The notes under the pieces: generated by a model
Database searches by the model: none
Seen by the model: the letters and a program-made list of their open reading frames with translations, nothing else
Told to the model about the DNA's origin: nothing
NCBI GenBank assembly: GCA_934526185.1
Contig: CAKTAA010000003.1
Coordinates: 2,950-66,949 of the forward strand
Source: an uncultured Eubacteriales bacterium
GTDB lineage: Bacteria; Bacillota; Clostridia; Oscillospirales; CAG-272
DNA: 64,000 bases
Direction: 5' to 3'
Shown here: piece after piece, positions 1 to 64,000 of the stretch
How the letters are laid out: the number at the start of each line of letters is the position of its first letter
Position numbering within the stretch: the stretch's first letter is position 1
Position numbers and translations under genes: made by a program

Positions 1-21
1 ATCAGAAAGGCGGTCTTTTGT

Positions 22-1275
22 ATGCGGACTGCTGCAATTATCTGTGAATACAATCCTTATCACAACGGTCATGCCTATCAGATAGCTCAGGTTCGAAAAG
101 TGATTCCGGACGCCGCTATTATCGGCATTATGAGCGGTAACTATGTACAGCGAGGTGACGCGGCTATATGCTGTAAATATGAGCGCGCCAAAGCCGCCGT
201 ATTGGGAGGCGCAGATCTGATTCTGGAGCTTCCCTTTCCTCACTGCTGTGCGTCTGCCGAAATTTTTGCAGATGCAGGCGTTTTTATTGCCCAATCAACC
301 GGCATTGCCGATACGCTGGCCTTCGGCGCTGAAACAGCGGAGCTCGCAAAGCTGAAAAACATCGCAGAAAATTTAAGCTCCTCCCGTTTTCAATCATCTC
401 TTTCCAGTTTATGTGAAAACAGCAGACATTCACCGGCAGGCTTTCCCTTCCAGCGCGAAAAGCTATATCTGGACCTTTTCGGCAATGACGATCTTGCCGC
501 TCTAAAGCTTCCCAACAACATTCTTGCGCTCGAATATCTCCGCGCCCTGTACAAATATAGAAACATCGCTCCCCTGTTGATACCGCGAAAAGGCGCTGCA
601 CATGACTCTGAAATCACTCCTGACGATTTCCCTGACCTTGCCTCGGCTTCGCAAGTCCGCACATGGACAGAAAAAAACAAATGGAATTCGGTCCGCCGCG
701 CAGTTCCTGAGGCCTCCTTTGCTATTCTTGAAAAGGCGTTCGGGTGCGGTTCAGCTCCCGCTGACATAAGACGCGCAGAAAGCGCGCTGCTCTGGTATTT
801 TCGAAACGCCGACACGGCGGTGACAGCGCAATATGCCGACATGCCAAACGGCATGGCCGGACGATTCCACGACGCTGCCCGAAATGCAGTCACTCTCGAC
901 GGCATGATCGAACGCTGTAAATCAAAAAAATTTACGAACGCCAGAATACGCCGAAGTCTTCTATATGCCTTTTTTCAGGTTTCACCTCAGGTACTCGCCG
1001 CTCCTCCAACCTATACCTGTGTATTGGCCGCGAACGCGCGCGGGACAGAGCTTCTGAGCCGGATAAAAAAGTCGTCGTCTCTCCCGTTACTGACCAAACC
1101 GGCTCACTATAAAAGGCTGTCAGGCGCTGCACGAAGTGTTTTTGAGCTTTCCCTGCGTGCCGACGCCTTCTGGCATATGCTGCTGCCAAAGCCGCTCCCC
1201 GCCGGTGCCGCCCTGCGCTATACCCCCTATATACATGATAGTATGGAGCATGAGAACTACCAATCACAATCATAA
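22..1275 (+). CDS. tmcAL: tRNA(Met) cytidine acetate ligase TmcAL (YlbM/UPF0348 nucleotidyltransferase)
   Basis: 417-aa ORF. N-terminal AIICEYNPYHNGHAYQI carries the EYNPxHNGH HIGH-like signature of the TmcAL/YlbM family. AGAAAGG lies upstream of the ATG. Recognised by eye. Confidence 0.8.
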   Translation: MRTAAIICEYNPYHNGHAYQIAQVRKVIPDAAIIGIMSGNYVQRGDAAICCKYERAKAAVLGGADLILELPFPHCCASAEIFADAGVFIAQSTGIADTLAFGAETAELAKLKNIAENLSSSRFQSSLSSLCENSRHSPAGFPFQREKLYLDLFGNDDLAALKLPNNILALEYLRALYKYRNIAPLLIPRKGAAHDSEITPDDFPDLASASQVRTWTEKNKWNSVRRAVPEASFAILEKAFGCGSAPADIRRAESALLWYFRNADTAVTAQYADMPNGMAGRFHDAARNAVTLDGMIERCKSKKFTNARIRRSLLYAFFQVSPQVLAAPPTYTCVLAANARGTELLSRIKKSSSLPLLTKPAHYKRLSGAARSVFELSLRADAFWHMLLPKPLPAGAALRYTPYIHDSMEHENYQSQS

Positions 1276-1723
1276 TGCATTGTTATCAATATATTGCTGT
1301 GCAGTATCGGCAATAAACTGCTGTTTGTTAAACTCTCTGAAACGAACATACAAGCAGTGTCAAAGATGTCATCTTTTCCATTACTAAACTCATTAAAACG
1401 GCTAAATATAGAGGAGGCAGTAGTTTTTTAATCCTGCTGCCGCTTTTCCTCTGAAAATATTAATTCTTGTCGTACTCACTACCTGCCGTATTCTCCCCGT
1501 GACATTCTGCCTCACTCTGCCCCGATCTCTATCCTATCAACAGAGAGCACCATATCTATCCATTCCCCGCGGATCTGTAGCCTCCCGTAACTGCGATATT
1601 TATCTCCGAACGGCGGCTCCGCAATCGACCATATTTTCAATCAACATAATTCAATCTTTATACTTCAGCTTTACCCCGCTAAAAATCGTCCCCCCCACCA
1701 TACTCTTTTTCACCCTTTCAGTT

Positions 1724-1760
1724 AAAAACAGGACGGCATAACGATTGGTTATGCCGTCCT
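1724..1760 (-). terminator. Rho-independent terminator downstream of the SLH gene
   Basis: Perfect 13-bp stem AGGACGGCATAAC/GTTATGCCGTCCT (1730-1760). It is followed on the minus strand by GTTTTT (plus-strand A-run 1724-1728), 68 nt after the stop at 1828. Confidence 0.65.
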
Positions 1761-1827
1761 TCTTAGTTATAAAATTGCTTTCATATGTGCGAATGCTTCT
1801 TATATGCAACCGTTATTTTTATTGCTG

Positions 1828-3141
1828 TTAAGCTTCAAGCGCTTTGCAGAAATTCGTAATCAAGGTTGCTACTTCTGCTCTGGAAGCCGTTCCCAGAGGA
1901 TTGATGGAACCGTCGCCGGGGCCCTGAACCAAGCCAGCCGATGCACAAAGCTCAACAGCTTCTTTTGCCCAACTGGAGATATCGTCTGCGTCAGTAAAGC
2001 TGACATTCTCGTTAACAGCATCCAATGTGATGCCCTTATATTCCATATAGTTTGTAATCAGCACACACATCTGTTCACGCGTGATCGGATCACTCGGATT
2101 AAATGTTGTCTCCGATGTACCATTGACAACTTTATTCTCATACGCCCAAGCCACTGCTGTTCCGTACCATTCGTTCATATCGACATCTGTGAAAGGCACT
2201 TTTGCATTTTTATATTGATCAAAATCTACACCTTCATAGTTTGCAAACAATCTGGTAAACATAGCACGCGTCATCAATGTTGCAGGCTCAAACGTAGTGT
2301 CAGAGGTACCGAGGAACAGGCCGTTCTGCACCGCATAGCCCACATAGGGGAAATACCACTCGGTGTTGGATGTATCTGAAAACGCATTAAGATCGCTCAG
2401 TTTGATGAAGTTATAGGATATTGCCTGGAAATCGTCACGTCCGTCCTCTTCCACATACCAGCCGGTCGGCTTATCCTTGGAACCGCCGGTTGTGTAATCA
2501 TACAGGAACACAAACAAACCAAAATAATCGTCTTTATCAAAGATAGGCTCGCCGTCCGTGTCATTCAAGAGGATTGCATATTCATAGCTGTAGCCTTCGT
2601 TGGTCTGCTTGAATGCCACATTGCCGTCTGCAAGAACTTTGACCAGTGTTTTTTCTTTAAAACGGCCAAAACTCATCGGCTGATTATTTGCGTAATCTTC
2701 ATATGTGACATAAGTATAGCCGCCGCAGTCTGTCTGGAAAATGCGTTTGTCATTCTGTGTTACAGAGCTCGCAGGATCCAAAACAACCTTTACATGATCT
2801 GTTGTGTCCATTTTCGCAGCAGTTTTATGCTGATCATCTGTCGACGCCACCATGTCGGGGTCAATAACATTTACATAAACATACAGCTTTTCACCGTCAT
2901 GAACCATGTACACAGCGCCGGAAGCACCGGTTGCAGTTCCTTCATACAAACGGCCGAAAGGTACATACAAACCGCCGTTATATATGGCATCTTTTTCGCC
3001 GTCTACTTTAATGTCTCCCGTGCTTACCTTGGTAACCAAATTGATCTTATCTTCATCCTGCCAATAAGCACCGGATACCGCGACTGTCAATGACGTTACA
3101 ACCATGATAACAGTCAAAATGAGTGCCATTGTTTTTTTCAT
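1828..3141 (-). CDS. SLH-anchored cell-surface protein with N-terminal CBM9/DOMON-like domain
   Basis: Signal peptide MKKTMALILTVIMVVTSLTVAVSGA. Start moved to ATG 3141 (GGAGGA 7 nt upstream). Three C-terminal S-layer-homology repeats (FSDTSNTEWYFPYVGYAV.., FTDVDMNEWYGTAVAWAY.., FTDADDISSWAKEAVELC..). The N-terminal block DGEKDAIYNGG...GASGAVYMVHDGEKLYVYVNVIDPD is shared with the four downstream paralogs. Confidence 0.8.
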   Translation of the reverse strand: MKKTMALILTVIMVVTSLTVAVSGAYWQDEDKINLVTKVSTGDIKVDGEKDAIYNGGLYVPFGRLYEGTATGASGAVYMVHDGEKLYVYVNVIDPDMVASTDDQHKTAAKMDTTDHVKVVLDPASSVTQNDKRIFQTDCGGYTYVTYEDYANNQPMSFGRFKEKTLVKVLADGNVAFKQTNEGYSYEYAILLNDTDGEPIFDKDDYFGLFVFLYDYTTGGSKDKPTGWYVEEDGRDDFQAISYNFIKLSDLNAFSDTSNTEWYFPYVGYAVQNGLFLGTSDTTFEPATLMTRAMFTRLFANYEGVDFDQYKNAKVPFTDVDMNEWYGTAVAWAYENKVVNGTSETTFNPSDPITREQMCVLITNYMEYKGITLDAVNENVSFTDADDISSWAKEAVELCASAGLVQGPGDGSINPLGTASRAEVATLITNFCKALEA

Positions 3142-3181
3142 GTATATTTCCTCCAAAATAAATTAGATTTGCGTTGTGTCT

Positions 3182-3210
3182 ATTGTATCAAAGATTTCTT
3201 TGCTTGTCAA
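3182..3210 (-). promoter_or_regulatory. Sigma-70-type promoter of the SLH gene
   Basis: Minus strand reads TTGACA (3205-3210), 17-nt spacer, TACAAT (3182-3187). A T9/A9 tract at 3235-3243 sits upstream (UP-element-like). About 40 nt upstream of the start codon. Confidence 0.55.
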
Positions 3211-3430
3211 GCTTTATCTGGCATATATTATATCTTTTTTTTTAAATATCTCTGTAAATCAAGGTTTTTTTAGGCACTTTTACCATAATTCATATATACC
3301 GAAGCTTTGCTGAAAGAAAATCCAGTTTTCCCCTGCTTTTACCGGGAAATTTTTCAGTTAAGGCTTTGTCCCCCGCCTTTTAATAGAAAATTATGCCCCT
3401 CTTGAAATAATATGTTTTTCATATACCGGA

Positions 3431-3478
3431 CTCAGAAAAACGGAGGGATAGGTAAAGAACCGTTACCTATCGCCCCGT
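3431..3478 (-). terminator. Terminator-like hairpin downstream of paralog A
   Basis: Imperfect 16-nt-arm hairpin ACGGAGGGATAGGTAA/TTACCTATCGCCCCGT (3440-3478), followed on the minus strand by TTTTTCTG. Confidence 0.5.
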
Positions 3479-3538
3479 CTCTCTTTTTTTAAAGGAAATC
3501 AATTCAAGATGAACCAGCACAAAAATCTCGATTTTCTA

Positions 3539-4318
3539 TCACTTTTCATTTTTTCTTTCCCTGCGGACAATTAAAACCATAATAACAATCCCTAACAGCC
3601 CACCGGAAACAACGAATGCAGCAATGGCCCCGCCTGACAGACCGCCGCCGGTTTCACCGGATTCGTCCGCTGCTTTATTGGACGCCTTACTTCCCTTATC
3701 CGCGTCTGACATCACGGTCTCAGTATCCGACGATGTCTCCGTATCGTTTACTGATACATCACCTGTTTGGAAAGCAGGATCATAGAGTGCTAATACCTCC
3801 ATATTGGTATCCAGCAGCGATTGTTCTGCAAACGTCACACCGTTCCACTGCTTATAATTAAGGACATTATCTTTGCTCAGGAAAGCATTCGTGCTGTAAG
3901 AGGATGTTTTCTTTCCGTTGTCATAAACGTCGTTGAGAATAACTTCCAGACCATATACGGGTTCGACAAGTTCCGAATCCGTAACTTCCGCAAATACCCT
4001 CAGACACATATCATACAACAGATAGACCTTTGCTGACACACCTGTCTCTTCGCCGTCGATCAACTGATCGGCATTCAGGATCAGACCGTAATTGTACACG
4101 GGATCCTTTTCGCCGTCCAGCTTTATGTATTCATCCCACTGATACCCTTCCATATGCCAGACTTCATCCCACACGCTGGGTATCTCGCCGTAATCGGTCT
4201 CATATTCCCGCGGTACAAAAACCGGGGCTTCAGCTTCATCCTCCTCAGCGTACACAGCCATAACCGTCATGGAAATTGTCAGGAAGAATGCAAGAATTGC
4301 GCTTAGCACCCTTTTCAT
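3539..4318 (-). CDS. Type I membrane-anchored surface protein, CBM9/DOMON-like ectodomain (paralog A, short form)
   Basis: Start moved to ATG 4318 (MKRVLSAILAFFLTISMTVMAVYA signal peptide; GAGGAAGAGGAG upstream). Shared block KLDGEKDPVYNYGLILNADQLIDGEETGVSAKVYLLYDMCLRVFAEVTDSELVEP. Ser/Thr/Asp-rich linker, one C-terminal TM helix (AIAAFVVSGGLLGIVIMVLIV), then a basic tail. Confidence 0.75.
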   Translation of the reverse strand: MKRVLSAILAFFLTISMTVMAVYAEEDEAEAPVFVPREYETDYGEIPSVWDEVWHMEGYQWDEYIKLDGEKDPVYNYGLILNADQLIDGEETGVSAKVYLLYDMCLRVFAEVTDSELVEPVYGLEVILNDVYDNGKKTSSYSTNAFLSKDNVLNYKQWNGVTFAEQSLLDTNMEVLALYDPAFQTGDVSVNDTETSSDTETVMSDADKGSKASNKAADESGETGGGLSGGAIAAFVVSGGLLGIVIMVLIVRRERKNEK

Positions 4319-4463
4319 GCTGATTGTTCTCCTCTTCCTCTCAAAATTGTTATTCTGTTGTGTCATTTCGTCTCTGTGAAATGCAGTCTCGCTTTCCATT
4401 TTGCCTCGTTTTCTGCGACGGCTTTCGGATCGGTGTACTCTCTTATCCCTCTAACTGTCCTTT

Positions 4464-5765
4464 TTAGTGCTGATCTCCGTCCTGCTTTTCTTCGGACGTT
4501 TGCTCATCTTTTTTCTCTTCCGGTGTCTCTGTCTTTGTCGATGCAGTATCGGCTCCGCTTTTTTCTTTTGCAGACGGATTCTGATTTTTCTTTTTATAAA
4601 GAACAACTGCAATAACCACCGCCAAAAGGACAGCAGCAATTACGCATATAATGACGACGCCTATATTTCCGTTATCCTCATCCTTTCCACCGTCCGGCTT
4701 GGAGGTATCCGCCGGCTTCGACGTATCGGATTCCCCGCCGCTTGCGGCCGGTTCTGAGGAATCGTCAGCCGGCTGCGTATCCGTCTGCGCATTCGGGTCA
4801 TACAGCGCCAGCACATCCGCATTGGTTACCAACAGAGACTCCATGGAGCTAGCCAGTGTAACGCCGTTCCACAACGTATAATCCAACACATTTTCCTTGT
4901 TCAGCGCCGCGTTAGTACTATAGGAGGCAACCTTTTCCCCGCCATCATAGGCATCATTCAGTATGACCTCCAGACCGAAAACCGCATCCTCGTCACTCTT
5001 GGTCAGGAACAGATTCGTCTCAATATTATAGCCCGTCTCCGTCTCCTTGACGATCAAGCCGCTGTTGGGATCTTTCGTATCCACAGGCCCGATGACGCCG
5101 TGAAGAGCATCGCCAAACCCTGCCAAGTCGCAATTCGTCAGATATCTGCCGTCTGCCTTGTTTTCCGGGTCGTACTCCTTGCTGTGCACATAATCCGTCC
5201 AATAACCGAACCCGGCACCCGTCCAGTCGAAGCGATAAAGACGCGCAATGCTCCCCTCCTGCAAAACCTGCTCATATTCTCCTGTCTCAGGATTCGGCAG
5301 ATAAGGGCCTCTCTGCTCTTCTTCCGGATCAAGCAGGAGAGAGATACTGTCGAAAGCTTCCACACCCTTCGGATCCCCGAACTGCTGCTCGTCGGTCGGT
5401 CTGACAAGCTCGGGATCCGTCACCTCAATGAAGACGCGAAGACGCGCGTCATTCAGCAAATAAATTTTCGCAGAGGCTCCGCTGTCCTCTCCCTCAATCA
5501 GGTTTTTCGTTTCGAGAATCAGGCCGTAATCATAAACCTTATCCTTTTCCCCGTCTAATTTTATGTACTCTTCCAACGTGTAACCGACCGCATGCCATGC
5601 ATCGTCCCACAGATTGGGGATTTCGCCGTGATAGGTCTCATATTCTCTCGGTGCAAAAACCACGTCCTCGTCGTCCTCTTCCTCCTCCGCCTGTACTGCG
5701 GTAACAAGAAGTGAGGCTGTCATCATAATTGCAAGGAGGGCACTCAGCAATTTTCTTATTTTCAT
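4464..5765 (-). CDS. Type I membrane-anchored surface protein, CBM9/DOMON-like ectodomain (paralog B)
   Basis: Signal peptide MKIRKLLSALLAIMMTASLLVTAVQA (start at 5765 preferred over 5777). Same KLDGEKD..GLIL..LIEGE..GASAK.YLL.D..LRVF.EVTD.ELV block as paralogs A, C and D. C-terminal TM (GVVIICVIAAVLLAVVIAVVLY) plus a charged tail. Confidence 0.75.
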   Translation of the reverse strand: MKIRKLLSALLAIMMTASLLVTAVQAEEEEDDEDVVFAPREYETYHGEIPNLWDDAWHAVGYTLEEYIKLDGEKDKVYDYGLILETKNLIEGEDSGASAKIYLLNDARLRVFIEVTDPELVRPTDEQQFGDPKGVEAFDSISLLLDPEEEQRGPYLPNPETGEYEQVLQEGSIARLYRFDWTGAGFGYWTDYVHSKEYDPENKADGRYLTNCDLAGFGDALHGVIGPVDTKDPNSGLIVKETETGYNIETNLFLTKSDEDAVFGLEVILNDAYDGGEKVASYSTNAALNKENVLDYTLWNGVTLASSMESLLVTNADVLALYDPNAQTDTQPADDSSEPAASGGESDTSKPADTSKPDGGKDEDNGNIGVVIICVIAAVLLAVVIAVVLYKKKNQNPSAKEKSGADTASTKTETPEEKKDEQTSEEKQDGDQH

Positions 5766-5887
5766 ATTTACGACCATAGCTTTTATAAACCAAAAGCATC
5801 CTTTCTACAAAGTAATTTTATTTTGCGAAATAAAAAATTTGCATCGGCATGAAATGCAGTATACTCTTTGCATCAATGAAAATAATA

Positions 5888-5922
5888 TAAAAACGCATGC
5901 GCCGAGATACCGGCGCATGCGT
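5888..5922 (-). terminator. Rho-independent terminator downstream of paralog C
   Basis: 12-bp perfect stem ACGCATGCGCCG/CGGCGCATGCGT (5893-5922), followed on the minus strand by TTTTT (plus A-run 5889-5893). Confidence 0.65.
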
Positions 5923-5975
5923 GGGATAATGTGCCGGATTGTTGTCCTGCTGAGATCCTATAGGCTGCCTGTTAA

Positions 5976-7325
5976 TTATTCAGTTTTTTTCTTTTTCATC
6001 ACAACAACGATAACAACGACAACCGCAATGACAACAACCGCGATAATTACACCGATAATAACCGGATTCATTCCGCCGTCATCCTTATTATTGTCCACAC
6101 TCTTTGTATCCGTTGTCTTTGCCGTGTCGGTAGAGGTATCCGCCCCCGTATCTGCGCCGGTATCCTCCCCGCTTGTATCAACCGTTTCGCCCTTCTGAGC
6201 TGCTATATATGCCGCTCTGCCGTCAGCATCAAGTACGTTTCCTTCATCGTCTTTCGGATCCGCAACCCACTCGTCGATTACAAAATAATCATATGTTTTC
6301 CAATCCATTACATCTGTTTCGCCGTTCAGTGTATAGACAGCTTTCTTTTCACCGCCGTCATATACGTCGGTCAGAATGATGTTCAGTCCCATTTCCGTGC
6401 CGCCGCCGTATTCCGGCCACATTGCGAAAATTTCAACATTGTATCCGGTTTCCGTCTTCCGAACAGCCGCAAAGGAACTATCGTCATTCTGAAGCGGTTT
6501 TAAAGAATCTATCAGTGAATTTCCCCAACCGATAAAGTCGTTGTTAGAAAAATATTTTGAATTGTTCTTATCCGTCGGAATTTTTTCGCCCACGCTGAAA
6601 TCCAGAGGCTCAGTCGAGTCTGGCAGGTGGTAGAATTTTTCATCGGGATTCCATTCAAATCCGCTTTCAAAATAATAATAGTTGCCGTCTTCTTTGTTAT
6701 AAAGGGCGTTTTTGCCCACTGACAGTTCCCACTCTTCATCCAATGCCTTTTTAGAATCGATCCATTCTTTAGACCATTGGTGACCGTCATCCATCCATTC
6801 GTTGTACACAAAGCCCGTGTGATCCATGCGGTATGAGCGGAGAGTGCTTTGCTCCAAATTCCACGGCCAGCTTCCGTCATCATCATCAGGGTTGTCTCGG
6901 AACCAGGGGCTCACGCTGTGGTCGCCGTTATCCCTGTCAAAAATAAGCTCAATGCTGTCAAAGGACATGCTTGCCGCCTCTTCAATTTGCTGCTCCTGCG
7001 TGGGATCAATCAGCTCACTGTCTGTTACCTCAATAAAAATTCTCATACAAGTATCAACCAGCATATAAACCTTTGCGGAAGCTCCGGAATTCTCACCTTC
7101 AATCAGTTTGTTGACTTCCAGAATCAAGCTGTCATTGTACTCCGGCTCCTTGATGCCGTCCAGCCTGAGGATATCCTGAAAATCGCCGTCATAGTCCCAG
7201 CCCTCGTAGTCCTTTTTGGTTTCACCCAAAAAATCATTTTCGATATACGCGGCAGCATTCAGCAACATTGATGAACACATGAATGCTGCCAGCATAACGG
7301 CTCCGAGCTTTTTCATTTTTTGCAT
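5976..7325 (-). CDS. Type I membrane-anchored surface protein, CBM9/DOMON-like ectodomain (paralog C)
   Basis: 449 aa. Signal peptide ..MCSSMLLNAAA/YIEND, shared ectodomain block, GADT/STDT low-complexity linker, TM VIIGVIIAVVVIAVVVVIVVV, KKKKTE tail. The C-terminal ~75 aa are almost identical to paralog D. Confidence 0.8.
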   Translation of the reverse strand: MQKMKKLGAVMLAAFMCSSMLLNAAAYIENDFLGETKKDYEGWDYDGDFQDILRLDGIKEPEYNDSLILEVNKLIEGENSGASAKVYMLVDTCMRIFIEVTDSELIDPTQEQQIEEAASMSFDSIELIFDRDNGDHSVSPWFRDNPDDDDGSWPWNLEQSTLRSYRMDHTGFVYNEWMDDGHQWSKEWIDSKKALDEEWELSVGKNALYNKEDGNYYYFESGFEWNPDEKFYHLPDSTEPLDFSVGEKIPTDKNNSKYFSNNDFIGWGNSLIDSLKPLQNDDSSFAAVRKTETGYNVEIFAMWPEYGGGTEMGLNIILTDVYDGGEKKAVYTLNGETDVMDWKTYDYFVIDEWVADPKDDEGNVLDADGRAAYIAAQKGETVDTSGEDTGADTGADTSTDTAKTTDTKSVDNNKDDGGMNPVIIGVIIAVVVIAVVVVIVVVMKKKKTE

Positions 7326-7513
7326 CCCCCCTGCTAATATGCATTAGCATCTCGGCATGAAAATCTATATTTTTCCTGCTGAAAAGAATCAGGATGTTTC
7401 GCGGTCCGAATCAGTCAGTGTCTGCCTCCGGCCCTACTCTTGCAGCTCGGCTGCGGAAAAAACAAACAGGAGCAAAATAGGGATGCAGACCGTGCTTCCA
7501 GCTATGTATTGCG

Positions 7514-7559
7514 AAAAAAACGCATGCAACCGAGGATGCACCCGACACATGCGTTTTTT
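7514..7559 (-). terminator. Possible bidirectional terminator downstream of paralog D
   Basis: AAAAAAACGCATG ... CATGCGTTTTTT inverted repeat (7514-7559) with a 21-nt loop. The core stem is weak. Confidence 0.35.
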
Positions 7560-7623
7560 CCGTCGATTTAACCGAAACAGATTACTGAATCAGCGTTTTT
7601 GTTCTGCCTGTCAAATATTCCGT

Positions 7624-8976
7624 TTATTCAGTTTTCTTCTTTTTCATTACGACAACGATGACGGCAACGGCAACGATAACAACAACCGCGATGATTACAC
7701 CAATAATAACCGGACTCATTCCGCCGTCATCCTTATTATTGTCCACGCTCTTTGTATCCGTTGTCTTTGCTGTGTCGGTGGAGGTATCTTTGGACGTATC
7801 TGCGCCGGTATCCTCTGTTGTGTCAACCGCTTCGCCCTTCTGAGCCGCTATATATGCTGCCCTGCCGTCCTCCTCCAATATATTTCCTTCATCGTCATAC
7901 GGCATTGCAATATCCATGCCCAGAGTGAAGTAATCCATCTCTTTCCAGTCCATGGGATCCGCCGCGCCGTTCAGCGAATAAGCGGATTTCTTGTTGCCGC
8001 CGTCATACACATCGGTCAGAACCACGTTAACACCGAATTCTGTCCCCTCAGCGTACGCTGTCATCATGGCGCAGATTTCCACGTTGTAACCGTTTTCTGT
8101 TTTCTGTACAGCGACCGCCGTATTGGGATCGTTGGGATCTGTACATTTCATGCTGCTATCTAACGTGCCGCCCCAGCCGATCATGTCGGCATTTGAGAAA
8201 TACTTGCCGTCATCCTCCACAAGCGGGAGTTTTTCAGCCTTGCTCAGATCCAATGGGGTTGTTGTGTCTTTATATACATAGCAGAGCTGATCCTTATTCC
8301 ACTCAATGCCTTCTTCAATATAATAATATGTCTGATCCTCTTCTACCCAGAGGGCATTTTCACCTCCCGTCAATGCCCAATCTTCGCCGAACTCAGCTTT
8401 TTTAGCATCGCTCCACTCCTTGGTGCCTAATTTATGCCCGTCATCCATCCATTCGTTGTACAGGAAGTTTGTGTGGTCCATACGGTATATGCAGTAAGGC
8501 GTCTGGCCCTTGACTCTCCATGGATAGCTTCCGTCATCGTCATCAGGCGCGTCCCGGAACCATGGGCTTACATCAAGATTGCCGTTGTCGGTGTTCAGAA
8601 TAATCTGGACACAGTCAAAGGACTGCACACCGGTTACCTCTTCCACCTGCTGATCCTGTGTAGGATCGACAAGCTCTTTATCCGTCACCTCAACAAATAT
8701 TCTCAGACTTGTGTCGTGAAGAATATATACCTTAGCGCTCGCGCCGGTGTCCTCCCCCTCAATGAGCTTATCCACTGTCATGATCAGACCGTCGTTGTAT
8801 TCCGGCTCTTTTATGCCGTCCAACTTGAGGATATCATCAAAGTTTCCGTCCCAGCCCCAGCCCTCGTAGTCTTTTTTGGTTTCGCCGAGCGTGTCGTTTT
8901 CGATATACGCGGAAACGTTCACCAGCATTGCCGAACACATGAGTACTGCCAGCAGAATGGCTGTCAATTTTTTCAT
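7624..8976 (-). CDS. Type I membrane-anchored surface protein, CBM9/DOMON-like ectodomain (paralog D)
   Basis: 450 aa. Signal peptide MKKLTAILLAVLMCSAMLVNVSA/YIEND. Colinear with paralog C along its whole length. Same linker, TM and KKKKTE tail. Confidence 0.8.
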   Translation of the reverse strand: MKKLTAILLAVLMCSAMLVNVSAYIENDTLGETKKDYEGWGWDGNFDDILKLDGIKEPEYNDGLIMTVDKLIEGEDTGASAKVYILHDTSLRIFVEVTDKELVDPTQDQQVEEVTGVQSFDCVQIILNTDNGNLDVSPWFRDAPDDDDGSYPWRVKGQTPYCIYRMDHTNFLYNEWMDDGHKLGTKEWSDAKKAEFGEDWALTGGENALWVEEDQTYYYIEEGIEWNKDQLCYVYKDTTTPLDLSKAEKLPLVEDDGKYFSNADMIGWGGTLDSSMKCTDPNDPNTAVAVQKTENGYNVEICAMMTAYAEGTEFGVNVVLTDVYDGGNKKSAYSLNGAADPMDWKEMDYFTLGMDIAMPYDDEGNILEEDGRAAYIAAQKGEAVDTTEDTGADTSKDTSTDTAKTTDTKSVDNNKDDGGMSPVIIGVIIAVVVIVAVAVIVVVMKKKKTE

Positions 8977-9221
8977 TTTTTGATCCCTTTCTTCTTTATA
9001 AAATTGGATTGCGAATAGACTTAATATTCAACAATATGGCGCTTCCTATCCCCTCCATTCTATGGAAATACAGCGCCGCCTACATCATTTCTATTCATTG
9101 ATACGTCAAATGATACCCGAACAGAATCATTTCGGTCTCTAACACTGTTTTCCGCAGACAGCTCCTCTCATCTGCTCAGTTTATCCCGGCAGGGTTCCGC
9201 AAGTGGTATTTGAAACAAATT

Positions 9222-9545
9222 TCATACTGAGTCAACTATGAAATCTTCCGGAGCGCACCCTTCTTGTCGGTTGCTAACCGATTGTGGACTCCGTTTCAGA
9301 CCACGGAAACCTGCTGACATCCTGTTTTCAAAGTCAGACATATTCTCGGCAACCATCCAAATTGAGACAGAAGCTGGTTTCGTTTTTATATCATTTTTCT
9401 TTAATCTGCTATCATTATAGCCTACAGGATATAAATTGTCAAGATATTCATAAAATTTTTGGTCAATAATACCAAATTTCAATATTTGCTTTTGGATAAA
9501 ACACGAATAGGGACCGGCGTCTTTCAGGATTTTCAGGGAAAGCAA
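9222..9545 (-). CDS. Hypothetical protein (orphan ORF in a visibly AT-rich patch)
   Basis: 107-aa ORF with no recognisable motif. Its composition is clearly more AT-rich than the neighbours. It may be a gene remnant. Confidence 0.25.
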   Translation of the reverse strand: MLSLKILKDAGPYSCFIQKQILKFGIIDQKFYEYLDNLYPVGYNDSRLKKNDIKTKPASVSIWMVAENMSDFENRMSAGFRGLKRSPQSVSNRQEGCAPEDFIVDSV

Positions 9546-9906
9546 CCGGCATTTGTAACTGCAGGCGGAAGAACGTCATACAGAAAGAGAGGCTGTCCGG
9601 GAACATGGACAGCCTTTTTTTCATGCATAAAATCCGTAATGTTTTTCAGCTTCCGCGCGTCGGTGCGTTTGCAAATCATTTCCGCGCACCGCGGCCGTAT
9701 CGCCGGCAAACGCCGGTAATTTTTTTATTTTCCGCCGTTTCTGACGCAGCAATGATCCGGTACGATACCTGAAATTGCCGTCCGAGGCGCTGCCATTTGG
9801 TTTCAAATAAGAAAGCACCCGCCTGTCATCGAAGCCCTGCGGCGCTCAGATGCTTGCCTCATCATTCAACGATGACGAGGCGGGCCTTGCCGCACGGAAA
9901 TCGGAA

Positions 9907-9926
9907 CCCGCCGCATTTGCGGCGGG
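9907..9926 (-). terminator. Hairpin downstream of valS
   Basis: CCCGCCGCA-TT-TGCGGCGGG, a 9-bp GC stem 50 nt after the valS stop. The T-tract on the minus strand is weak (TTCCGATTTCC). Confidence 0.45.
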
Positions 9927-9975
9927 AGACCTTTTCATGCCTGAGTTATACAGGATTTTTACGTTCAAATAAACT

Positions 9976-12612
9976 TCAGACCGTTCCGAGCTGTGCTATT
10001 GCCTGCTCAATGCCCGCAAGTTTTTCTCCGTATTTCGCAAGCTTTTCCCGCTCTGCATTGACTACCGCCTCCGGCGCGCGGGATACAAAATTCTCATTTT
10101 CCAGCTTGCCCTTCACGCGGCTGATTTCCGAGATCGCATTTTCCCGCTCCTTCGTCAGGCGCTGCCGTTCCTTATCCAGATCGATCATCTCCGCCAGCGG
10201 GATAAAGATTCTCGCCTTTTCCGTCACAATCTGCACGGTTTTGGACAGTTCACCGTCGTAAACGCGGCAAACCTCCACCTCCGAGGCCGACGCCAGTTTG
10301 ATGAAGAAAACGGCTGTCGCCTCCGAAAAGGTTTCCGTATCCTCTGTCTGAATGTATACCTTTGCCTTTCTGGACGGCGGCACGTTCATCTCCGCGCGCC
10401 GGTTGCGAATCGCCTGAATTGCTGCAATCAGGCGTTCCATACTCGCCTCTTCGACGGCAAATGACAGCTCCGGATTCTCAGACGGATACTCGCTTATCAT
10501 GATGCTCTCTCCCACGTGCGGCAGCTTCTGCCAAATCTCTTCCGTGATAAACGGCATGAACGGGTGCAGCAGTTTCATAGTGCCGCCGAGAACATAGCAA
10601 AGCACCTGCTGCGCCGCAAGATTTGACGCACTTCCCCGCTCATTCAGTCTCGGCTTGACCAGCTCAATGTACCAGTCGCAGAACACATCCCACAAAAAAT
10701 CATACAGCTTGGTCAGCGCCATACCGATTTCATAGCGATCCAGATTGAGCTGCACTTCTCCTGCCAGCCGGTTGAAGCGCGAAAGAATCCAGCGATCCTC
10801 AAGCCGCAGCTCGCCCGCCTGCGGAAGCGCCGCCTCGGTAATATCCAGATTCATCAGCACAAACCGCGCCGCGTTCCATATCTTGTTGCAGAAGTTCCGC
10901 GCCGCTTCGATTTTTTCATCGGAAAATCTCATGTCGTTGCCCGGAGAGTTGCCCGTGGCCAGCGCAAAGCGAAGCGCGTCCGCGCCGTATTTTTCCACCA
11001 AATCCAGCGGATCGATACCGTTGCCGAGAGATTTTGACATTTTGCGCCCCTGTGCGTCCCGCACCAGGCCATGGATCAGCACGTCCGAAAACGGCTTTTT
11101 GCCGGTATATGCAAGACCGGAAAAAATCATGCGGGATACCCAGAAGGTAATGATATCGTACCCGGTGACCAGCGTATCAGTCGGGTAGAAATAGTCAAGC
11201 TCAGGTGTTTTCTCCGGCCATCCGAGTGCAGAAAACGGCCAGAGCGCCGAGGAAAACCACGTGTCCAGCGTGTCGGGATCCTGACGCATCGCACCTCCGC
11301 AGGATGGACAAACGGGCGAATCCTCTTTGGTCACCACGGTTTCTCCGCACGCGTCGCAGTAGAACGCAGGAATCCGGTGTCCCCACCAGAGCTGGCGGGA
11401 AATGCACCAGTCACGGATATTTTCCATCCAGTGGAAATAGTTCTTTTCAAAACGCTCGGGAATGAACCGGATATCGCCGTTTTTCACAGCCTCAATCGCC
11501 GGCTTTGCCAGAGTCTCCATGCGGACAAACCACTGCATGGAAACGCGCGGTTCCACAGTCGTCGAACAGCGGTAGCAGGTACCGACATTGTGCGCGTGTT
11601 CCTCAGTGCGGATCAGGTATCCCTCCGCCTCCAGATCCTGTACAATCGCTTTGCGCGCCTCGTAGCGATCCATTCCTGCGTACCTCGGATAATCCTCCGT
11701 AATCTTCGCGTCCGGCGTCAGGCAGTTCAGTACGGGCAGATTGTGGCGGCGTCCCACTTCAAAGTCATTCGGGTCATGTGCCGGTGTAATTTTCACCACA
11801 CCGGTCCCGAAATCCATCTCGACATACGGATCAGCCACCACCGGAATCTCACGTCCCACCAGAGGCAGACGCACCGTTTTGCCTACAGCCTCGCGGTATC
11901 TTTCATCCGAGGGATGCACGGCCACCGCCGTGTCACCGAGCAGCGTTTCGGGACGCGTGGTCGCCAGCTCCAAAAATCCGCTGCCGTCCGTAAACGGGTA
12001 TCTGAGATGCCAGAAATGACCGGCCTTTTCCTCATACTCCACTTCCGCGTCGGAAATCGATGTCAGACAGTGCGGACACCAGTTGATGATCCGCTCGCCC
12101 CGGTAGATCAGGCCCTTCTCATACAGACGCACGAAAACCTCGCGGACCGCACGGGAACAGCCGTCGTCCAACGTGAAGCGTGTGCGTGACCAGTCGCAGG
12201 AGGCGCCGAGCTTCTTCAATTGTTCAATGATTCTTCCGCCGTATTTATCCTTCCAGGCCCAGGCGCGTTCAAGAAACCCCTCACGGCCGACGTCGTCCTT
12301 GTTCAGACCATCTTTCCGCATGGCTTCCACAATTTTCGCCTCCGTGGCAATTGACGCGTGATCCGTTCCCGGCAGCCACAGCGCGCTGAAGCCCTGCATC
12401 CGCTTATATCGGATCAGAATATCCTGCAGAGTGTTGTCAAGGGCATGTCCCATATGAAGCTGACCTGTGATATTCGGAGGCGGAATGACAATGGTATACG
12501 ATTGCTTTTTCTCATCAATTTCAGGTGTGAAATAGCCGTGCTCGCACCACATTCCGTATATCCGGTCCTCTATTTCGCCCGGCTGATAAGTTTTGCTCAG
12601 TTCCTCTGCCAA
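9976..12612 (-). CDS. valS: Valine--tRNA ligase
   Basis: 878 aa. Class I HIGH motif [19 protein letters not shown] motif [10 protein letters not shown], and a ValRS-type C-terminal coiled-coil arm. Confidence 0.95.
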
Positions 12613-12778
12613 CTTTCATCTCTCCTTTGCTTGTTCATTTCTGTGTGAGCATACTCACTTCTGTTGCTGTAAAGCAGGAGGCGCCGCTTCCGGCATCGGC
12701 CTACTTCCGCTCCCCTGCCGGTATCCCTGAAGGTCATTTCTTTGCATTTCTTCGTGTTGTACTTCTACGCGCCTTTCA

Positions 12779-13231
12779 TTACGCTCTGACTTTTATTGGT
12801 GTATAATAATCCATTTGCTCATAGCCCATAATTTTACGCGCAAGCGGCGGTGTAATAATATTTCCAAGCTCCGGGCGGTCCGTGTCCCGTTCAAAACCAT
12901 GGATACCCAAAAATTCATCGACCTCTTTTGCCATGGCATCCACCTCCGTTTTTTGATCAATATCCGTTGCAACGGCATACAATCCGCCTTTAAAGTCAAC
13001 AATTTCGTATTCAGCCGGTACATTCATGCCCTCTCTGTACACATATAACCAATGGAATCCCCCAGATTTCTGCCATTCCCCATCCCAAAGCAGAAAATCT
13101 CTGGGGAATATTTCCCGCGGCTATGATAAAAACCATTCGCTGAATCGTTCCAGCTTCCCTTCGCCGAACATCCCGATTCCGGATGATGCCATTTTACAAT
13201 CAGGAATTTCGTAGATTCGGATACTCTGCAT
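12779..13231 (-). pseudogene. GyrI-like / AraC-effector-binding-type small protein interrupted by a single in-frame TAG
   Basis: ORFs 13121..13372 and 12779..13042 are in the same minus frame (13372 and 13042 are both 1 mod 3). ATG at 13231 with AAGGAGG 8 nt upstream. It reads MQSIRIYEIPDCKMASSG..FSEWFLS-TAG(13121-13123)-PREIFPRDFLLWDGEWQKSGGFHWLYVYREGMNVPAEYEIVDFKGGLYAVA..YYTPIKVRA, a contiguous ~150-aa domain-like protein. Confidence 0.6.
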
Positions 13232-13414
13232 TCCATCGGCCTCCTTGCAATGGCAGCATTTTGCGCGGATCTTAAAATAAAGGAGCTTCAAATAATTTCG
13301 CAAAAGCGATCTGAAACGATTTGAAAGCTTCATAACCGTCTGAATACCGCAGCTCCTCGAATTTCTGTTCAAGGCACTTATCGGCCATCGCAGCAGCCCG
13401 ATATCCGGTTCAGG

Positions 13415-14143
13415 TCACTCGCCGTCGTCCCAGTTGTGGTAGACCTCCTGTACGTCGTCGTTGTCCTCAAGATGCTCCAAAAGCAGGTTCATATGCTTGA
13501 TGTCGTCCTCGTTCTGCAGAGTGACATACGTTGCGGGAATTCTGTCCGGCTCCGCCGACAAAATGTCATAGCCCTTCTGTTCCAGCGCTTCTCTGACCGC
13601 CCCAAGATCATCCGGCTCCGTATAAATTTCAAATACATCCTCGTCCGCAACGAAATCCGCAGCGCCGGCCTCCAGTGCCTCCTCCATCAGCTTGTCCTCG
13701 TCCAGCTCCCCGCGTTCAATGATAATAACGCCTTTGGTTTCAAACAGGTAGGAAACGCAGCCGCTCTGCCCCAGATTTCCGCCGAACTTATCAAAATAAT
13801 GCCGTACCTCGGATGCCGTCCGGTTGCGGTTGTCCGTCGTGGTCTCCACAATGACGGCGATACCGGAAGGCCCGTAGCCCTCGTATGTGATTTCCTCGTA
13901 GAGAACACCGTCGCCGCCGCCCGCAGCTTTTTTGATCACGCGTTCGATGTTGTCATTCGGCACATTGTTGCTTTTGGCCTTAGCGATAAGATCTCTCAGT
14001 CTCGGATTGCTTACCGGGTCCGCCCCGCCGCTTTTTACGGCAATCGTGATCTCTTTTCCGATTTTTGTGAAAACCTTTGCGCGCTGTGCGTCGGTTTTCT
14101 CCTTTTTGTGCATGATATTCTTCCATTTACTGTGTCCGGACAT
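13415..14143 (-). CDS. YebC/PmpR family DNA-binding transcriptional regulator
   Basis: Canonical N-terminus MSGHSKWKNIMHKKEKTDAQRAKVFTKIGKEI. Start moved to ATG 14143. Confidence 0.9.
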   Translation of the reverse strand: MSGHSKWKNIMHKKEKTDAQRAKVFTKIGKEITIAVKSGGADPVSNPRLRDLIAKAKSNNVPNDNIERVIKKAAGGGDGVLYEEITYEGYGPSGIAVIVETTTDNRNRTASEVRHYFDKFGGNLGQSGCVSYLFETKGVIIIERGELDEDKLMEEALEAGAADFVADEDVFEIYTEPDDLGAVREALEQKGYDILSAEPDRIPATYVTLQNEDDIKHMNLLLEHLEDNDDVQEVYHNWDDGE

Positions 14144-14312
14144 GCTGATATACCCTGCGGCCGGCGTCACGCCGGCCCTACCTTTCTATTCAAAATACGC
14201 AAAAGCTTCAAATAACAGTCTTTTCTCCGCTCCTCATACTGCCGAGTAAAAAGTCCGTCATGCAGCAATCAAAGCCTGCCGCCCCTATAGACGGGGCATT
14301 CTGCTTTTTGGA

Positions 14313-16040
14313 TTATATTCTTTCCGTTTTTTTCAGGCAGATGAGTCCAAGCGCGCTGCCCAGTACAAGATTGGTCGCTCTGACAAGCCCGACACGGAAA
14401 TTTTTCTCCGCTTCGTTATCCGTTTTCAGAATCGGCTGGCTGTGGTACATGCGGTTGAATGCCGTACACAGCTCTATGATATACCGCGTTATGACAGACG
14501 GCTCATATTCCTCAAGCGCCTGCTGAACTTTTTCAGGGAAACGGGAAAGTACTTTAGCCAGGGCAAAGATTTCCTCTCCTACCTCCCCCGTGCCCATACC
14601 TTCGGTAAATACAGCGGTGCCGTCCGCCTTTTCCAGAATGGAGCACGTCCGTGCGTAAGTGTACTGCGCATACGGGCCGGTACTGCCGTCAAAGCTCAGC
14701 GCATCCTCCAGCACAAAGTTGATGTCCCGCATCCTGTTGTTGGAAAGATAATAAAAAACGATGGCGCCCACGCCCACAGCCTCTGCCGTCTCGTCCGGAG
14801 ACGGCAGATTCGGGTTCTTTTCCTTCATGATATCCCTGACCTTTTCCACGGCAAGATGAAACAGATCTCTGAGCAGAATCACGTTGCCGGTGCGCGTCGC
14901 CAGCTTTTCGCCGTTGAGACTGACCGTTCCATACGGCACATGCACAAGCTGATTTGCAAAATCATACCCCATCAGCTCCACCACCTTGAACCACTGCGCA
15001 AAGTGCAGGCTCTGGCCGGCAGAGGTTACATAAATGCATTTGTCAAAATGATACGTCTGTTTCCGGTAAATAGCTGCCGCGATATCCCGCGTTGGATACA
15101 GGGTGGAACCGTCCGTTTTCAGAATCAGGCACGGCGGCATGCCATAGGCCTCTAAATCCACAATAGACGCACCGTCATCGATGCGCATCAGATTCTTCTG
15201 CCTCAGCTCCTCCACAACCGCAGGCATTTTGTCGGTGTAGAAGCTCTCGCCGTTATAGCTGTCGAACGTGATACCAAGCTGCCGATAGGTTTTCTCGTAT
15301 TCCCGCAGGCTGATGTCGATGAACCATTTTCGCAGCTCATTCGCCTCTTCGTCACCGGCCTCCATGTCACGGAACGCCGCGCGTGCACGGTCGTCAAGTG
15401 TCGGATCTTTTTCCGCCTCACTGTGAAATTTTACATAGAGCCGCGCAAGCTCTTTAATATCGCCCGCCTCGACCGCCTCACGGCTGCCCCACAGTCTGTA
15501 GGCCACGATCAGCTTTCCGAACTGCGTTCCCCAGTCGCCGAGATGATTGATTCCGATGCAGCGATACCCGCAGAATTCGTGCAGCAAACGCAGAGAATGG
15601 CCAATGGCCGTTGAGCCAAGATGCCCGATATGGAAAGGCTTTGCAAGGTTCGGAGAGGAATAATCCAGAACGACCGTTTTACCCTCGCCCTCACGGCTTC
15701 GGCCGAACGCTTCTCCCGCTGAAAGAACCTCGCACAGGATGTCGCTGCAGTACGCCGCCTTGTCATAATAGAAATTCAGGTAACCGCCCGCAGCTTCCAC
15801 GTGTACAATTCCGGGAACCGTCAGCGTTCCGTCCCCCGCAAGCGCCGCGGCAATCTGTGCCGGTCCCTTTCTCAACTGCTTGGACAGCTTGAAGCAGGGC
15901 AGCGCCAAATCCCCCATATTGGCATCCGGAGGATATTCTAAAAGCGCTGCGATTTCCGCAGCCGGCAAATCAGCGTCTGGAAAAACCACAGGCAGCTTTT
16001 TGCAGACGGCCTCCGCCACACGCATTTTCCATTTATACAT
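14313..16040 (-). CDS. argS: Arginine--tRNA ligase
   Basis: 575 aa. ArgRS N-terminal add-on domain, HIGH-region SSPNLAKPFHIGHLGSTAIG, and a C-terminal anticodon-binding (DALR-like) region. Confidence 0.95.
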   Translation of the reverse strand: MYKWKMRVAEAVCKKLPVVFPDADLPAAEIAALLEYPPDANMGDLALPCFKLSKQLRKGPAQIAAALAGDGTLTVPGIVHVEAAGGYLNFYYDKAAYCSDILCEVLSAGEAFGRSREGEGKTVVLDYSSPNLAKPFHIGHLGSTAIGHSLRLLHEFCGYRCIGINHLGDWGTQFGKLIVAYRLWGSREAVEAGDIKELARLYVKFHSEAEKDPTLDDRARAAFRDMEAGDEEANELRKWFIDISLREYEKTYRQLGITFDSYNGESFYTDKMPAVVEELRQKNLMRIDDGASIVDLEAYGMPPCLILKTDGSTLYPTRDIAAAIYRKQTYHFDKCIYVTSAGQSLHFAQWFKVVELMGYDFANQLVHVPYGTVSLNGEKLATRTGNVILLRDLFHLAVEKVRDIMKEKNPNLPSPDETAEAVGVGAIVFYYLSNNRMRDINFVLEDALSFDGSTGPYAQYTYARTCSILEKADGTAVFTEGMGTGEVGEEIFALAKVLSRFPEKVQQALEEYEPSVITRYIIELCTAFNRMYHSQPILKTDNEAEKNFRVGLVRATNLVLGSALGLICLKKTERI

Positions 16041-16383
16041 CTCTATGAACCCCTTTCACATCAGCCGAACCGTTGGATAACGTCCCGGCTGTAAGTTTAC
16101 AGATACAAGTCTACCTGTCTTTCCCCGCAGCAGGCTTGCCCGCTTTGTCAAACACAGTGTTCATCCCTGCAGCAAAAGCGTTTCCATCTTTCGCTTCCAT
16201 TTTTACAAATATTTTTGAGGCACAGTTCCGGCCATTTCGGCCCGGACGCTTTGGCACCGCCAGCTTCATACATCCGCATAAAACTGCAAGGTCCGAAAGG
16301 AGCCGAACATGAGTATTTTTCTTACAGGGACAAAACGACATTATAATATAGTATGATATCATAAAAAATCTCTGTTGGCAAGA

Positions 16384-16626
16384 TCAAATTTCATTCTCTG
16401 CAAAAGTTGAGCCGTCAGAGCGGAAGGCCGTGTTCTCTTCGCTGTCTTTCTCCGTTTCGCCGCTCTTTTTTTGTTCTTCTCCTGCCGAGAGGTTTTCCTC
16501 GGCTTCGAGACTGCGTGAAATTTCTTCGTTTGCATGCCGTATTTTCAGTCGATCTTCATATATGGTCCGTATGAGATCTTCAATCCAGCTTTGCAGTACC
16601 TCAAAGCTGTCGTCCTGTTTTTTCAC
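16384..16626 (-). CDS. Hypothetical small acidic protein
   Basis: 80-aa ORF, Glu/Asp/Ser-rich C-terminal half, no recognisable family. Sits directly upstream of argS on the same strand. Confidence 0.35.
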   Translation of the reverse strand: MKKQDDSFEVLQSWIEDLIRTIYEDRLKIRHANEEISRSLEAEENLSAGEEQKKSGETEKDSEENTAFRSDGSTFAENEI

Positions 16627-16699
16627 CCTGCGACCTCCATTCTCCTTCTTAAAATAGCTGCTTTGTATCTCTTCTGGCGCCCTGACACCCCGCTGAATA

Positions 16700-16721
16700 T
16701 ATATACTTTAATAAGTATATA
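16700..16721. promoter_or_regulatory. Perfect 9-4-9 palindrome, candidate operator
   Basis: TATATACTT-TAAT-AAGTATATA in the divergent intergenic region between the acidic ORF and the XRE gene. Confidence 0.35.
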
Positions 16722-16874
16722 CTAAATTGAGTGTCTTTTCAATAAGGTATCTAACGATTACGATAATTTTAGAAGATTGGCGGAAAGGAGGCCGACGACA
16801 GAAAGAACAAAGGAGGCATGGCATCTCTAAACAATTGAACGAAATATTACAGTAAAAGGAGAAGCTATATAAAT

Positions 16875-17087
16875 ATGGAAAGATGCGTGAGAATCGTGTT
16901 GAAGCAGAAGCTTGAAGAAATGAACATAACCAGATACGAATTGGCCAAACGAACGAATATCAAATACCAAACCATTGATAACTATTACAAAAACAGAGTC
17001 GTCAGATATGACAGCGATCTGCTTTTGAAAATATGCACCGCGCTTGAATGCGACGTTGGAGACATTATTAAAATTGTCAATAGATAG
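16875..17087 (+). CDS. XRE/Cro-C1-type helix-turn-helix transcriptional regulator
   Basis: 70 aa. LKQKLEEMNITRYELAKRTNIKYQTIDNYYKN is a typical HTH_3/HTH_26 pattern. Ends with a TAG stop. Confidence 0.75.
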   Translation: MERCVRIVLKQKLEEMNITRYELAKRTNIKYQTIDNYYKNRVVRYDSDLLLKICTALECDVGDIIKIVNR

Positions 17088-17340
17088 CGGCATGTCCCGG
17101 AGGCGGCTCCGGCAAAAGGCATGCCGTTTATTTATATTTGTGAGAAGGATCCGACCGTCTTTATTCCCTTTTGCCGCTACTCACAGTTCTCTCGTCTCCC
17201 GCTAGGCTTTGTTTTAAAACATCAGATAAAACTATACAAAGCCTATGCAGGGAAGAAAAGCCAAAAAAGCTCCGGGCATAAAAACCCAGAGCTTTTTTAC
17301 AGAATCGCTGAAAACGCAGCTTTCAAACAATTATGATAAG

Positions 17341-19020
17341 TTATACATTCATAATGACAGGAAGAATCATCGGCTTTCTCTTGGTTTTCGCATACAGGAA
17401 CTTCGTAAGGTCATCCTTTACACGCGTCTTGATATTGTTCCAGTCTGTCATATCGGAATCAAAGCATTTCTGAATCGCGTTTGCGGCAATTTCGCGCACC
17501 TGATCCATCAGCGCCTCCGCCTCTCTGACGTATACGAAGCCTCTTGATACGACATCCGGACCGGAAATCAGCAGCTTTTCCTTGATGTCCAGCGTAGCGA
17601 CAACAACAATCAACCCGTCCTGCGCCAAGTGCCGGCGGTCGCGCAGAACAATGTTGCCCACATCGCCGACGCCGTATCCGTCTACCAGAACCTTTCCGGA
17701 CGGAACAGAACCGTTGAACCGGACGCCGTCCTTGTCGATCTCCAGCACCCGGCCGATTTCGGAGATAAAGATATTGGAATCCTCCATCCCCATAAAATTG
17801 GCCAGCTTCTTGTGGCTCATCAGATGACGGATTTCTCCGTGAATCGGCATAAAATATTTCGGCTTTGTAAGGGCGTGCATCATTTTCAGCTCTTCCTGAC
17901 AGGCATGGCCGGAAACGTGTACCTCCGCCACAGCGTCGTGCAGAACCGAAACGTGCTTTTTGCACAGCTCATTGATGACGTTGCCCACCAGCTTTTCATT
18001 TCCGGGAATTGCCGTTGCGCTGATAATAACGAGATCGGACGGCCCCAGCTCTACCTTATCGTGATCCGAAAAAGCCATGCGAGTCAGCGCGCTCATCGGC
18101 TCTCCCTGACTGCCGGTTGTCACCAGCGTAAGCTGCTCCGGCTTGTATTTTTTAATTTCATTGATATCGATAAGCACGCCGGCAGGCGCCGTCATATATC
18201 CCAGCTCCATCGCGGCGCTAACGACGTTGAGCATACTCCGTCCCGTAATCGCAACCTTTCTGCCGTGGCGTGCAGAGGTATTGATAATTTGCTGCACACG
18301 GTGGACATTTGATGAAAAGGTAGCTATAACGATGCGTTTGTCTCCGTGCTTCATAAAAATATTTTCGAGAGACTGACCGACTGTCTTTTCCGAGGGGGTA
18401 TAACCCGGTCTTTCCGCATTGGTCGATTCGCACAGCAGCATCAGCACGCCTTCATTGCCCAATTGTCCGAGGCGCGGCAGGTCGATCACAGTCCCCTCTA
18501 CAGGCGTAAGGTCAACCTTAAAGTCACCGGAATGCACGATAACACCGAGCGGTGTGCGGATTGCCAGACACACCGCGTCCGCGATGGAATGGTTCACGCG
18601 GATCAGCTCCACGGTAAACACGCCTGCTTTGATTTTGTCCCCGGCCTTTGCACAGATTAGCTCCGGCTTCTCGTCGTAGCGATGCTCGGAGAGCTTGTTC
18701 CCGAGAATTCCCAGCGTCAGGCGCGTACCGTATACCGGTACATGGAGGGAACGCAGCACATAGGGGACAGCGCCGATGTGGTCCTCATGACCGTGCGTTA
18801 AAAAAATCCCCCTCACCTTTTCCCGATTTTTTTCCAGATAGGTGATGTCGGGGATCACGAAATCAATTCCAGGCATCTCCTCATCAGGAAAGCCCATGCC
18901 GCAGTCTATTACAATAATATCATTTTCATATTCCAAAACCGTGAGATTCTTCCCGATCTCACCGAGGCCGCCGAGAGAAATAATTTTCAGTTTACTTTTT
19001 TTGCTTTTTGCCATATGCAT
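17341..19020 (-). CDS. rnj: Ribonuclease J
   Basis: Metallo-beta-lactamase motif LTHGHEDHIGAVPY with beta-CASP architecture. N-terminus KLKIISLGGLGEIGKN. Start moved to ATG 19020 (AAAGGA 6 nt upstream); the 56-aa N-terminal extension in the ORF track is implausible. Confidence 0.9.
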   Translation of the reverse strand: MHMAKSKKSKLKIISLGGLGEIGKNLTVLEYENDIIVIDCGMGFPDEEMPGIDFVIPDITYLEKNREKVRGIFLTHGHEDHIGAVPYVLRSLHVPVYGTRLTLGILGNKLSEHRYDEKPELICAKAGDKIKAGVFTVELIRVNHSIADAVCLAIRTPLGVIVHSGDFKVDLTPVEGTVIDLPRLGQLGNEGVLMLLCESTNAERPGYTPSEKTVGQSLENIFMKHGDKRIVIATFSSNVHRVQQIINTSARHGRKVAITGRSMLNVVSAAMELGYMTAPAGVLIDINEIKKYKPEQLTLVTTGSQGEPMSALTRMAFSDHDKVELGPSDLVIISATAIPGNEKLVGNVINELCKKHVSVLHDAVAEVHVSGHACQEELKMMHALTKPKYFMPIHGEIRHLMSHKKLANFMGMEDSNIFISEIGRVLEIDKDGVRFNGSVPSGKVLVDGYGVGDVGNIVLRDRRHLAQDGLIVVVATLDIKEKLLISGPDVVSRGFVYVREAEALMDQVREIAANAIQKCFDSDMTDWNNIKTRVKDDLTKFLYAKTKRKPMILPVIMNV

Positions 19021-19605
19021 TTTTATCCTTTCTAAAAGCTGTAAAACAGCGTAGTATGTATTATCGGGCATCAAATGCATGCAATAAAACCGTGGTCGAA
19101 AAAGCGCAGAAAGGCCCCCGGGTATACATTCGGAAACGGACTTAAAAAAGAAAAGGATGGCCGCGCGGACCGCAAACGCAGATTGCATGCTGCAAAAATG
19201 GACAAAGCCTCAATTCTCCGCTCCGGCGCAGACGGCGCGCCGTTCGCTGTTCCGCTTCCGGCGGAAACGATCGCAGGAAAACACAGTGCTTTTGTTACCA
19301 TTCTCGCTTTATAAAGTCAAACAGAGCCGACAAATATACGAACAGACTTCGGCTCTCTCATTCTTTTCAGCGTTCCGGATCAAAAATTCCGGAACATTTA
19401 ACGCACAAAATACATTATCTTTAGTATATCACATTCCTATAGCAATTCTTCTTCCGCTTCATGAATAAATTGTAAATATTACTGATTTTCCTCACGGCTT
19501 TCAGCAGGCGTTTTCGAGCACGGTAAAGGCGGAAACGGCCGGACAGTCCCGTCCCGCAGATTTATAAATCAGTCAGCGCACTCCCTGCCCGTAGAAGTGG
19601 GAAAA

Positions 19606-19644
19606 GGGCGCGGAAGCGTCCGGCAATGCCGGTCTTCCGCGCCC
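19606..19644 (-). terminator. Rho-independent terminator of the PII-like/antiporter operon
   Basis: 11-bp GC-rich stem GGGCGCGGAAG/CTTCCGCGCCC with an inner CCGGCA/TGCCGG stem. Followed on the minus strand by TTTTCCC, 54 nt after the stop at 19698. Confidence 0.6.
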
Positions 19645-19697
19645 CTCTCTCTGAGCTGTCTGTTCTTGTGTATACAGACAGTCAGATTCAAAAATTT

Positions 19698-20873
19698 CTA
19701 TTTTTCCTGAATTTCGCCCGCGCGTTTCAAAGAGAATTTTGTCACAGCCGGGCCAATGAGCTCATAAATCAGAGTCCCGCACAGAATCACTGTCCGGATA
19801 ATCTGTCCATACTCCGGCACCACCGTTGTCGCACTCAGAGAAAGGCCGATCGCCACACCGGCCTGCGGCAGAAGCGCCGGACCGAGATACTTTCTGACCT
19901 TAGTGTCCGCTCTGCACAGTATGGCACCGAAGGAAGCTCCGCAGAGCTTTCCTGCCACCCGCAGCACGATGTAGATGACACCGACCACGCCGATAGCCGG
20001 TATTGCGGAAAGCTGCAGTTCCGCTCCGGATGCCACAAAAAACAGCAGAAATACAGGGGGTGTTATCTGATCCGTCAATTTGGCAATATGCTTTGCCTGT
20101 ACGGAAAAATTTGTAAGCGCGGCACCCATCGCCATGCACAGAAGCAGAGAGGAAAAACCGAACAGCTCCGCAATTCCCACACCGGCAAAGATGAATCCGA
20201 TTGTAATGGACATCCGGTTTCCGTCCTTTTGAAACCACCGAAGAGGCAGCAGGAACAGCAGTCCCAGTAAAAAACCAACAATCAGCGCGCCGCCGATTTC
20301 GTAGAGCGGCTTTCCTATTGCCGAAAGCAGAGAGGAGCCCGCAGGATTGATAACAGTCTGCGCGATTGCCACGCAGATGCCGAACATCATCAGTGCGGTA
20401 GCGTCATCGATCGCCACCACCGAAAGAAGCGTCTCCGTCACCGTTCCCTTTGCCTTATACTGATTGATAACCATAATGGTCGCCGCCGGAGCGGTCGCGG
20501 CTGCAATAGAAGCAAGCACCAGTGCAAACGGCAGGGGCTTGCCGGCAAGGATAAGTCCCGCCGCGACAAAAAGAACCGCAAAAAGGGATTCAAACACGGC
20601 GATGACAATCGGCGTAGCGCCGACGCGCTTGAAATAGGACATTTTGAATTCGCTGCCGATGGAAAACGCGATAAATCCGAGAGCCACCTCGGAAATGACA
20701 CCCATCTGCGAAAGCATATCCGAGGATAAAACACCCAGCACGCTCGGACCGATAAGCAGACCTCCTATGAGGTATCCCGTAACATTGGGCAGACGAATCA
20801 GCTTTGCCAGCCTCCCGAAAAGCATGCCGGCAAGTACCATAACCGCCAGTCCCAACAAAAGATTCATTGTCAT
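19698..20873 (-). CDS. Cation:proton antiporter (CPA2 / Na+-H+ exchanger family)
   Basis: 391 aa, polytopic. N-terminus LGLAVMVLAGMLFGRLAKLIRLPNVTGYLIGGLLIGPSVLG is typical of the KefB/NapA-type exchanger family. Confidence 0.85.
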   Translation of the reverse strand: MTMNLLLGLAVMVLAGMLFGRLAKLIRLPNVTGYLIGGLLIGPSVLGVLSSDMLSQMGVISEVALGFIAFSIGSEFKMSYFKRVGATPIVIAVFESLFAVLFVAAGLILAGKPLPFALVLASIAAATAPAATIMVINQYKAKGTVTETLLSVVAIDDATALMMFGICVAIAQTVINPAGSSLLSAIGKPLYEIGGALIVGFLLGLLFLLPLRWFQKDGNRMSITIGFIFAGVGIAELFGFSSLLLCMAMGAALTNFSVQAKHIAKLTDQITPPVFLLFFVASGAELQLSAIPAIGVVGVIYIVLRVAGKLCGASFGAILCRADTKVRKYLGPALLPQAGVAIGLSLSATTVVPEYGQIIRTVILCGTLIYELIGPAVTKFSLKRAGEIQEK

Positions 20874-21211
20874 ATGGAATTTCCAAGCCCCTCGACGTAT
20901 TGCACGGGAACGGTAAACAGTATACCGGTATCGGGCTGGTCTAAGCCTCCTGTGATTTTATTGATGATTTGCGAAACCTTTTTTACCTCCTCTTCCCGGG
21001 CCACCATGAAAATCGTTTTATTTTCCTTGTGTTCCGGATCGAGCAGCAGACGCAGCGACGCCATGAAACGGAGCTCATCATGTCCGTACAGACTCTGCGC
21101 CATGCCGCGGCTGTCGATAATCGTAGCGCCGTGAATGCCGTTCTCGGCAAAAGCCTCAAGCAGCTCTTCCAGACATTCCGTCTTGTTCAGTACAAAGATC
21201 AGAAGCTGCAT
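20870..21211 (-). CDS. P-II-like (GlnB-fold) small signalling protein
   Basis: 113 aa starting at MQLLIFVLNK (ATG 21211, GGAGGGA upstream). The pattern LLEAFAENGIHGATIIDSRGM and the length fit PII-like proteins. Its stop overlaps the antiporter start as ATGA (20870-20873). Confidence 0.55.
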   Translation of the reverse strand: MQLLIFVLNKTECLEELLEAFAENGIHGATIIDSRGMAQSLYGHDELRFMASLRLLLDPEHKENKTIFMVAREEEVKKVSQIINKITGGLDQPDTGILFTVPVQYVEGLGNSI

Positions 21212-21603
21212 AGCTTCTCCCTCCTTTATTGCCGGGCGCACAGAGGGAAAACCGCTGTTTCTTCACCTGCACGCCCGTTTTGAATTCCCGAACAGATTTC
21301 ATGATCTAAGTATATCACCGCTCCGGAAACTTTTCAAGCTCGCGGAAAAATTTCAGCGATTTGTCTGCTTTTGCACCCGCACCTTTGTTTTAATTCGTCA
21401 TATTTTTATTTTCTTTTCTCAATCCGGTATCAAAAAACAGAACGGGACGCTTTGTCCGGCTGACAGCGTTTCCGGTTTGCGGGAAAAAGGGATTGACAAA
21501 CCGGAGGTCCTGTGGTAAGGTAAGAAATGCTTGACTTGCCGCTTTTTCAAAGAAAATACGCGCTTATCCGGTATTTTACCGCATAGGATATGCGCAGAAA
21601 GAT

Positions 21604-22509
21604 ATGGTTTTACACATGCATGCAACCGATCCGCGTCAAATAAAAGACTGGCTGCAGTCCAGCGGCATTGAACCGAAAAAAAAATTCGGGCAGAACTTTC
21701 TGCTTCAGCCGGAGATTCCGCTCCGCATCGCCGAAGAATGCGGAGCCGCTGCTGAGGATGCAATTCTGGAAATCGGCCCAGGCGCCGGTACCATGACGCA
21801 GTTTCTCGCTCAGCTTTACCGCAAGGTGGTAGCTGTGGAAATTGACGGCTCCCTGATGCCGGTGCTTTCCCGGGTACTTTCCCCCTTTCCAAACGTCACT
21901 GTCCTGCACGGCGACATCATGAAAACTGATCTCCGCGCTCTTTTCGAAGAACATTTTGCCGGGATGCGCGTGTCTGTCTGTGCCAATCTTCCATATTATA
22001 TTACGACGCCGATTCTGATGCTGCTGCTGGAAAGCGGGCTCCCCCTCAGCTTTATAACAGTCATGGTTCAAAAGGAAGTAGCCGATAGACTCTGCGCGCC
22101 TCCCGGCTCGCCGGATTACGGCGCCGTTACCGCCGCTGTGCGCTATTACGCCTCCGCGGAAAGACTTTTCCGTGTGTCCGCAGGGCACTTTTCTCCGCCT
22201 CCCAAAGTGGATTCGGCCGTTGTTCGGCTGACGCTTCACGAAAAGCCTCCAATCAGCGTCCAAAGCAAGGATCTGCTGTTCCGCGTTATCCGCGCCGCCT
22301 TCGCTCAGCGCAGAAAGACACTGGTCAATGCTCTGGCTTCTGCATTTCCGGCTTTCTCAAAGGAAAGCCTCAGCGCTGTACTCGGAGCGCTCGGTTTGCC
22401 TGAAAATATAAGAGGAGAGCGGCTCTCTCTTGAAGAATTCGCCGCGCTTGCCGACAGTCTGACAGGGAAAAGCGAAGTTTCTCCGTCCAATACCCCGGTG
22501 AAAGACTGA
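21604..22509 (+). CDS. rsmA: 16S rRNA (adenine1518/1519-N6)-dimethyltransferase
   Basis: KKKFGQNFL motif and SAM-binding ILEIGPGAGTMT; typical KsgA length. The exact start among three nearby ATGs is uncertain. Confidence 0.9.
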   Translation: MVLHMHATDPRQIKDWLQSSGIEPKKKFGQNFLLQPEIPLRIAEECGAAAEDAILEIGPGAGTMTQFLAQLYRKVVAVEIDGSLMPVLSRVLSPFPNVTVLHGDIMKTDLRALFEEHFAGMRVSVCANLPYYITTPILMLLLESGLPLSFITVMVQKEVADRLCAPPGSPDYGAVTAAVRYYASAERLFRVSAGHFSPPPKVDSAVVRLTLHEKPPISVQSKDLLFRVIRAAFAQRRKTLVNALASAFPAFSKESLSAVLGALGLPENIRGERLSLEEFAALADSLTGKSEVSPSNTPVKD

Positions 22510-22615
22510 CGGGATCCGCCCGTGACAATCATCAATGGCCTTGCGGCCGGTCAGACCATTCCGAATAAAATTGCTGCCGAAGTCTGCCGAATTTTATCCT
22601 TTTTCCTCTTTTTTC

Positions 22616-22644
22616 TTGCATCCTGCAAAAAAAACTGGTATAAT
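22616..22644 (+). promoter_or_regulatory. Near-consensus sigma-70 promoter with extended -10
   Basis: TTGCAT (22616-22621), 17-nt spacer, TGgTATAAT (-10 at 22639-22644), preceded by a T-rich UP-like tract. No ORF follows for more than 300 nt. Confidence 0.6.
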
Positions 22645-22650
22645 GTGCAT

Positions 22651-22908
22651 GGTCGACTGGAATGCCGAATCCGTTCAGTCTAAGAGATTTCACGTCCCAA
22701 TGGCGGGTAGCTCCCATATCACAGAACTGAAACCAAGCGCAAATTGTCGACTGAACACTCCGTGTTCAGTCCACTGCCGGAGTTTACGGTATAATGTCCG
22801 CAGAAAGCCTTGCTTTGCAAGTCTTATAAGGCTTCGCCTCCCGCGCTCTGCGCGGCTGCGGAATTGACGGCTTCCCAAAAATGCCTTTGCAAGCAAGCAT
22901 TTTTGGTT
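22651..22908 (+). ncRNA. Candidate structured RNA or long regulatory leader (class unassigned)
   Basis: ORF-free transcript predicted from the promoter above. Long-range pairing of GGAAUGCCGAAUCCG (22659-22673) with CGGAAUUGACGGCUUCC (22859-22875). Internal hairpins CTGAACAC-TCC-GTGTTCAG and CCGCGC-TCT-GCGCGG. Terminal 10-bp hairpin CCAAAAATGC/GCATTTTTGG (22875-22906). Confidence 0.3.
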
Positions 22909-22976
22909 CATGGTATAATGTGTACAGTCAAAGCGGAAACATCCCCAAAAATCCGTGATTCAAGAAAGGAGTCTGT

Positions 22977-24644
22977 ATGCAGCTCTTAACAAAATTGATT
23001 TCGCCGCTCGAAAAATGCTTTATGGACGATGATATCGGAGCAAAAGCGGAATACCGCTATGCGAGCATTCTGTCCAATGAGCGCTTTGCTTTTCAGATCG
23101 CGTATACGGACGTCGATCCGTCCAACCGCGCATACATACCCGGCAGCATACGCGTGGACTCACTGCTCAGCGACGCGATTGCCGTCTCGTTTGTAATGCA
23201 GGTGCCTTCCGCCATGCCGGTTTACCGCGGGGATGCCTCCTACGACGGTTATCTGCGCACGACGCCGGGCTTTTATCCGGATCTCCTGCTGCCCGCGTGT
23301 GACTTTCGCGAAGCGGCCTATGTATACGGAGAACTGAAAGCCCTATGGATAGAGGTAGATCCGGCCGGACGCTATCCTGCCGGCAATTACCCGATAACCG
23401 TTCTCTTTTTGGATGATGCAGGAAATACAGCCGCCTCTGAAACCTTTGTTCTAACCGTCATCAGCGCGGCTCTGCCTGAGCAGACACTGAAATTTACCCA
23501 GTGGCTGCATACCGACTGTCTTGCCTCCTATTACGGCTTTGAAATTTTCAGTGAAGAATACTGGCAAACCGTCGAACAGTTTATGAAAACCGCTGTTCGC
23601 AGCGGTGTCAACATGATGCTCACGCCCATATTCACCCCGCCGCTTGATACCATCCCCGGAGGCGAACGCCCAACCGTACAGCTTGTCGATATTGCCGTCC
23701 GCAGTGACGGAACATATATTTTCGGATTTGAAAAGCTGGGGCGGTGGCTTGATCTCTGCGCCGCCTGCGGTATCCGATATTACGAGTTCTCCCATCTGTT
23801 TACGCAGTGGGGCGCGCAAGCGGCTCCGAAAATTGTCGCGAAAAAGGACAGACGGATCCGGAGAATCTTCGGCTGGGACACAGACGCTTCTTCGCCGGAA
23901 TATATAAACTTTCTCCATGCCTTTCTTCCGGCACTGATCTCTTACATGCGCGGACGCGGAGAGGCGGACAAATGTGTTTTCCATATCTCAGACGAGCCGG
24001 CGCCGGAGCATTTTGATTCCTACAGCCGCGCGCGCAAATCCGTAGAGGAGCTTCTCAAAGGCTTTACCGTGATGGACGCGCTCTCAGACGTTTCCTTTTA
24101 CGACAGGGGCGCCGTTAGTCTTCCCGTGCCTGCGCTCAACCATATTGAACCGTTTCTCTCCCGTCCGCTCCCCGAGCGGTGGACGTATTACTGCTGCGGA
24201 CAGCGGGAAAAAGTATCCAACCGTTTTCTCGCCATGCCGTCTCAGCGGAACCGGATTCTCGGCACGCAGATGTATCTGTACGGCATCGGCGGTTTTCTGC
24301 ACTGGGGCTATAACTTCTATTACAGCCGCGGTTCCGTCCGTCCGGTAAATCCGTATTCCTGCACAGACGGAGGGTATTTTGTGCCGTCAGGCGACGCATT
24401 CTCCGTCTATCCGGCGCCGGGCGGATCCACCTACGAGACGATACGGCTGCAGGTATTTTATCACGCCCTGCAGGATATGCGCGCACTCCGGCTCTGCGAA
24501 GCGTTCTGCGGTACCGAAGCCGTCCGCCGATGCATTCAGGAATGTGCGGGTATGGCGGTTACTTTTACCGCTTTTCCGGAGGATATTTCCTTTATACACA
24601 GACTGCGCGAAAAAATTAACAGCATGATTCAACGAAACATATGA
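22977..24644 (+). CDS. DUF4091 domain protein (GH123-like glycoside hydrolase candidate)
   Basis: 555 aa. The N-terminal LISPLEKCFMDDD pattern and overall layout recall DUF4091/GH123-type proteins. AAAGGAG RBS 6 nt upstream. No signal peptide. Confidence 0.6.
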   Translation: MQLLTKLISPLEKCFMDDDIGAKAEYRYASILSNERFAFQIAYTDVDPSNRAYIPGSIRVDSLLSDAIAVSFVMQVPSAMPVYRGDASYDGYLRTTPGFYPDLLLPACDFREAAYVYGELKALWIEVDPAGRYPAGNYPITVLFLDDAGNTAASETFVLTVISAALPEQTLKFTQWLHTDCLASYYGFEIFSEEYWQTVEQFMKTAVRSGVNMMLTPIFTPPLDTIPGGERPTVQLVDIAVRSDGTYIFGFEKLGRWLDLCAACGIRYYEFSHLFTQWGAQAAPKIVAKKDRRIRRIFGWDTDASSPEYINFLHAFLPALISYMRGRGEADKCVFHISDEPAPEHFDSYSRARKSVEELLKGFTVMDALSDVSFYDRGAVSLPVPALNHIEPFLSRPLPERWTYYCCGQREKVSNRFLAMPSQRNRILGTQMYLYGIGGFLHWGYNFYYSRGSVRPVNPYSCTDGGYFVPSGDAFSVYPAPGGSTYETIRLQVFYHALQDMRALRLCEAFCGTEAVRRCIQECAGMAVTFTAFPEDISFIHRLREKINSMIQRNI

Positions 24645-24666
24645 TTTTGAGAAAGGATGTATCAAG

Positions 24667-25944
24667 ATGAACAGCAAAGAATTAAAGGCCGCCCTCCGGG
24701 ACGGAAAAATTGACGGAGAACTGACCGCACTTTACGGAAAGGACGCGCTTGCATTTCAAAAGCAGAGATATGAAAAAGCAGTCTGCGCATTTGAGGATTT
24801 ATACGGGGAGGCGGATGTTTCCCTGTTTACCGTAGCCGGCAGAAGCGAGATATCCGGCAACCACACGGATCACAATCACGGGTGCGTCATCGCCGCTTCC
24901 ATTGATCTCGACATCATTGCGGTAGCTGCAAAAACCGAAGGAAACATGATCCGCGTCAAAAGTGAGGGCTTTCCCATCGACGAGGTGGAAATTTCGGATC
25001 CCCGGCCTGATCCCGCCGCCTTCGGAACATCAGCCGCCATCATCGCCGGCATGTGCAGGGGCTTTCTTGACAAAGGCCGCGCCTGCGGCGGTTTCAACGC
25101 CTATACGACCTCCAATGTGCTCAAAGGGTCCGGCCTTTCCTCGTCCGCAGCATTTGAGGATATGATAGGTACGGTGCTCAACCACTTTTACAACGGCGGC
25201 GCAATCGACAACACGGAAATCGCCAAGCTGTCCCAGCTTGCGGAAATTCATTTCTTCGGCAAGCCCTGCGGACTGATGGATCAGATGGCCTGTGCGGTCG
25301 GCGGCTTTATCGCCATTGATTTTGCGGATCCCGAAAAGCCGGTCATTGAAAAAATGGATTTTGATCTGACCGCTCACGGCTACAGCCTGTGCATCGTCAA
25401 TACAGGCGGAAATCACGCGGATCTGACGGATGACTATGCGTCAATTCCGACCGAAATGAAACAAATCGCCTCCTATTTCGGCCGGCCGGTTCTGCGGGAT
25501 GTCACAATGGAGCAGATTAAGGAAAGCATTCCCGCACTTCGTGAGGCGTTCGGCGACCGCGCTATTCTCCGGGCCATCCACTTCATCAAGGAAAACGACA
25601 GAGTAAAAACACAAGCTGCCGCGCTCAGAGAGGGTGATCTTTCCGCGTTTTTCGAGGGCGTTCTGGAATCCGGCGCCTCCAGCTTCCGGTATCTGCAGAA
25701 TGTATATACCACCAAAAACACATCGGAGCAGGGACTTTCGCTCGCGCTTGCCCTGGCTGAGGATTACCTGCGCACCAGAGGCGGCGCATGGCGCGTACAT
25801 GGCGGCGGCTTTGCAGGAACCATTCAGGCATTTGTAAGCAACACGGACGTGGAGGGCTTTCGTGCGCTGATGGACAGCGCTTTCGGCGACGGCGCCTGCA
25901 TCGTCCTGCATGTACGTCAGACAGGTGCCGGGAAGCTCCTATAA
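24667..25944 (+). CDS. Galactokinase-family (GHMP) sugar 1-kinase
   Basis: AGRSEISGNHTDHNHG (galactokinase signature region), GHMP ATP motif KGSGLSSSAAFE, C-terminal HGGGFAGT. Confidence 0.75.
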   Translation: MNSKELKAALRDGKIDGELTALYGKDALAFQKQRYEKAVCAFEDLYGEADVSLFTVAGRSEISGNHTDHNHGCVIAASIDLDIIAVAAKTEGNMIRVKSEGFPIDEVEISDPRPDPAAFGTSAAIIAGMCRGFLDKGRACGGFNAYTTSNVLKGSGLSSSAAFEDMIGTVLNHFYNGGAIDNTEIAKLSQLAEIHFFGKPCGLMDQMACAVGGFIAIDFADPEKPVIEKMDFDLTAHGYSLCIVNTGGNHADLTDDYASIPTEMKQIASYFGRPVLRDVTMEQIKESIPALREAFGDRAILRAIHFIKENDRVKTQAAALREGDLSAFFEGVLESGASSFRYLQNVYTTKNTSEQGLSLALALAEDYLRTRGGAWRVHGGGFAGTIQAFVSNTDVEGFRALMDSAFGDGACIVLHVRQTGAGKLL

Positions 25945-26195
25945 AATATCCGGAAACAGAAGGAAGCGTATCCGGAGGCCTTGTGCCGACATTCCCGCAG
26001 CGAGCTGACGGGGCTGTTTCTAAAGGCAAAGCTTCACGGCTTTCAGCGTCCGGTTTAAGCGGCAGACCTCCGCTGCGCGGAGGTGTCCTCCGGCGAGCTG
26101 CCTCTCGTTACGGAAAACCGGTTTATTATCTGATGCCCTTTCAGAGGGCTTAACCCGATGAAAACGTGCATATCCTGTGAAAGGAATGGTAAAGC

Positions 26196-26972
26196 ATGAA
26201 AAAAGAAAATAGAACAAAGCTGTTCGGTCTGACCGCAGCCGCACTGCTTACGCTTTGTTCCTGTACCGATCCAGACGGCGATCCGATATCATCACAGGGT
26301 ACAGAAACTGCAAAGCAGACGGAAGCTGTCATCTCTCAGACAAGTGAACCGCAGGAAACAGAAAACGAACCCCGCGACGGTATCCACTACAGCAGCAACG
26401 GCAAAAAAATCGAACAGATAAACGGCATCACATACGTGGACGGTATTCTGATTGCAAATAAAACCTATTCCCTGCCGTCAGACTATGCGCCGGGTGTGGA
26501 TCCGACAGCGCAGGCCGCCCTGAATGAGCTTATCAGCGCTGCCGCGAAAGAGGGGCATACGCTATATCTGATGTCGGGTTACCGCTCCTATGAGCGGCAA
26601 TACACACTGTATCACAATTATGGCCAAAGAGACGGATACGATGAAGCTGACACCTATTCCGCACGCCCGGGTTTTTCAGAGCACCAGACGGGGCTTGCCT
26701 TCGACATGAACTCTGTAGAAATCTCCTGGGGCAAAACGCCGGAGGGCCAGTGGCTGAAAAACCACTGCGCAGAATACGGCTTTATTATCCGTTATCCTGA
26801 AAATATGACGGATATTACCGGATATATTTACGAGCCGTGGCATATCCGCTATCTCGGTGTGGAAACAGCAAAGGCCGTAACGGAAAGCGGTCTGACGCTT
26901 GAGGAATATCTGGGCATCACCTCCTCATACGAAGATTACGACCGATTGCAGTCGCTTCGGCAGACTGACTGA
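26196..26972 (+). CDS. M15B (VanY-type) D-alanyl-D-alanine carboxypeptidase, lipoprotein
   Basis: Lipobox LLTLCSC. Motifs SGYRSYERQ, FSEHQTGLAFD and EPWHIRYLG are characteristic of the VanY/M15 family. Confidence 0.8.
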   Translation: MKKENRTKLFGLTAAALLTLCSCTDPDGDPISSQGTETAKQTEAVISQTSEPQETENEPRDGIHYSSNGKKIEQINGITYVDGILIANKTYSLPSDYAPGVDPTAQAALNELISAAAKEGHTLYLMSGYRSYERQYTLYHNYGQRDGYDEADTYSARPGFSEHQTGLAFDMNSVEISWGKTPEGQWLKNHCAEYGFIIRYPENMTDITGYIYEPWHIRYLGVETAKAVTESGLTLEEYLGITSSYEDYDRLQSLRQTD

Positions 26973-27187
26973 ACGGAAAGGAGCCGGACACATCGCGGCG
27001 CAGAACCGCCCAAAAAATGTGCCGCCGGGTTTCTGTTCCGACTGCCGATACAGAAAGCAGGCGCCAAAGGATCCGGAAGCGGACGCCGCCCGGCGCCTGC
27101 TTCCGTTTCATACAGCGGATTTTTTCACAGAAAGGCGGTACAGAGTATAAGAATCGTTTTGCCTTGTGCCGGAAAGGAGTTATATTT

Positions 27188-28549
27188 ATGAATTATACGG
27201 AATACCGCGATGAGTATGTAAGTACAGATATCCGCAACGGTACGACATACCCCTTTCGGATATATGTACCGTGCGGCACCGGTGAAACCGCTTATGCTGT
27301 GTTGGTTACGCACGACGGATTAAACGAGGCCGAAGCCGAGGCCATGGGAAAGCTGTATGAAAGCGGAGAGGCTCCCCCGTGTGTCATCATCGGTATATCT
27401 CCCGGAACTATGTTCCCTCCTGCGTCCGGAGGAGAGGCCAGAAATATGCGTTTTCACGATTACGATATTTTTTCGTCGGAATATGTCGATTTCATCGTGG
27501 ACGAGCTGATTCCTCATCTAAAGGAAAAGTATGACTTGCCTTTGTCGGAGGATCCGAATATGCATATGATAAGCGGCGGATCCTCAGGCGGTATTTCATC
27601 GTGGAACGGCGTCTGGTTCCGAAACGATTATTTCCGCAGAGCTTATTTAAGCAGCCCAACCTTTTCAGCCATGGCGCGCGGCAACATGGCTCCCGTATTT
27701 ATGCGCCTGTTTGAAACAAAACCCATCAGAGTTTTTATCGATTATTCGGAAAACGAACCGGACGATTATTTCGGAAGCTCCTACTGCGCCGCGCTGGAGG
27801 GACATTACGCGCTTCAATTCGCAGGCTACGACTATCAATGGGCCTATTATCCGGGTGAGGGACACTGCAGCCGCCTGAACGATAAAAACACGGCCGAAGA
27901 AGTGCTGCGTTTTCTCTGGAAGGATTGGAAAACTGCTTCTGTAAAGGCAGTACGGCTTTCTCCGAGAGCTGAGGCTGTTATTTTCCGCGACGATCCCTGG
28001 CTGGCAAGCAGCTCTGGCCTGCCGGATAAAACAGCGGCTGTAACAAAATCAGGCACATATCAAATAAAAGGTAACGCTATTGTTTTTTACGGAAACGGAG
28101 AAGAAAAAACCGTCAAAGACGGTTTTGCCCGTCTGTCCGCTCTTGCGGTTTCCTCAGATTTATGGAGACTGTATATCGCAGACTCTTTGCGGGGCTGTAT
28201 TTATTCCGCCACGATCTGCGAAAACGGAGACCTTCAGGATATGCAAATCTTTTGCTCGCTGCATATGCCGACTGATTTTCACCGTCCCGGCGCTTATGAT
28301 ATCTGCGTCGACAGCAAGGACAGGGTATTTGCCGCCACGGAGCTGGGCGTTCAGTGTGTACGCTCCTATGGTCTTGTCGATGTTATACTGCCGCTGCCCC
28401 GAAATGAAATTCCTCAAAAGCTGGCGATAAGCGGCGATCGTTTATATGCTGACTGCGGAGAAAAAATTTATAGCAGAAAAATCAAATCCACTGCAAAGAA
28501 TGATGCATTGCAGCCGGAAACGCCCCATTTTACCGGTTATTACGATTAA
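27188..28549 (+). CDS. Esterase-family alpha/beta hydrolase fused to a beta-propeller-like C-terminal domain
   Basis: Start moved to ATG 27188 (GGAAAGGAG upstream). ISGGSSGGISSW nucleophile-elbow region typical of 'putative esterase' family proteins. The C-terminal ~200 aa look SMP-30/NHL-like (tentative). Confidence 0.55.
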   Translation: MNYTEYRDEYVSTDIRNGTTYPFRIYVPCGTGETAYAVLVTHDGLNEAEAEAMGKLYESGEAPPCVIIGISPGTMFPPASGGEARNMRFHDYDIFSSEYVDFIVDELIPHLKEKYDLPLSEDPNMHMISGGSSGGISSWNGVWFRNDYFRRAYLSSPTFSAMARGNMAPVFMRLFETKPIRVFIDYSENEPDDYFGSSYCAALEGHYALQFAGYDYQWAYYPGEGHCSRLNDKNTAEEVLRFLWKDWKTASVKAVRLSPRAEAVIFRDDPWLASSSGLPDKTAAVTKSGTYQIKGNAIVFYGNGEEKTVKDGFARLSALAVSSDLWRLYIADSLRGCIYSATICENGDLQDMQIFCSLHMPTDFHRPGAYDICVDSKDRVFAATELGVQCVRSYGLVDVILPLPRNEIPQKLAISGDRLYADCGEKIYSRKIKSTAKNDALQPETPHFTGYYD

Positions 28550-28604
28550 ACAGTCGTAATTTTGTATTTTAGGAACTTCACAAACCGATAGGTTTCACGA
28601 AAAC

Positions 28605-28638
28605 AAAGGGACTGCGGCGCAAGCGCCGCAGTCCCTTT
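28605..28638. terminator. Strong bidirectional terminator hairpin
   Basis: Perfect 16-bp stem AAAGGGACTGCGGCGC-AA-GCGCCGCAGTCCCTTT. T-tract TTTGTTTTCG on the minus strand and TTTAC on the plus strand. Lies between convergent genes. Confidence 0.75.
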
Positions 28639-28815
28639 ACCCGTACACGGATCATCCCCGCGGGGACAATCGCCGGCTGCTGCATCAGCCGTCATATTTC
28701 AATAAGGGGCTTGCCCCGTCATGAAGGCGTGGTATGACGTTCCGTGGGGATTGACTCCTCAGTGAACGGAGGAATGGAACCCGCCGCCGAGGGAGGCGGG
28801 GACATCTTGCCTAAG

Positions 28816-29712
28816 TTATATTTCATACGCAGGATCAATTTCCTTTAATTCTCTGTACGTATCTATCTCCGCAATGTCATCGAAGGAGCATTCGCGCACA
28901 GCTACACGGTATTCCTCTATAAAGTATTCAAGAGGCACCTGATCCCAGTACCGTTCCTTGCCGCCCGGAGACTGGTACACCTGCTCGACATGCTTGGCGA
29001 GCTTAACGCCGTCCTCCTCCGTCCAATACGAGACGCCGAACATATGGTAGCAATCGGTTCCTCCGATAGACAAATTTGTAATCCAGCCGTTCCGGCACTG
29101 GAAGCACCAGTCGTCCGTCATCGCAACCGGAACGCCGAGATAATTCGAGGTATACTGATATTTTGTGATAAGCGATGGGTTGGACAACAGCAGATCCGCC
29201 TCCAGCAGGTAAGCATTCGGAAGCAGATACCGCGCGCACATGACCGATGAGATATTATTTGCCTCATTGTACGCGGGGTTCTCGACAAATTTGATGTTCG
29301 GATACCGGTATAAAAGCTGATCAAACTGCTCGGACAAATAGCCGCGGATAATATAAATTTCATCAATTCCCGCTGCTGTAACGGCATCAAGCAGTGTATC
29401 GATGATTCGCTTTCCGCGTACGCGTACAAGCGGTTTCGGCGTATTCAGCGTAATCGGCACAAGGCGCGAACCAAAGCCCGCCGCCACAAAGACAGCACGT
29501 TTTACGCGATACGGCTCCAGTGCCTCGAGCCCTTTTTCCGCCACGCCGCCGTTGACCAGATAACCAGCCTCCGTAAGCTGGTACAGCGTTTTGTTGATGA
29601 TTCCGAGAGACATTCCGGTATGATCCGCCATCTCTCTCTGCGTTGCACGCCCATTTTTCTCGATCCACGTAAGCAGATCGAATTGTTTTTTTGACAGCAT
29701 TTCCCGTTCCAT
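28816..29712 (-). CDS. Winged-HTH domain fused to LicC-like cytidylyltransferase (NTP_transf family)
   Basis: Start moved to ATG 29712. N-terminal LSKKQFDLLTWIEKNGRATQREMADHTGMSLGIINKTLYQLTEAGYL (MarR-like wHTH). Then AVFVAAGFGSRLVPITLNTPKPLVRVRGKRII...IIRGYLSEQF...NPAYNEANNISS, matching the LicC / phosphocholine-type cytidylyltransferase pattern. Confidence 0.75.
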   Translation of the reverse strand: MEREMLSKKQFDLLTWIEKNGRATQREMADHTGMSLGIINKTLYQLTEAGYLVNGGVAEKGLEALEPYRVKRAVFVAAGFGSRLVPITLNTPKPLVRVRGKRIIDTLLDAVTAAGIDEIYIIRGYLSEQFDQLLYRYPNIKFVENPAYNEANNISSVMCARYLLPNAYLLEADLLLSNPSLITKYQYTSNYLGVPVAMTDDWCFQCRNGWITNLSIGGTDCYHMFGVSYWTEEDGVKLAKHVEQVYQSPGGKERYWDQVPLEYFIEEYRVAVRECSFDDIAEIDTYRELKEIDPAYEI

Positions 29713-29879
29713 TTTATGACCATCCCTTTCCGGTAACCTTGATATTGTGACAGTGAATTTTATACACAAATTGCCTGACCTTTGTAAAGGTAAAGGCCTT
29801 CGTCTGAAGGATTCATTTTTCAGACATATCGGCTTCGGATTTTTATTTTCTGTGAGAGCATCGTACCCGGTGTTTTCAT

Positions 29880-31541
29880 TTACACCTTCTCCGTGCCGCG
29901 GCGCTGAAACGCAGGTTCCCGCCTTTCCGCCTTTCCGTCTTCCGACGATATGCACCGTTTTCCCGAAAGATATTTTTCCGCCGATTTTCTGACAAAATAG
30001 ACGCCTCCCTTTACAAGCAGGTTCACGAAAAAGATGAGGAACGAAACAAAGGCGGAAGATTCCAGCAGAAGCTGCGCCTCAAACTGGGTAATCATCAGCG
30101 AAAGCGGCTTGGTATACGCGTCGGACAGGAAGGACACGGCAGAAATCGTGATCATGGAATTGACAAAAAAATAGGTAAACATCTCAAGCAGCGTCGGTAC
30201 GGTCTGGGGCAGAATAACGTCCTTTATCATCCGCATGCGGCCGATGCCGAGCGTCTGTCCGACAGCTTCCAGGTTTCCGTTCAGCTTGCCCAGACTGTTG
30301 TACATCATCAGATACGGAGATGCAAAAAAATGAACCAGATTCACAAGAATCAGAATGGCGAGCGTACCGTATATAAAGCTGCCTTTAAAGAAAAAAACAT
30401 AGGAAAGCCCCAGGACAACACCCGGAACAGCCAGCGACAGCAGAGATACCAAATGCAGCGCTTTCACCGTCCTGCCCCCGGTTCTCGCCGTCAGATAAGC
30501 ACATAAAAACGCCATACAAATTCCGGCGACAGCTACGCCCAGACTGATGATAACGGAATTGGCAAGATAAGTGCCCGCTCCTTTTTCCAGCGCGTTACGG
30601 ATATGGCGGAAGCTGAGCGACAGATCAACCGGATACCTGTTCGCCAGTGTCAGCATGATAAAGGACAAGAGCGGTGTCAGGACACCCACGGAGGTAACGG
30701 TGCAGAGCGTATACGCAGTGCCTTTAGCCGCGCGGCCGCTTTTCAGATCAAAAGGTTTTGTCTGAAACTGACTGTTCTGCCGCTCACGGCAGAGGAGGTC
30801 AAAGGCAAACGCAATGATTGCCGGAATCAGCAGCACGGTACCAATTACCGTGCCCCTGCCGAAGTCCAGACGCCCGATAACCTCATGATACATCATCACG
30901 GGAAGCGTCATATACTTTCCGCCTATCATCAGCGGCACGCCGTAGTCGGTAAAAATCAGCGTAAAGGTCGCAAAAATTACACTGACAAGCGGCTTTTTGA
31001 GATACGGCAGCGTGATCTGCTGAAACCGTCGCACGCGCGGTATCCCCAGCACGGACGCGGCTTCATACGGTGTGCTGTCCTCATACTTGAGCACATCGCT
31101 CAGCATCAGGAAAGCCACCGGAAACGAATACATCACGCTACCGGCAACAATGCCCCAAAAGCCGTACAAACCGGTCGAAAGGCCGAACAGTCTGGTCAGT
31201 ATCCCGTTTGCGCCAAACAGAATAATCAGGCCCATGCCGTGAGAAATCGACGGCAGCAGCATCGGCAGCACCAGAATCGTTTTAAAAAACGCTTTGCCGC
31301 GTATGCTTGTCCGGGCAATACAGAACGCCAGCGCTGCGGCAAGCAGCAGAGAAATCAGCGTAGCCGTAAGGGACACCGTCACAGAGTTTAAAAGCGCCTT
31401 CTGAAATTTTTCACCTGAAAAAACTTTGCCGATATCCGTGTCGGCAAGACCGAAGAGCATTCTCCCAACAGGGAGGATGACGGAAAAGAGAAAGAAAACG
31501 GCGGCGGCGAGCTTCGCAGCCGAACATGTTCGACGTTTCAA
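29880..31541 (-). CDS. ABC transporter permease, fused double-domain (FbpB/ThiP/PhnU-type)
   Basis: 553 aa, about 12 predicted TM helices, two BPD_transp-like halves. Same operon as the ATPase and binding protein. Confidence 0.8.
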   Translation of the reverse strand: MKRRTCSAAKLAAAVFFLFSVILPVGRMLFGLADTDIGKVFSGEKFQKALLNSVTVSLTATLISLLLAAALAFCIARTSIRGKAFFKTILVLPMLLPSISHGMGLIILFGANGILTRLFGLSTGLYGFWGIVAGSVMYSFPVAFLMLSDVLKYEDSTPYEAASVLGIPRVRRFQQITLPYLKKPLVSVIFATFTLIFTDYGVPLMIGGKYMTLPVMMYHEVIGRLDFGRGTVIGTVLLIPAIIAFAFDLLCRERQNSQFQTKPFDLKSGRAAKGTAYTLCTVTSVGVLTPLLSFIMLTLANRYPVDLSLSFRHIRNALEKGAGTYLANSVIISLGVAVAGICMAFLCAYLTARTGGRTVKALHLVSLLSLAVPGVVLGLSYVFFFKGSFIYGTLAILILVNLVHFFASPYLMMYNSLGKLNGNLEAVGQTLGIGRMRMIKDVILPQTVPTLLEMFTYFFVNSMITISAVSFLSDAYTKPLSLMITQFEAQLLLESSAFVSFLIFFVNLLVKGGVYFVRKSAEKYLSGKRCISSEDGKAERREPAFQRRGTEKV

Positions 31542-31627
31542 GAGATTATCATACCTTTCTGTGTTCTGTCAGAGAGGAACCGAACAAATTGTTCGGTTCC
31601 TCTCCCATTTGCGCGCAAATGGCCTTT

Positions 31628-32389
31628 TTATGCCGTTACCGAAGTAAATCTTGCAAGGCTGTCAATTTTCATTCTGAGATTATCCAGTACAAATTCCTTT
31701 ACATAAGCATCCGCCGGCTGTCTCAGAATCTCTTCAGGCGTTCCTATCTGATGCATGCTCGCCTCTCCCATGACCATAATCCTGTCTGACATGGCGAACG
31801 CCTCCTCCTGATCATGGGTGATATAAATCATCGCCGCGCCGGTCTTTTTTTGAATATCCTTAAGCTCGCGCCGCAGCGACAGACGCGTAGCTACATCCAG
31901 AGCGCTCATCGGTTCGTCGAACAGAATAAGATCCGGCTGCAGCGCCAGCGTCCGTGCGATAGCCACCCGCTGCATCTGACCACCCGAAAGCTGTGCCGGA
32001 CGCTTGTTTTTGTGATCTGTCAGGCCGACCAGCTCCAGCATCGACAGAGCAGTCTGCCGGGACTGCGGTTTCATCTCCTTTTTCAGTCTGACCGCGTATT
32101 CAACATTTTTCAAAACGGTCATGTTCTCAAACAGTGCGTAATTCTGGAACACAATCCCCATGCCCCTCTTATCGGGCGGCTCACGGGTGATGTCCTTTTG
32201 ATCCTTCAGAATGGCGCCGCCCGTCGGCTCAAGCAAACCGATAATGATGCGCAGCAGCGTCGTCTTTCCGCAGCCGGAGGGCCCCAGGACAGAAAGAAAT
32301 TCCCCGCCCTTCACCTCAAAGCTTAACGGATTTAAAATAATTTTGCCGTCGATCTGTTTTTCGATATCGCGGATTATCAGTGATTCCAT
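31628..32389 (-). CDS. ABC transporter ATP-binding protein
   Basis: Walker A GPSGCGKTT, signature LSGGQMQRV, Walker B LILFDEPMSALD. Confidence 0.9.
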   Translation of the reverse strand: MESLIIRDIEKQIDGKIILNPLSFEVKGGEFLSVLGPSGCGKTTLLRIIIGLLEPTGGAILKDQKDITREPPDKRGMGIVFQNYALFENMTVLKNVEYAVRLKKEMKPQSRQTALSMLELVGLTDHKNKRPAQLSGGQMQRVAIARTLALQPDLILFDEPMSALDVATRLSLRRELKDIQKKTGAAMIYITHDQEEAFAMSDRIMVMGEASMHQIGTPEEILRQPADAYVKEFVLDNLRMKIDSLARFTSVTA

Positions 32390-33366
32390 CTGTCAAGCAG
32401 CCTGTCCTTCCGTTCCACATCCTTGATTCCCGTCATATCGCCGTACGGGATTTCCTTCGGAAAATTCTCCATGTTGATTTCCTGATCCTTATAAATTTGC
32501 TCCGGAGAGTACAGCTCCTTATCCTCCGGCGTCACCTCGTTCACAAGAAACTGAAAGACCTCGACAACTTGCTCCTCTGTCTGGCGCCCCTCTATCAGAG
32601 CGCTGGAATAGGTGGTATGCGGCGCCCCCTCCTCAAAGAAACGAATGTCGATATCCGTTCCGTTGTTTATCGCCGTAACAGCCTGAAACGTCATGCCGAG
32701 ACCAATCAGAGCTTCACCGTTTATCAGCTCCTGTACAGGCCCGGATCCGGAGGATGTAAACATTTTGATATTTTCCGCCAGCTTGTCGAAATAGGCGAAA
32801 GCCTCGTCCTCTCCCCATTCGTTTATCAGGTTGAGCAGGAATATATAACCGGTGCCGGAGGAGGCGGGATTCGGCATTGAAATTTTTCCCTTGTATTCCG
32901 GCTTCAGCAAATCCTCGTAGCTTTCCGGCACAGCAAGTCCGGCGTCGGTCAGGCCCTTGGTATTGAGCAGAACACCGCCGCTCAGACGGCACCACGGAAC
33001 ATATCTGTGACTTTCAGGTACAAGCTCCTCCACATATTTATCAAACGAAACGATGCCGTCGAGCGGGCAGATCGTATCACCCAGCTTTTCCAAATAAGTG
33101 GATTCCAGCTCCAGTATAATGTCGCAGTCAGTATCCTTTCCCTCCGAAAGCAGCTTTGCGGATAGCTCTCCTGTGGATTTGTATTCCACCTTGATATCCA
33201 AATCCGGAAATTCTTCTTTCAGCCGCTTGCGCACATATTCGTTCCGAAAATCCTCGGAGGTGGAATAAATCATGATCTGATCCTTGTTTTTTGAGCATCC
33301 GAACAAAAGCGGCAGACAAAACAGAACGCATGCCGCTGCAGCAAGGTATTTCCATATGCATTTCAT
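32377..33366 (-). CDS. ABC transporter substrate-binding lipoprotein (Fbp/AEP-type extracellular solute-binding family)
   Basis: Start moved to MKCIWKY (ATG 33366). Lipobox LLFGCS. 13-nt overlap with the ATPase gene. SGTGY and general fold-family pattern of iron/2-aminoethylphosphonate-type binding proteins (tentative specificity). Confidence 0.75.
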   Translation of the reverse strand: MKCIWKYLAAAACVLFCLPLLFGCSKNKDQIMIYSTSEDFRNEYVRKRLKEEFPDLDIKVEYKSTGELSAKLLSEGKDTDCDIILELESTYLEKLGDTICPLDGIVSFDKYVEELVPESHRYVPWCRLSGGVLLNTKGLTDAGLAVPESYEDLLKPEYKGKISMPNPASSGTGYIFLLNLINEWGEDEAFAYFDKLAENIKMFTSSGSGPVQELINGEALIGLGMTFQAVTAINNGTDIDIRFFEEGAPHTTYSSALIEGRQTEEQVVEVFQFLVNEVTPEDKELYSPEQIYKDQEINMENFPKEIPYGDMTGIKDVERKDRLLDRWNH

Positions 33367-33594
33367 TTTTATAACCATTCCTTTCTTTTGCAAAAATGTC
33401 TTTTGCGCTGATGCGGATCTGCGCCTCACTTTATTTAGAAGCTTGTAAATGGATCGAAAACCGCTTCTTGAAGCATGGTACAGACGGGCGTTACGAATAC
33501 TGCCGCTCCTCATGACTCACTTTAACAATGAAGATGGAAAAAGTTTCCTTACAATTTGAGTGTTTGATAACAATCAGGCAAGCATTCATTTAAA

Positions 33595-33676
33595 TGAACA
33601 AATCATAGCCGCACACCAAGGTTTTCCGGTGCGCAATTTGTTCACAGCGGGATGATTATACATCAAAAGTGAACAA
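33595..33676 (-). promoter_or_regulatory. Three TGAACAA/TTGTTCA half-sites around the promoter (candidate operator or leader hairpin)
   Basis: TGAACAAAT (33595-33603) is the exact inverted repeat of ATTTGTTCA (33636-33644). TTGTTCAC (33638-33645) is also the inverted repeat of GTGAACAA (33669-33676), and that pair brackets the -10. Confidence 0.35.
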
Positions 33677-33683
33677 CTGTCAA
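33655..33683 (-). promoter_or_regulatory. Consensus sigma-70 promoter of the ABC/LicC operon
   Basis: Minus strand reads TTGACA (33678-33683), 17 nt, TATAAT (33655-33660). It leaves a ~280-nt 5' leader before the ATG at 33366. Confidence 0.65.
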
Positions 33684-34204
33684 GGCCATTTGGTTTTTTA
33701 TTTCTCAGAAGAGCTGTTTTTCCCGGCATTTCCTCTAAATTTTCGAACAAATTCTAATCTGTCTTTACTTTTAATGCGCTCTGTGCTATAATAAATTTTG
33801 TTTGGCCCCTGCAAAAGAACAAAATTTGACAGCATTCTGCAGGATTGCAGTGCCCGACAGCTTCCAGGCGCAGAGCCAGAGGCCATGCCGGCCGGTTTCC
33901 TTGCTTTACAGCCACTGCTTGAGCTTGGACGCAGGGCACAACAAATATATTGCGGCGTACTTTTGGTGCTGTATGGCGAATGTTTCAAAAAAAGACAAAC
34001 AGGGATTTCCGTTCAGGGGAACAAAAAGTCTTTTTTGCCGTCTTTTTTCTATTGAGTTTAAAACACCACACCCCCGGTTTCTATTTTACGCGTATACGCG
34101 CGTGCCTTAAAAGTAAAAATTGTGAAATCAGGCTTACTCATACATAAACTGCATGTTCCAGTGAATTCATTGCACCGGCCGCCGGTGAAAGGACAGGTAT
34201 TTTC

Positions 34205-36046
34205 ATGAACAATCAGCATCCCCAGATTCCCTCGCAGACAAACGAAGCTCCCGTTTCTGAGTCTCCGGCAGAAAACAAAAAGAAGCATAAAACGCCGGAA
34301 GAAAATAAATTCATAAAGAAATGGAAAGCCCTTATACGCGAAAAACGTTCGTTTCGCTTTCGCCTTGCACTCTCCGCTTCCGCGGCGCTTGCATTTGCGT
34401 ATACGGTGCTGGTATTCGGTCCGTACGAAATTTATATAAAAAATATGGACTACTGCACCTTCTCCTTCTACGATCTCGTGCTTCCAATGGCGCTTACAGG
34501 ACTGGCTGCCTTTGCCGCGCTGACGCTGCTGCTGCTTGTATTCCGCGGCAAGCTTTTCACGGGCGCCGTATCCCTTGTTTTTGCTGTGACAATTGCATCA
34601 TATCTTCAGGCAAACTTTATAGGCAGCGATTTCGGTTCCCTTGACGGTACCACCATTGCATGGCAAAGCTATACGCTGCCGATGCTGTTCAACGCACTGA
34701 TATGGGGACTTCTTCTGCTCCTCCCCTTTGCCGTTGCCTATTTCAGCAAAAAAACCTGGGGCCGCGCCGTTATCTTCGTTTCACTTTTGCTTGTCGCCAT
34801 GCAGAGCGCCGGCCTTGTAGAGCTGCTGTTGAAAAACGACCTGACAAATATTTCAAAGGACGGATATCTGTCCCGCGAGACCATATTCGAAGTCTCGCCG
34901 GAAAACAATGTGGTTGTCTTTCTTTTGGATCGCTTTGATCAGCTCTATGCTGATGAACAGCTCGAGAAAAATCCCGATTTCTATGAAAAATTCTCCGGAT
35001 TTACCTTTTACAGGAACACAACGGGCAGTTATTCGCGCACGTTCCCGTCCGTTGCTTATTTTCTGACAGGCATTCCCTGCGACTATACCATTCCGAACAG
35101 CGATTATTTCCGAAAGGCCTGGGAGGAAACCTCTTTTCTTAGTGACATCCGTAAGGCAGGCTATCTTTCGAAAATTTATACGGAAATCAATTATGTCATC
35201 GGCGATATCGATTACGCACGCGAGGAAATTGACAACATCGGGGACAAGCCCCGCACGGTTAACGTGAAACGAATGCTTCAGTCCATGCTGAATCTTTCGG
35301 CATACCGATGCTGCCCTACCGCCATGCAGCCCTTTTTCCGCATGTATACCGGAGAGCTGCAGGACGTTGCCCAGCTTGAGGACGAAAATCTTTACGCATC
35401 CGATATCTACGGAACAGACGATGTCCGTTTTTTCAAAGACCTTCGGGAAAAAGGCGTCACCATAAACAATGACAGCAAGGGTTCCTTCATTTTCTATCAC
35501 ATGCAGGGCTCGCACGATCCCTACATCATGGACGAATACGGCAACCGCATCACCGGTGCGGAAACGACGATGTACCAGCAGACAAAGGGGAATCTCAACA
35601 TCATCGTGGAATATATCGAAAATTTAAAGAATCTGGGACTGTATGACGATACTACAATCATAGTCACCGCAGACCACGGCTGGACCGGCACTATGGAGCG
35701 TCTGGACAAGCCGCGTCTGATTTCCCTTTTTGTCAAGCCGAAGAATGCAGACATCACAAAGCCGCTCGCTGTGTCCGAAGCGCCCGTGTCTCAGGACAAC
35801 ATCCGCCCTACAGTTCTCCGCGCGCTCGGCATTGACAGCACCGCCTACGGTCCTGCCATTGAGGATATTGCGGAAGGAGACGACGTGGTCAGATACTTCT
35901 ATATGAGCGGTTCCAACAAAATGCTGACCAACCGCGACACCAATCTTGTCACATATGAAATCCGGGGAGACGCAAAGGTTTTTGACAATTGGAAGGTTCA
36001 CTCCGTCGTCCCCATGGAATATCCCTACTACGATGCGGGAAACTGA
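34205..36046 (+). CDS. LTA synthase / sulfatase-family membrane phosphotransferase
   Basis: 613 aa. About 5 N-terminal TM helices followed by an extracytoplasmic alkaline-phosphatase-superfamily domain (VVVFLLDRFD metal-site region, IIVTADHGW). Confidence 0.75.
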   Translation: MNNQHPQIPSQTNEAPVSESPAENKKKHKTPEENKFIKKWKALIREKRSFRFRLALSASAALAFAYTVLVFGPYEIYIKNMDYCTFSFYDLVLPMALTGLAAFAALTLLLLVFRGKLFTGAVSLVFAVTIASYLQANFIGSDFGSLDGTTIAWQSYTLPMLFNALIWGLLLLLPFAVAYFSKKTWGRAVIFVSLLLVAMQSAGLVELLLKNDLTNISKDGYLSRETIFEVSPENNVVVFLLDRFDQLYADEQLEKNPDFYEKFSGFTFYRNTTGSYSRTFPSVAYFLTGIPCDYTIPNSDYFRKAWEETSFLSDIRKAGYLSKIYTEINYVIGDIDYAREEIDNIGDKPRTVNVKRMLQSMLNLSAYRCCPTAMQPFFRMYTGELQDVAQLEDENLYASDIYGTDDVRFFKDLREKGVTINNDSKGSFIFYHMQGSHDPYIMDEYGNRITGAETTMYQQTKGNLNIIVEYIENLKNLGLYDDTTIIVTADHGWTGTMERLDKPRLISLFVKPKNADITKPLAVSEAPVSQDNIRPTVLRALGIDSTAYGPAIEDIAEGDDVVRYFYMSGSNKMLTNRDTNLVTYEIRGDAKVFDNWKVHSVVPMEYPYYDAGN

Positions 36047-36168
36047 TATATGGCTCACCTTGAATCCGCGTTTTCCTATTTACCCGGCCAGACCTGTCCG
36101 GCGCAACGGTCCGGCCGAAGCCGCACAGTCAAACCAATACATTTATCGCCGGAGAAACGGAATAAAAA

Positions 36169-36423
36169 ATGAAAACGATACGCAAGATTTTCACCTGCAT
36201 GTTTTTCCTTGTCTTTACCATGCTGTTCTTCGCCGTCAGCGCCGGCGCCTATATCGATCCTTCTGCCATGACCTATCTGGTTCAGATTATCGCAGGCGTC
36301 GTCATCGCAGCCGGAGCCGCTTTCGGCTTCTATTTCCGCAAAATCCGCCGCGCTATGAGCAAAAAGAAAAAAGCAGAGGAAGAGGACGACGAGGATGAGG
36401 ACGATGAGGACGAAATGAACTGA
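36169..36423 (+). CDS. Small membrane protein with poly-acidic C-terminal tail
   Basis: 84 aa. Signal-like helix, AYIDPSAMTYLVQIIAGVVIAAGAAFGFYF second helix, KKKK stop-transfer, then EEEDDEDEDDEDE. Lies between the LtaS-like and YidC-TagF genes. Confidence 0.45.
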   Translation: MKTIRKIFTCMFFLVFTMLFFAVSAGAYIDPSAMTYLVQIIAGVVIAAGAAFGFYFRKIRRAMSKKKKAEEEDDEDEDDEDEMN

Positions 36424-36569
36424 TTTTTCAGAAGTTTAAGCTGACCGGCTGAAATACTTTTTCAATTTTGTACCGGTGGCCGCATTCTTCTGCGGCTGAA
36501 ATATCAAAATAAATCCCCGCTTTCAGGCGGAATCCTGTTTGTCAGAGAAAGAAAGGAAACAGACGAAGC

Positions 36570-38735
36570 ATGGAATGGATTAACACAATCATCGGCACGC
36601 CGCTCGGATATCTGATGTGGCTCTGCTATCAGATCATCAGCGATTACGGAATTGCCATCATCATATTTACCCTGCTGACAAAAGTCGTCATGTTTCCCAT
36701 TTCCCTGCTGGTACAGAAAAATTCCATAAAACTGGTAAAAATGAAACCGGAGCTCGACGCGCTACGATATCAATACATCGACGACAAGGATGCATACTTC
36801 GACGCGCAGGCCGCGCTTTATAAGAAAGAAAAATACAGCCCGATGGCCGGTGTCTGGCCGCTGCTGCTTCAGCTTCCCATCATTTTCGGACTAATTGATG
36901 TGGTGTACAAACCGCTGAAGCATCTGCTGCACATGCCGTCCTCTACAATCGATGCGTTTGTGAGAAAGGCCGGCGAAATTCTCGGAACCTCAGATCTTGG
37001 CTCCTCTCCTCAGCTCAAAGTGGTGGAGCTGCTATCAAACGCTGACAATGTACCGCGCTTTTTAGAACTTCAGGACAGTCTCAGCGGTGTGGATGTCGCC
37101 TCGTCGATTTCCTCAATTCAAAGCGTACAGATGAACTTTTTCGGAATCAACCTGGCGGCGACGCCGAACCTGTCTCTTTCGCTGCTGCTTCTGATACCGA
37201 TTTTGGCCGGACTCTCGGCGCTTGTTATGTGCGTCATCCAAAACCGTATCAACGTTTTGCAGGTAGAACAGAACAAGCTGTCGCAATGGGGCATGACGCT
37301 CTTCATGATAGCCTTTTCCACCTATTTCGCCTTTCTCGTACCGGCTGGTGTAGGGCTGTACTGGATTTTCGGCAACCTATTCTCCATCGGTGTAATGTAC
37401 CTTGTGAATCTCATATACAATCCCAAAAAGTATATTGATTACAAGGCGCTGGCTGAAATAAAGCGGAAAACGGCGCAGGAAAAGGAAACCGCAAAACGGA
37501 ACAGGAAGCTCGCAAAAAAATATTACAAAGCCTTCTGCCGCCCGGAGAATCTTGAACATATGAAGCTGATGTTCTACGCGGAGGGCGCCGGCTACTACAA
37601 ATATTTTTCCAGCCTCATTGATCATATTCTGAAAAATTCCAAGCTGAAAATCCATTATGTGACCAGCGCTCCCGATGATCCCATCTTTGAATGCGGAGAG
37701 GAAAGAATCATCCCCTATTACGTCGATGAAACACGTCTGATATCCCTTATGATGAAGGTGGAGGCGGATATGGTGGTCATGACCACGCCTGATTTGGAAA
37801 AATACCACATCAAGCGGTCGCGCGTGCGCAAGGACGTAGAATATGTATACATAGATCACGGGTGTACCAGCATCAATCTGACATACAGAACAGGCGCCTT
37901 TGACTACTTCGACACGATTTTCGCGGTTAGTCAGGCACAAGCCGACGAGATCCGTGCAATTGAGAAGCTGCGCGGCACAAAAGAAAAACACATTGTTGAA
38001 TACGGCTACGGTCTGATCGATCAGATGATTGAATCCTACAAGGCGTGGCAAGCGGAGGAAGGCGCACAGCCATGTTCCCAAAAGCCGACAATCCTGATAG
38101 CGCCCTCCTGGCAGTATGACAACATCATGGACAGTTGTCTGGATGCACTTGTCGACGCTCTGCGGGATAAAGATTTCAGGATAATCATTCGTCCGCATCC
38201 GCAGTACATCCGGCGGTTTCCCATGAAAATGCAGGAGATCATCGGAAAATATCAGTCGTACTTCAGTGAGGATTTTATCATCCAGACGGATTTTTCATCC
38301 AATTCAACCGTATATACCGCAGACCTGCTGATTACGGACTGGTCCGCCATTTCCTATGAATTCAGCTTTACAACAAACAAGCCGACGCTGTTCATCAATA
38401 CGGAAATGAAAGTCGTCAACAAGGCATATAAAAAAATAAAAATTACACCGTTTGATATCACCGGACGCAGTCAGATCGGCCGTGCCATTGAAAAAAGTGA
38501 GGTATCCGGCATTGCAGAAGCAGCGGCTGAGCTGCTCGAAAATCAGGCGGCATGGGCGGAACAGATTGACGAATTAAAACGGTCGTATTTCTTCAACCTC
38601 GGGCACAGCGGCGAAGCCGGTGCTTCCTATATCATCGGCAAACTGACCAGAAAAAAGAAGAAAAAGAAAACGGCCGAGGTCCCCGCCGGAGATAAACCTG
38701 CAGACGGGGGAGCCACCCTGCCGGATAAAGAATAA
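36570..38735 (+). CDS. YidC/Oxa1-type insertase domain fused to CDP-glycerol glycerophosphotransferase (TagB/TagF family) domain
   Basis: Residues 1-~290: YGIAIIIFTLLTKVVMFPISLLVQKNSIKLVKMKPELDAL..LYKKEKYSPMAGVWPLLLQLPIIFGL is the YidC core pattern, with further TM helices. Residues ~330-700: TILIAPSWQ, IIIRPHPQ and LITDWSAISYEFSFTTNKPTLF are TagF-family motifs. Lys-rich tail. Confidence 0.7.
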   Translation: MEWINTIIGTPLGYLMWLCYQIISDYGIAIIIFTLLTKVVMFPISLLVQKNSIKLVKMKPELDALRYQYIDDKDAYFDAQAALYKKEKYSPMAGVWPLLLQLPIIFGLIDVVYKPLKHLLHMPSSTIDAFVRKAGEILGTSDLGSSPQLKVVELLSNADNVPRFLELQDSLSGVDVASSISSIQSVQMNFFGINLAATPNLSLSLLLLIPILAGLSALVMCVIQNRINVLQVEQNKLSQWGMTLFMIAFSTYFAFLVPAGVGLYWIFGNLFSIGVMYLVNLIYNPKKYIDYKALAEIKRKTAQEKETAKRNRKLAKKYYKAFCRPENLEHMKLMFYAEGAGYYKYFSSLIDHILKNSKLKIHYVTSAPDDPIFECGEERIIPYYVDETRLISLMMKVEADMVVMTTPDLEKYHIKRSRVRKDVEYVYIDHGCTSINLTYRTGAFDYFDTIFAVSQAQADEIRAIEKLRGTKEKHIVEYGYGLIDQMIESYKAWQAEEGAQPCSQKPTILIAPSWQYDNIMDSCLDALVDALRDKDFRIIIRPHPQYIRRFPMKMQEIIGKYQSYFSEDFIIQTDFSSNSTVYTADLLITDWSAISYEFSFTTNKPTLFINTEMKVVNKAYKKIKITPFDITGRSQIGRAIEKSEVSGIAEAAAELLENQAAWAEQIDELKRSYFFNLGHSGEAGASYIIGKLTRKKKKKKTAEVPAGDKPADGGATLPDKE

Positions 38736-38746
38736 GATAATCAGCT

Positions 38747-38825
38747 CCCGGCGCGTCTCTGTTTGGCAAAGACGCGCCGGGAATATCTGGGGCGAGCCGC
38801 CGGACAAAGTCCGGCGGCTCGCCCC
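38747..38825. terminator. Two tandem GC-rich hairpins between convergent genes
   Basis: CCCGGCGCGTCT/AGACGCGCCGGG (12 bp; 38747-38781) and GGGGCGAGCCGCCGGA/TCCGGCGGCTCGCCCC (16 bp; 38789-38825). There are no clear T-tracts. Confidence 0.5.
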
Positions 38826-38860
38826 CCCTTATCGTACTATGCAAAAATACTGTGCCCGTT

Positions 38861-39298
38861 TTATTGTTCATTATATCCCTTACGGTAAAGCGTAAGCCGG
38901 CAGGACGAACACAGTGTTTCTTTTACATACAGACAGCAATCCATACGGTACAGCGCCCCGTGGCTTGCGACAAGCACCGCAGTTGTGTCCGCCCTGCAGC
39001 CGGGCCTGACCTGCCTTCTGAATTCAGCGCCGTTTATATGGGTGAGCAGCGGCGTCGCACTCCCTGTTTTTTCTTCACGGAACAGACCGCACGCGCACTG
39101 CGCCATAATCTCGCACAGGATAACCCCGGGCACTATCGGATTTCCGGGGTAGTGTCCGTCAAAAAACCATTCGTCGCCACGAAAGGTATATGAGCCACAT
39201 ACCCTGTCCTCCGATTCCGGAATGAGCCGGTCCAGCAAAAGCATACTGCCCCTGTGCGGCAGGACATTCGTGATTTCGTCACCCTCCAGTATTTTCAT
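38861..39298 (-). CDS. FabZ/FabA-like hotdog-fold beta-hydroxyacyl-ACP dehydratase
   Basis: LPHRGSMLLLDRL ... FFDGHYPGNPIVPGVILCEIMAQ matches the FabZ active-site His region (FxGHFPxxPxxPGVL). Confidence 0.8.
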   Translation of the reverse strand: MKILEGDEITNVLPHRGSMLLLDRLIPESEDRVCGSYTFRGDEWFFDGHYPGNPIVPGVILCEIMAQCACGLFREEKTGSATPLLTHINGAEFRRQVRPGCRADTTAVLVASHGALYRMDCCLYVKETLCSSCRLTLYRKGYNEQ

Positions 39299-39341
39299 AG
39301 ATTCTCCGTATCTTTTTTCGCCTGCGCCGGTATTTGAAATG

Positions 39342-40034
39342 TTATCTCCCGTTCAGGGACAGCAATCCGTACAAATCTTTCAAATTTTCAATTATACAAA
39401 TCCCCCTCGGCTTTTTGGGGTAACTGCGTGCCGCAAGTACGGCATGCCATCCCATATCCTCTGCCGGCAGAATATCTTCGGTCAGCGAGTCCCCGACCAT
39501 CAGTGTGCGCCGGGAATCAAGCGCGTACTGAGCCGCTGCACGTTCAAAAAATGCTTTCTGCGGTTTGTTCACCTGAAGATCCTCCGACGAGCAGATAAAG
39601 TCAGGCACAAAGCCCTGACGCTGCACAGAATGAAGCAGAACGTCGTTATCTGCGTTGGTAAGCAGCCCCACTCTCCATTTTTTCCGCAGCACTGACAGGA
39701 CTTCATGCGCTTCTCGGAACGCCGGCGGTTCTGTAAACAGTTTTCCGAGCAGCGTACGGAAAGCCTCTTCGTCGCCTCTTACAGCAAAGGTCCGGCACGC
39801 ATGCAGATAGCTCTGTGCGAGAACCTCCGCTCCCCGCAGAAACGGCTTCCCCTCTGCCGTCAGCTTCAGACGGCGCTTGGCAAAGCAATAATAAAAAGCT
39901 TCCTCCGAATCCGCTTGTCCCCGTGCGGCCAGACGCTGCCCAAACCATTGACGAATCCTTACAAACGGCTCGCCCATATCCACCAGCGTTCCGTAATAAT
40001 CAAAGCATATGGTATCGACACTGAAACGCTTCAA
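39342..40034 (-). CDS. HAD-superfamily hydrolase (haloacid-dehalogenase-like subfamily)
   Basis: Motif I ICFDYYGTLVD, motif IV VGDSLTEDI. Apparent TTG start at 40034 with GGAGGA 7-8 nt upstream. Confidence 0.7.
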   Translation of the reverse strand: MKRFSVDTICFDYYGTLVDMGEPFVRIRQWFGQRLAARGQADSEEAFYYCFAKRRLKLTAEGKPFLRGAEVLAQSYLHACRTFAVRGDEEAFRTLLGKLFTEPPAFREAHEVLSVLRKKWRVGLLTNADNDVLLHSVQRQGFVPDFICSSEDLQVNKPQKAFFERAAAQYALDSRRTLMVGDSLTEDILPAEDMGWHAVLAARSYPKKPRGICIIENLKDLYGLLSLNGR

Positions 40035-40136
40035 CGCAGCTTCCTCCTGTTTTCTCGGTACTTCATTTCATAACGGCTGAACGCCTCTTATTCAGCCAGC
40101 CGCCGCATTTGCGGGCCGGGACATCCTGTTTTTTCC

Positions 40137-41462
40137 CTATATTCCTTCCGTTAAGCCGTTTTCTTTGAGTATCTGCCTGTTTAAGCTCTTTTCAGCGGCT
40201 GCCGCTCTGTCCAAAGCGTGAAAATACGTCATGACACGGCGGACGCGTTCAGGAGAATTGACACGGCGCAGAAGCGCCTCATACTTTTTTTCAAACGCTC
40301 CTTCCGGCAGTCCTCTCAGCTTATACAGCAGAGTGAAGCCGTCGTACAAATCCCAGTTGTCCGGCAGCTTTTCCGTCTCCTGCATCCTTCTGTAAAAGGC
40401 AGTGCCCGGAAACGGCGTAGCAACCGTAAGATTGGTACCATACATCGTGCTCTCCCATATGAACCGATATATGTCCTCAAAGGTCTGCTCCGTATCCCTC
40501 TCAAGGCCTAAAACGAAACTCCCGATAACACCGATGCGCTGGCGCTGTATCGCTTCCACAGCCTCATATCTCTCCTGTATTCTGCTTTTCTTAAAGCCAG
40601 ACGGATTGACTGTCCGCAGAGCCTCAGCGTCCAGACTCTCGAATCCGATAAGCAATTTTCGGCAGCCGGCGTCATACAGCCTGCTGAGAATATCTTTCCG
40701 CCTGTAAACCGATATATCTGTAAAGGCATACCAACGCACCCCCGTCCGGCTGAGAAGATCCAGGAGCGCATGGACGTCTCTGTGCCCTGTGAAAAAGTTG
40801 TCGTCGGTAAAAAAAACGAACGGATTTTTAAACAGACGGACAAGCTGCGCAAGCTCTTTTTCTGCCTGCTCCGGATCTTTTCTCCTCACCCTGCCCCCGT
40901 AAATTGCCGTGGAAAGGCAGAATTCGCAGCGGTGCGGACAGCCGCGGGACAACTGGATTGGCATACTGGAATAGGGATATTTTGCCGCCAGCTCATAGAG
41001 AGGGAGCGGCGATTCCGACAGAGGCGGTTTCTGTTCATCCGAATACAGCCGTTTGCCGCTGTCCGAAAGAAAATCGCCGATGCTTCGCTCCGCCTCCCCG
41101 ACAAATACGGCGTCCGCATGCTTCAGCGCTTCTTCCGGCAGCATAGTTGCGTGCGGCCCGCCCATTATGACACGCATTCCCCGCTTCTGAAACTGCTCGG
41201 CAAGTACATACGCCTTTCGAACCTGCGGCGTCGTCGGAGACAGGAATACGCAATCGTACCTTGTCTGCGGCAGGGTATCGTATTCTAAATCAACATAATC
41301 AACATCATATTTCGGCGCCAACAGTGCTCCGACTGTCAAAAGGCCGAGATGAGGCATGTTCCACAGCCGGCGCCGCGACCGGTATTCTGCCAGCTCCTCA
41401 AGGGATGCAGAGCGAGGATTGCGGCTTCTGTGTTCAAGCGAAAGCAGCAGGGCTTTGGGCAT
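40137..41462 (-). CDS. B12-binding-domain radical SAM protein (paralog 1)
   Basis: Start moved to MPKALLL (ATG 41462, GGAG upstream). N-terminal Rossmann-like block RVIMGGPHATMLPEEALKHADAVFVGEAE, cluster motif SRGCPHRCEFC (CxxxCxxC), FFTDDNFF. Confidence 0.85.
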   Translation of the reverse strand: MPKALLLSLEHRSRNPRSASLEELAEYRSRRRLWNMPHLGLLTVGALLAPKYDVDYVDLEYDTLPQTRYDCVFLSPTTPQVRKAYVLAEQFQKRGMRVIMGGPHATMLPEEALKHADAVFVGEAERSIGDFLSDSGKRLYSDEQKPPLSESPLPLYELAAKYPYSSMPIQLSRGCPHRCEFCLSTAIYGGRVRRKDPEQAEKELAQLVRLFKNPFVFFTDDNFFTGHRDVHALLDLLSRTGVRWYAFTDISVYRRKDILSRLYDAGCRKLLIGFESLDAEALRTVNPSGFKKSRIQERYEAVEAIQRQRIGVIGSFVLGLERDTEQTFEDIYRFIWESTMYGTNLTVATPFPGTAFYRRMQETEKLPDNWDLYDGFTLLYKLRGLPEGAFEKKYEALLRRVNSPERVRRVMTYFHALDRAAAAEKSLNRQILKENGLTEGI

Positions 41463-41551
41463 ATGATTTTGACTCCTTTCGCCGATAAAATGAAACTGCA
41501 CGGCGCAGCATACGACGCCATTCGATCTTCCGTCCTCCGGTCCGGCGTCGT

Positions 41552-42382
41552 TTATGACGGCGCGAAATCTGACGGTGCAAGACAGTAAACACAATGCGTC
41601 AGCGTATCGGTAAATACAATCCGTCCGTCTGAAAGCTGTGTGACAGCTCCTATATGCCCCGGACGTCCGAATCCCCATTCCCGGAATTTTCTGCGATCCA
41701 CCGCCGCTGCAATCTCCCCGCTTTCGACATTTAGGTGAAAAAGGGCGCGTGTCTCGCTGAACCAGATATTGCCCGCCGTGTCTGCCAACACGGATATGGG
41801 TTTGTGTCCGCAAAGCTCAAATGTATGTAACTTTCCCGTCTCCGTATGGTAACGCCGAATGCACGCGTACGCTGCGTCCGCAACATACAGGATACCCCGA
41901 TCATAAAAGATCCCGTACGGCTCCCCGCAGGGAATTCCGCGGAGAACCGTCATCTCCAGATTTCGATCTATTACACAAATTCTTTTGTTTAAAAAATCCG
42001 CTGCATAAAGGTTGTCTCCCTCTCCCCACGCAATACCTCCGGGGAGCCTCAGCGTCAGCCGACCGCGCGTCCGCAGCTTTTGCCAGCCAGCCGGCTTCTC
42101 ATAGACGTAAACCGCGTTTTCCTCCGCGTCGGTCACGGCAATACGCCCCTCCTTTACGCTGACGGCCAGAGGCTTCACAGGCTTGGCACAGCCTGCGCCG
42201 GCTCCAAGAGTCCGCAGGCTTCCGTCCGCCTCGCAAAAAGCGGCAACTCTGCCGTTTTCCATATCGCAGATATACAGCAGCTTTTCTCCGCTGTCATAGG
42301 CTGCGCCGGAGGGCCTTTGCAGCCCGCCTTCCGCGCCTATCCATCTTTCCGCTCTGTAAACGATTGACGTCGTGCCGTTCAT
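41552..42382 (-). CDS. NHL-repeat / six-bladed beta-propeller protein
   Basis: 276 aa with repeated ...LY(I/V)(A/C)D..N.R(V/I).. blades (LLYICDMENGRVAAF, LYAADFLNKRICVI, ILYVADAAYACIRRY). No signal peptide. Confidence 0.6.
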   Translation of the reverse strand: MNGTTSIVYRAERWIGAEGGLQRPSGAAYDSGEKLLYICDMENGRVAAFCEADGSLRTLGAGAGCAKPVKPLAVSVKEGRIAVTDAEENAVYVYEKPAGWQKLRTRGRLTLRLPGGIAWGEGDNLYAADFLNKRICVIDRNLEMTVLRGIPCGEPYGIFYDRGILYVADAAYACIRRYHTETGKLHTFELCGHKPISVLADTAGNIWFSETRALFHLNVESGEIAAAVDRRKFREWGFGRPGHIGAVTQLSDGRIVFTDTLTHCVYCLAPSDFAPS

Positions 42383-42633
42383 GCGTCGATATACCCTCGG
42401 ACAAGAGAGGCAAATGAGGCAATGTCGCGTATCTTATCCATATTCAAATCGCTGTCGTCGATTTCAATATCATACGCCTCTTCAATTTCTACAAGAATGG
42501 ACAGTGCCAAAATGGAGTCGATTCCAAGCGCCAGCAGCGGCGTGTCATAGGCAAGCGCCTCCGCCTTGCTCTTATCCTTCATTCGGGACGCAATGATCTG
42601 CTTTACCTTTTCCTCTACCGTGTTGTTCTGCAT
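42379..42633 (-). CDS. Acyl carrier protein
   Basis: 84 aa, acidic. Phosphopantetheine attachment motif LGIDSILALSILVEIEEAY. GAGAGGAG RBS. The stop overlaps the NHL gene start as ATGA. Confidence 0.8.
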   Translation of the reverse strand: MQNNTVEEKVKQIIASRMKDKSKAEALAYDTPLLALGIDSILALSILVEIEEAYDIEIDDSDLNMDKIRDIASFASLVRGYIDA

Positions 42634-42651
42634 ACAGCATGCTCCTCTCTT

Positions 42652-44241
42652 TTACGTATCTGCGCCGAATCGGCGGCAGTCCTGTGATTTTTCATGTATG
42701 GATTCCCCGCTGATTCCGGAAAGCGGAACGCGGAGCACACGGCTGTTGGCGCCGTCAAGAATCATCAGATTATTGCCGTTGATACACAGGGAGTTCGGGT
42801 TGGCCAGCCGTGTGTCTGATGCGTCTCCGGCCGGACTGTACCCTGCGCCAAGGCCGCCAGCCAGCGTGAAAATGCGGCGATCGCTCTTTCGGACAATTCT
42901 TACGCTGTGGCTGCCGGATTCCGAAATGTACAGATTTCCCGATGCATCCGTACATACTGCCGACGGCCGATTCAGTACAGCACACAATGCATCTCCTCCG
43001 TCGCCGCGTCCTCCGCTCCCTCCTCCGGCAGCAGTCCGGATTTTTCCGGTACAAAGATTTACCGCACGGATGCGATGATTGAGATAATCCGCTATGTACA
43101 GCACCTCCGCCCGAGAATCGATGCATATGCCGTAGATTTCCTGAAACGATGCCTCGGCGGCAGCGCCGCCGTCACCCGAAAATCCAAAGCGCCCGCTGCC
43201 TGCAAAGGTCTCAATGATGCCCTCTGCTGAAATACGACGCACGACATTATTTGCTATATCATTGATATACAGATTTCCGTGTTTGTCAGAGGCCACGCCT
43301 CCGGGCTTGTTCAGAGATGCACACGCGGCCGGTCCGCCGTCTCCGCCGAACCCCGCCTTTCCGGTTCCGCAAACAATGTGCACCCGTCTCACGCTTCCTG
43401 TCCTTCCGATATTTTCCAGCATGACAAGCTGATCGTTTCCGGTATCTGCGACAAACAGGCGATTTTCGATTGCATGCAGTGCCGTAGGCTTGTTCAGGCG
43501 CCCGCTTTCCGCCCTGCCACAGCCACTTCCGCCAAAGACAGGAAAAACGCGGCCGCCGCGGAGCATGACAACGCGGTGATTGTTTTGATCCGCTATATAA
43601 ATGGCATCTGTCACAGGAGATGCGGCGACCGCCTGCGGCTCCCAGAAAAGCGCTGTTTCCGCCGCTCCCCGGGAGGAGCATCCGGCATGTCCCCAAGCTC
43701 CGGCCTCATGGATGAGAGGTAGCGACGGTTCCAGCAGCACCCGCCCCTTATCCGGCTCCGCCTCGCTGCTGTACGTCTGTACGCAATTTCTCCTCCTTGC
43801 TTTTGCCAGAAGCAGCGCAGTATAGGCTTTACCTATCGTTCTCTCGGCCCGGTCTCCGCTGCTGCTCTCCGCAATGCCGGCGCTGAAGGTCAGACGGATC
43901 TTTTCATATCCCTCGCCGCCGGATAAAAGGCCCGCAAAGAACCGTTCCTTTCTGAACGCCGCCAGCGTGCCGCGGGCCATGCTTTCCGCCGCAGCTTTGT
44001 CTTTTTTTCGGAAGATAATCAGAAATTCGTCCCCGCCCGGCTCGTACAGCAGAGCCTCATTTTCAAAGACAGAGCAGAAAAAAGCTGTTATCCGCCGCAT
44101 TACAGTTCTGCATACATCGGGCGGAAACTTTATGCAGTATCTGAGAAAAAAATCGACGTCAATAAAAAGCAAACTGTACGGCCCTGTTTCTGCCGCGAGA
44201 ACACGCTCCGCTTTCTGTCTCAATCTTTCAATGCTGATCAT
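42652..44241 (-). CDS. GGDEF domain fused to NHL-repeat beta-propeller (paralog 1)
   Basis: N-terminal ~165 aa: LLFIDVDFF ... EPGGDEFLIIF ... LLLAKARRRN. C-terminal ~350 aa: NHL blades (AIYIADQNNHRVVML, LFVADTGNDQLVML, LYINDIANNVVRRI, LYIADYLNHRIRAV, LYISESGSHSVRIV). Confidence 0.7.
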   Translation of the reverse strand: MISIERLRQKAERVLAAETGPYSLLFIDVDFFLRYCIKFPPDVCRTVMRRITAFFCSVFENEALLYEPGGDEFLIIFRKKDKAAAESMARGTLAAFRKERFFAGLLSGGEGYEKIRLTFSAGIAESSSGDRAERTIGKAYTALLLAKARRRNCVQTYSSEAEPDKGRVLLEPSLPLIHEAGAWGHAGCSSRGAAETALFWEPQAVAASPVTDAIYIADQNNHRVVMLRGGRVFPVFGGSGCGRAESGRLNKPTALHAIENRLFVADTGNDQLVMLENIGRTGSVRRVHIVCGTGKAGFGGDGGPAACASLNKPGGVASDKHGNLYINDIANNVVRRISAEGIIETFAGSGRFGFSGDGGAAAEASFQEIYGICIDSRAEVLYIADYLNHRIRAVNLCTGKIRTAAGGGSGGRGDGGDALCAVLNRPSAVCTDASGNLYISESGSHSVRIVRKSDRRIFTLAGGLGAGYSPAGDASDTRLANPNSLCINGNNLMILDGANSRVLRVPLSGISGESIHEKSQDCRRFGADT

Positions 44242-44275
44242 ACAGGATTTTCCTCCAAATAAAAACAGGCTGCCG

Positions 44276-45655
44276 TTACGATTTTACAGCATTTTGGCGC
44301 ATGCCGCCTACAAAATTTTCCATCCCCGGAGAAAGGCGCCTTGTCCCGAAGAAAGCAAGCGAGCGATTGATCTTCCGCCGCAGCTTCTCCGAAATCCACG
44401 GTGTCTGAATTTTATCATAGGTAAACGACGCCCATCCCTCAAGCGACTGCGGAAAACGCATCCCGTAAGCCTGAGCCGTCTCGTACAGCGGCGTCCCTAA
44501 ATACGGTGAAAAAGCGAACAGGAGAATTTCCGCCTGAGGACAAACCGCGCGCACCTCACTGATGAGGGCAAGCGTGTTCTCCGTGTCTTTTTCCGGATTC
44601 CAGGGAAACCCGACCATGAAGGACAGCGTCGGCCGGACGCCAAACGACACGCAGCGCCGCACAAGCTCAAGAACCTCCCCGTTGGTATGGCGCTTGTTCA
44701 GATGCCTGAGCACATCGGCATCTCCGGATTCCACGCCCGCGATAACCCGGTAAAATCCGCTGTCCGTCAGCGCCTTCAGCTCCTGATGCGTAAACTTTAA
44801 AAACTGCCGGACAGCGGAGGCGCCGTCCCACCTGAGCTCCAGACAGCCCGCCCGCAGCATTTCGGAAAATTTCAGAGCTCGCTCCCGATCTACGAAAAAA
44901 TTGTTGTCAAAGAAGTGAACGGCGTCTATATCATACTGTTCCTTCAGGTATTTCAGATCCCAGTACACGTTCTCACACCCCAGCCCCTGCCAGCGCCTTT
45001 TGAACACAGCGCCGATAGAGCAAAACGTACAGGCATACGGACATCCGCGGCTCGACTCGTATCCGAGAATCCTCCGGTTTCCCCACCCTTCATGTATATA
45101 TTCAGGCATCCGGAGATAGCGGTATCCCCCGCGCATGCTCTTCGGAATCGGCATCCGCTCCGTTTTTTCTGTCTTTCCGATGATGATCCCGCCTTCCGGC
45201 AATTTGTAAGCCACACCCGGCATATCGAAAGGCTCCTCGCCCCGCTTCAGCCTGTCCAACAAGCGCGGAAGGATCCTCTCTCCCTGACCGATGACAACAA
45301 TATCCACAAGCGTATGCATAAGTGTTTCACCAGGCATCAGACTCGGGTGCCAACCGCCCCAGATCAGTCTGATTTCCGGCGCAAGATCTCTTACCCGCCG
45401 GGCAAAGCGCAGGCCGTTGGTAATCTGAGCGCTGGTTGTCGCGCTGATGCCGACGGCAAACACATCCCGCAGCCGCTCGGCAAGCTCACCGGTCTGGAAG
45501 GAACCATCCTTTAACCGTTCGTCAATAACTTCCACTTCAAACCGTGCGCCCACGGCCTCTGCAAGCGCAGCCACTGACAGAGGGATATCCGTATACAGCG
45601 GCGCCTCCGTCCCCTCGCTCTCAAACGACGGATAAAACAGCAGAACCTTATGCAT
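44276..45655 (-). CDS. B12-binding-domain radical SAM protein (paralog 2, divergent)
   Basis: Start moved to MHKVLLFYP (ATG 45655, GGAGGA upstream). SRGCPYACTFC cluster motif, HFFDNNFF. More divergent from the other five paralogs. Confidence 0.85.
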   Translation of the reverse strand: MHKVLLFYPSFESEGTEAPLYTDIPLSVAALAEAVGARFEVEVIDERLKDGSFQTGELAERLRDVFAVGISATTSAQITNGLRFARRVRDLAPEIRLIWGGWHPSLMPGETLMHTLVDIVVIGQGERILPRLLDRLKRGEEPFDMPGVAYKLPEGGIIIGKTEKTERMPIPKSMRGGYRYLRMPEYIHEGWGNRRILGYESSRGCPYACTFCSIGAVFKRRWQGLGCENVYWDLKYLKEQYDIDAVHFFDNNFFVDRERALKFSEMLRAGCLELRWDGASAVRQFLKFTHQELKALTDSGFYRVIAGVESGDADVLRHLNKRHTNGEVLELVRRCVSFGVRPTLSFMVGFPWNPEKDTENTLALISEVRAVCPQAEILLFAFSPYLGTPLYETAQAYGMRFPQSLEGWASFTYDKIQTPWISEKLRRKINRSLAFFGTRRLSPGMENFVGGMRQNAVKS

Positions 45656-45682
45656 AGAATTCCTCCAATCCATATCCTGGCT

Positions 45683-46345
45683 TTAGCAACCGACATACGG
45701 CGGCTTCTTTTCCGGGGAAAGAACTTTTTTTACCGTTCTTTCCGATAAAGAATAGTACCGAAGCAAAAGACGGGCTGTGACCGTCGACAGCATTTCAAAA
45801 TCCACAGCTCGGTTCAGCGTCACCGACTGAACATGCACAGCGTCGCTGAGAACGGTAAACAGAAGCGAAAGCGCTTCGCGTTCTCCCCGCGGCAGCTCCC
45901 GTACACCGGCGAGCACGAGCAGCTCCGCAAAGGAAGCCGAGTAGAATTGATACAGCTCACACAGTCTTTGCCGGACATAGGAATCCTCCCGATCCTTTAC
46001 CAGCTTCCACAAATCGATGTAGACGGAAAGAATCTCGGGATGCGTACCGGAGCCCAATACAAAACCGCGGGCCAGATGCGCAAGTCTTTCGGAAGGTTCC
46101 GCAGTTTTTTTCATTTCCGTCCGCAGCGCCTCCACCCAACGTACTCCGGCCGCCGCCATGGTATCCATCAGCAGCTCCTTGTCGCCTTCCGGAAAAAGTT
46201 CTGCGAGAAGGTCGGAGCTCAGGCACGCTGCCCGCGAAAGATTTCCGAGTGTCAGACCGTCCGTTCCCCGCTCTCTCAGTATCTGCAATGCTATACGGGT
46301 TATTTTCTGTTTTCTGCTGTCCATCCGCCTCATAAAAGAATCCAT
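45683..46345 (-). CDS. TetR/AcrR-family transcriptional regulator
   Basis: N-terminal HTH ITRIALQILRERGTDGLTLGNLSRAACLSSDLLAELFP, with a helical C-terminal ligand-binding-type domain. ~220 aa. Confidence 0.7.
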   Translation of the reverse strand: MDSFMRRMDSRKQKITRIALQILRERGTDGLTLGNLSRAACLSSDLLAELFPEGDKELLMDTMAAAGVRWVEALRTEMKKTAEPSERLAHLARGFVLGSGTHPEILSVYIDLWKLVKDREDSYVRQRLCELYQFYSASFAELLVLAGVRELPRGEREALSLLFTVLSDAVHVQSVTLNRAVDFEMLSTVTARLLLRYYSLSERTVKKVLSPEKKPPYVGC

Positions 46346-46429
46346 ACCTATGCAAAGACCTCCTTTTTGTTAACCGGGCGTACTTGAAAATGCCTGTTTT
46401 TTAATATCCCGGACAAACTGCCCCCAAAA

Positions 46430-47350
46430 TCACGGTTCATTCGAATTGAATTCCCGTCCGCACATCCACCTGTCAAAAAAGCCGACGACAAGCGTATCAT
46501 ACGTCTTTCCCATCACAACGCGGTTTGTCAGATGATGCGCCTTTTCCACCGTTATCAGCTTCGCCGTTTTTGGGTTCAGAAGGCTGTGCGCGTACACGGC
46601 GTCCCTATAAGGTATAATGCGATCTGTTTTGCTGTGTATCAGCAGCGTCGGAAGCGCTCTCAGACGCTTCAATCTTTCAACGGTTCGCTTCTGCATCCTC
46701 GAAAATCCGGCAACATGCAGATACAGAAAGAGAAATACCCTTCTTTCAAGGGGATTTTCGACCTGTTTATTGTTCAGAACATATCTGAAATAATCCCGGA
46801 CGAAAATCATTGGACCGCTGTCCACGGCGACCGCGCGAAGCTCGGGCAGCTCGTCCGCCGCGCTGAAGGCAACGGTCGCTCCCATGGAAAACCCGATGGC
46901 ACCGTATGGCTCCGGCATGCCGATTTCCCTGATTCTTCGGACAAACCGCTTCATATCGTCCTCCAGAGAATAACGGATTCCCCGCCGGTCGCCGCTTCCG
47001 CCGTGATTGGGATAATCAAACGCCGCAACGGCGTACCCCGCTATCAGAAGCGGCTCTATATAGGAGTATACCGAGGTTTTGGAGCCTCCGAGATAATGAC
47101 AGGCAATGATCGTGCCCTTTGCCTCACCGCGCGGAAAATACTGAATGGCCGCCAGCGAAAGGCCGTCCCGCGAAAAAAAGCGGAAACTGCGCGTTCGATA
47201 AGGAATATTCCGTATTTCCGTCGGTGCGGCTCTTTTGGGATGGCTCGTTTCTTTTACCAGACGGTATCCCCGAACAGCGCTCCGTACAGCAAAAGCAAGC
47301 ATCCCCGCCGCGGCACACAGGACAGCCGTGTATAAAATTTTCTGGATCAT
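46430..47350 (-). CDS. Membrane-anchored alpha/beta hydrolase
   Basis: N-terminal TM ILYTAVLCAAAGMLAFAV, nucleophile elbow GFSMGATVA, oxyanion-region CHYLGGSK. Its ATG overlaps the upstream gene's stop as ATGA (47347-47350). Confidence 0.75.
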   Translation of the reverse strand: MIQKILYTAVLCAAAGMLAFAVRSAVRGYRLVKETSHPKRAAPTEIRNIPYRTRSFRFFSRDGLSLAAIQYFPRGEAKGTIIACHYLGGSKTSVYSYIEPLLIAGYAVAAFDYPNHGGSGDRRGIRYSLEDDMKRFVRRIREIGMPEPYGAIGFSMGATVAFSAADELPELRAVAVDSGPMIFVRDYFRYVLNNKQVENPLERRVFLFLYLHVAGFSRMQKRTVERLKRLRALPTLLIHSKTDRIIPYRDAVYAHSLLNPKTAKLITVEKAHHLTNRVVMGKTYDTLVVGFFDRWMCGREFNSNEP

Positions 47351-48903
47351 GACAGCACCACCCGTCTGATTGCATTGTTCGCATAATCCGCGATATATAG
47401 ATAATTTTTGTCGGCCGTCACGCCGGCGGGAATATGAAAGCAGGCTTCTCGCTCATTTTTCAGGCTGTCTGTATAGCCCGCTATTCCGCAGCCTGCTGCG
47501 GTTTCAACGATGTCTTTCTGTACATGCCAGCGCCGGATGCGGTGATTCAGGGCGTCCACGATATAGAGCCACTCCTCCGCGCTGTCCAGGCAAACCCAAT
47601 ATGGCCCGTTGAGATACGCATCCGCTCCTTTTCCGCCGTCTCCGCCGAAGCCCGCCTTTCCGCAGCCGCATACCGTTTGGATTTTGCCTCCGTCCGCCAG
47701 ATTCACGCGCCGGATACGGTTGTTACCGTAATCGGCGATATACAGCATATCGCCACTGCGTGACACGCATAAGCCGTACGGCCTGTCCAGCGCCGCCTGA
47801 CCGGCGTCTCCTCCGTCCCCGCTGAATCCGAATGCACCGCTGCCCGCAACGGTTTCTATCGTCCCCTCTTTGCTGATGCGGCGGACGACGTTGTTGCCGT
47901 AATCATTTATATATACATTTCCGACACAATCAGCCGCCACGCCTCCGGGCCTGTTCATTTTTGCACGCCGTGCTTCGCTGCCGTCACCGTCATAGCCGCT
48001 GATTCCGCTGCCCGCCAAAACGGAAGCCCGTCCGTCCCTGATTTGAAGGATTCTGTGATGTCCGGTATCCGCAATGTACATCACGCCGCTTCCGCCGATG
48101 CAGACACCGCTCGGCTTGCAAAGCGCCAGCTCCAGCGGATCCGGTCGGCATTCGCCCGCCTGAATCCCGTCTGTGAAACCTATCTCATTTAAGGTATTGC
48201 CGGCGGCTGTATACAGTTTTCCGCCGGTCACTCTGACAATTCTGTGATTTGAGCGGTCGGCAAAGAGCAGAGAACCGTCTCTGTCCACAGCCACGCCGTA
48301 CGGCTCCGATATTGCCGCCCCAAACGCCCGCTCGCCGTCCCTTCCCCTTCCTTTCAGGGATCCGCCGACAACGGTAGTGCATCTTCCCTCTCCGCAAAAA
48401 ACCGTTATTTTATCCGGTTCCGCATATACAATTCGATTTCTACCCATTTTTTTCGCATTGAAAAGAGCGATCTCCGTATGTTTCAGCAAGGTAAACAAGT
48501 CCGCAGCCTGATGGCTGCCGGCCACCCCCATACTGAAGGTTATCCGAACCTTTTCGTACGGGTATGCGCCGACAAATCTGGTGCGGCGCCATTCCTCACG
48601 CAAATTTTCAAGCCGTCGGCGGACCTCTTCCTGCTCTGTCTCCCAAAGGAGAAGCAGAAATTCATCTTCTCCGCTGTACGCAGCCGATAAACCATGGATT
48701 CCGGCAAGAAAGGCAGCCATGTGCCGCAGCGTCAGGTCTCCCTGTTCCGCCCCGATTTTTTCATTCAGATTTGCAAAAAAATCAACATCCAGCAGAGCCG
48801 CCGTCATTCTTTTTTTGCCGGTGTATCCGCTCCGTATCCGTCTCTCAATCTCTTCCCGCGTCAAAATACCCGGAATAGATATTTTTCTTTCATTTTCCGG
48901 CAT
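47347..48903 (-). CDS. Degenerate GGDEF domain fused to NHL-repeat beta-propeller (paralog 2)
   Basis: LLDVDFFANLNEKIGAEQGDLTL ... YSGEDEFLLLL ... NAKKMGRN, then NHL blades (LLFADRSNHRIVRV, MYIADTGHHRILQI, VYINDYGNNVVRRI, LYIADYGNNRIRRV, LYIVDALNHRIRRW, LYIADYANNAIRRV). Start preferred at ATG 48903 (AAAGGA 7 nt upstream); the ORF extends to 48972. Confidence 0.7.
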   Translation of the reverse strand: MPENERKISIPGILTREEIERRIRSGYTGKKRMTAALLDVDFFANLNEKIGAEQGDLTLRHMAAFLAGIHGLSAAYSGEDEFLLLLWETEQEEVRRRLENLREEWRRTRFVGAYPYEKVRITFSMGVAGSHQAADLFTLLKHTEIALFNAKKMGRNRIVYAEPDKITVFCGEGRCTTVVGGSLKGRGRDGERAFGAAISEPYGVAVDRDGSLLFADRSNHRIVRVTGGKLYTAAGNTLNEIGFTDGIQAGECRPDPLELALCKPSGVCIGGSGVMYIADTGHHRILQIRDGRASVLAGSGISGYDGDGSEARRAKMNRPGGVAADCVGNVYINDYGNNVVRRISKEGTIETVAGSGAFGFSGDGGDAGQAALDRPYGLCVSRSGDMLYIADYGNNRIRRVNLADGGKIQTVCGCGKAGFGGDGGKGADAYLNGPYWVCLDSAEEWLYIVDALNHRIRRWHVQKDIVETAAGCGIAGYTDSLKNEREACFHIPAGVTADKNYLYIADYANNAIRRVVLS

Positions 48904-48978
48904 GCATCTATCCTTTCCGCCATCCCCGCAGAACAGCATGTGAATACAGTCAGGCACTTCATCATTCGGCATGTCCTC

Positions 48979-49734
48979 TCACAGCAGGCGCAGATTTTCA
49001 AGCCTGCGCATCATATCCGGATCCCTCACCGTACGGAGCAGACTCCAGGCGGAAAATTTTACTGGAATGTCCCTGTTTACAATTTTTTTTGTATTTTTAA
49101 GCGTTTCCGCCGAAAGCTCGCTCAGCCTGTCGGCAAGCAGAAGTGCCTGTTCCGCCGCCTTTGCCGTGCCGGAAATCCTGCCGGTTATTCCCATACGGCT
49201 GGCCTCCTCCGCAGAGATTCGTTCGTTGGTCAGGCAGATTCTCTTTGCGGCCGCAGCTCCGCAGGACCGGCTGATAAGTGTCAGCGTACCGTCCCCCATC
49301 AGACCGCCGTACTGCGGATCCGGCAGCCAGAGCCATGTGTCGGGCGATGCCGTCCGAAAATCACATGCCATGGCAATGGATACTGCCGAACCGATGACTG
49401 CGCCGGAAAGGGCAGCGATATAAATTTTACGGCTTTTCAGAATCGCCTTTATCAGACGATGAACCGATCTGACCGCCAGAAACACTTCTCTGCGGCATGA
49501 AAAACCGGCAGCAAGCGAACGCAAATCCAGACCGGAGGAAAAAATATCGGGAAGTCCGCTTTCCAGCACGACGCAGGAGATACAGCTCTCCCGCTCGGCT
49601 TCCAGCAGTAAGCGGCGAAGCGTCTCCAAAAAGGAGCGGTCAAACGCATTTGCTGGCAGGCGCCGCCACGTCAGTATCCGAACACGGCCCCGGGTTATTT
49701 TTTCTATTACCTTTTCGTCCATATCGATGACCAT
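48979..49734 (-). CDS. Enoyl-CoA hydratase/isomerase (crotonase) family protein
   Basis: RRLPANAFD, VVLESGLPDIFSSGLDL and GAVIGSAVSIAMACDFR fit the crotonase oxyanion-hole pattern. The ATG at 49734 (or 49722) gives the usual N-terminal length; the ORF track extends to a GTG at 49845. Confidence 0.65.
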   Translation of the reverse strand: MVIDMDEKVIEKITRGRVRILTWRRLPANAFDRSFLETLRRLLLEAERESCISCVVLESGLPDIFSSGLDLRSLAAGFSCRREVFLAVRSVHRLIKAILKSRKIYIAALSGAVIGSAVSIAMACDFRTASPDTWLWLPDPQYGGLMGDGTLTLISRSCGAAAAKRICLTNERISAEEASRMGITGRISGTAKAAEQALLLADRLSELSAETLKNTKKIVNRDIPVKFSAWSLLRTVRDPDMMRRLENLRLL

Positions 49735-49987
49735 AGCTTTCGCTTTGCGAAAGCTTCCTTTCCTGAGGAATCGGGACATGCTTGGCGGTTCAAATTCGCC
49801 AAACGCTTGTGAGAGTTTTATATAATCAAGCTTCGTGTTCTTCACTTTTTAAGGAGCAGTATTCCGTCATACGGCGTCATGAAAACCGGACGCCGCCGGA
49901 TACTGTTTTACCGATTTTTCAAACGGACGGACAACCGTTCCGGATGGTACTGACGCCTCAGATTCCGCAGAATCTTCACCGTATCCG

Positions 49988-51142
49988 TTACAGCATTTCT
50001 CCCCCTGTCTCCCCGGCTTTTCTGCGTCCGCATTTTTCGATGAAGCGAAGCAGCGGTGTTTCATCAAAGGTTCCGGAAACGACATCTGCCGCGGCATGAA
50101 AAACCGGCAGCCCGGCGGTTTGAAGACGTCTGCGCATACCGGCCGCAGTACGCGGCAGAAAGGAACACCGCCGTTGAAGAAAATTGACCGCCGCACCCGC
50201 CCCGCTCTGTTTGATGACGGCAAGAATTCTTTCTTCGCGCCTTTCCTGACGATAAAAAATATTTTCTGTAACCGTTCGGGCCAAATCCTCATAAAACGCG
50301 GAGGCCGATATCTGTCCGCCGCCGAACATCCACATTTCCTCGAACACAAAGGCGCAGCCTGTTTTACTTTCAAGCCGGCGGAGAAGATTGTTGTCATACA
50401 GCGGCACAAGCCCCATCCAGAACAGGCGGTTGTCTCCGCAGGCATGCCTCCGCGGCCGGTCCCCCGCCTCCTGATTCAACGCCTGCATCACACAGAGCGC
50501 AGACGGACGACCGAGATCGTTTTCCACACAGAAAAGCTTCAGGCATAGACCACCCGGCAGAACACCCGGCTGCCGGAGGCGCCGCGCGTCAATATCTCTT
50601 TTCAGGCCGAGCGCACGGTTATAGAAGCCGGCAGTTTCTGACACCCCCTGCCGCTGCCCGAATCGGCGAAGCAGCCACTCTCCCAGCCCGCGCAGCTCGT
50701 CGGCTGACGGATTCCCGGAAACAACAAAAAGCGGTATACCATATTTTTTGTGCAGCGCCTTGCACAGCTCAACCGCTCCCGTACACGGATACTCCGTCGC
50801 TGCTTCAGCCGACGGTTTTGGGAGCAGTCCGGCTTCAATCAGGGAAAAAAAGGCTTGCTGGTAGGAGCAGGTTCCGTCTGGGAGCAGAGCATCCGAGTTA
50901 CTGGGAATCAGACGCGCACCGGCACAAAGTCCTACGATTCTGTCGATATAAAGCACTTCCGCATCGACAAGCGCCGTAAGCGCAGACGGTATGTAATAGG
51001 TACACAATACATACGGACGCCCTTCGTAAATTTTCAGCAGCGTGTCTCTCTGTGACGCAAGGTAAACGGCCAGTGCACAGCCTTCCCCTGCCGCCGTGGC
51101 GTATCTGAGCATCATTTCCAGTCGCGTAAGAAGCTTATCCAT
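49988..51142 (-). CDS. 2-hydroxyacyl-CoA dehydratase (HGD-D) family subunit
   Basis: 384 aa. General HGD-D/BcrC-type pattern (Cys-containing blocks, YIPSALTALVDAEVLYID). Overlaps the activase gene by 8 nt. Confidence 0.65.
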   Translation of the reverse strand: MDKLLTRLEMMLRYATAAGEGCALAVYLASQRDTLLKIYEGRPYVLCTYYIPSALTALVDAEVLYIDRIVGLCAGARLIPSNSDALLPDGTCSYQQAFFSLIEAGLLPKPSAEAATEYPCTGAVELCKALHKKYGIPLFVVSGNPSADELRGLGEWLLRRFGQRQGVSETAGFYNRALGLKRDIDARRLRQPGVLPGGLCLKLFCVENDLGRPSALCVMQALNQEAGDRPRRHACGDNRLFWMGLVPLYDNNLLRRLESKTGCAFVFEEMWMFGGGQISASAFYEDLARTVTENIFYRQERREERILAVIKQSGAGAAVNFLQRRCSFLPRTAAGMRRRLQTAGLPVFHAAADVVSGTFDETPLLRFIEKCGRRKAGETGGEML

Positions 51143-51905
51143 AGCGCACCGCCATCACCGCCGCGCCCAGTGCCCCCGTTATCTGCGGCTCAAAGGGTAT
51201 TTTCAGTGCCGGATATTTTTTGCAAAAGCAGTCGGCAACCGCGCCGTTTTTGGCCACGCCTCCCGTAAGCACCAAAGTGCAGCCGTCCGGAATGTTTCCG
51301 GCCAGTGCGAGAATGCGCCCTGCTATGGACTGACAGATTCCCGCAGCAATATCCTCGCGTCCGACACCCTTCGAGATGCCGGAGATTACCTCGCTCTCCG
51401 CAAATACCGTACAGGTACTGCTGATCGGATATGGCTTTTCCGCCCGCCTCGCACATTCGGAAAAAGCGTCAAGATCCATCTTCATCACGCCGGCCATCAC
51501 TTCAAGAAAGCGCCCTGTCCCTGCCGCACACCGATCGTTCATGGCAAAGCTTTTAACTGTTCCGTCGTCAGACAGCCGAATAACCTTGCTGTCCTGTCCC
51601 CCGATATCGATAATGCACCCAGCATTCGGAAACAGGTACCGGACGCCCGCCGCATGACAGGTAATTTCCGTCAAACTGCGGGCGCCTTCAATATTGCCTC
51701 GGCCGTATCCGGTTCCGACAGTACCGCCTATCTCCCGCTCATCCACCCCTGCCCGTTCGCAAAGGCGGCGCGTAAGCTCACGCGCAGTCTGCGCATGGCT
51801 GTATCCGCTTGATTGTGTGAGATAGGATACAGGACGCCCCGCACTGTCCGTCAATACGGCATTTGCGGAAACGGAACCAATATCGATTCCCAAATAGTAC
51901 TTCAT
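51135..51905 (-). CDS. Acyl-CoA dehydratase activase (BcrAD/BadFG/HgdC-type ATPase)
   Basis: YLGIDIGSVSANAVL (ASKHA phosphate-1), NDRCAAGTGRFLEVMA (cluster-bridging Cys region), LTGGVAKN. 256 aa as for HgdC/HadI. Confidence 0.85.
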   Translation of the reverse strand: MKYYLGIDIGSVSANAVLTDSAGRPVSYLTQSSGYSHAQTARELTRRLCERAGVDEREIGGTVGTGYGRGNIEGARSLTEITCHAAGVRYLFPNAGCIIDIGGQDSKVIRLSDDGTVKSFAMNDRCAAGTGRFLEVMAGVMKMDLDAFSECARRAEKPYPISSTCTVFAESEVISGISKGVGREDIAAGICQSIAGRILALAGNIPDGCTLVLTGGVAKNGAVADCFCKKYPALKIPFEPQITGALGAAVMAVRYG

Positions 51906-53104
51906 AACCGATTCTCCAGACTTTCTGAAAATGCGTCCATGCGGAGCTTCATCTGCTGTGCCGAAACGCCTCCCGGATCGATGCAGTCGCCGTACAGCTC
52001 AAGACAGGGCAAGCCCTGCCGTACGCAAAGCTCTTTCAGTTCCCATGCCGCGCCCGGTATGGCACGGCATCCCTGATGCATGAAGATGACTGCGGCCTCT
52101 ATGTTCATCTCGCGTATGATTTTATTGTAAAGCGTCGGTTTGCCGCCTGAATGACCGAGAAGAAAGTGTGACATTACCTTCTGTGCAATTGAAGAGAGCG
52201 GACGCCTCTCGTCAAGCGGCTCCCAATAGATATATCCGGTCATGTCAAATGCGACGGCACATTTGAGCGTCTGCTCAAAATATCGGAGAAGCTCCCCCGA
52301 AAACAGCGGTGCGAAGTGTACCCACAGCAGTCTGTGGTACTTTCCGGGCATCGGCACCCGGCTCTCCAGCTCCTCCCTGTACGCCCGCGCAATACGGGCT
52401 CCTTCGGCGGAACCAAGCAGAAAGGTCAAGCCGAACAGATTGCGCAGCGCCAAATTGCCGCAAAAAAGAAGATTTTGGCTCCGCATACAGTTTGCGCGTA
52501 CAAGCTCGTCTCTCGCTTCGTTTGAAAGATGCACGGCTTCCTCCAGCTCCGCGCGTCCAAAGCTCCTGCCCATTCTTCTCAGAAAAAAGCCGCACAGCTT
52601 CGCAAGCCTTTTCCGCATCAGCCGTCTGTTCTCCGGCGTATCAAGATACGGCACTTCCAAGAGAAACACCTCGGTTCCGTGCCGCTCCCGCAGATACCGC
52701 GCCATCGCTGTTCCGCCGTCACATATATGCGAGGAAAGAACCGCCGTTTTCGGCGGAGGCAGCATGCCGCTCTCCAGAGCCCCTATCACCGCCTTGTGAT
52801 AGGAGCAGACACCCACAGGAAACCCCGCTGAGTGCGCGTATGCAATCTGACCGGCAGCCAGCCCCAGCGTCGACATCCAGCCCGACATAAGCTCTATGTG
52901 AACAGGAATGCATCCGGCGGCATACAGCAGCTCTGTCGGCATGACCATATTGGTCCAAACAACGGACTCCGTTTTTTTCCACACCGTGTCGGAAAACAGT
53001 CTGCTCTGATAGCTGACGAGCAGGCGCGCGGCATTCAGCTCCATCTGTGCGGAGGCGCCTCCCGCCAGCCGCATCCGCTGTCTCCATATTTCTGCGGTCG
53101 TCAC
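51902..53104 (-). CDS. 2-hydroxyacyl-CoA dehydratase (HGD-D) family subunit
   Basis: VVWTNMVMPTELLYAAGCIPV and later Cys blocks are typical of HgdA/HadB-like subunits. Likely GTG start at 53104 (AAGAGGA 5 nt upstream); the ORF extends to 53182. The stop overlaps the activase start as ATGA. Confidence 0.65.
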   Translation of the reverse strand: MTTAEIWRQRMRLAGGASAQMELNAARLLVSYQSRLFSDTVWKKTESVVWTNMVMPTELLYAAGCIPVHIELMSGWMSTLGLAAGQIAYAHSAGFPVGVCSYHKAVIGALESGMLPPPKTAVLSSHICDGGTAMARYLRERHGTEVFLLEVPYLDTPENRRLMRKRLAKLCGFFLRRMGRSFGRAELEEAVHLSNEARDELVRANCMRSQNLLFCGNLALRNLFGLTFLLGSAEGARIARAYREELESRVPMPGKYHRLLWVHFAPLFSGELLRYFEQTLKCAVAFDMTGYIYWEPLDERRPLSSIAQKVMSHFLLGHSGGKPTLYNKIIREMNIEAAVIFMHQGCRAIPGAAWELKELCVRQGLPCLELYGDCIDPGGVSAQQMKLRMDAFSESLENRL

Positions 53105-53284
53105 AACAGTCCTCTTTCTCCGGTTTCTCCGGCATTTTTTCCCGGTTGTATGTATGCAGCGTTTTGATCGTCCGGCAAACATCCAAGGCGGATAATTTTT
53201 GAAGCTTGTCTGTCCGAGCTTTTGCAGAAACGGCAGCTCTTTTTACAGCAGCAATTTATGCCCGGCTTTCTGCGATTTGAGCTT

Positions 53285-54253
53285 TTACGGCATCCCGCCG
53301 AATCGCAGACATTCCGCAAAGGCCTCCAGACGGAGACGGCTGTGTGCAGATATCCTCTGCGGAAACGACTCCTCCAGCACCAAAAGTCTTTTTTCCTCGT
53401 TTTCACACAGCCGTGCGACAGCGGGTGCGGAAAACATACTGAAATCACAGTGTCTGGACACAATACAAATGACAGCCCGGGCATTCCGGATTAGCTCTCT
53501 TGCGTACGCTTCATAAAAAAGCATCCGCGGGCAAGCGGGAGCTCTCCCGCCGTTCAGAACTGCGTCGCCGCGGTTCGTTTGAAAGCAGGTATTGAAAGCA
53601 AGCGTCTCTTCTCCGAAAAGCTTCCGCATCTCCTCCGCATAATTCTGCGGAAGAGCGGAGGCCAGCACGAGAATTTCTTTTCCGGAAAGCTTTTCGCCGC
53701 GGTTTTCGCAGGAAAAAAAACTGTACAGGCTCTGGTCCCCCGATATCCGGACACGAAAGGTTACCCGCTCCTTAGGCTGAATACCTTCTGCCGCACCCAC
53801 AGGTCTTTGCGTTTTTCTAATCAGCAAACGCGGCTGTTTCCTGCATACTGTACCGTAATTTTCCGCCGTGCGGGGCGTGCGGCCGCCCGGCGTAGCTACG
53901 GAAAGCTCCTGTGGGATTCCGAATCTGCTCGCCAGAGAGTCAAACATTTCGGATGCATTTGTCATCGACGCGTCATAGCCGGATACCTCCAGCATAAAAA
54001 TAAAGATATCCGGAGCCAGCAGGCGGATTCTGTCATACAGCCGCTGGCTCCCGCTGCAGCAGTTGGTCAGAAGGACGCCGTCATATGCCGTAAAGTCAAT
54101 TTTTTCGCCGTGGAGAACATAACCGCACAGATTCTGGGGAAATACGCCGTACTCCCGTCCCTCCGCGGCGTCAGAGGCGCAGATCATTTCGTATCCCATG
54201 CGGCGCAGCGTCCCGTGAGGGACAAAGGAGCAGAAATATAACAGTTTTGGCAT
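53285..54253 (-). CDS. HGD-D-family-related protein (third, shorter subunit)
   Basis: 322 aa. MPKLLYFCSFVPHGTLRRMGYE and LLTNCCSGSQRLYD resemble the N-terminal and Cys motifs of HGD-D proteins. GAGAGGA RBS. The assignment is tentative. Confidence 0.45.
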   Translation of the reverse strand: MPKLLYFCSFVPHGTLRRMGYEMICASDAAEGREYGVFPQNLCGYVLHGEKIDFTAYDGVLLTNCCSGSQRLYDRIRLLAPDIFIFMLEVSGYDASMTNASEMFDSLASRFGIPQELSVATPGGRTPRTAENYGTVCRKQPRLLIRKTQRPVGAAEGIQPKERVTFRVRISGDQSLYSFFSCENRGEKLSGKEILVLASALPQNYAEEMRKLFGEETLAFNTCFQTNRGDAVLNGGRAPACPRMLFYEAYARELIRNARAVICIVSRHCDFSMFSAPAVARLCENEEKRLLVLEESFPQRISAHSRLRLEAFAECLRFGGMP

Positions 54254-54470
54254 CGGCGTTTTCCTCTCATTAAAATTTCACTTACGGAGCTGTCTCTTGT
54301 GTTTCTGCGCTTTCTGATAAAGTCCGCATTTCCCTGTTTAAAATCAGGTTGAAAAATGATGCTGCCAATGGTATACCGTACATAGCAGACTAAACGGCTG
54401 AACTTCAAGATGAGGAAATCTCACGCCGAATGATGTGAAATTTCCGTTCGTATAGAAGCAGGACTGGTCC

Positions 54471-54577
54471 GACGCAGCGTTTCTCGCCGCGTAAGTCAGT
54501 ACAGGTTTCAATCATGTTCAAGTTTTGCGACCGAAGGGGAGCAAAATCTTGTAGACGCAGCGTTTCTCGCTGCGTAA
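54471..54577 (+). repeat. Two copies of a 24-nt hairpin-forming direct repeat
   Basis: GACGCAGCGTTTCTCGCCGCGTAA (54471-54494) and GACGCAGCGTTTCTCGCTGCGTAA (54554-54577), 83 nt apart start to start. Each folds as ACGCAGCG-TTTCT-CGCTGCGT; copy 1 has one mismatch. Confidence 0.6.
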
Positions 54578-54684
54578 ACGTTCAGTCAAAATCCGCAACG
54601 GAAAGAAATGAAAAATACAGTACACGGGAAATTGGTAGGGTTATCGTACAGCAGCCCTCAAAAATACGGAGGATATACAGTCTC

Positions 54685-55112
54685 ATGCTTTTGAATTACA
54701 GAAACTTATCCGTCAGAAATGCTTCACCGGATGATGCCGTACAATTGGCGGCGCGGCGGTATGACGGAACCGTTATGGCTCATGCCGGTTTTCCGCGGGG
54801 ACTAAATCAGACGGCGGAGGAACGGCAGAAATAGGTTTCAAGATCTGCGATTTTTTAATACACGGCAAGGGGTTTTGCAAAATACTGCTCAGTATGCTCA
54901 TATCGTCTCTGTTTCGCAATATGGGATATGACAAAATCTTTATTAATATAAATGCAGAAAACAAAAGACCTCAGCACGTATACGAAAGGCTTGGATTCCG
55001 GAAAATACGAAGCCGGGAAAACTCGCGGAAAAACCAGCTTGGCGAGCTGCAGTCGTCTGTCGATTACGAATTGTGTCGCGAAAACTTTTTAAGCTTTGTA
55101 AATGAATTCTGA
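54685..55112 (+). pseudogene. GNAT-family N-acetyltransferase remnant (internally deleted or frameshifted)
   Basis: N-terminal piece MLLNYRNLSVRNASPDDAVQL..GTVMAHAGFPRGL (54685-54834, stop). C-terminal piece ..MGYDKIFININAENKRPQHVYERLGFRKI.. (54894-55112). It lacks the central acetyl-CoA-binding region. It is the only plus-strand coding remnant inside the minus-strand cluster. Confidence 0.55.
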
Positions 55113-55214
55113 TGAAAGAACGGACTGTCAAGATGCTTTCCGGCATACCAGTCAGTCGTCGCCGGCAGTTTCCACATGATTTCACCGCGGAGCGCGTAAG
55201 GGACGGAAGCTCTT

Positions 55215-56552
55215 TCAGCTTTCGTTCTTTTTCTTTACGGTACCGGTTACGCCTTTCTCATCTCTTGCTTTGAAGCCCTCGGTAAATTTCCGGATTTTCT
55301 GTCGAACGGCCTCCGGTGAGGAAAGCCGGCTGAGCAGGAGGCAGTATTTTTTGTTCAGCTCCTCCTCCGACAGACAATCATGCATTATCACCGGCTGATA
55401 AATGGTATAGTCGTTCCAATCGTAGGATGTCAGCCGGCGGCTGCGGTGCATCCTCTCGAAAAGCGGAGTGCCGGGGTACGGCGTCGCCATGGTTATGCTG
55501 GCGGCAAAAAGCCCAGTTCGGCTGATAAATTCCTCCAGCTGCTCAAAGACCTGCGGCGGATCGTCAGGCCATCCGACAATGAAGCTCCCGGTAACGCCGA
55601 TCCCCTCATCCTGTATTCTCTGAATCATTTCGCCGTATCTGTCAGCGAAACGCGCTTTCAGGCCGCTGGGTTCCACCTGTTCCAGCAGATCTCTCCGTAT
55701 GCCTTCAAAACCGATTAGAACCTGTGAAAGTCCGCTCCGGCGCGCCTCGCGGATGTTTTCACGCTCCGCCGCAAAAGAGATATCTGTGTTTGCATACCAA
55801 GAAAAGCCGCTCTCTCTCATAACATCGGCCAGCATGTGAAAATGCGCGGGATCGCTGTAAATGTTGTCGTCGGTTATATAAATCCGGCCCGCTCCCCGCA
55901 GCCCATTAATTGCCTGTAGCTCTCTTTCGAGCTGTTCTGCATTTTTTTTGCGGAATACATCGCCGTACAGACCGCGGACATTGCAGAAGCTGCACCGGTT
56001 GCTGCACCCGCGCGAGGACTGCACGGGTATCAGCTTTCTCTCCTCCTCCGACAACAGGGAAAATAGCGGAACAGGAGAGGCGCAGAGATTTACAGTCCCC
56101 ATAGGCTGTTCATAGCACTTTTCGGGACATCCGCGCGCAAAATCCCGCAGGAAACGCCGGAATATAAGCTCCCCTTCTCCGAGCATCAGTGTGTCGGCGT
56201 GCCGCGCCGCCTCCTTCGGCATCGCTTTGGCGTGAACGCCTCCGATGACAACATGCGCTCCCCGCCGCCGGTATTCGTCAGCCAGCGCATACGCACGTCT
56301 GGCATTGGGCGTGACAGTATACAAGCTTATGACATCGTACGTTCCTTCCGGTAGAGAACAGAATGCCTCATCTGCCGTCTCAGGCTCATACCCCTCCTGC
56401 TCCGCGATAGCTGCCAGAAGGAAGAGCGCCGGCGTTGCGACGCGCCAGCGGCTGCCAAGCAACCGTTTCTCCTCATCTTCGAAGGAACGGTTGAGCACAA
56501 AATCACCGCGCGGGCCCGGCATTGCCGGCGCTGCAAGCAAGATTCTCTTCAC
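55215..56552 (-). CDS. B12-binding-domain radical SAM protein (paralog 3)
   Basis: GTG start at 56552 (VKRILLAAP matches paralog N-termini). HVVIGGVHAKAMPKEAARHADTLMLGEGE, SRGCSNRCSFC, IYITDDNIY. C-terminal block RRLTSYDWNDYTIYQPVI is shared with paralogs 1 and 4-6. Confidence 0.85.
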   Translation of the reverse strand: MKRILLAAPAMPGPRGDFVLNRSFEDEEKRLLGSRWRVATPALFLLAAIAEQEGYEPETADEAFCSLPEGTYDVISLYTVTPNARRAYALADEYRRRGAHVVIGGVHAKAMPKEAARHADTLMLGEGELIFRRFLRDFARGCPEKCYEQPMGTVNLCASPVPLFSLLSEEERKLIPVQSSRGCSNRCSFCNVRGLYGDVFRKKNAEQLERELQAINGLRGAGRIYITDDNIYSDPAHFHMLADVMRESGFSWYANTDISFAAERENIREARRSGLSQVLIGFEGIRRDLLEQVEPSGLKARFADRYGEMIQRIQDEGIGVTGSFIVGWPDDPPQVFEQLEEFISRTGLFAASITMATPYPGTPLFERMHRSRRLTSYDWNDYTIYQPVIMHDCLSEEELNKKYCLLLSRLSSPEAVRQKIRKFTEGFKARDEKGVTGTVKKKNES

Positions 56553-57864
56553 TGTTTTTCACCCTGTTCCGATTCAGATTTTTAAAGTACAGCAGCCTGT
56601 CCCGCGCCGCCTGCGGTGAATAGATCTGACGAAGTGCCTCGCCAAAGCCTCTTTCCAACTCGTCCACCCGCATTTTTGCAGGCTCCACCACCACATTCCA
56701 AAGCGTATAGCTCCCCCAATGTCTGCTCAGAATTCTTCCGTCGGTTTCCAGCCGGCGATAAAGCTCAGAACCGGGAAACGGCGTCGGCACAGACAGCATC
56801 GCACCGTACAGGTGATTTTCCAGAGTAAAATCCACAATCCGCTGAAAAACACCGGTATCATCGCCGTCCAATCCCAAAATGAAGGTTCCCCATACGCCGA
56901 TGCCGTAGGACTGAATGATGGATATTGCCTCGGCATATCCGGAAAGCTGTTCATATTTCCACTTTTCCATTTCACGAAGCGATGCCGGCTCAATGCTCTC
57001 AAAGCCGATCACCAGCTTCCGGCAGCCGGACGCATGCAGAAGCTTCAGAAGCTCCGGCTTGTAGGCCAGACTGATATCCGTATGGGACATCCAGCGAATG
57101 CCGGCCGATGCAAGCTCGCGCAGAAGCGTTTGCGAAAACTTTTTGTCTACCAGCATGTTGTCATCCGTAAAATAGACATGCGGCCTTTCCTTCATTGATT
57201 TGATCGTTTCCAGCTCGGAGAGTACCTGCTCCACGCCTTTGTGGCGGTATTTCGGTCCGTAGACCTTCGTGGAAGCGCAGAACGCGCAGTTGTGCGGACA
57301 GCCGCGGGATATCTGAACCGGAACCGTTCTGTATTTCGCCATATCCAGCAGGCCGTAAAGCGGCGTCGGGCTCTGTGCAAGATCGATGAGCTCCGTATTC
57401 CTGTAAAAACGGTCCGGCCTTCCGTTTCGGCAGTCCGAAAGAAATTTCGGCCATGTTTTCTCGCCCTCACCGATGAAAACGGTATCAAAATGCTCCGCCG
57501 CTTCCTCCGGCAGGTTTGTAGGATGCATGCCGCCGCATACGGTATAAATGCCGCGCGAACGGAAAAAATCGGAGAGCTCATAGGCACGCGTTGCCTGCTG
57601 CGTCATAAAAGACATCCCCACCATGTCGCAGGCAACCGAAAGATCCGTCTCCTGCGTCTCCTCGTCGATGTAGGATATTTCATTGAAATACGGGGCGGCA
57701 ATGGCCGCAACGGTCAGCAGCGGGGCGTTCGGGCAGGACATTAGCTCACGCAGCGAATCGATCTGACTTAAGCTGTCGTATAGCTGCCGGGTACGCAGAT
57801 TCTCCGCGGAGCGGCCCATCCCGACGCCGCGCGGAGACAGCAGAACAAGTTTATTCAACTTCAT
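56503..57864 (-). CDS. B12-binding-domain radical SAM protein (paralog 4)
   Basis: MKLNKLVLLSP, TVCGGMHPTNLPEEAAEHFDTVFIGEGE, SRGCPHNCAFC, VYFTDDNML, GRILSRHWGSYTLWNVVVEP. The 3' end overlaps paralog 3 by 50 nt. Confidence 0.85.
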   Translation of the reverse strand: MKLNKLVLLSPRGVGMGRSAENLRTRQLYDSLSQIDSLRELMSCPNAPLLTVAAIAAPYFNEISYIDEETQETDLSVACDMVGMSFMTQQATRAYELSDFFRSRGIYTVCGGMHPTNLPEEAAEHFDTVFIGEGEKTWPKFLSDCRNGRPDRFYRNTELIDLAQSPTPLYGLLDMAKYRTVPVQISRGCPHNCAFCASTKVYGPKYRHKGVEQVLSELETIKSMKERPHVYFTDDNMLVDKKFSQTLLRELASAGIRWMSHTDISLAYKPELLKLLHASGCRKLVIGFESIEPASLREMEKWKYEQLSGYAEAISIIQSYGIGVWGTFILGLDGDDTGVFQRIVDFTLENHLYGAMLSVPTPFPGSELYRRLETDGRILSRHWGSYTLWNVVVEPAKMRVDELERGFGEALRQIYSPQAARDRLLYFKNLNRNRVKNSEENLACSAGNAGPAR

Positions 57865-57985
57865 TTGACAGCCGTTCCTTTCTGAAACAAGTAGTTTTTC
57901 ATGAACCGGACAATGAACCTAAGATGTTCCGCCGGTGGACCGCGCAGAAACGTTTCGGACATCGCTTTTCAAGCCGCACCATGGA

Positions 57986-59323
57986 TTAAACATTTTTATT
58001 CGCTGCAGCCCCTGCCCTGCGGTTATTGCGCAGATTTCTGCGGAGGGACGCCATCCGGTATGCCGCCGCCTCGGTGTTGTAAAATTTATCATAGATCCAC
58101 GCGACCCCCCTCATAAGCTCATCCGCCGTCATATGCTTCGGACGGTAAACGACGTCCCAGAACGTGTACCGGCTCCAGTCATAATCCGCAATCCGTCCGG
58201 CAGCTTCCATCTCACAGAATAGCTGTGTGCCCGGCAGCGGCGTCAGAATCGTGAAGCTGCCGGAATAAATACCGTTGCTCTGGACAAATTCCAGCACTTT
58301 TTCGAACACATCCGCGCCGTCCTCGTCTGTGCCGAACAGAAAGGATCCCCATATCTGTACACCCGCCGCCTGTATGTTTGCCGTCAGCCGCTCATAGCGC
58401 TGCGACATTCCCGCTTTCCATTTGTTTTTATCAAGCGTAGCCAGGCTGCCGCCGGATGGATTTTCAAAGCCGATAAAGAGCCACCGGCAGCCAGCGTCCC
58501 GGAGCAGCGCCAGAATTTCCGGCTCTTCTCCAACGGAAATATCCGTCTGCGTCCCCCAGTAGATTTCCTCGTCCCGAAGCAGACGGAGCAGCTTCAGAGC
58601 GCTGTCCCTGCGGATAAACATATTATCATCCGCAAAGAATACAAACGGTGCAGCCGTGACACGCTTAATCGCCCGGAGCTCCTTTATGACCTGCTCCGCC
58701 GTTTTGTGCCGGTAACGGGAGCCGTAGATAACCGGCAGCGTACAGTAAGAGCAGGTTCGGGGACATCCCCGCGTCGTCTGCAGACTGTAGGAGCCGTAAA
58801 GCGAAGGGTTCAAAAGATCGTAACGCGGTACGGGAGACAGTCTCAGATTCGTCAGCCGTTCGGCTCTGTAAACTCTTTTCGGCGAGCCGGCTTCAAAATC
58901 CGTGAGAAACCGAAACAGTGTTTCCTCGCCCTCTCCGCACATAACGGTATCCGCATAATGCAGCGCCTCCTCACACAGCATGGAGGCATGTATGCCGCCC
59001 ATCACGGTATAACACCCCCGTTCTCTAAACCTCTTGCAGATCTCGTAAGCGCGCGGCGCCTGCTGCGTCATGCCCGTCACCGCTGCCAGTGTAAAATCCT
59101 CATCGAACGGAATCTCCTCGCCGTGATCCTCGTCGATAAACCGAAGCTCATACGACGGAGGAAACAGCGCCGCAAGTGTCAGCAGACTGAGGTTCGGCGT
59201 TTCCCACGCTCCGTAAAACGTCGGAACAACCGTGTTGCTCTCCATAAATGACTTCATATATGGATTTTTACCGTATTTTGATCCCTTCGGTACTACCAGA
59301 GCCACCTTTGACATGGATGCCAT
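57986..59323 (-). CDS. B12-binding-domain radical SAM protein (paralog 5)
   Basis: Start moved to MASMSKVALVVP (ATG 59323, or 59314). TVMGGIHASMLCEEALHYADTVMCGEGE, TRGCPRTCSYC, VFFADDNMF, GRIADYDWSRYTFWDVVYRP. Confidence 0.8.
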   Translation of the reverse strand: MASMSKVALVVPKGSKYGKNPYMKSFMESNTVVPTFYGAWETPNLSLLTLAALFPPSYELRFIDEDHGEEIPFDEDFTLAAVTGMTQQAPRAYEICKRFRERGCYTVMGGIHASMLCEEALHYADTVMCGEGEETLFRFLTDFEAGSPKRVYRAERLTNLRLSPVPRYDLLNPSLYGSYSLQTTRGCPRTCSYCTLPVIYGSRYRHKTAEQVIKELRAIKRVTAAPFVFFADDNMFIRRDSALKLLRLLRDEEIYWGTQTDISVGEEPEILALLRDAGCRWLFIGFENPSGGSLATLDKNKWKAGMSQRYERLTANIQAAGVQIWGSFLFGTDEDGADVFEKVLEFVQSNGIYSGSFTILTPLPGTQLFCEMEAAGRIADYDWSRYTFWDVVYRPKHMTADELMRGVAWIYDKFYNTEAAAYRMASLRRNLRNNRRAGAAANKNV

Positions 59324-59390
59324 ACTCCCTTCGCAAAACCGTTTTTTATGCCCAGTATCGTTACACTCCAGCCGCCGCTGCGGAAAAGCA

Positions 59391-61787
59391 TTACTCGGCC
59401 CGGGCATTTGCCGCCTCATTCTCCTTATGCAGTCTGCGGACGCGGCCTGTCGTACCGTTAAGCTCCACAAGCTCGCCTTCGGTAAAATGCTGCATGGCGT
59501 CTCCGTTAAAGACAACTACCGGGATCCGGTATTCCCTTGCGACGACCGCCCCGTGGGAAAGCATGTTGCCGTAACTCATAATCAGCCCGGAAACCAGCTT
59601 CAGCATGGGTGTCCAACTCGGATGAAAGGTATGAACAACACCGATGTCTCCCGCACACAGTCTGCTGAAATCCTCCGTGCCGCGCAGCAGCCGAATCCGT
59701 CCGCGCGCCTCCCCGCCGCTGATGCCTGTGGTTTTGTAGCGTTTTCCTCCCTGACACCGCTGTATCTCAACCTCTTCGGATTCCTTGAAGAGATACGGAG
59801 GTGTCCGGTCTTTTTCCTGCAAAAACAGGTGCCGGCGCCGTGAGGCGGACACCGAGGCATTCTGCAGCCCCGCGCCGGCGCACTGCCCGATTTCCCTTGC
59901 TGTCAGGTGAAAAATATCTTCTCTGGCCTTCAGGATCCCCTCGGATGCAAACGCTTCTCCGAGGCGCAGAAGAATACAGCGGATAAGATGCCAGCTCCGG
60001 TCAAATTCATAACGCTGATCCTCCCGCAGGCACATATAGATGCCGGCCAGCCGCGCCGTTTTCTTAAGCCTTCTCCGCAGAACGGCCGGAATATCTGATG
60101 AAGCAGCTTCCATCCGGTGTGTCTGTTTTCCGCTGCCGGTTCTGTTTTTATCTTCGTTATGAGAGGATAACCGGCGCAGATACTGTCTCACGACGGAGAT
60201 GAGATATTCCGGATTTTCCTTTAAATGCGGGTATAAAATATCATCGCAGTGCATCCCCCTGTGCCCGTGTTTTTTCAGATATGCTCTGAGATTTTCATAA
60301 ATGTCCGGACACGCACCGCTGCGGAGCGTTTTTTGAATCTCGGCCGGCTCCCGCTCTGAAAACAACCGGTATGCGTCCCTGCTTCTGCGGATTTTTTCAG
60401 CAATTTGCATCAGCTCGCGGTTCGCTCTCACCGTACTGCTTTTCATTCCACGGTGCGCGATGGCCGCGTCGGCCTCCGATTCTTCAAGGCCTGCCTCAGC
60501 GTATGCAGTCCGTGCCCATTTGTATGAAATTTGAGCAAAGCCGAGAAATCTGAAATGATCGGCGCCCAGGTAATCGCAGAAGTTCTCCGTCGCCCTGCTG
60601 AGCAGGGAAAGCAGCCCTCCTGTGTCGGCAGCGTCCCGCACCTTCCGGCTGAGTGCGCGCACCCGCCTCCGGTATCGTCCGAGACGTCTGTACCATGAAC
60701 GCCAGTCCCTCTCCATTTTCCGGATAAGGCGGCTCCTTTTTTCCGCATCGCCCTCTCCTGTATCCTCGAAATACTTTTTCTGAAATTTCAGATTCCAGTA
60801 TACCCTGTTGCGTATGAAGCACAGAGGCCTGTCCTCCGGCGCGCCCCCTCTCTCGTTGCTGTAAAAGCTGAAAAACACCCTGTCCTGCCACGCATCAAGC
60901 AAAGAGAGGTAGCAAACGGAGGCAGGAGACGCAAAGCGGTCAAGCAGAACACAGTCCAAGCTGCCGCCGAAAATGTCGTGATACAGACCGTCGCCTGCGG
61001 ACGTAATCGGCCTCGCCTGAAACACGTATAGTTTTCCGGAAGAGATCCCCCATTCGATGTCCCACCCGTCTCCAAGGCGGGCAATTACATTTTCTGCCGT
61101 ATCCCGAAGAAGAATCGCAGAATTCGGCGTAAGAGGCCCGTCTGCCGCGGCCGTATCGATTGTTTCTCCTTTTTTCCAGATATATCTGCAAGCTTGCCCC
61201 CCTCCGTCAACGACCGGCCGGCAGCCGCCCCGGCAGACCTCCGCCACAAAACTGTTCTCTCCAGTCAGCGGATGCCTTGTAAACAGTACGCCCGCAGACT
61301 CACAGGACAACATTTTCTGTATCAGCACAGGCATCGGCTGCGTACCGGCGGATACTCCCCTGTATGAGTTCACCCGCGGCGCAAGATAGGAGATCCATAC
61401 ACGTTTGACTGCGTCGGCAAGCTGAGGGGGATTTTCCACGTCCGAAACGCTTTCATAAATACCGGCAAAGGAACGCTCCGTGCTGTCCTCACCCGGAACG
61501 CTGGAGCGGACAATGACTTTCCCGCCTCCGCCCGTCCGCTCAAAAACGGCGTTCAACATTCGGATTTCCTTTTTGTCAAAAGCAGCGCTCAGAATCTTCG
61601 CCGCCGCATTCTTTTCCGCCGTATCAATACGGTTGCGCAGCATAAAACGCGCGGCAAATGCGGCAGGCAGGACATATCCGCCGCTGATCCGAAATCCGGT
61701 CCTCCAAAGCCGCATAAGCATGGCGGCCTTACCGCCGATTTCTCTTTCCGGCGGGATTTCCTTCTTTCTGTTGAGTAGATTTATCAT
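59391..61787 (-). CDS. PEP-utilising-enzyme family phosphotransferase (PPDK_N ATP-grasp plus C-terminal swivelling His domain; RPH/PpsA-like)
   Basis: N-terminal IGGKAAMLMRL (GGKAxNL-type ATP-grasp start). C-terminal GDIGVVHTFHPSWTPMLKLVSGLIMSYGNMLSHGAVVAREYRIPVV (mobile His domain). ATG at 61787 is preferred over the TTG at 61823. Confidence 0.7.
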   Translation of the reverse strand: MINLLNRKKEIPPEREIGGKAAMLMRLWRTGFRISGGYVLPAAFAARFMLRNRIDTAEKNAAAKILSAAFDKKEIRMLNAVFERTGGGGKVIVRSSVPGEDSTERSFAGIYESVSDVENPPQLADAVKRVWISYLAPRVNSYRGVSAGTQPMPVLIQKMLSCESAGVLFTRHPLTGENSFVAEVCRGGCRPVVDGGGQACRYIWKKGETIDTAAADGPLTPNSAILLRDTAENVIARLGDGWDIEWGISSGKLYVFQARPITSAGDGLYHDIFGGSLDCVLLDRFASPASVCYLSLLDAWQDRVFFSFYSNERGGAPEDRPLCFIRNRVYWNLKFQKKYFEDTGEGDAEKRSRLIRKMERDWRSWYRRLGRYRRRVRALSRKVRDAADTGGLLSLLSRATENFCDYLGADHFRFLGFAQISYKWARTAYAEAGLEESEADAAIAHRGMKSSTVRANRELMQIAEKIRRSRDAYRLFSEREPAEIQKTLRSGACPDIYENLRAYLKKHGHRGMHCDDILYPHLKENPEYLISVVRQYLRRLSSHNEDKNRTGSGKQTHRMEAASSDIPAVLRRRLKKTARLAGIYMCLREDQRYEFDRSWHLIRCILLRLGEAFASEGILKAREDIFHLTAREIGQCAGAGLQNASVSASRRRHLFLQEKDRTPPYLFKESEEVEIQRCQGGKRYKTTGISGGEARGRIRLLRGTEDFSRLCAGDIGVVHTFHPSWTPMLKLVSGLIMSYGNMLSHGAVVAREYRIPVVVFNGDAMQHFTEGELVELNGTTGRVRRLHKENEAANARAE

Positions 61788-61887
61788 AACGCCTGTCTGC
61801 ACTTTTTCCCTGTCTGCGTACAATGTTTTCCGCCTTTCCGAGCGGCAGCCAGTCTGCTGTGCCCGCCCCTCTTTTCTGTTTTCAGGC

Positions 61888-62826
61888 TTACGCCGTACCC
61901 GCCTCTCCGATATCCTCCGGCCGGCCGATCCAGCGGCAATTCATGCGTCCGTCCGCCAGACGGGCATTGCCGCTGACCGTGCATCCGGGGCCGAACTCGT
62001 AAAGCTCTCTGATGCCGGATTCTGCCAGCCTGCGGATCAATTTCTGCCATAAAATCGGCGAGGCTATCTGCCGGGACAGCTTATCCCGCAAAGCATTGCC
62101 GTCCTCAGACGGCATGCCGTCAACACAGCTGTAAACAGGTGCGGCAGGCGCGGATACCTGCATTTCCGCAAAATCTTCGGCTGATTCCTCCTGTATCCTA
62201 CGGCAGAGCGGACTGTGATACGCCCGCTCCCCGTCAAGCCGTATGGCCCAGCGCGCTCCGCATTTTTTTGCCAGCGCGGCGGCGGACAGTACCCGCTCCT
62301 TCCTCCCCGACAAAATATTCTGCGTCTCTGACAGAAAGGCGCCGACACACAGACTTTCACCGTCCGGATCTGCCTGCAGGCAGCATTTTTCGAGCTGCTG
62401 CACGGGAAAATCCACAATGCGGTACATACATTCCTCACCCGCCGGCAGCGCCAGACGCGACTCCAGGCGCAGAAGCAGTCTCAGTACCTGCGGAAACGGG
62501 AGAACCCCTGCGGCCGTCAAAGCGGTAAATTCGCCTTGGCTGAAGCCCAGAAACGCCGACGGCCCTCCGAAGCGTGACGAGAAAAACCGATAGATGCTGA
62601 GACAATGTGTGAGCAGAGCGGCCATCTCCAGACGTTTCGGGAGATGCTTTTCCGAAAAGCATCTTTGCGCAAGCCGCTCCCCGATACAGTCCTCGGCCTG
62701 CTGCCAGACGCCGCGCACGGAAGCGTCCGCCCTGTAAAATCCGCCGTCAAAATTTTTCTTAGCCGCTTCCCTTCCGGGAAATGCTGCGGCAGCGTTTATC
62801 CAAAGCTTTTTCTGTATAGCAACCAT
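61888..62826 (-). CDS. FabD-like acyl-CoA:ACP acyltransferase (Acyl_transf_1 family)
   Basis: AAAFPGREA (compare FPGQGSQ), nucleophile elbow GFSQGEFTALTAAGVL (compare GHSLGEY), C-terminal YEFGPGCTVSG. 312 aa. Confidence 0.7.
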   Translation of the reverse strand: MVAIQKKLWINAAAAFPGREAAKKNFDGGFYRADASVRGVWQQAEDCIGERLAQRCFSEKHLPKRLEMAALLTHCLSIYRFFSSRFGGPSAFLGFSQGEFTALTAAGVLPFPQVLRLLLRLESRLALPAGEECMYRIVDFPVQQLEKCCLQADPDGESLCVGAFLSETQNILSGRKERVLSAAALAKKCGARWAIRLDGERAYHSPLCRRIQEESAEDFAEMQVSAPAAPVYSCVDGMPSEDGNALRDKLSRQIASPILWQKLIRRLAESGIRELYEFGPGCTVSGNARLADGRMNCRWIGRPEDIGEAGTA

Positions 62827-62943
62827 TTTCCTGCTGTCCTGTCTGAGGATTCGGGCCGCGGCCTTTCCGCCGGACCTCTGTCTTTTCCGTATTGACGGTT
62901 TTCGAATCCGTAATCCGTATTCTGAAAATTGTTTTTCCTCTGC

Positions 62944-64000: not shown

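What the first reader, a model, noticed from the sequence alone, without database searches (positions are those of the whole stretch)
55215..59323. Six paralogous B12-binding radical SAM genes, three of them in uninterrupted tandem
Six paralogs are present: 1 (40137-41462), 2 (44276-45655), 3-5 (55215-59323) and 6 (62944 to past 64000).

All six carry:
- an N-terminal Rossmann-like block, (V/I)xGGxH(A/P)xxxPEEAxxHAD..x.GEGE;
- an (S/T)RGC-x3-C-x2-C cluster motif (CPHRCEFC, CPYACTFC, CSNRCSFC, CPHNCAFC, CPRTCSYC, CPRRCSFC);
- an F(F/A/T)DDN block.

Paralogs 1 and 3-6 also share a C-terminal GR(I/L)..(Y/H)(D)W..YT.W.VV..P..M...EL block. Paralog 2 is clearly more divergent.

Six such enzymes in one locus imply either iterative modification (multiple methylations or C-C couplings) of one substrate, or sub-functionalised isozymes. 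Paralogs 3 and 4 overlap by 50 nt, with paralog 3 using a GTG start. That is unusual and implies tight translational coupling.
Basis: seen in the sequence. Interest (0 to 1): 0.75.

Follow-up and report, generated by a model that had tools for sequence, protein, structure and literature searches.

The report
Six radical SAM genes, orphan lipid/polyketide cluster
The six radical SAM genes are real and intact; they are old, separately conserved members of an uncharacterised fatty-acid/polyketide-type gene cluster found in anaerobic Bacillota, where they most likely modify one carrier-bound carbon chain step by step, giving a rare, testable non-anammox relative of the unsolved 'ladderane-type' clusters.

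Summary
Observation confirmed. Six intact minus-strand ORFs each carry a Rossmann (B12-binding-type) domain plus a CX3CX2C radical SAM barrel. Motif details need only small corrections.

They are not local duplicates. They are 21-41% identical to each other. P1 and P3-P6 each have a one-to-one orthologue (42-65%) in other Bacillota, in conserved order.

They belong to a roughly 30-kb orphan cluster:
- two ketosynthases, each with a degenerate partner, and two ACPs;
- a FabD-like acyltransferase, an enoyl-CoA hydratase and an alpha/beta hydrolase;
- an HgdC-type activator with three HgdA/B-like proteins;
- an Rph/PigC-like ATP-dependent phosphotransferase;
- GGDEF-NHL fusion proteins;
- just beyond the window, SAM synthetase, a nucleosidase-like gene and an NRPS.

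P4-P3 is the invariant core pair. P6-AT-Rph-P5 is an accessory insert.

The GTG start of P3 is supported by orthologue N-termini and by a structure model. The 50-nt overlap comes from a lineage-specific deletion of about 108 nt. A 4-nt overlap is the family norm.

No paralog reaches any curated family cut-off. The best structural match is AprD4, which has no cobalamin, so B12 use and the reaction type (methylation or ring formation) remain unproven.

Relatives from other phyla often lie directly after an ACP gene, which points to a carrier-bound substrate.

Verdict: new variant of a known kind. Interest 0.6.

The parts
62944..64000 (-). P6: Rossmann + radical SAM enzyme, cut by the window end (full length 448 aa). 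First gene of the accessory insert P6-AT-Rph-P5.
   Evidence: Orthologues at 56-59% identity in Vallitalea L007, L009 and L012. P6 is sister to the P5 clade.
61888..62826 (-). FabD-like acyltransferase (malonyl-CoA:ACP transacylase type).
   Evidence: Pfam Acyl_transf_1 at 30.8 bits, just under the cut-off. NCBIfam fabD at 120 bits, below the 261-bit cut-off. Conserved only in the long cluster variant.
59391..61787 (-). Rph/PigC/PEP-synthase-like ATP-dependent phosphotransferase, 798 aa.
   Evidence: Pfam PPDK_N + PEP-utilizers. Best NCBIfam hits are RedH, PEP synthase and PigC, then Rph, all below cut-off. The closest PDB chains are 5fbs/5hv1, deposited as 'phosphoenolpyruvate synthase', E = 2e-37.
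57986..59323 (-). P5: Rossmann + radical SAM enzyme. It may start at 59314.
   Evidence: Orthologues at 61-64% identity in L007, L008, L009 and L012.
56503..57864 (-). P4: Rossmann + radical SAM + DUF4070 enzyme. Core member of the cluster. It carries a C-terminal tail of about 13-17 aa created by the deletion.
   Evidence: Orthologues at 53-69% identity (P0003-P0079), with closer relatives P0001/P0002 at 96/84%, then a drop to 46% or less. AF2 model has pLDDT 84, with residues 440-453 disordered. Junction analysis.
55215..56552 (-). P3: Rossmann + radical SAM enzyme with a GTG start. It lies directly downstream of P4 in every cluster locus that carries both genes.
   Evidence: In the AF2 model (pLDDT 88.7), residues 3-8 form the first strand of the Rossmann sheet.
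56503..56552 (-). 50-nt P4/P3 overlap.
   Evidence: About 108 nt are absent here relative to the sister lineage L092, which has a 97-nt spacer with a GGAAAGGA ribosome-binding site.
54254..55214 (.). 961-nt gap between P3 and the HGD module. It is absent in Vallitalea. It carries a 72-aa GNAT C-terminal remnant on the + strand (54894-55112).
   Evidence: No Rfam family was found.
49988..54253 (-). ATP-dependent radical reductase/dehydratase module. It comprises an HGD-D-like protein (53285-54253), an HgdA/B-like protein (51902-53182), an HgdC/BcrAD-type activator (51135-51905) and a second HgdA/B-like protein (49988-51142).
   Evidence: Pfam HGD-D and BcrAD_BadFG. NCBIfam CoA_E_activ at 212 bits, above its cut-off. 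Weak matches to the double-cubane reductase family and to MbdO. Conserved in all cluster variants.
48979..49845 (-). Enoyl-CoA hydratase/isomerase family protein.
   Evidence: Pfam ECH_1. Conserved. The ketoreductase that follows it in the other cluster loci, which represent 12 lineages, is missing here.
47347..48972 (-). GGDEF-like + NHL beta-propeller fusion protein. The motif is degenerate (SGEDEF).
   Evidence: Conserved in all cluster variants.
46430..47350 (-). Alpha/beta hydrolase, a candidate thioesterase/release enzyme.
   Evidence: Conserved.
45683..46345 (-). Conserved 220-aa protein with no significant Pfam hit. The N-terminus looks like a helix-turn-helix by eye only.
   Evidence: Homologues at 34-41% identity in L007, L008, L009 and L012.
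44276..45655 (-). P2: the divergent Rossmann + radical SAM enzyme, and the most methyltransferase-like of the six.
   Evidence: The closest PDB chains are MgmA 9ccb (E = 5e-16, spanning both domains) and TokK (E = 4e-9). A ribosome-binding site supports the 45655 start.
42652..44241 (-). Second GGDEF + NHL fusion protein, with the GGDEF motif intact.
42379..42633 (-). Second acyl carrier protein, 84 aa.
   Evidence: Pfam PP-binding at 45.8 bits.
41552..42382 (-). NHL beta-propeller protein.
   Evidence: Conserved next to P1 in the short-variant loci.
40137..41462 (-). P1: Rossmann + radical SAM enzyme, sister clade of P3.
   Evidence: Orthologues at 42-45% identity in R. cellobioparum, Pelosinus, L015 and L016. 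A strong AAAGGAG ribosome-binding site precedes the start.
39342..40034 (-). HAD-family hydrolase. Probably the last gene of the cluster.

Best explanation
The six genes encode anciently diverged radical SAM enzymes of the class-B type (Rossmann domain plus radical SAM barrel). They are fixed, non-redundant parts of a conserved and uncharacterised type II (discrete-enzyme) fatty-acid/polyketide-like cluster of anaerobic Bacillota.

Proposed mechanism:
1. Two ketosynthases, each with a degenerate partner, build an acyl or polyketide chain on an acyl carrier protein.
2. Each radical SAM enzyme uses its CX3CX2C [4Fe-4S] cluster to cleave SAM and abstract one particular unactivated hydrogen from that carrier-bound chain.
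3. The radical is then resolved by methyl transfer from methylcobalamin (slightly favoured) or by C-C ring closure or rearrangement.
4. The six enzymes therefore carry out a fixed series of site-specific steps on one scaffold.

P4 then P3 is the invariant core pair, expressed from abutting or overlapping genes. P1 also belongs to the core set. P6 and P5, together with the acyltransferase and the Rph-like kinase, form an add-on module that supplies two more steps. P2 is a separate, methylase-like branch.

What is shown: domain content, orthology, synteny and the gene starts. What is inferred: the substrate tether, the order of steps, cobalamin use and the chemistry.
For: Domains and motifs:
- All six have the radical SAM domain and the Cys triad.
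- The AF2 models of P4 and P3 are confident two-domain folds. They match AprD4, MgmA, TsrM, CysS, OxsB and TokK at TM 0.55-0.72.

One pathway:
- Ketosynthase, ACP and acyltransferase genes are co-linear on one strand, with several 4-8-nt gene overlaps.
- The same gene order occurs in Vallitalea pronyensis, Bianquea renquensis, Ruminiclostridium cellobioparum, Pelosinus, Wukongibacter and several MAGs.

Non-redundant, ancient paralogs:
- Paralogs are 21-41% identical to each other, against 42-65% for the one-to-one orthologues of P1 and P3-P6.
- These five paralogs fall in separate clades in the NJ tree.

Carrier-bound substrate:
- In 32 of 67 loci from other phyla, an ACP-like ORF lies within 3 kb of the homologous radical SAM gene. 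In about 24 of them it lies directly upstream.
- One example is an AMP-ligase/ACP/radical SAM cassette in Spirochaetota.
- CysS, a structural neighbour, acts on pantetheine-tethered substrates (the PDB entry titles).

High SAM demand:
- SAM synthetase and a PNP_UDP_1 nucleosidase-like gene lie at the head of the cluster.
- MetK is also present in the Vallitalea and Wukongibacter clusters.

Methylation lean:
- Most characterised B12-dependent radical SAM enzymes are methyltransferases (list in PMC12931638).
- P2 aligns over both domains with the methylases MgmA and TokK.
Against: - No paralog reaches the curated cut-off of any NCBIfam family.
- For P1 and P3-P6, the top partial hit is HpnJ. BchE and the ladderane-type lipid family also rank high for several of them. 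PMC12931638 places these families among 'other or unknown transformations'.
- The best structural match for both P3 and P4 is AprD4, which lacks cobalamin. Neither cobalamin binding nor methylation can therefore be read from the sequence.
- No product, substrate or expression data exist.
- In this lineage the conserved ketoreductase is missing, a 961-nt insert splits the operon, and P3 has lost its good ribosome-binding site. The cluster may be altered or partly impaired here.
- An NRPS lies upstream, so the scaffold may not be purely acyl.
- The tree is neighbour-joining without bootstrap support.
Confidence: 0.6

Rival explanations
1. The paralogs, or most of them (P1 and P3-P6), are not methyltransferases. 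They are ring-forming or rearranging enzymes that convert an unsaturated ACP-bound chain into a carbocyclic product. This would parallel the role proposed, but never shown, for the cobalamin radical SAM enzyme of the anammox ladderane cluster. The HgdC/HgdAB-like module would supply ketyl-radical or reductive chemistry.
For: - Among curated families, HpnJ is the top hit for P1 and P3-P6, and BchE and the ladderane-type lipid radical SAM family also rank high for several of them.
- Radical SAM genes at 35-38% identity lie within 4 kb of FabF-like ketosynthase pairs in Brocadiaceae and other Planctomycetes MAGs.
- Short-variant clusters carry polyene-type dehydratases (ApeI/ApeP-like), a ketoreductase and a KS/CLF pair that could make an unsaturated chain.
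- KSb resembles AmcF, the ketosynthase of a ring-forming type II system (PMC10698177).
Against: - All of these family matches are far below the curated cut-offs: 55-98 bits for P1 and P3-P6 (up to about 110 bits if P2 is included) against cut-offs of 360-578 bits.
- The anammox sequences fall in a different, deeper clade of the tree.
- Ladderane chemistry is itself unproven (PMC13459092; bioRxiv 10.64898/2026.05.19.726425).
- The long variant, which is the one in the window, lacks the dehydratase, and this lineage also lacks the ketoreductase.
Confidence: 0.3
2. Some or all paralogs are cobalamin-independent enzymes like AprD4. In this reading the Rossmann domain is only a structural or substrate-binding module, and the enzymes catalyse dehydration, elimination or another redox-neutral radical reaction.
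For: - AprD4 is the top Foldseek hit for both P4 and P3 (TM 0.72) and the top PDB sequence hit for the P4 profile.
- AprD4 and ArsL sit in the B12-dependent radical SAM similarity network without binding cobalamin (PMC12931638).
- The Pfam B12-binding score is marginal for P3-P6.
Against: - Identity to AprD4 is only 18-21%.
- Cobalamin-dependent enzymes (MgmA, TsrM, CysS, OxsB, TokK) follow closely in the same searches.
- The GGxH motif of the Rossmann domain is invariant in all six paralogs and in the P4 orthogroup.
Confidence: 0.15
3. The six genes are redundant isozymes produced by recent local amplification.
For: Tandem arrangement of three of them. All six share the same domain architecture.
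Against: - Identity between paralogs is 21-41%.
- P1 and P3-P6 each have a closer orthologue in other genera, in the same relative position.
- The paralog clades are interleaved with sequences from other phyla.
Confidence: 0.03
4. The radical SAM enzymes modify a peptide: a RiPP, or the product of the NRPS that lies upstream.
For: - A C-A-PCP-C NRPS lies about 2 kb upstream of the first ketosynthase.
- P2 gives partial hits to RiPP C-methyltransferase families.
Against: - No precursor-peptide gene or RiPP recognition domain was seen in the cluster ORFs.
- The conserved partners in all variants are ketosynthases and ACPs, not the NRPS.
- Relatives in other phyla sit next to ACP genes.
Confidence: 0.07
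5. In this particular (gut-type) lineage the cluster is decaying and the radical SAM set no longer makes the ancestral product.
For: - The ketoreductase is lost here, although it is present in the other cluster loci, which represent 12 lineages.
- A 961-nt insert with a GNAT remnant splits the operon.
- A deletion of about 108 nt fuses the P4 frame into P3 and removes P3's ribosome-binding site.
- In the sister contig L092 the HgdB-like gene is called as two pieces of 303 and 75 aa.
Against: - All six radical SAM ORFs and the other cluster genes are intact.
- The identical P4 protein is seen on six independent metagenome contigs. Four of these were fetched, and the neighbouring cluster genes on them are also 100% identical to the window by tblastn.
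- A housekeeping FabG could replace the ketoreductase, as FabI and FabD do in the cispentacin pathway (PMC10698177).
Confidence: 0.1

Closest known systems
Anammox 'Cluster I' (KustE3603-3608): amxACP, amxFabZ, amxFabF2/amxFabFmut and a cobalamin-dependent radical SAM enzyme; and the 'ladderane-type' BGCs that antiSMASH reports in many phyla.
   Same: A discrete ketosynthase with a degenerate ketosynthase partner, a dedicated ACP and a Rossmann + radical SAM enzyme sit together in one locus. Radical SAM genes in Brocadiaceae and other Planctomycetes contigs are 35-38% identical to P4 and lie near two FabF-like genes. The function is unsolved in both cases.
   Different: The locus here has six radical SAM enzymes instead of one, and no phytoene-dehydrogenase-like gene was seen. 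It adds an HgdC/HgdAB-like module, an Rph-like kinase and GGDEF-NHL fusions. The paralogs score 55-84 bits against a 360-bit cut-off for the curated ladderane-type family TIGR04072. The anammox sequences fall in a different clade. The hosts are Bacillota, and nothing is known about whether they make ladderanes.
CysS and TokK/ThnK (cobalamin-dependent radical SAM methyltransferases that act on pantetheine- or carrier-tethered substrates; iterative methylation).
   Same: Two-domain fold (TM 0.62-0.67). The substrate is probably carrier-tethered. Several methylations on one scaffold is the leading hypothesis. From my own knowledge, thienamycin-type clusters also carry several class-B paralogs (ThnK, ThnL, ThnP).
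   Different: Sequence similarity is marginal: CysS E = 7e-6 over 80 residues, and TokK matches only P2 and P3 weakly. CysS and TokK are about 200 residues longer. In those systems one enzyme acts iteratively, whereas here there are six dedicated enzymes.
AprD4 (radical SAM 1,2-diol dehydratase of apramycin biosynthesis, PDB 6fd2).
   Same: Best structural match for P4 and P3 (TM 0.72, similar length of about 450 aa). Best PDB sequence match for the P4 profile (E = 1.4e-15).
   Different: Identity is 18-21%. AprD4 acts on an aminoglycoside and binds no cobalamin. Its cluster context is unrelated. The NCBIfam AprD4 model scores 49-60 bits against a 500-bit cut-off.
HpnJ and BchE (class-B radical SAM enzymes listed under 'other or unknown transformations').
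   Same: HpnJ gives the highest partial NCBIfam score for P1 and P3-P6. P4 carries the DUF4070 C-terminal region.
   Different: Scores are 49-98 bits against cut-offs of 481-578 bits, and for four of the five paralogs they cover only the radical SAM core. There are no hopanoid or chlorophyll genes nearby.
AmcF-AmcG / highly reducing type II PKS systems (cispentacin, coronafacic acid).
   Same: KSb (outside the window, on L001) scores 176 bits on the AmcF model. It is followed by a short, motif-poor ketosynthase-like protein, as AmcF is by AmcG. The ACP is discrete.
   Different: The score is below the 325-bit cut-off. No AmcH, AmcC, AmcD or AmcE homologues were identified. The cispentacin paper does not mention radical SAM enzymes at all (0 occurrences).

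Membership tests
Radical SAM superfamily (PF04055) | CX3CX2C [4Fe-4S]-binding motif and a partial TIM-barrel core that scores above the Pfam gathering score. | tested here: met
   All six score 47.9-64.4 bits against a 29.5-bit cut-off. The Cys triad and the GxE SAM-binding element are invariant. The barrel is modelled for P4 and P3.
Class B (cobalamin-dependent) radical SAM enzymes | N-terminal Rossmann-type B12-binding domain (PF02310) fused to the radical SAM core. | tested here: met
   PF02310 is above its cut-off in P1-P4 and below it in P5 and in the truncated P6. It is listed for full-length P6 on L001. Rossmann strands are modelled with pLDDT above 90. Foldseek hits include MgmA, TsrM, CysS, OxsB and TokK.
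Class B (cobalamin-dependent) radical SAM enzymes | Actual binding and use of cobalamin. | not testable with these tools
   I know of no universal sequence motif for this. The top structural match, AprD4, has the same domain layout but no cobalamin.
TIGR04072 lipid-biosynthesis (ladderane-type) B12/radical SAM protein | Score at or above the curated 360-bit cut-off. | tested here: not met
   55.5-84 bits for the six paralogs.
HpnJ (TIGR03471) / BchE (TIGR02026) / HpnR (TIGR04367) | Score at or above the curated cut-offs (577.6, 481.35 and 650 bits). | tested here: not met
   At most 98.5 bits for HpnJ, 95.5 for BchE and 72 for HpnR. For P1, P3, P4 and P6 the best HpnJ and BchE stretches cover only the radical SAM core.
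RiPP radical SAM C-methyltransferases (TIGR03975, ApyD NF050148) | Score at or above the curated cut-off, plus a precursor peptide nearby. | tested here: not met
   The best is P2, at 96 bits against 281.85 and 105 bits against 750. No precursor-like ORF or recognition domain was seen.
AprD4-family radical SAM diol dehydratase (NF033070) | Score at or above the curated 500-bit cut-off. | tested here: not met
   45.7-60.4 bits in five paralogs, and no hit for P3.
Conserved Bacillota 'P4-P3 + HgdC/HgdAB + KS/ACP' cluster family (defined here) | A P4 orthologue (at least about 53% identity) immediately followed by a P3 orthologue, then HGD-like genes, the activator, ECH, a GGDEF-NHL protein and an alpha/beta hydrolase, with a KS/ACP block upstream. 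| tested here: met
   The window matches this order gene for gene. The same order is found in 13 other lineages, carried on loci L005-L017, L026, L030 and L092. The one deviation here is the missing ketoreductase.

The most novel reading that the evidence does not exclude
Anaerobic, partly gut-associated Bacillota use this cluster to make a so far unknown, heavily radical-remodelled fatty acid or polyketide. The product would be either poly-C-methylated at unactivated carbons or polycyclic in a ladderane-like way. Up to six dedicated Rossmann + radical SAM enzymes would act in a fixed order on an ACP-bound chain, assisted by an ATP-driven HgdC/HgdAB-type ketyl-radical enzyme. The cluster occurs in culturable organisms (Vallitalea pronyensis, Ruminiclostridium cellobioparum, Pelosinus, Bianquea). 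It could therefore serve as the first experimentally tractable model for the whole class of unsolved 'FAS + B12 radical SAM' (ladderane-type) clusters.
Probability: 0.3. Interest if true: 0.85.

Novelty: new variant of a known kind. Interest (0 to 1): 0.6.

Why it matters
Radical SAM chemistry on ketoacyl (non-isoprenoid) lipids is almost unexplored. [quoted passage not shown] 'Ladderane-type' clusters are reported in many phyla with no known function (PMC9902471).

This locus belongs to a well-delimited, syntenic cluster family. To my knowledge it has more class-B-type radical SAM genes (six) than any characterised pathway. It also combines them with an ATP-dependent HgdC/HgdAB-like radical enzyme. 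The family occurs in cultured anaerobes, and in a lineage whose closest sister contig comes from a human gut metagenome. That makes product discovery and enzymology feasible.

The natural variation between a three-enzyme core and a five-to-six-enzyme version offers a built-in experiment on what each radical SAM step adds.

Tried and rejected
1. Curated families. NCBIfam was run on all six paralogs and on ten neighbours. Only the HgdC-type activator passed a cut-off, so no function could be transferred.

2. Source organism. The exact-sequence look-up returned no names. I can only say that the source is a Clostridia-like Bacillota, and that the nearest sister contig is from a human gut metagenome.

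3. Literature. Six full-text searches combined radical SAM, 2-hydroxyacyl-CoA dehydratase, ketosynthase, NHL, ladderane and Firmicutes/Ruminiclostridium. None found a description of this cluster. The Paenibacillus paper that surfaced was irrelevant, because its 'NHL' hit meant NHLP.

4. Riboswitches. An Rfam scan of the whole window at gathering thresholds found nothing, so there is no cobalamin or SAM riboswitch.

5. Promoters and terminators. The scan of 54100-59600 was uninformative: one promoter-like site against 4.1 expected by chance, and the terminator-like hits lie mostly inside genes.

6. Recent local duplication was rejected.

7. A downstream P3 start was rejected. The 415-aa gene call on contigs L003 and L004 would remove the conserved N-terminus and the first Rossmann strand.

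8. CylK/BrtB-type role for the NHL domains. I considered whether they resemble these alkylating beta-propellers. The PDB sequence search of the GGDEF-NHL protein returned only teneurin-like, SOQ1, designed 'Pizza' and TRIM NHL domains plus diguanylate cyclases, so there is no support for the idea.

9. Not done: the exhaustive representative-protein search, the viral and metagenome scans and the PADLOC/PHROGs libraries. None of them bears on the question.

Full report
**1. Observation**

All six ORFs are present on the minus strand at the coordinates given. Pfam finds a Radical_SAM domain in each (E = 2e-12 to 2e-17). It also finds an N-terminal B12-binding domain. That domain scores above the gathering threshold in P1-P4 and below it in P5 and in the window-truncated P6. 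The full P6 is 448 aa on metagenome contig L001, which contains the window fragment exactly, and the precomputed Pfam hits there list B12-binding.

An alignment of the six proteins confirms the Cys motifs letter for letter, the GGxH...PEEA...GEGE Rossmann block and the DDN block. Small corrections are needed:
- P1 has GEAE and P2 has GQGE.
- P2 has FFDNN and P3 has YITDDN.
- The C-terminal block is strong only in P4-P6.

P2 is the outlier at 21-25% identity to the others.

It hints that P5 may begin at 59314.

**2. The paralogs are old, not local**

The paralogs are 21-41% identical to one another. Five of them have a markedly closer one-to-one orthologue elsewhere:
- P6, P5, P4 and P3 match Vallitalea pronyensis genes at 56, 61, 60 and 43% identity.
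- P1, P4 and P3 match Ruminiclostridium cellobioparum genes at 43-45, 61 and 43-44% identity.

A neighbour-joining tree of 119 homologues places these five window paralogs in their own clades. P1 is sister to P3, and P5 is sister to P6. Single-copy sequences from Spirochaetota, Bacteroidales, Planctomycetes and other groups are interleaved among the paralog clades. There is no bootstrap support, but the identity matrix agrees with the tree.

In the large protein collection, P4 has 79 relatives (clusters at 90% identity) at 53% identity or more. These are two close relatives at 96% and 84%, and then orthologues at 53-69%. Named sources include Alkaliphilus, Wukongibacter, Vallitalea, Pelosinus, Ruminiclostridium and Paenibacillus. 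Identity then drops sharply to 46% or less.

Recent local duplication and redundancy are therefore rejected.

**3. The locus**

The radical SAM genes are part of a minus-strand gene array that runs from about 39.3 kb to beyond the window end.

Inside the window, in transcription order:
- P6, then a FabD-like acyltransferase;
- a 798-aa Rph/PigC/PEP-synthase-like phosphotransferase, whose closest PDB chains are 5fbs/5hv1, deposited as 'phosphoenolpyruvate synthase' (E = 2e-37);
- P5, P4 and P3;
- a 961-nt gap;
- three HGD-D-like proteins and an HgdC/BcrAD-type activator (the activator passes its NCBIfam cut-off);
- an enoyl-CoA hydratase;
- a GGDEF-NHL fusion protein and an alpha/beta hydrolase;
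- a conserved protein of unknown function, then P2;
- a second GGDEF-NHL fusion protein, a second ACP and an NHL propeller protein;
- P1 and a HAD hydrolase.

Contigs carrying the identical genes extend upstream. Read away from P6, they show:
- a 168-aa ketosynthase-like fragment;
- a ketosynthase resembling AmcF (176 bits, below the cut-off);
- an ACP;
- a 247-aa degenerate ketosynthase-like protein;
- a FabF-like ketosynthase;
- SAM synthetase;
- a PNP_UDP_1 nucleosidase-like gene;
- an NRPS.

The rest of the window holds housekeeping genes (ValRS, ArgRS, RNase J, KsgA, YebC), so the cluster is chromosomal.

**4. Comparative architecture**

tblastn of all cluster proteins against 87 fetched loci shows two syntenic versions.

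- The long version is KS, partner, ACP, KS, partner, P6, AT, Rph, P5, P4, P3, the HGD module, ECH, KR, GGDEF-NHL, hydrolase, the unknown protein and P2. It occurs in the window, in Vallitalea, in Bianquea renquensis and in two uncultured Eubacteriales MAGs.
- The short version lacks P6-AT-Rph-P5. It adds an ApeI/ApeP-like dehydratase, and R. cellobioparum also has a thiolase. P1, an ACP, a ketoreductase and NHL genes lie upstream. It occurs in R. cellobioparum, Wukongibacter, Pelosinus and several MAGs.

The invariant core is P4 followed directly by P3, then the HGD/activator module. P6-AT-Rph-P5 behaves as an accessory insert. The 'three in tandem' are therefore one accessory gene plus the core pair.

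The ketoreductase that follows ECH in the other cluster loci, which represent 12 lineages (48-56% identity to the Vallitalea gene), is absent from the window. It is also absent from the sister contig L092.

**5. The P4/P3 junction**

Orthologous P3 proteins begin with a conserved (M/V/L)K(R/K/T)(I/L)LLL.PK motif. The codon aligned with it varies across 14 lineages:
- Start codon: GTG in 5, TTG in 6 and ATG in 3.
- Overlap with the P4 stop: 4 nt in 9 lineages, 29 nt in Vallitalea and 50 nt in the window.
- Spacer instead of overlap: 5 nt in one lineage and 97-113 nt in two.
- Most lineages have a GGAGG-type ribosome-binding site inside the end of P4.

In the AF2 model of P3 (pLDDT 88.7), residues 3-8 (RILLAA) form the first strand of the Rossmann sheet, and the first ten residues have a mean pLDDT of 95. 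The downstream candidate starts are the TTG at codon 5, the ATG at codon 11 and the starts used in the 415-aa gene calls on L003/L004. Each would truncate or delete this strand. The GTG at 56552 is therefore the best-supported start, and every start that keeps any part of the strand overlaps P4.

The nearest sister lineage is L092, from a human gut metagenome, with 84% P4 identity. It has the same GTG start, but preceded by a 97-nt spacer containing GGAAAGGA. Relative to L092, the window lacks about 108 nt (91 + 17). The missing stretch includes the P4 stop codon, the spacer and that ribosome-binding site.

P4 consequently reads on for 50 nt in another frame. This adds a tail that is disordered in the model (residues 440-453, pLDDT below 50). 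The overlap is therefore real but a recent accident. What remains upstream of the GTG is a weak AGGGTG.

Conserved adjacency and frequent 4-nt overlaps do argue for co-expression of P4 and P3. The 50-nt version adds nothing to that argument and may even lower P3 output. Other 4-8-nt overlaps occur in the same cluster: HgdA-like/activator, activator/HgdB-like, GGDEF-NHL/hydrolase and ACP/NHL.

**6. What the enzymes are**

No paralog reaches the curated cut-off of any NCBIfam model.
- For P1 and P3-P6 the top partial hit is HpnJ. BchE, the ladderane-type lipid family, PhpK and the MJ_1487 family also appear.
- For P2 the best hits are the MJ_1487 family and RiPP or P-methyltransferase families.

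PDB sequence searches give only distant matches:
- The P4 profile matches AprD4 (1.4e-15), MgmA (9e-12) and CysS (7e-6).
- P2 matches MgmA over both domains (5e-16) and TokK (4e-9).
- P3 matches MgmA (1e-7).

Foldseek with the P4 and P3 models ranks AprD4 first (TM 0.72). MgmA, TsrM, CysS, OxsB, MiaB and TokK follow at TM 0.55-0.67.

The two-domain class-B-type fold is thus confirmed. AprD4, however, does not bind cobalamin (PMC12931638). Cobalamin use is not established for these proteins and cannot be tested with the tools available here.

**7. Substrate and mechanism**

Three lines of evidence point to an ACP-tethered acyl or polyketide substrate:
- The cluster encodes two ACPs and two ketosynthase systems but no precursor peptide.
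- In 32 of 67 loci from other phyla that carry a 35-45% homologue, an ACP-like ORF lies within 3 kb. In about 24 of them it lies directly upstream on the same strand. One example is an AMP-ligase/ACP/radical SAM cassette in Spirochaetota.
- CysS, a structural neighbour, uses pantetheine-tethered substrates (the PDB entry titles).

A SAM synthetase and a nucleosidase-like gene at the head of the cluster fit heavy SAM turnover. MetK is also present in the Vallitalea and Wukongibacter clusters.

I therefore propose a fixed series of site-specific hydrogen abstractions on one carrier-bound chain. Each would be resolved either by methyl transfer or by C-C bond formation. Methylation is slightly favoured, for two reasons. 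Most characterised family members are methylases, and P2 looks methylase-like.

The ring-forming alternative remains serious. P1 and P3-P6 lean toward HpnJ-, BchE- and ladderane-type models, and short-variant clusters carry polyene-type dehydratase and ketoreductase genes.

The roles of the other modules are inference only:
- the HgdC/HgdAB-like module (ketyl-radical dehydration or reduction);
- the Rph-like kinase with the HAD phosphatase (a phosphorylation/dephosphorylation step);
- the NHL propellers.

**8. Comparison with what is known**

The closest system in both homology and logic is the anammox 'Cluster I'. It contains an ACP, FabZ, a FabF2/FabFmut heterodimer, a phytoene-dehydrogenase-like gene and one cobalamin-dependent radical SAM enzyme. 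Its function is still unproven. Related to it are the 'ladderane-type' clusters that antiSMASH reports in many phyla.

Radical SAM genes in Brocadiaceae and other Planctomycetes contigs are 35-38% identical to P4 and lie within 4 kb of two FabF-like genes. A Nitrospirae MAG has a ketosynthase pair followed by four radical SAM genes in tandem.

The Bacillota cluster differs in several respects:
- the number of radical SAM enzymes;
- the HgdC/HgdAB-like module;
- the Rph-like enzyme;
- the GGDEF-NHL fusions.

It also fails the curated ladderane-family model. Six full-text searches found no description of it.

**9. Verdict**

The case is best described as a new variant of a known, itself unsolved, kind: ACP-linked FAS/PKS clusters with class-B-type radical SAM enzymes.

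Interest is 0.6. The locus is not categorically new, and no chemistry has been demonstrated. It is nevertheless an unusually rich, well-delimited and experimentally accessible case bearing on an open problem.

Caveats:
- Orthology rests on tblastn and a neighbour-joining tree without support values.
- Gene starts are inferred.
- The source organism is not identified.
- This lineage shows signs of remodelling: loss of the ketoreductase, the 961-nt insert and the junction deletion.

Noticed in passing
window 47347-48972 (-) and 42652-44241 (-); also 41552-42382 (-): Two proteins fuse a GGDEF-type domain to an NHL beta-propeller. One keeps the GGDEF motif and the other has SGEDEF. With a stand-alone NHL propeller, they are conserved members of the biosynthetic cluster in all variants. 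This is an odd place for diguanylate-cyclase-like domains, and their role (catalytic, regulatory or scaffolding) is unknown.
   Followed up: partly
window 49988-54253 (-): An HgdC/BcrAD-type ATP-dependent activator and three HgdA/B-like proteins are embedded in a ketosynthase/ACP cluster. One of the three is very degenerate. They give only weak matches to the double-cubane reductase family and to the 3-methylbenzoyl-CoA reductase subunit MbdO. I know of no such pairing with type II PKS/FAS genes in a characterised pathway.
   Followed up: partly
window 48972-48979 (the ECH to GGDEF-NHL junction): The ketoreductase gene that follows the enoyl-CoA hydratase in the other cluster loci, which represent 12 lineages (48-56% identity to the Vallitalea gene), is missing. 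The gap is only 6 nt, and no homologue occurs anywhere in the 64-kb window. The sister contig L092 lacks it too.
   Followed up: yes
window 54254-55214; GNAT remnant at 54894-55112 (+): A lower-GC gap of 961 nt interrupts the operon between P3 and the first HGD-like gene. It carries a 72-aa C-terminal fragment of a GNAT acetyltransferase on the opposite strand. In Vallitalea the two flanking genes abut. No Rfam family was found in the gap.
   Followed up: partly
window 59391-61787 (-) and 39342-40034 (-): An Rph/PigC/RedH-like phosphotransferase and a HAD hydrolase lie in the same cluster. Together they hint at a phosphorylation/dephosphorylation step, either as leaving-group activation or as a protected intermediate. 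The kinase occurs only in the long cluster variant.
   Followed up: partly
beyond the window end, locus L088 1-4327 (same genome): Directly upstream of the first ketosynthase lie SAM synthetase, a PNP_UDP_1 nucleosidase-like gene and an NRPS of at least 1501 aa (C-A-PCP-C). I did not establish whether the NRPS belongs to the same pathway.
   Followed up: partly
window 1828-8976 (-): Five tandem genes encode proteins with signal-peptide-like N-termini. One is an SLH/CBM9 protein, and the other four (286-450 aa) have no Pfam hit. They are paralogs at 30-65% identity and share an N-terminal region. The local GC content is lower (0.42-0.48).
   Followed up: partly
window 36570-38735 (+): A single 721-aa ORF fuses a YidC-type membrane insertase domain (60KD_IMP) to a CDP-glycerol glycerophosphotransferase domain. 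It lies next to a sulfatase-family (LTA-synthase-like) gene at 34205-36046.
   Followed up: no
window 28816-29955 (-): One ORF combines a MarR-type winged helix-turn-helix domain with a nucleotidyltransferase domain. It lies directly downstream of, and overlaps, the permease gene of an ABC importer operon (29880-33513).
   Followed up: no
locus L064 (Nitrospirae MAG) 2000-12600; locus L090 (Spirochaetota) 6321-9311: Other phyla show related layouts. One is a ketosynthase pair followed by four Rossmann + radical SAM genes in tandem. Another is a compact AMP-ligase/ACP/radical SAM cassette in which the ACP and radical SAM genes overlap by 4 nt. Both are uncharacterised as far as I could find.
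   Followed up: partly
locus L007 (Vallitalea pronyensis) 11304-11334: The gene call on record for the P3 orthologue starts at an ATG just after the P4 stop. That start removes the conserved N-terminus. The homology-aligned ATG lies 29 nt inside P4 and has a GGAGGA ribosome-binding site, so this gene is probably mis-started in the annotation.
   Followed up: partly
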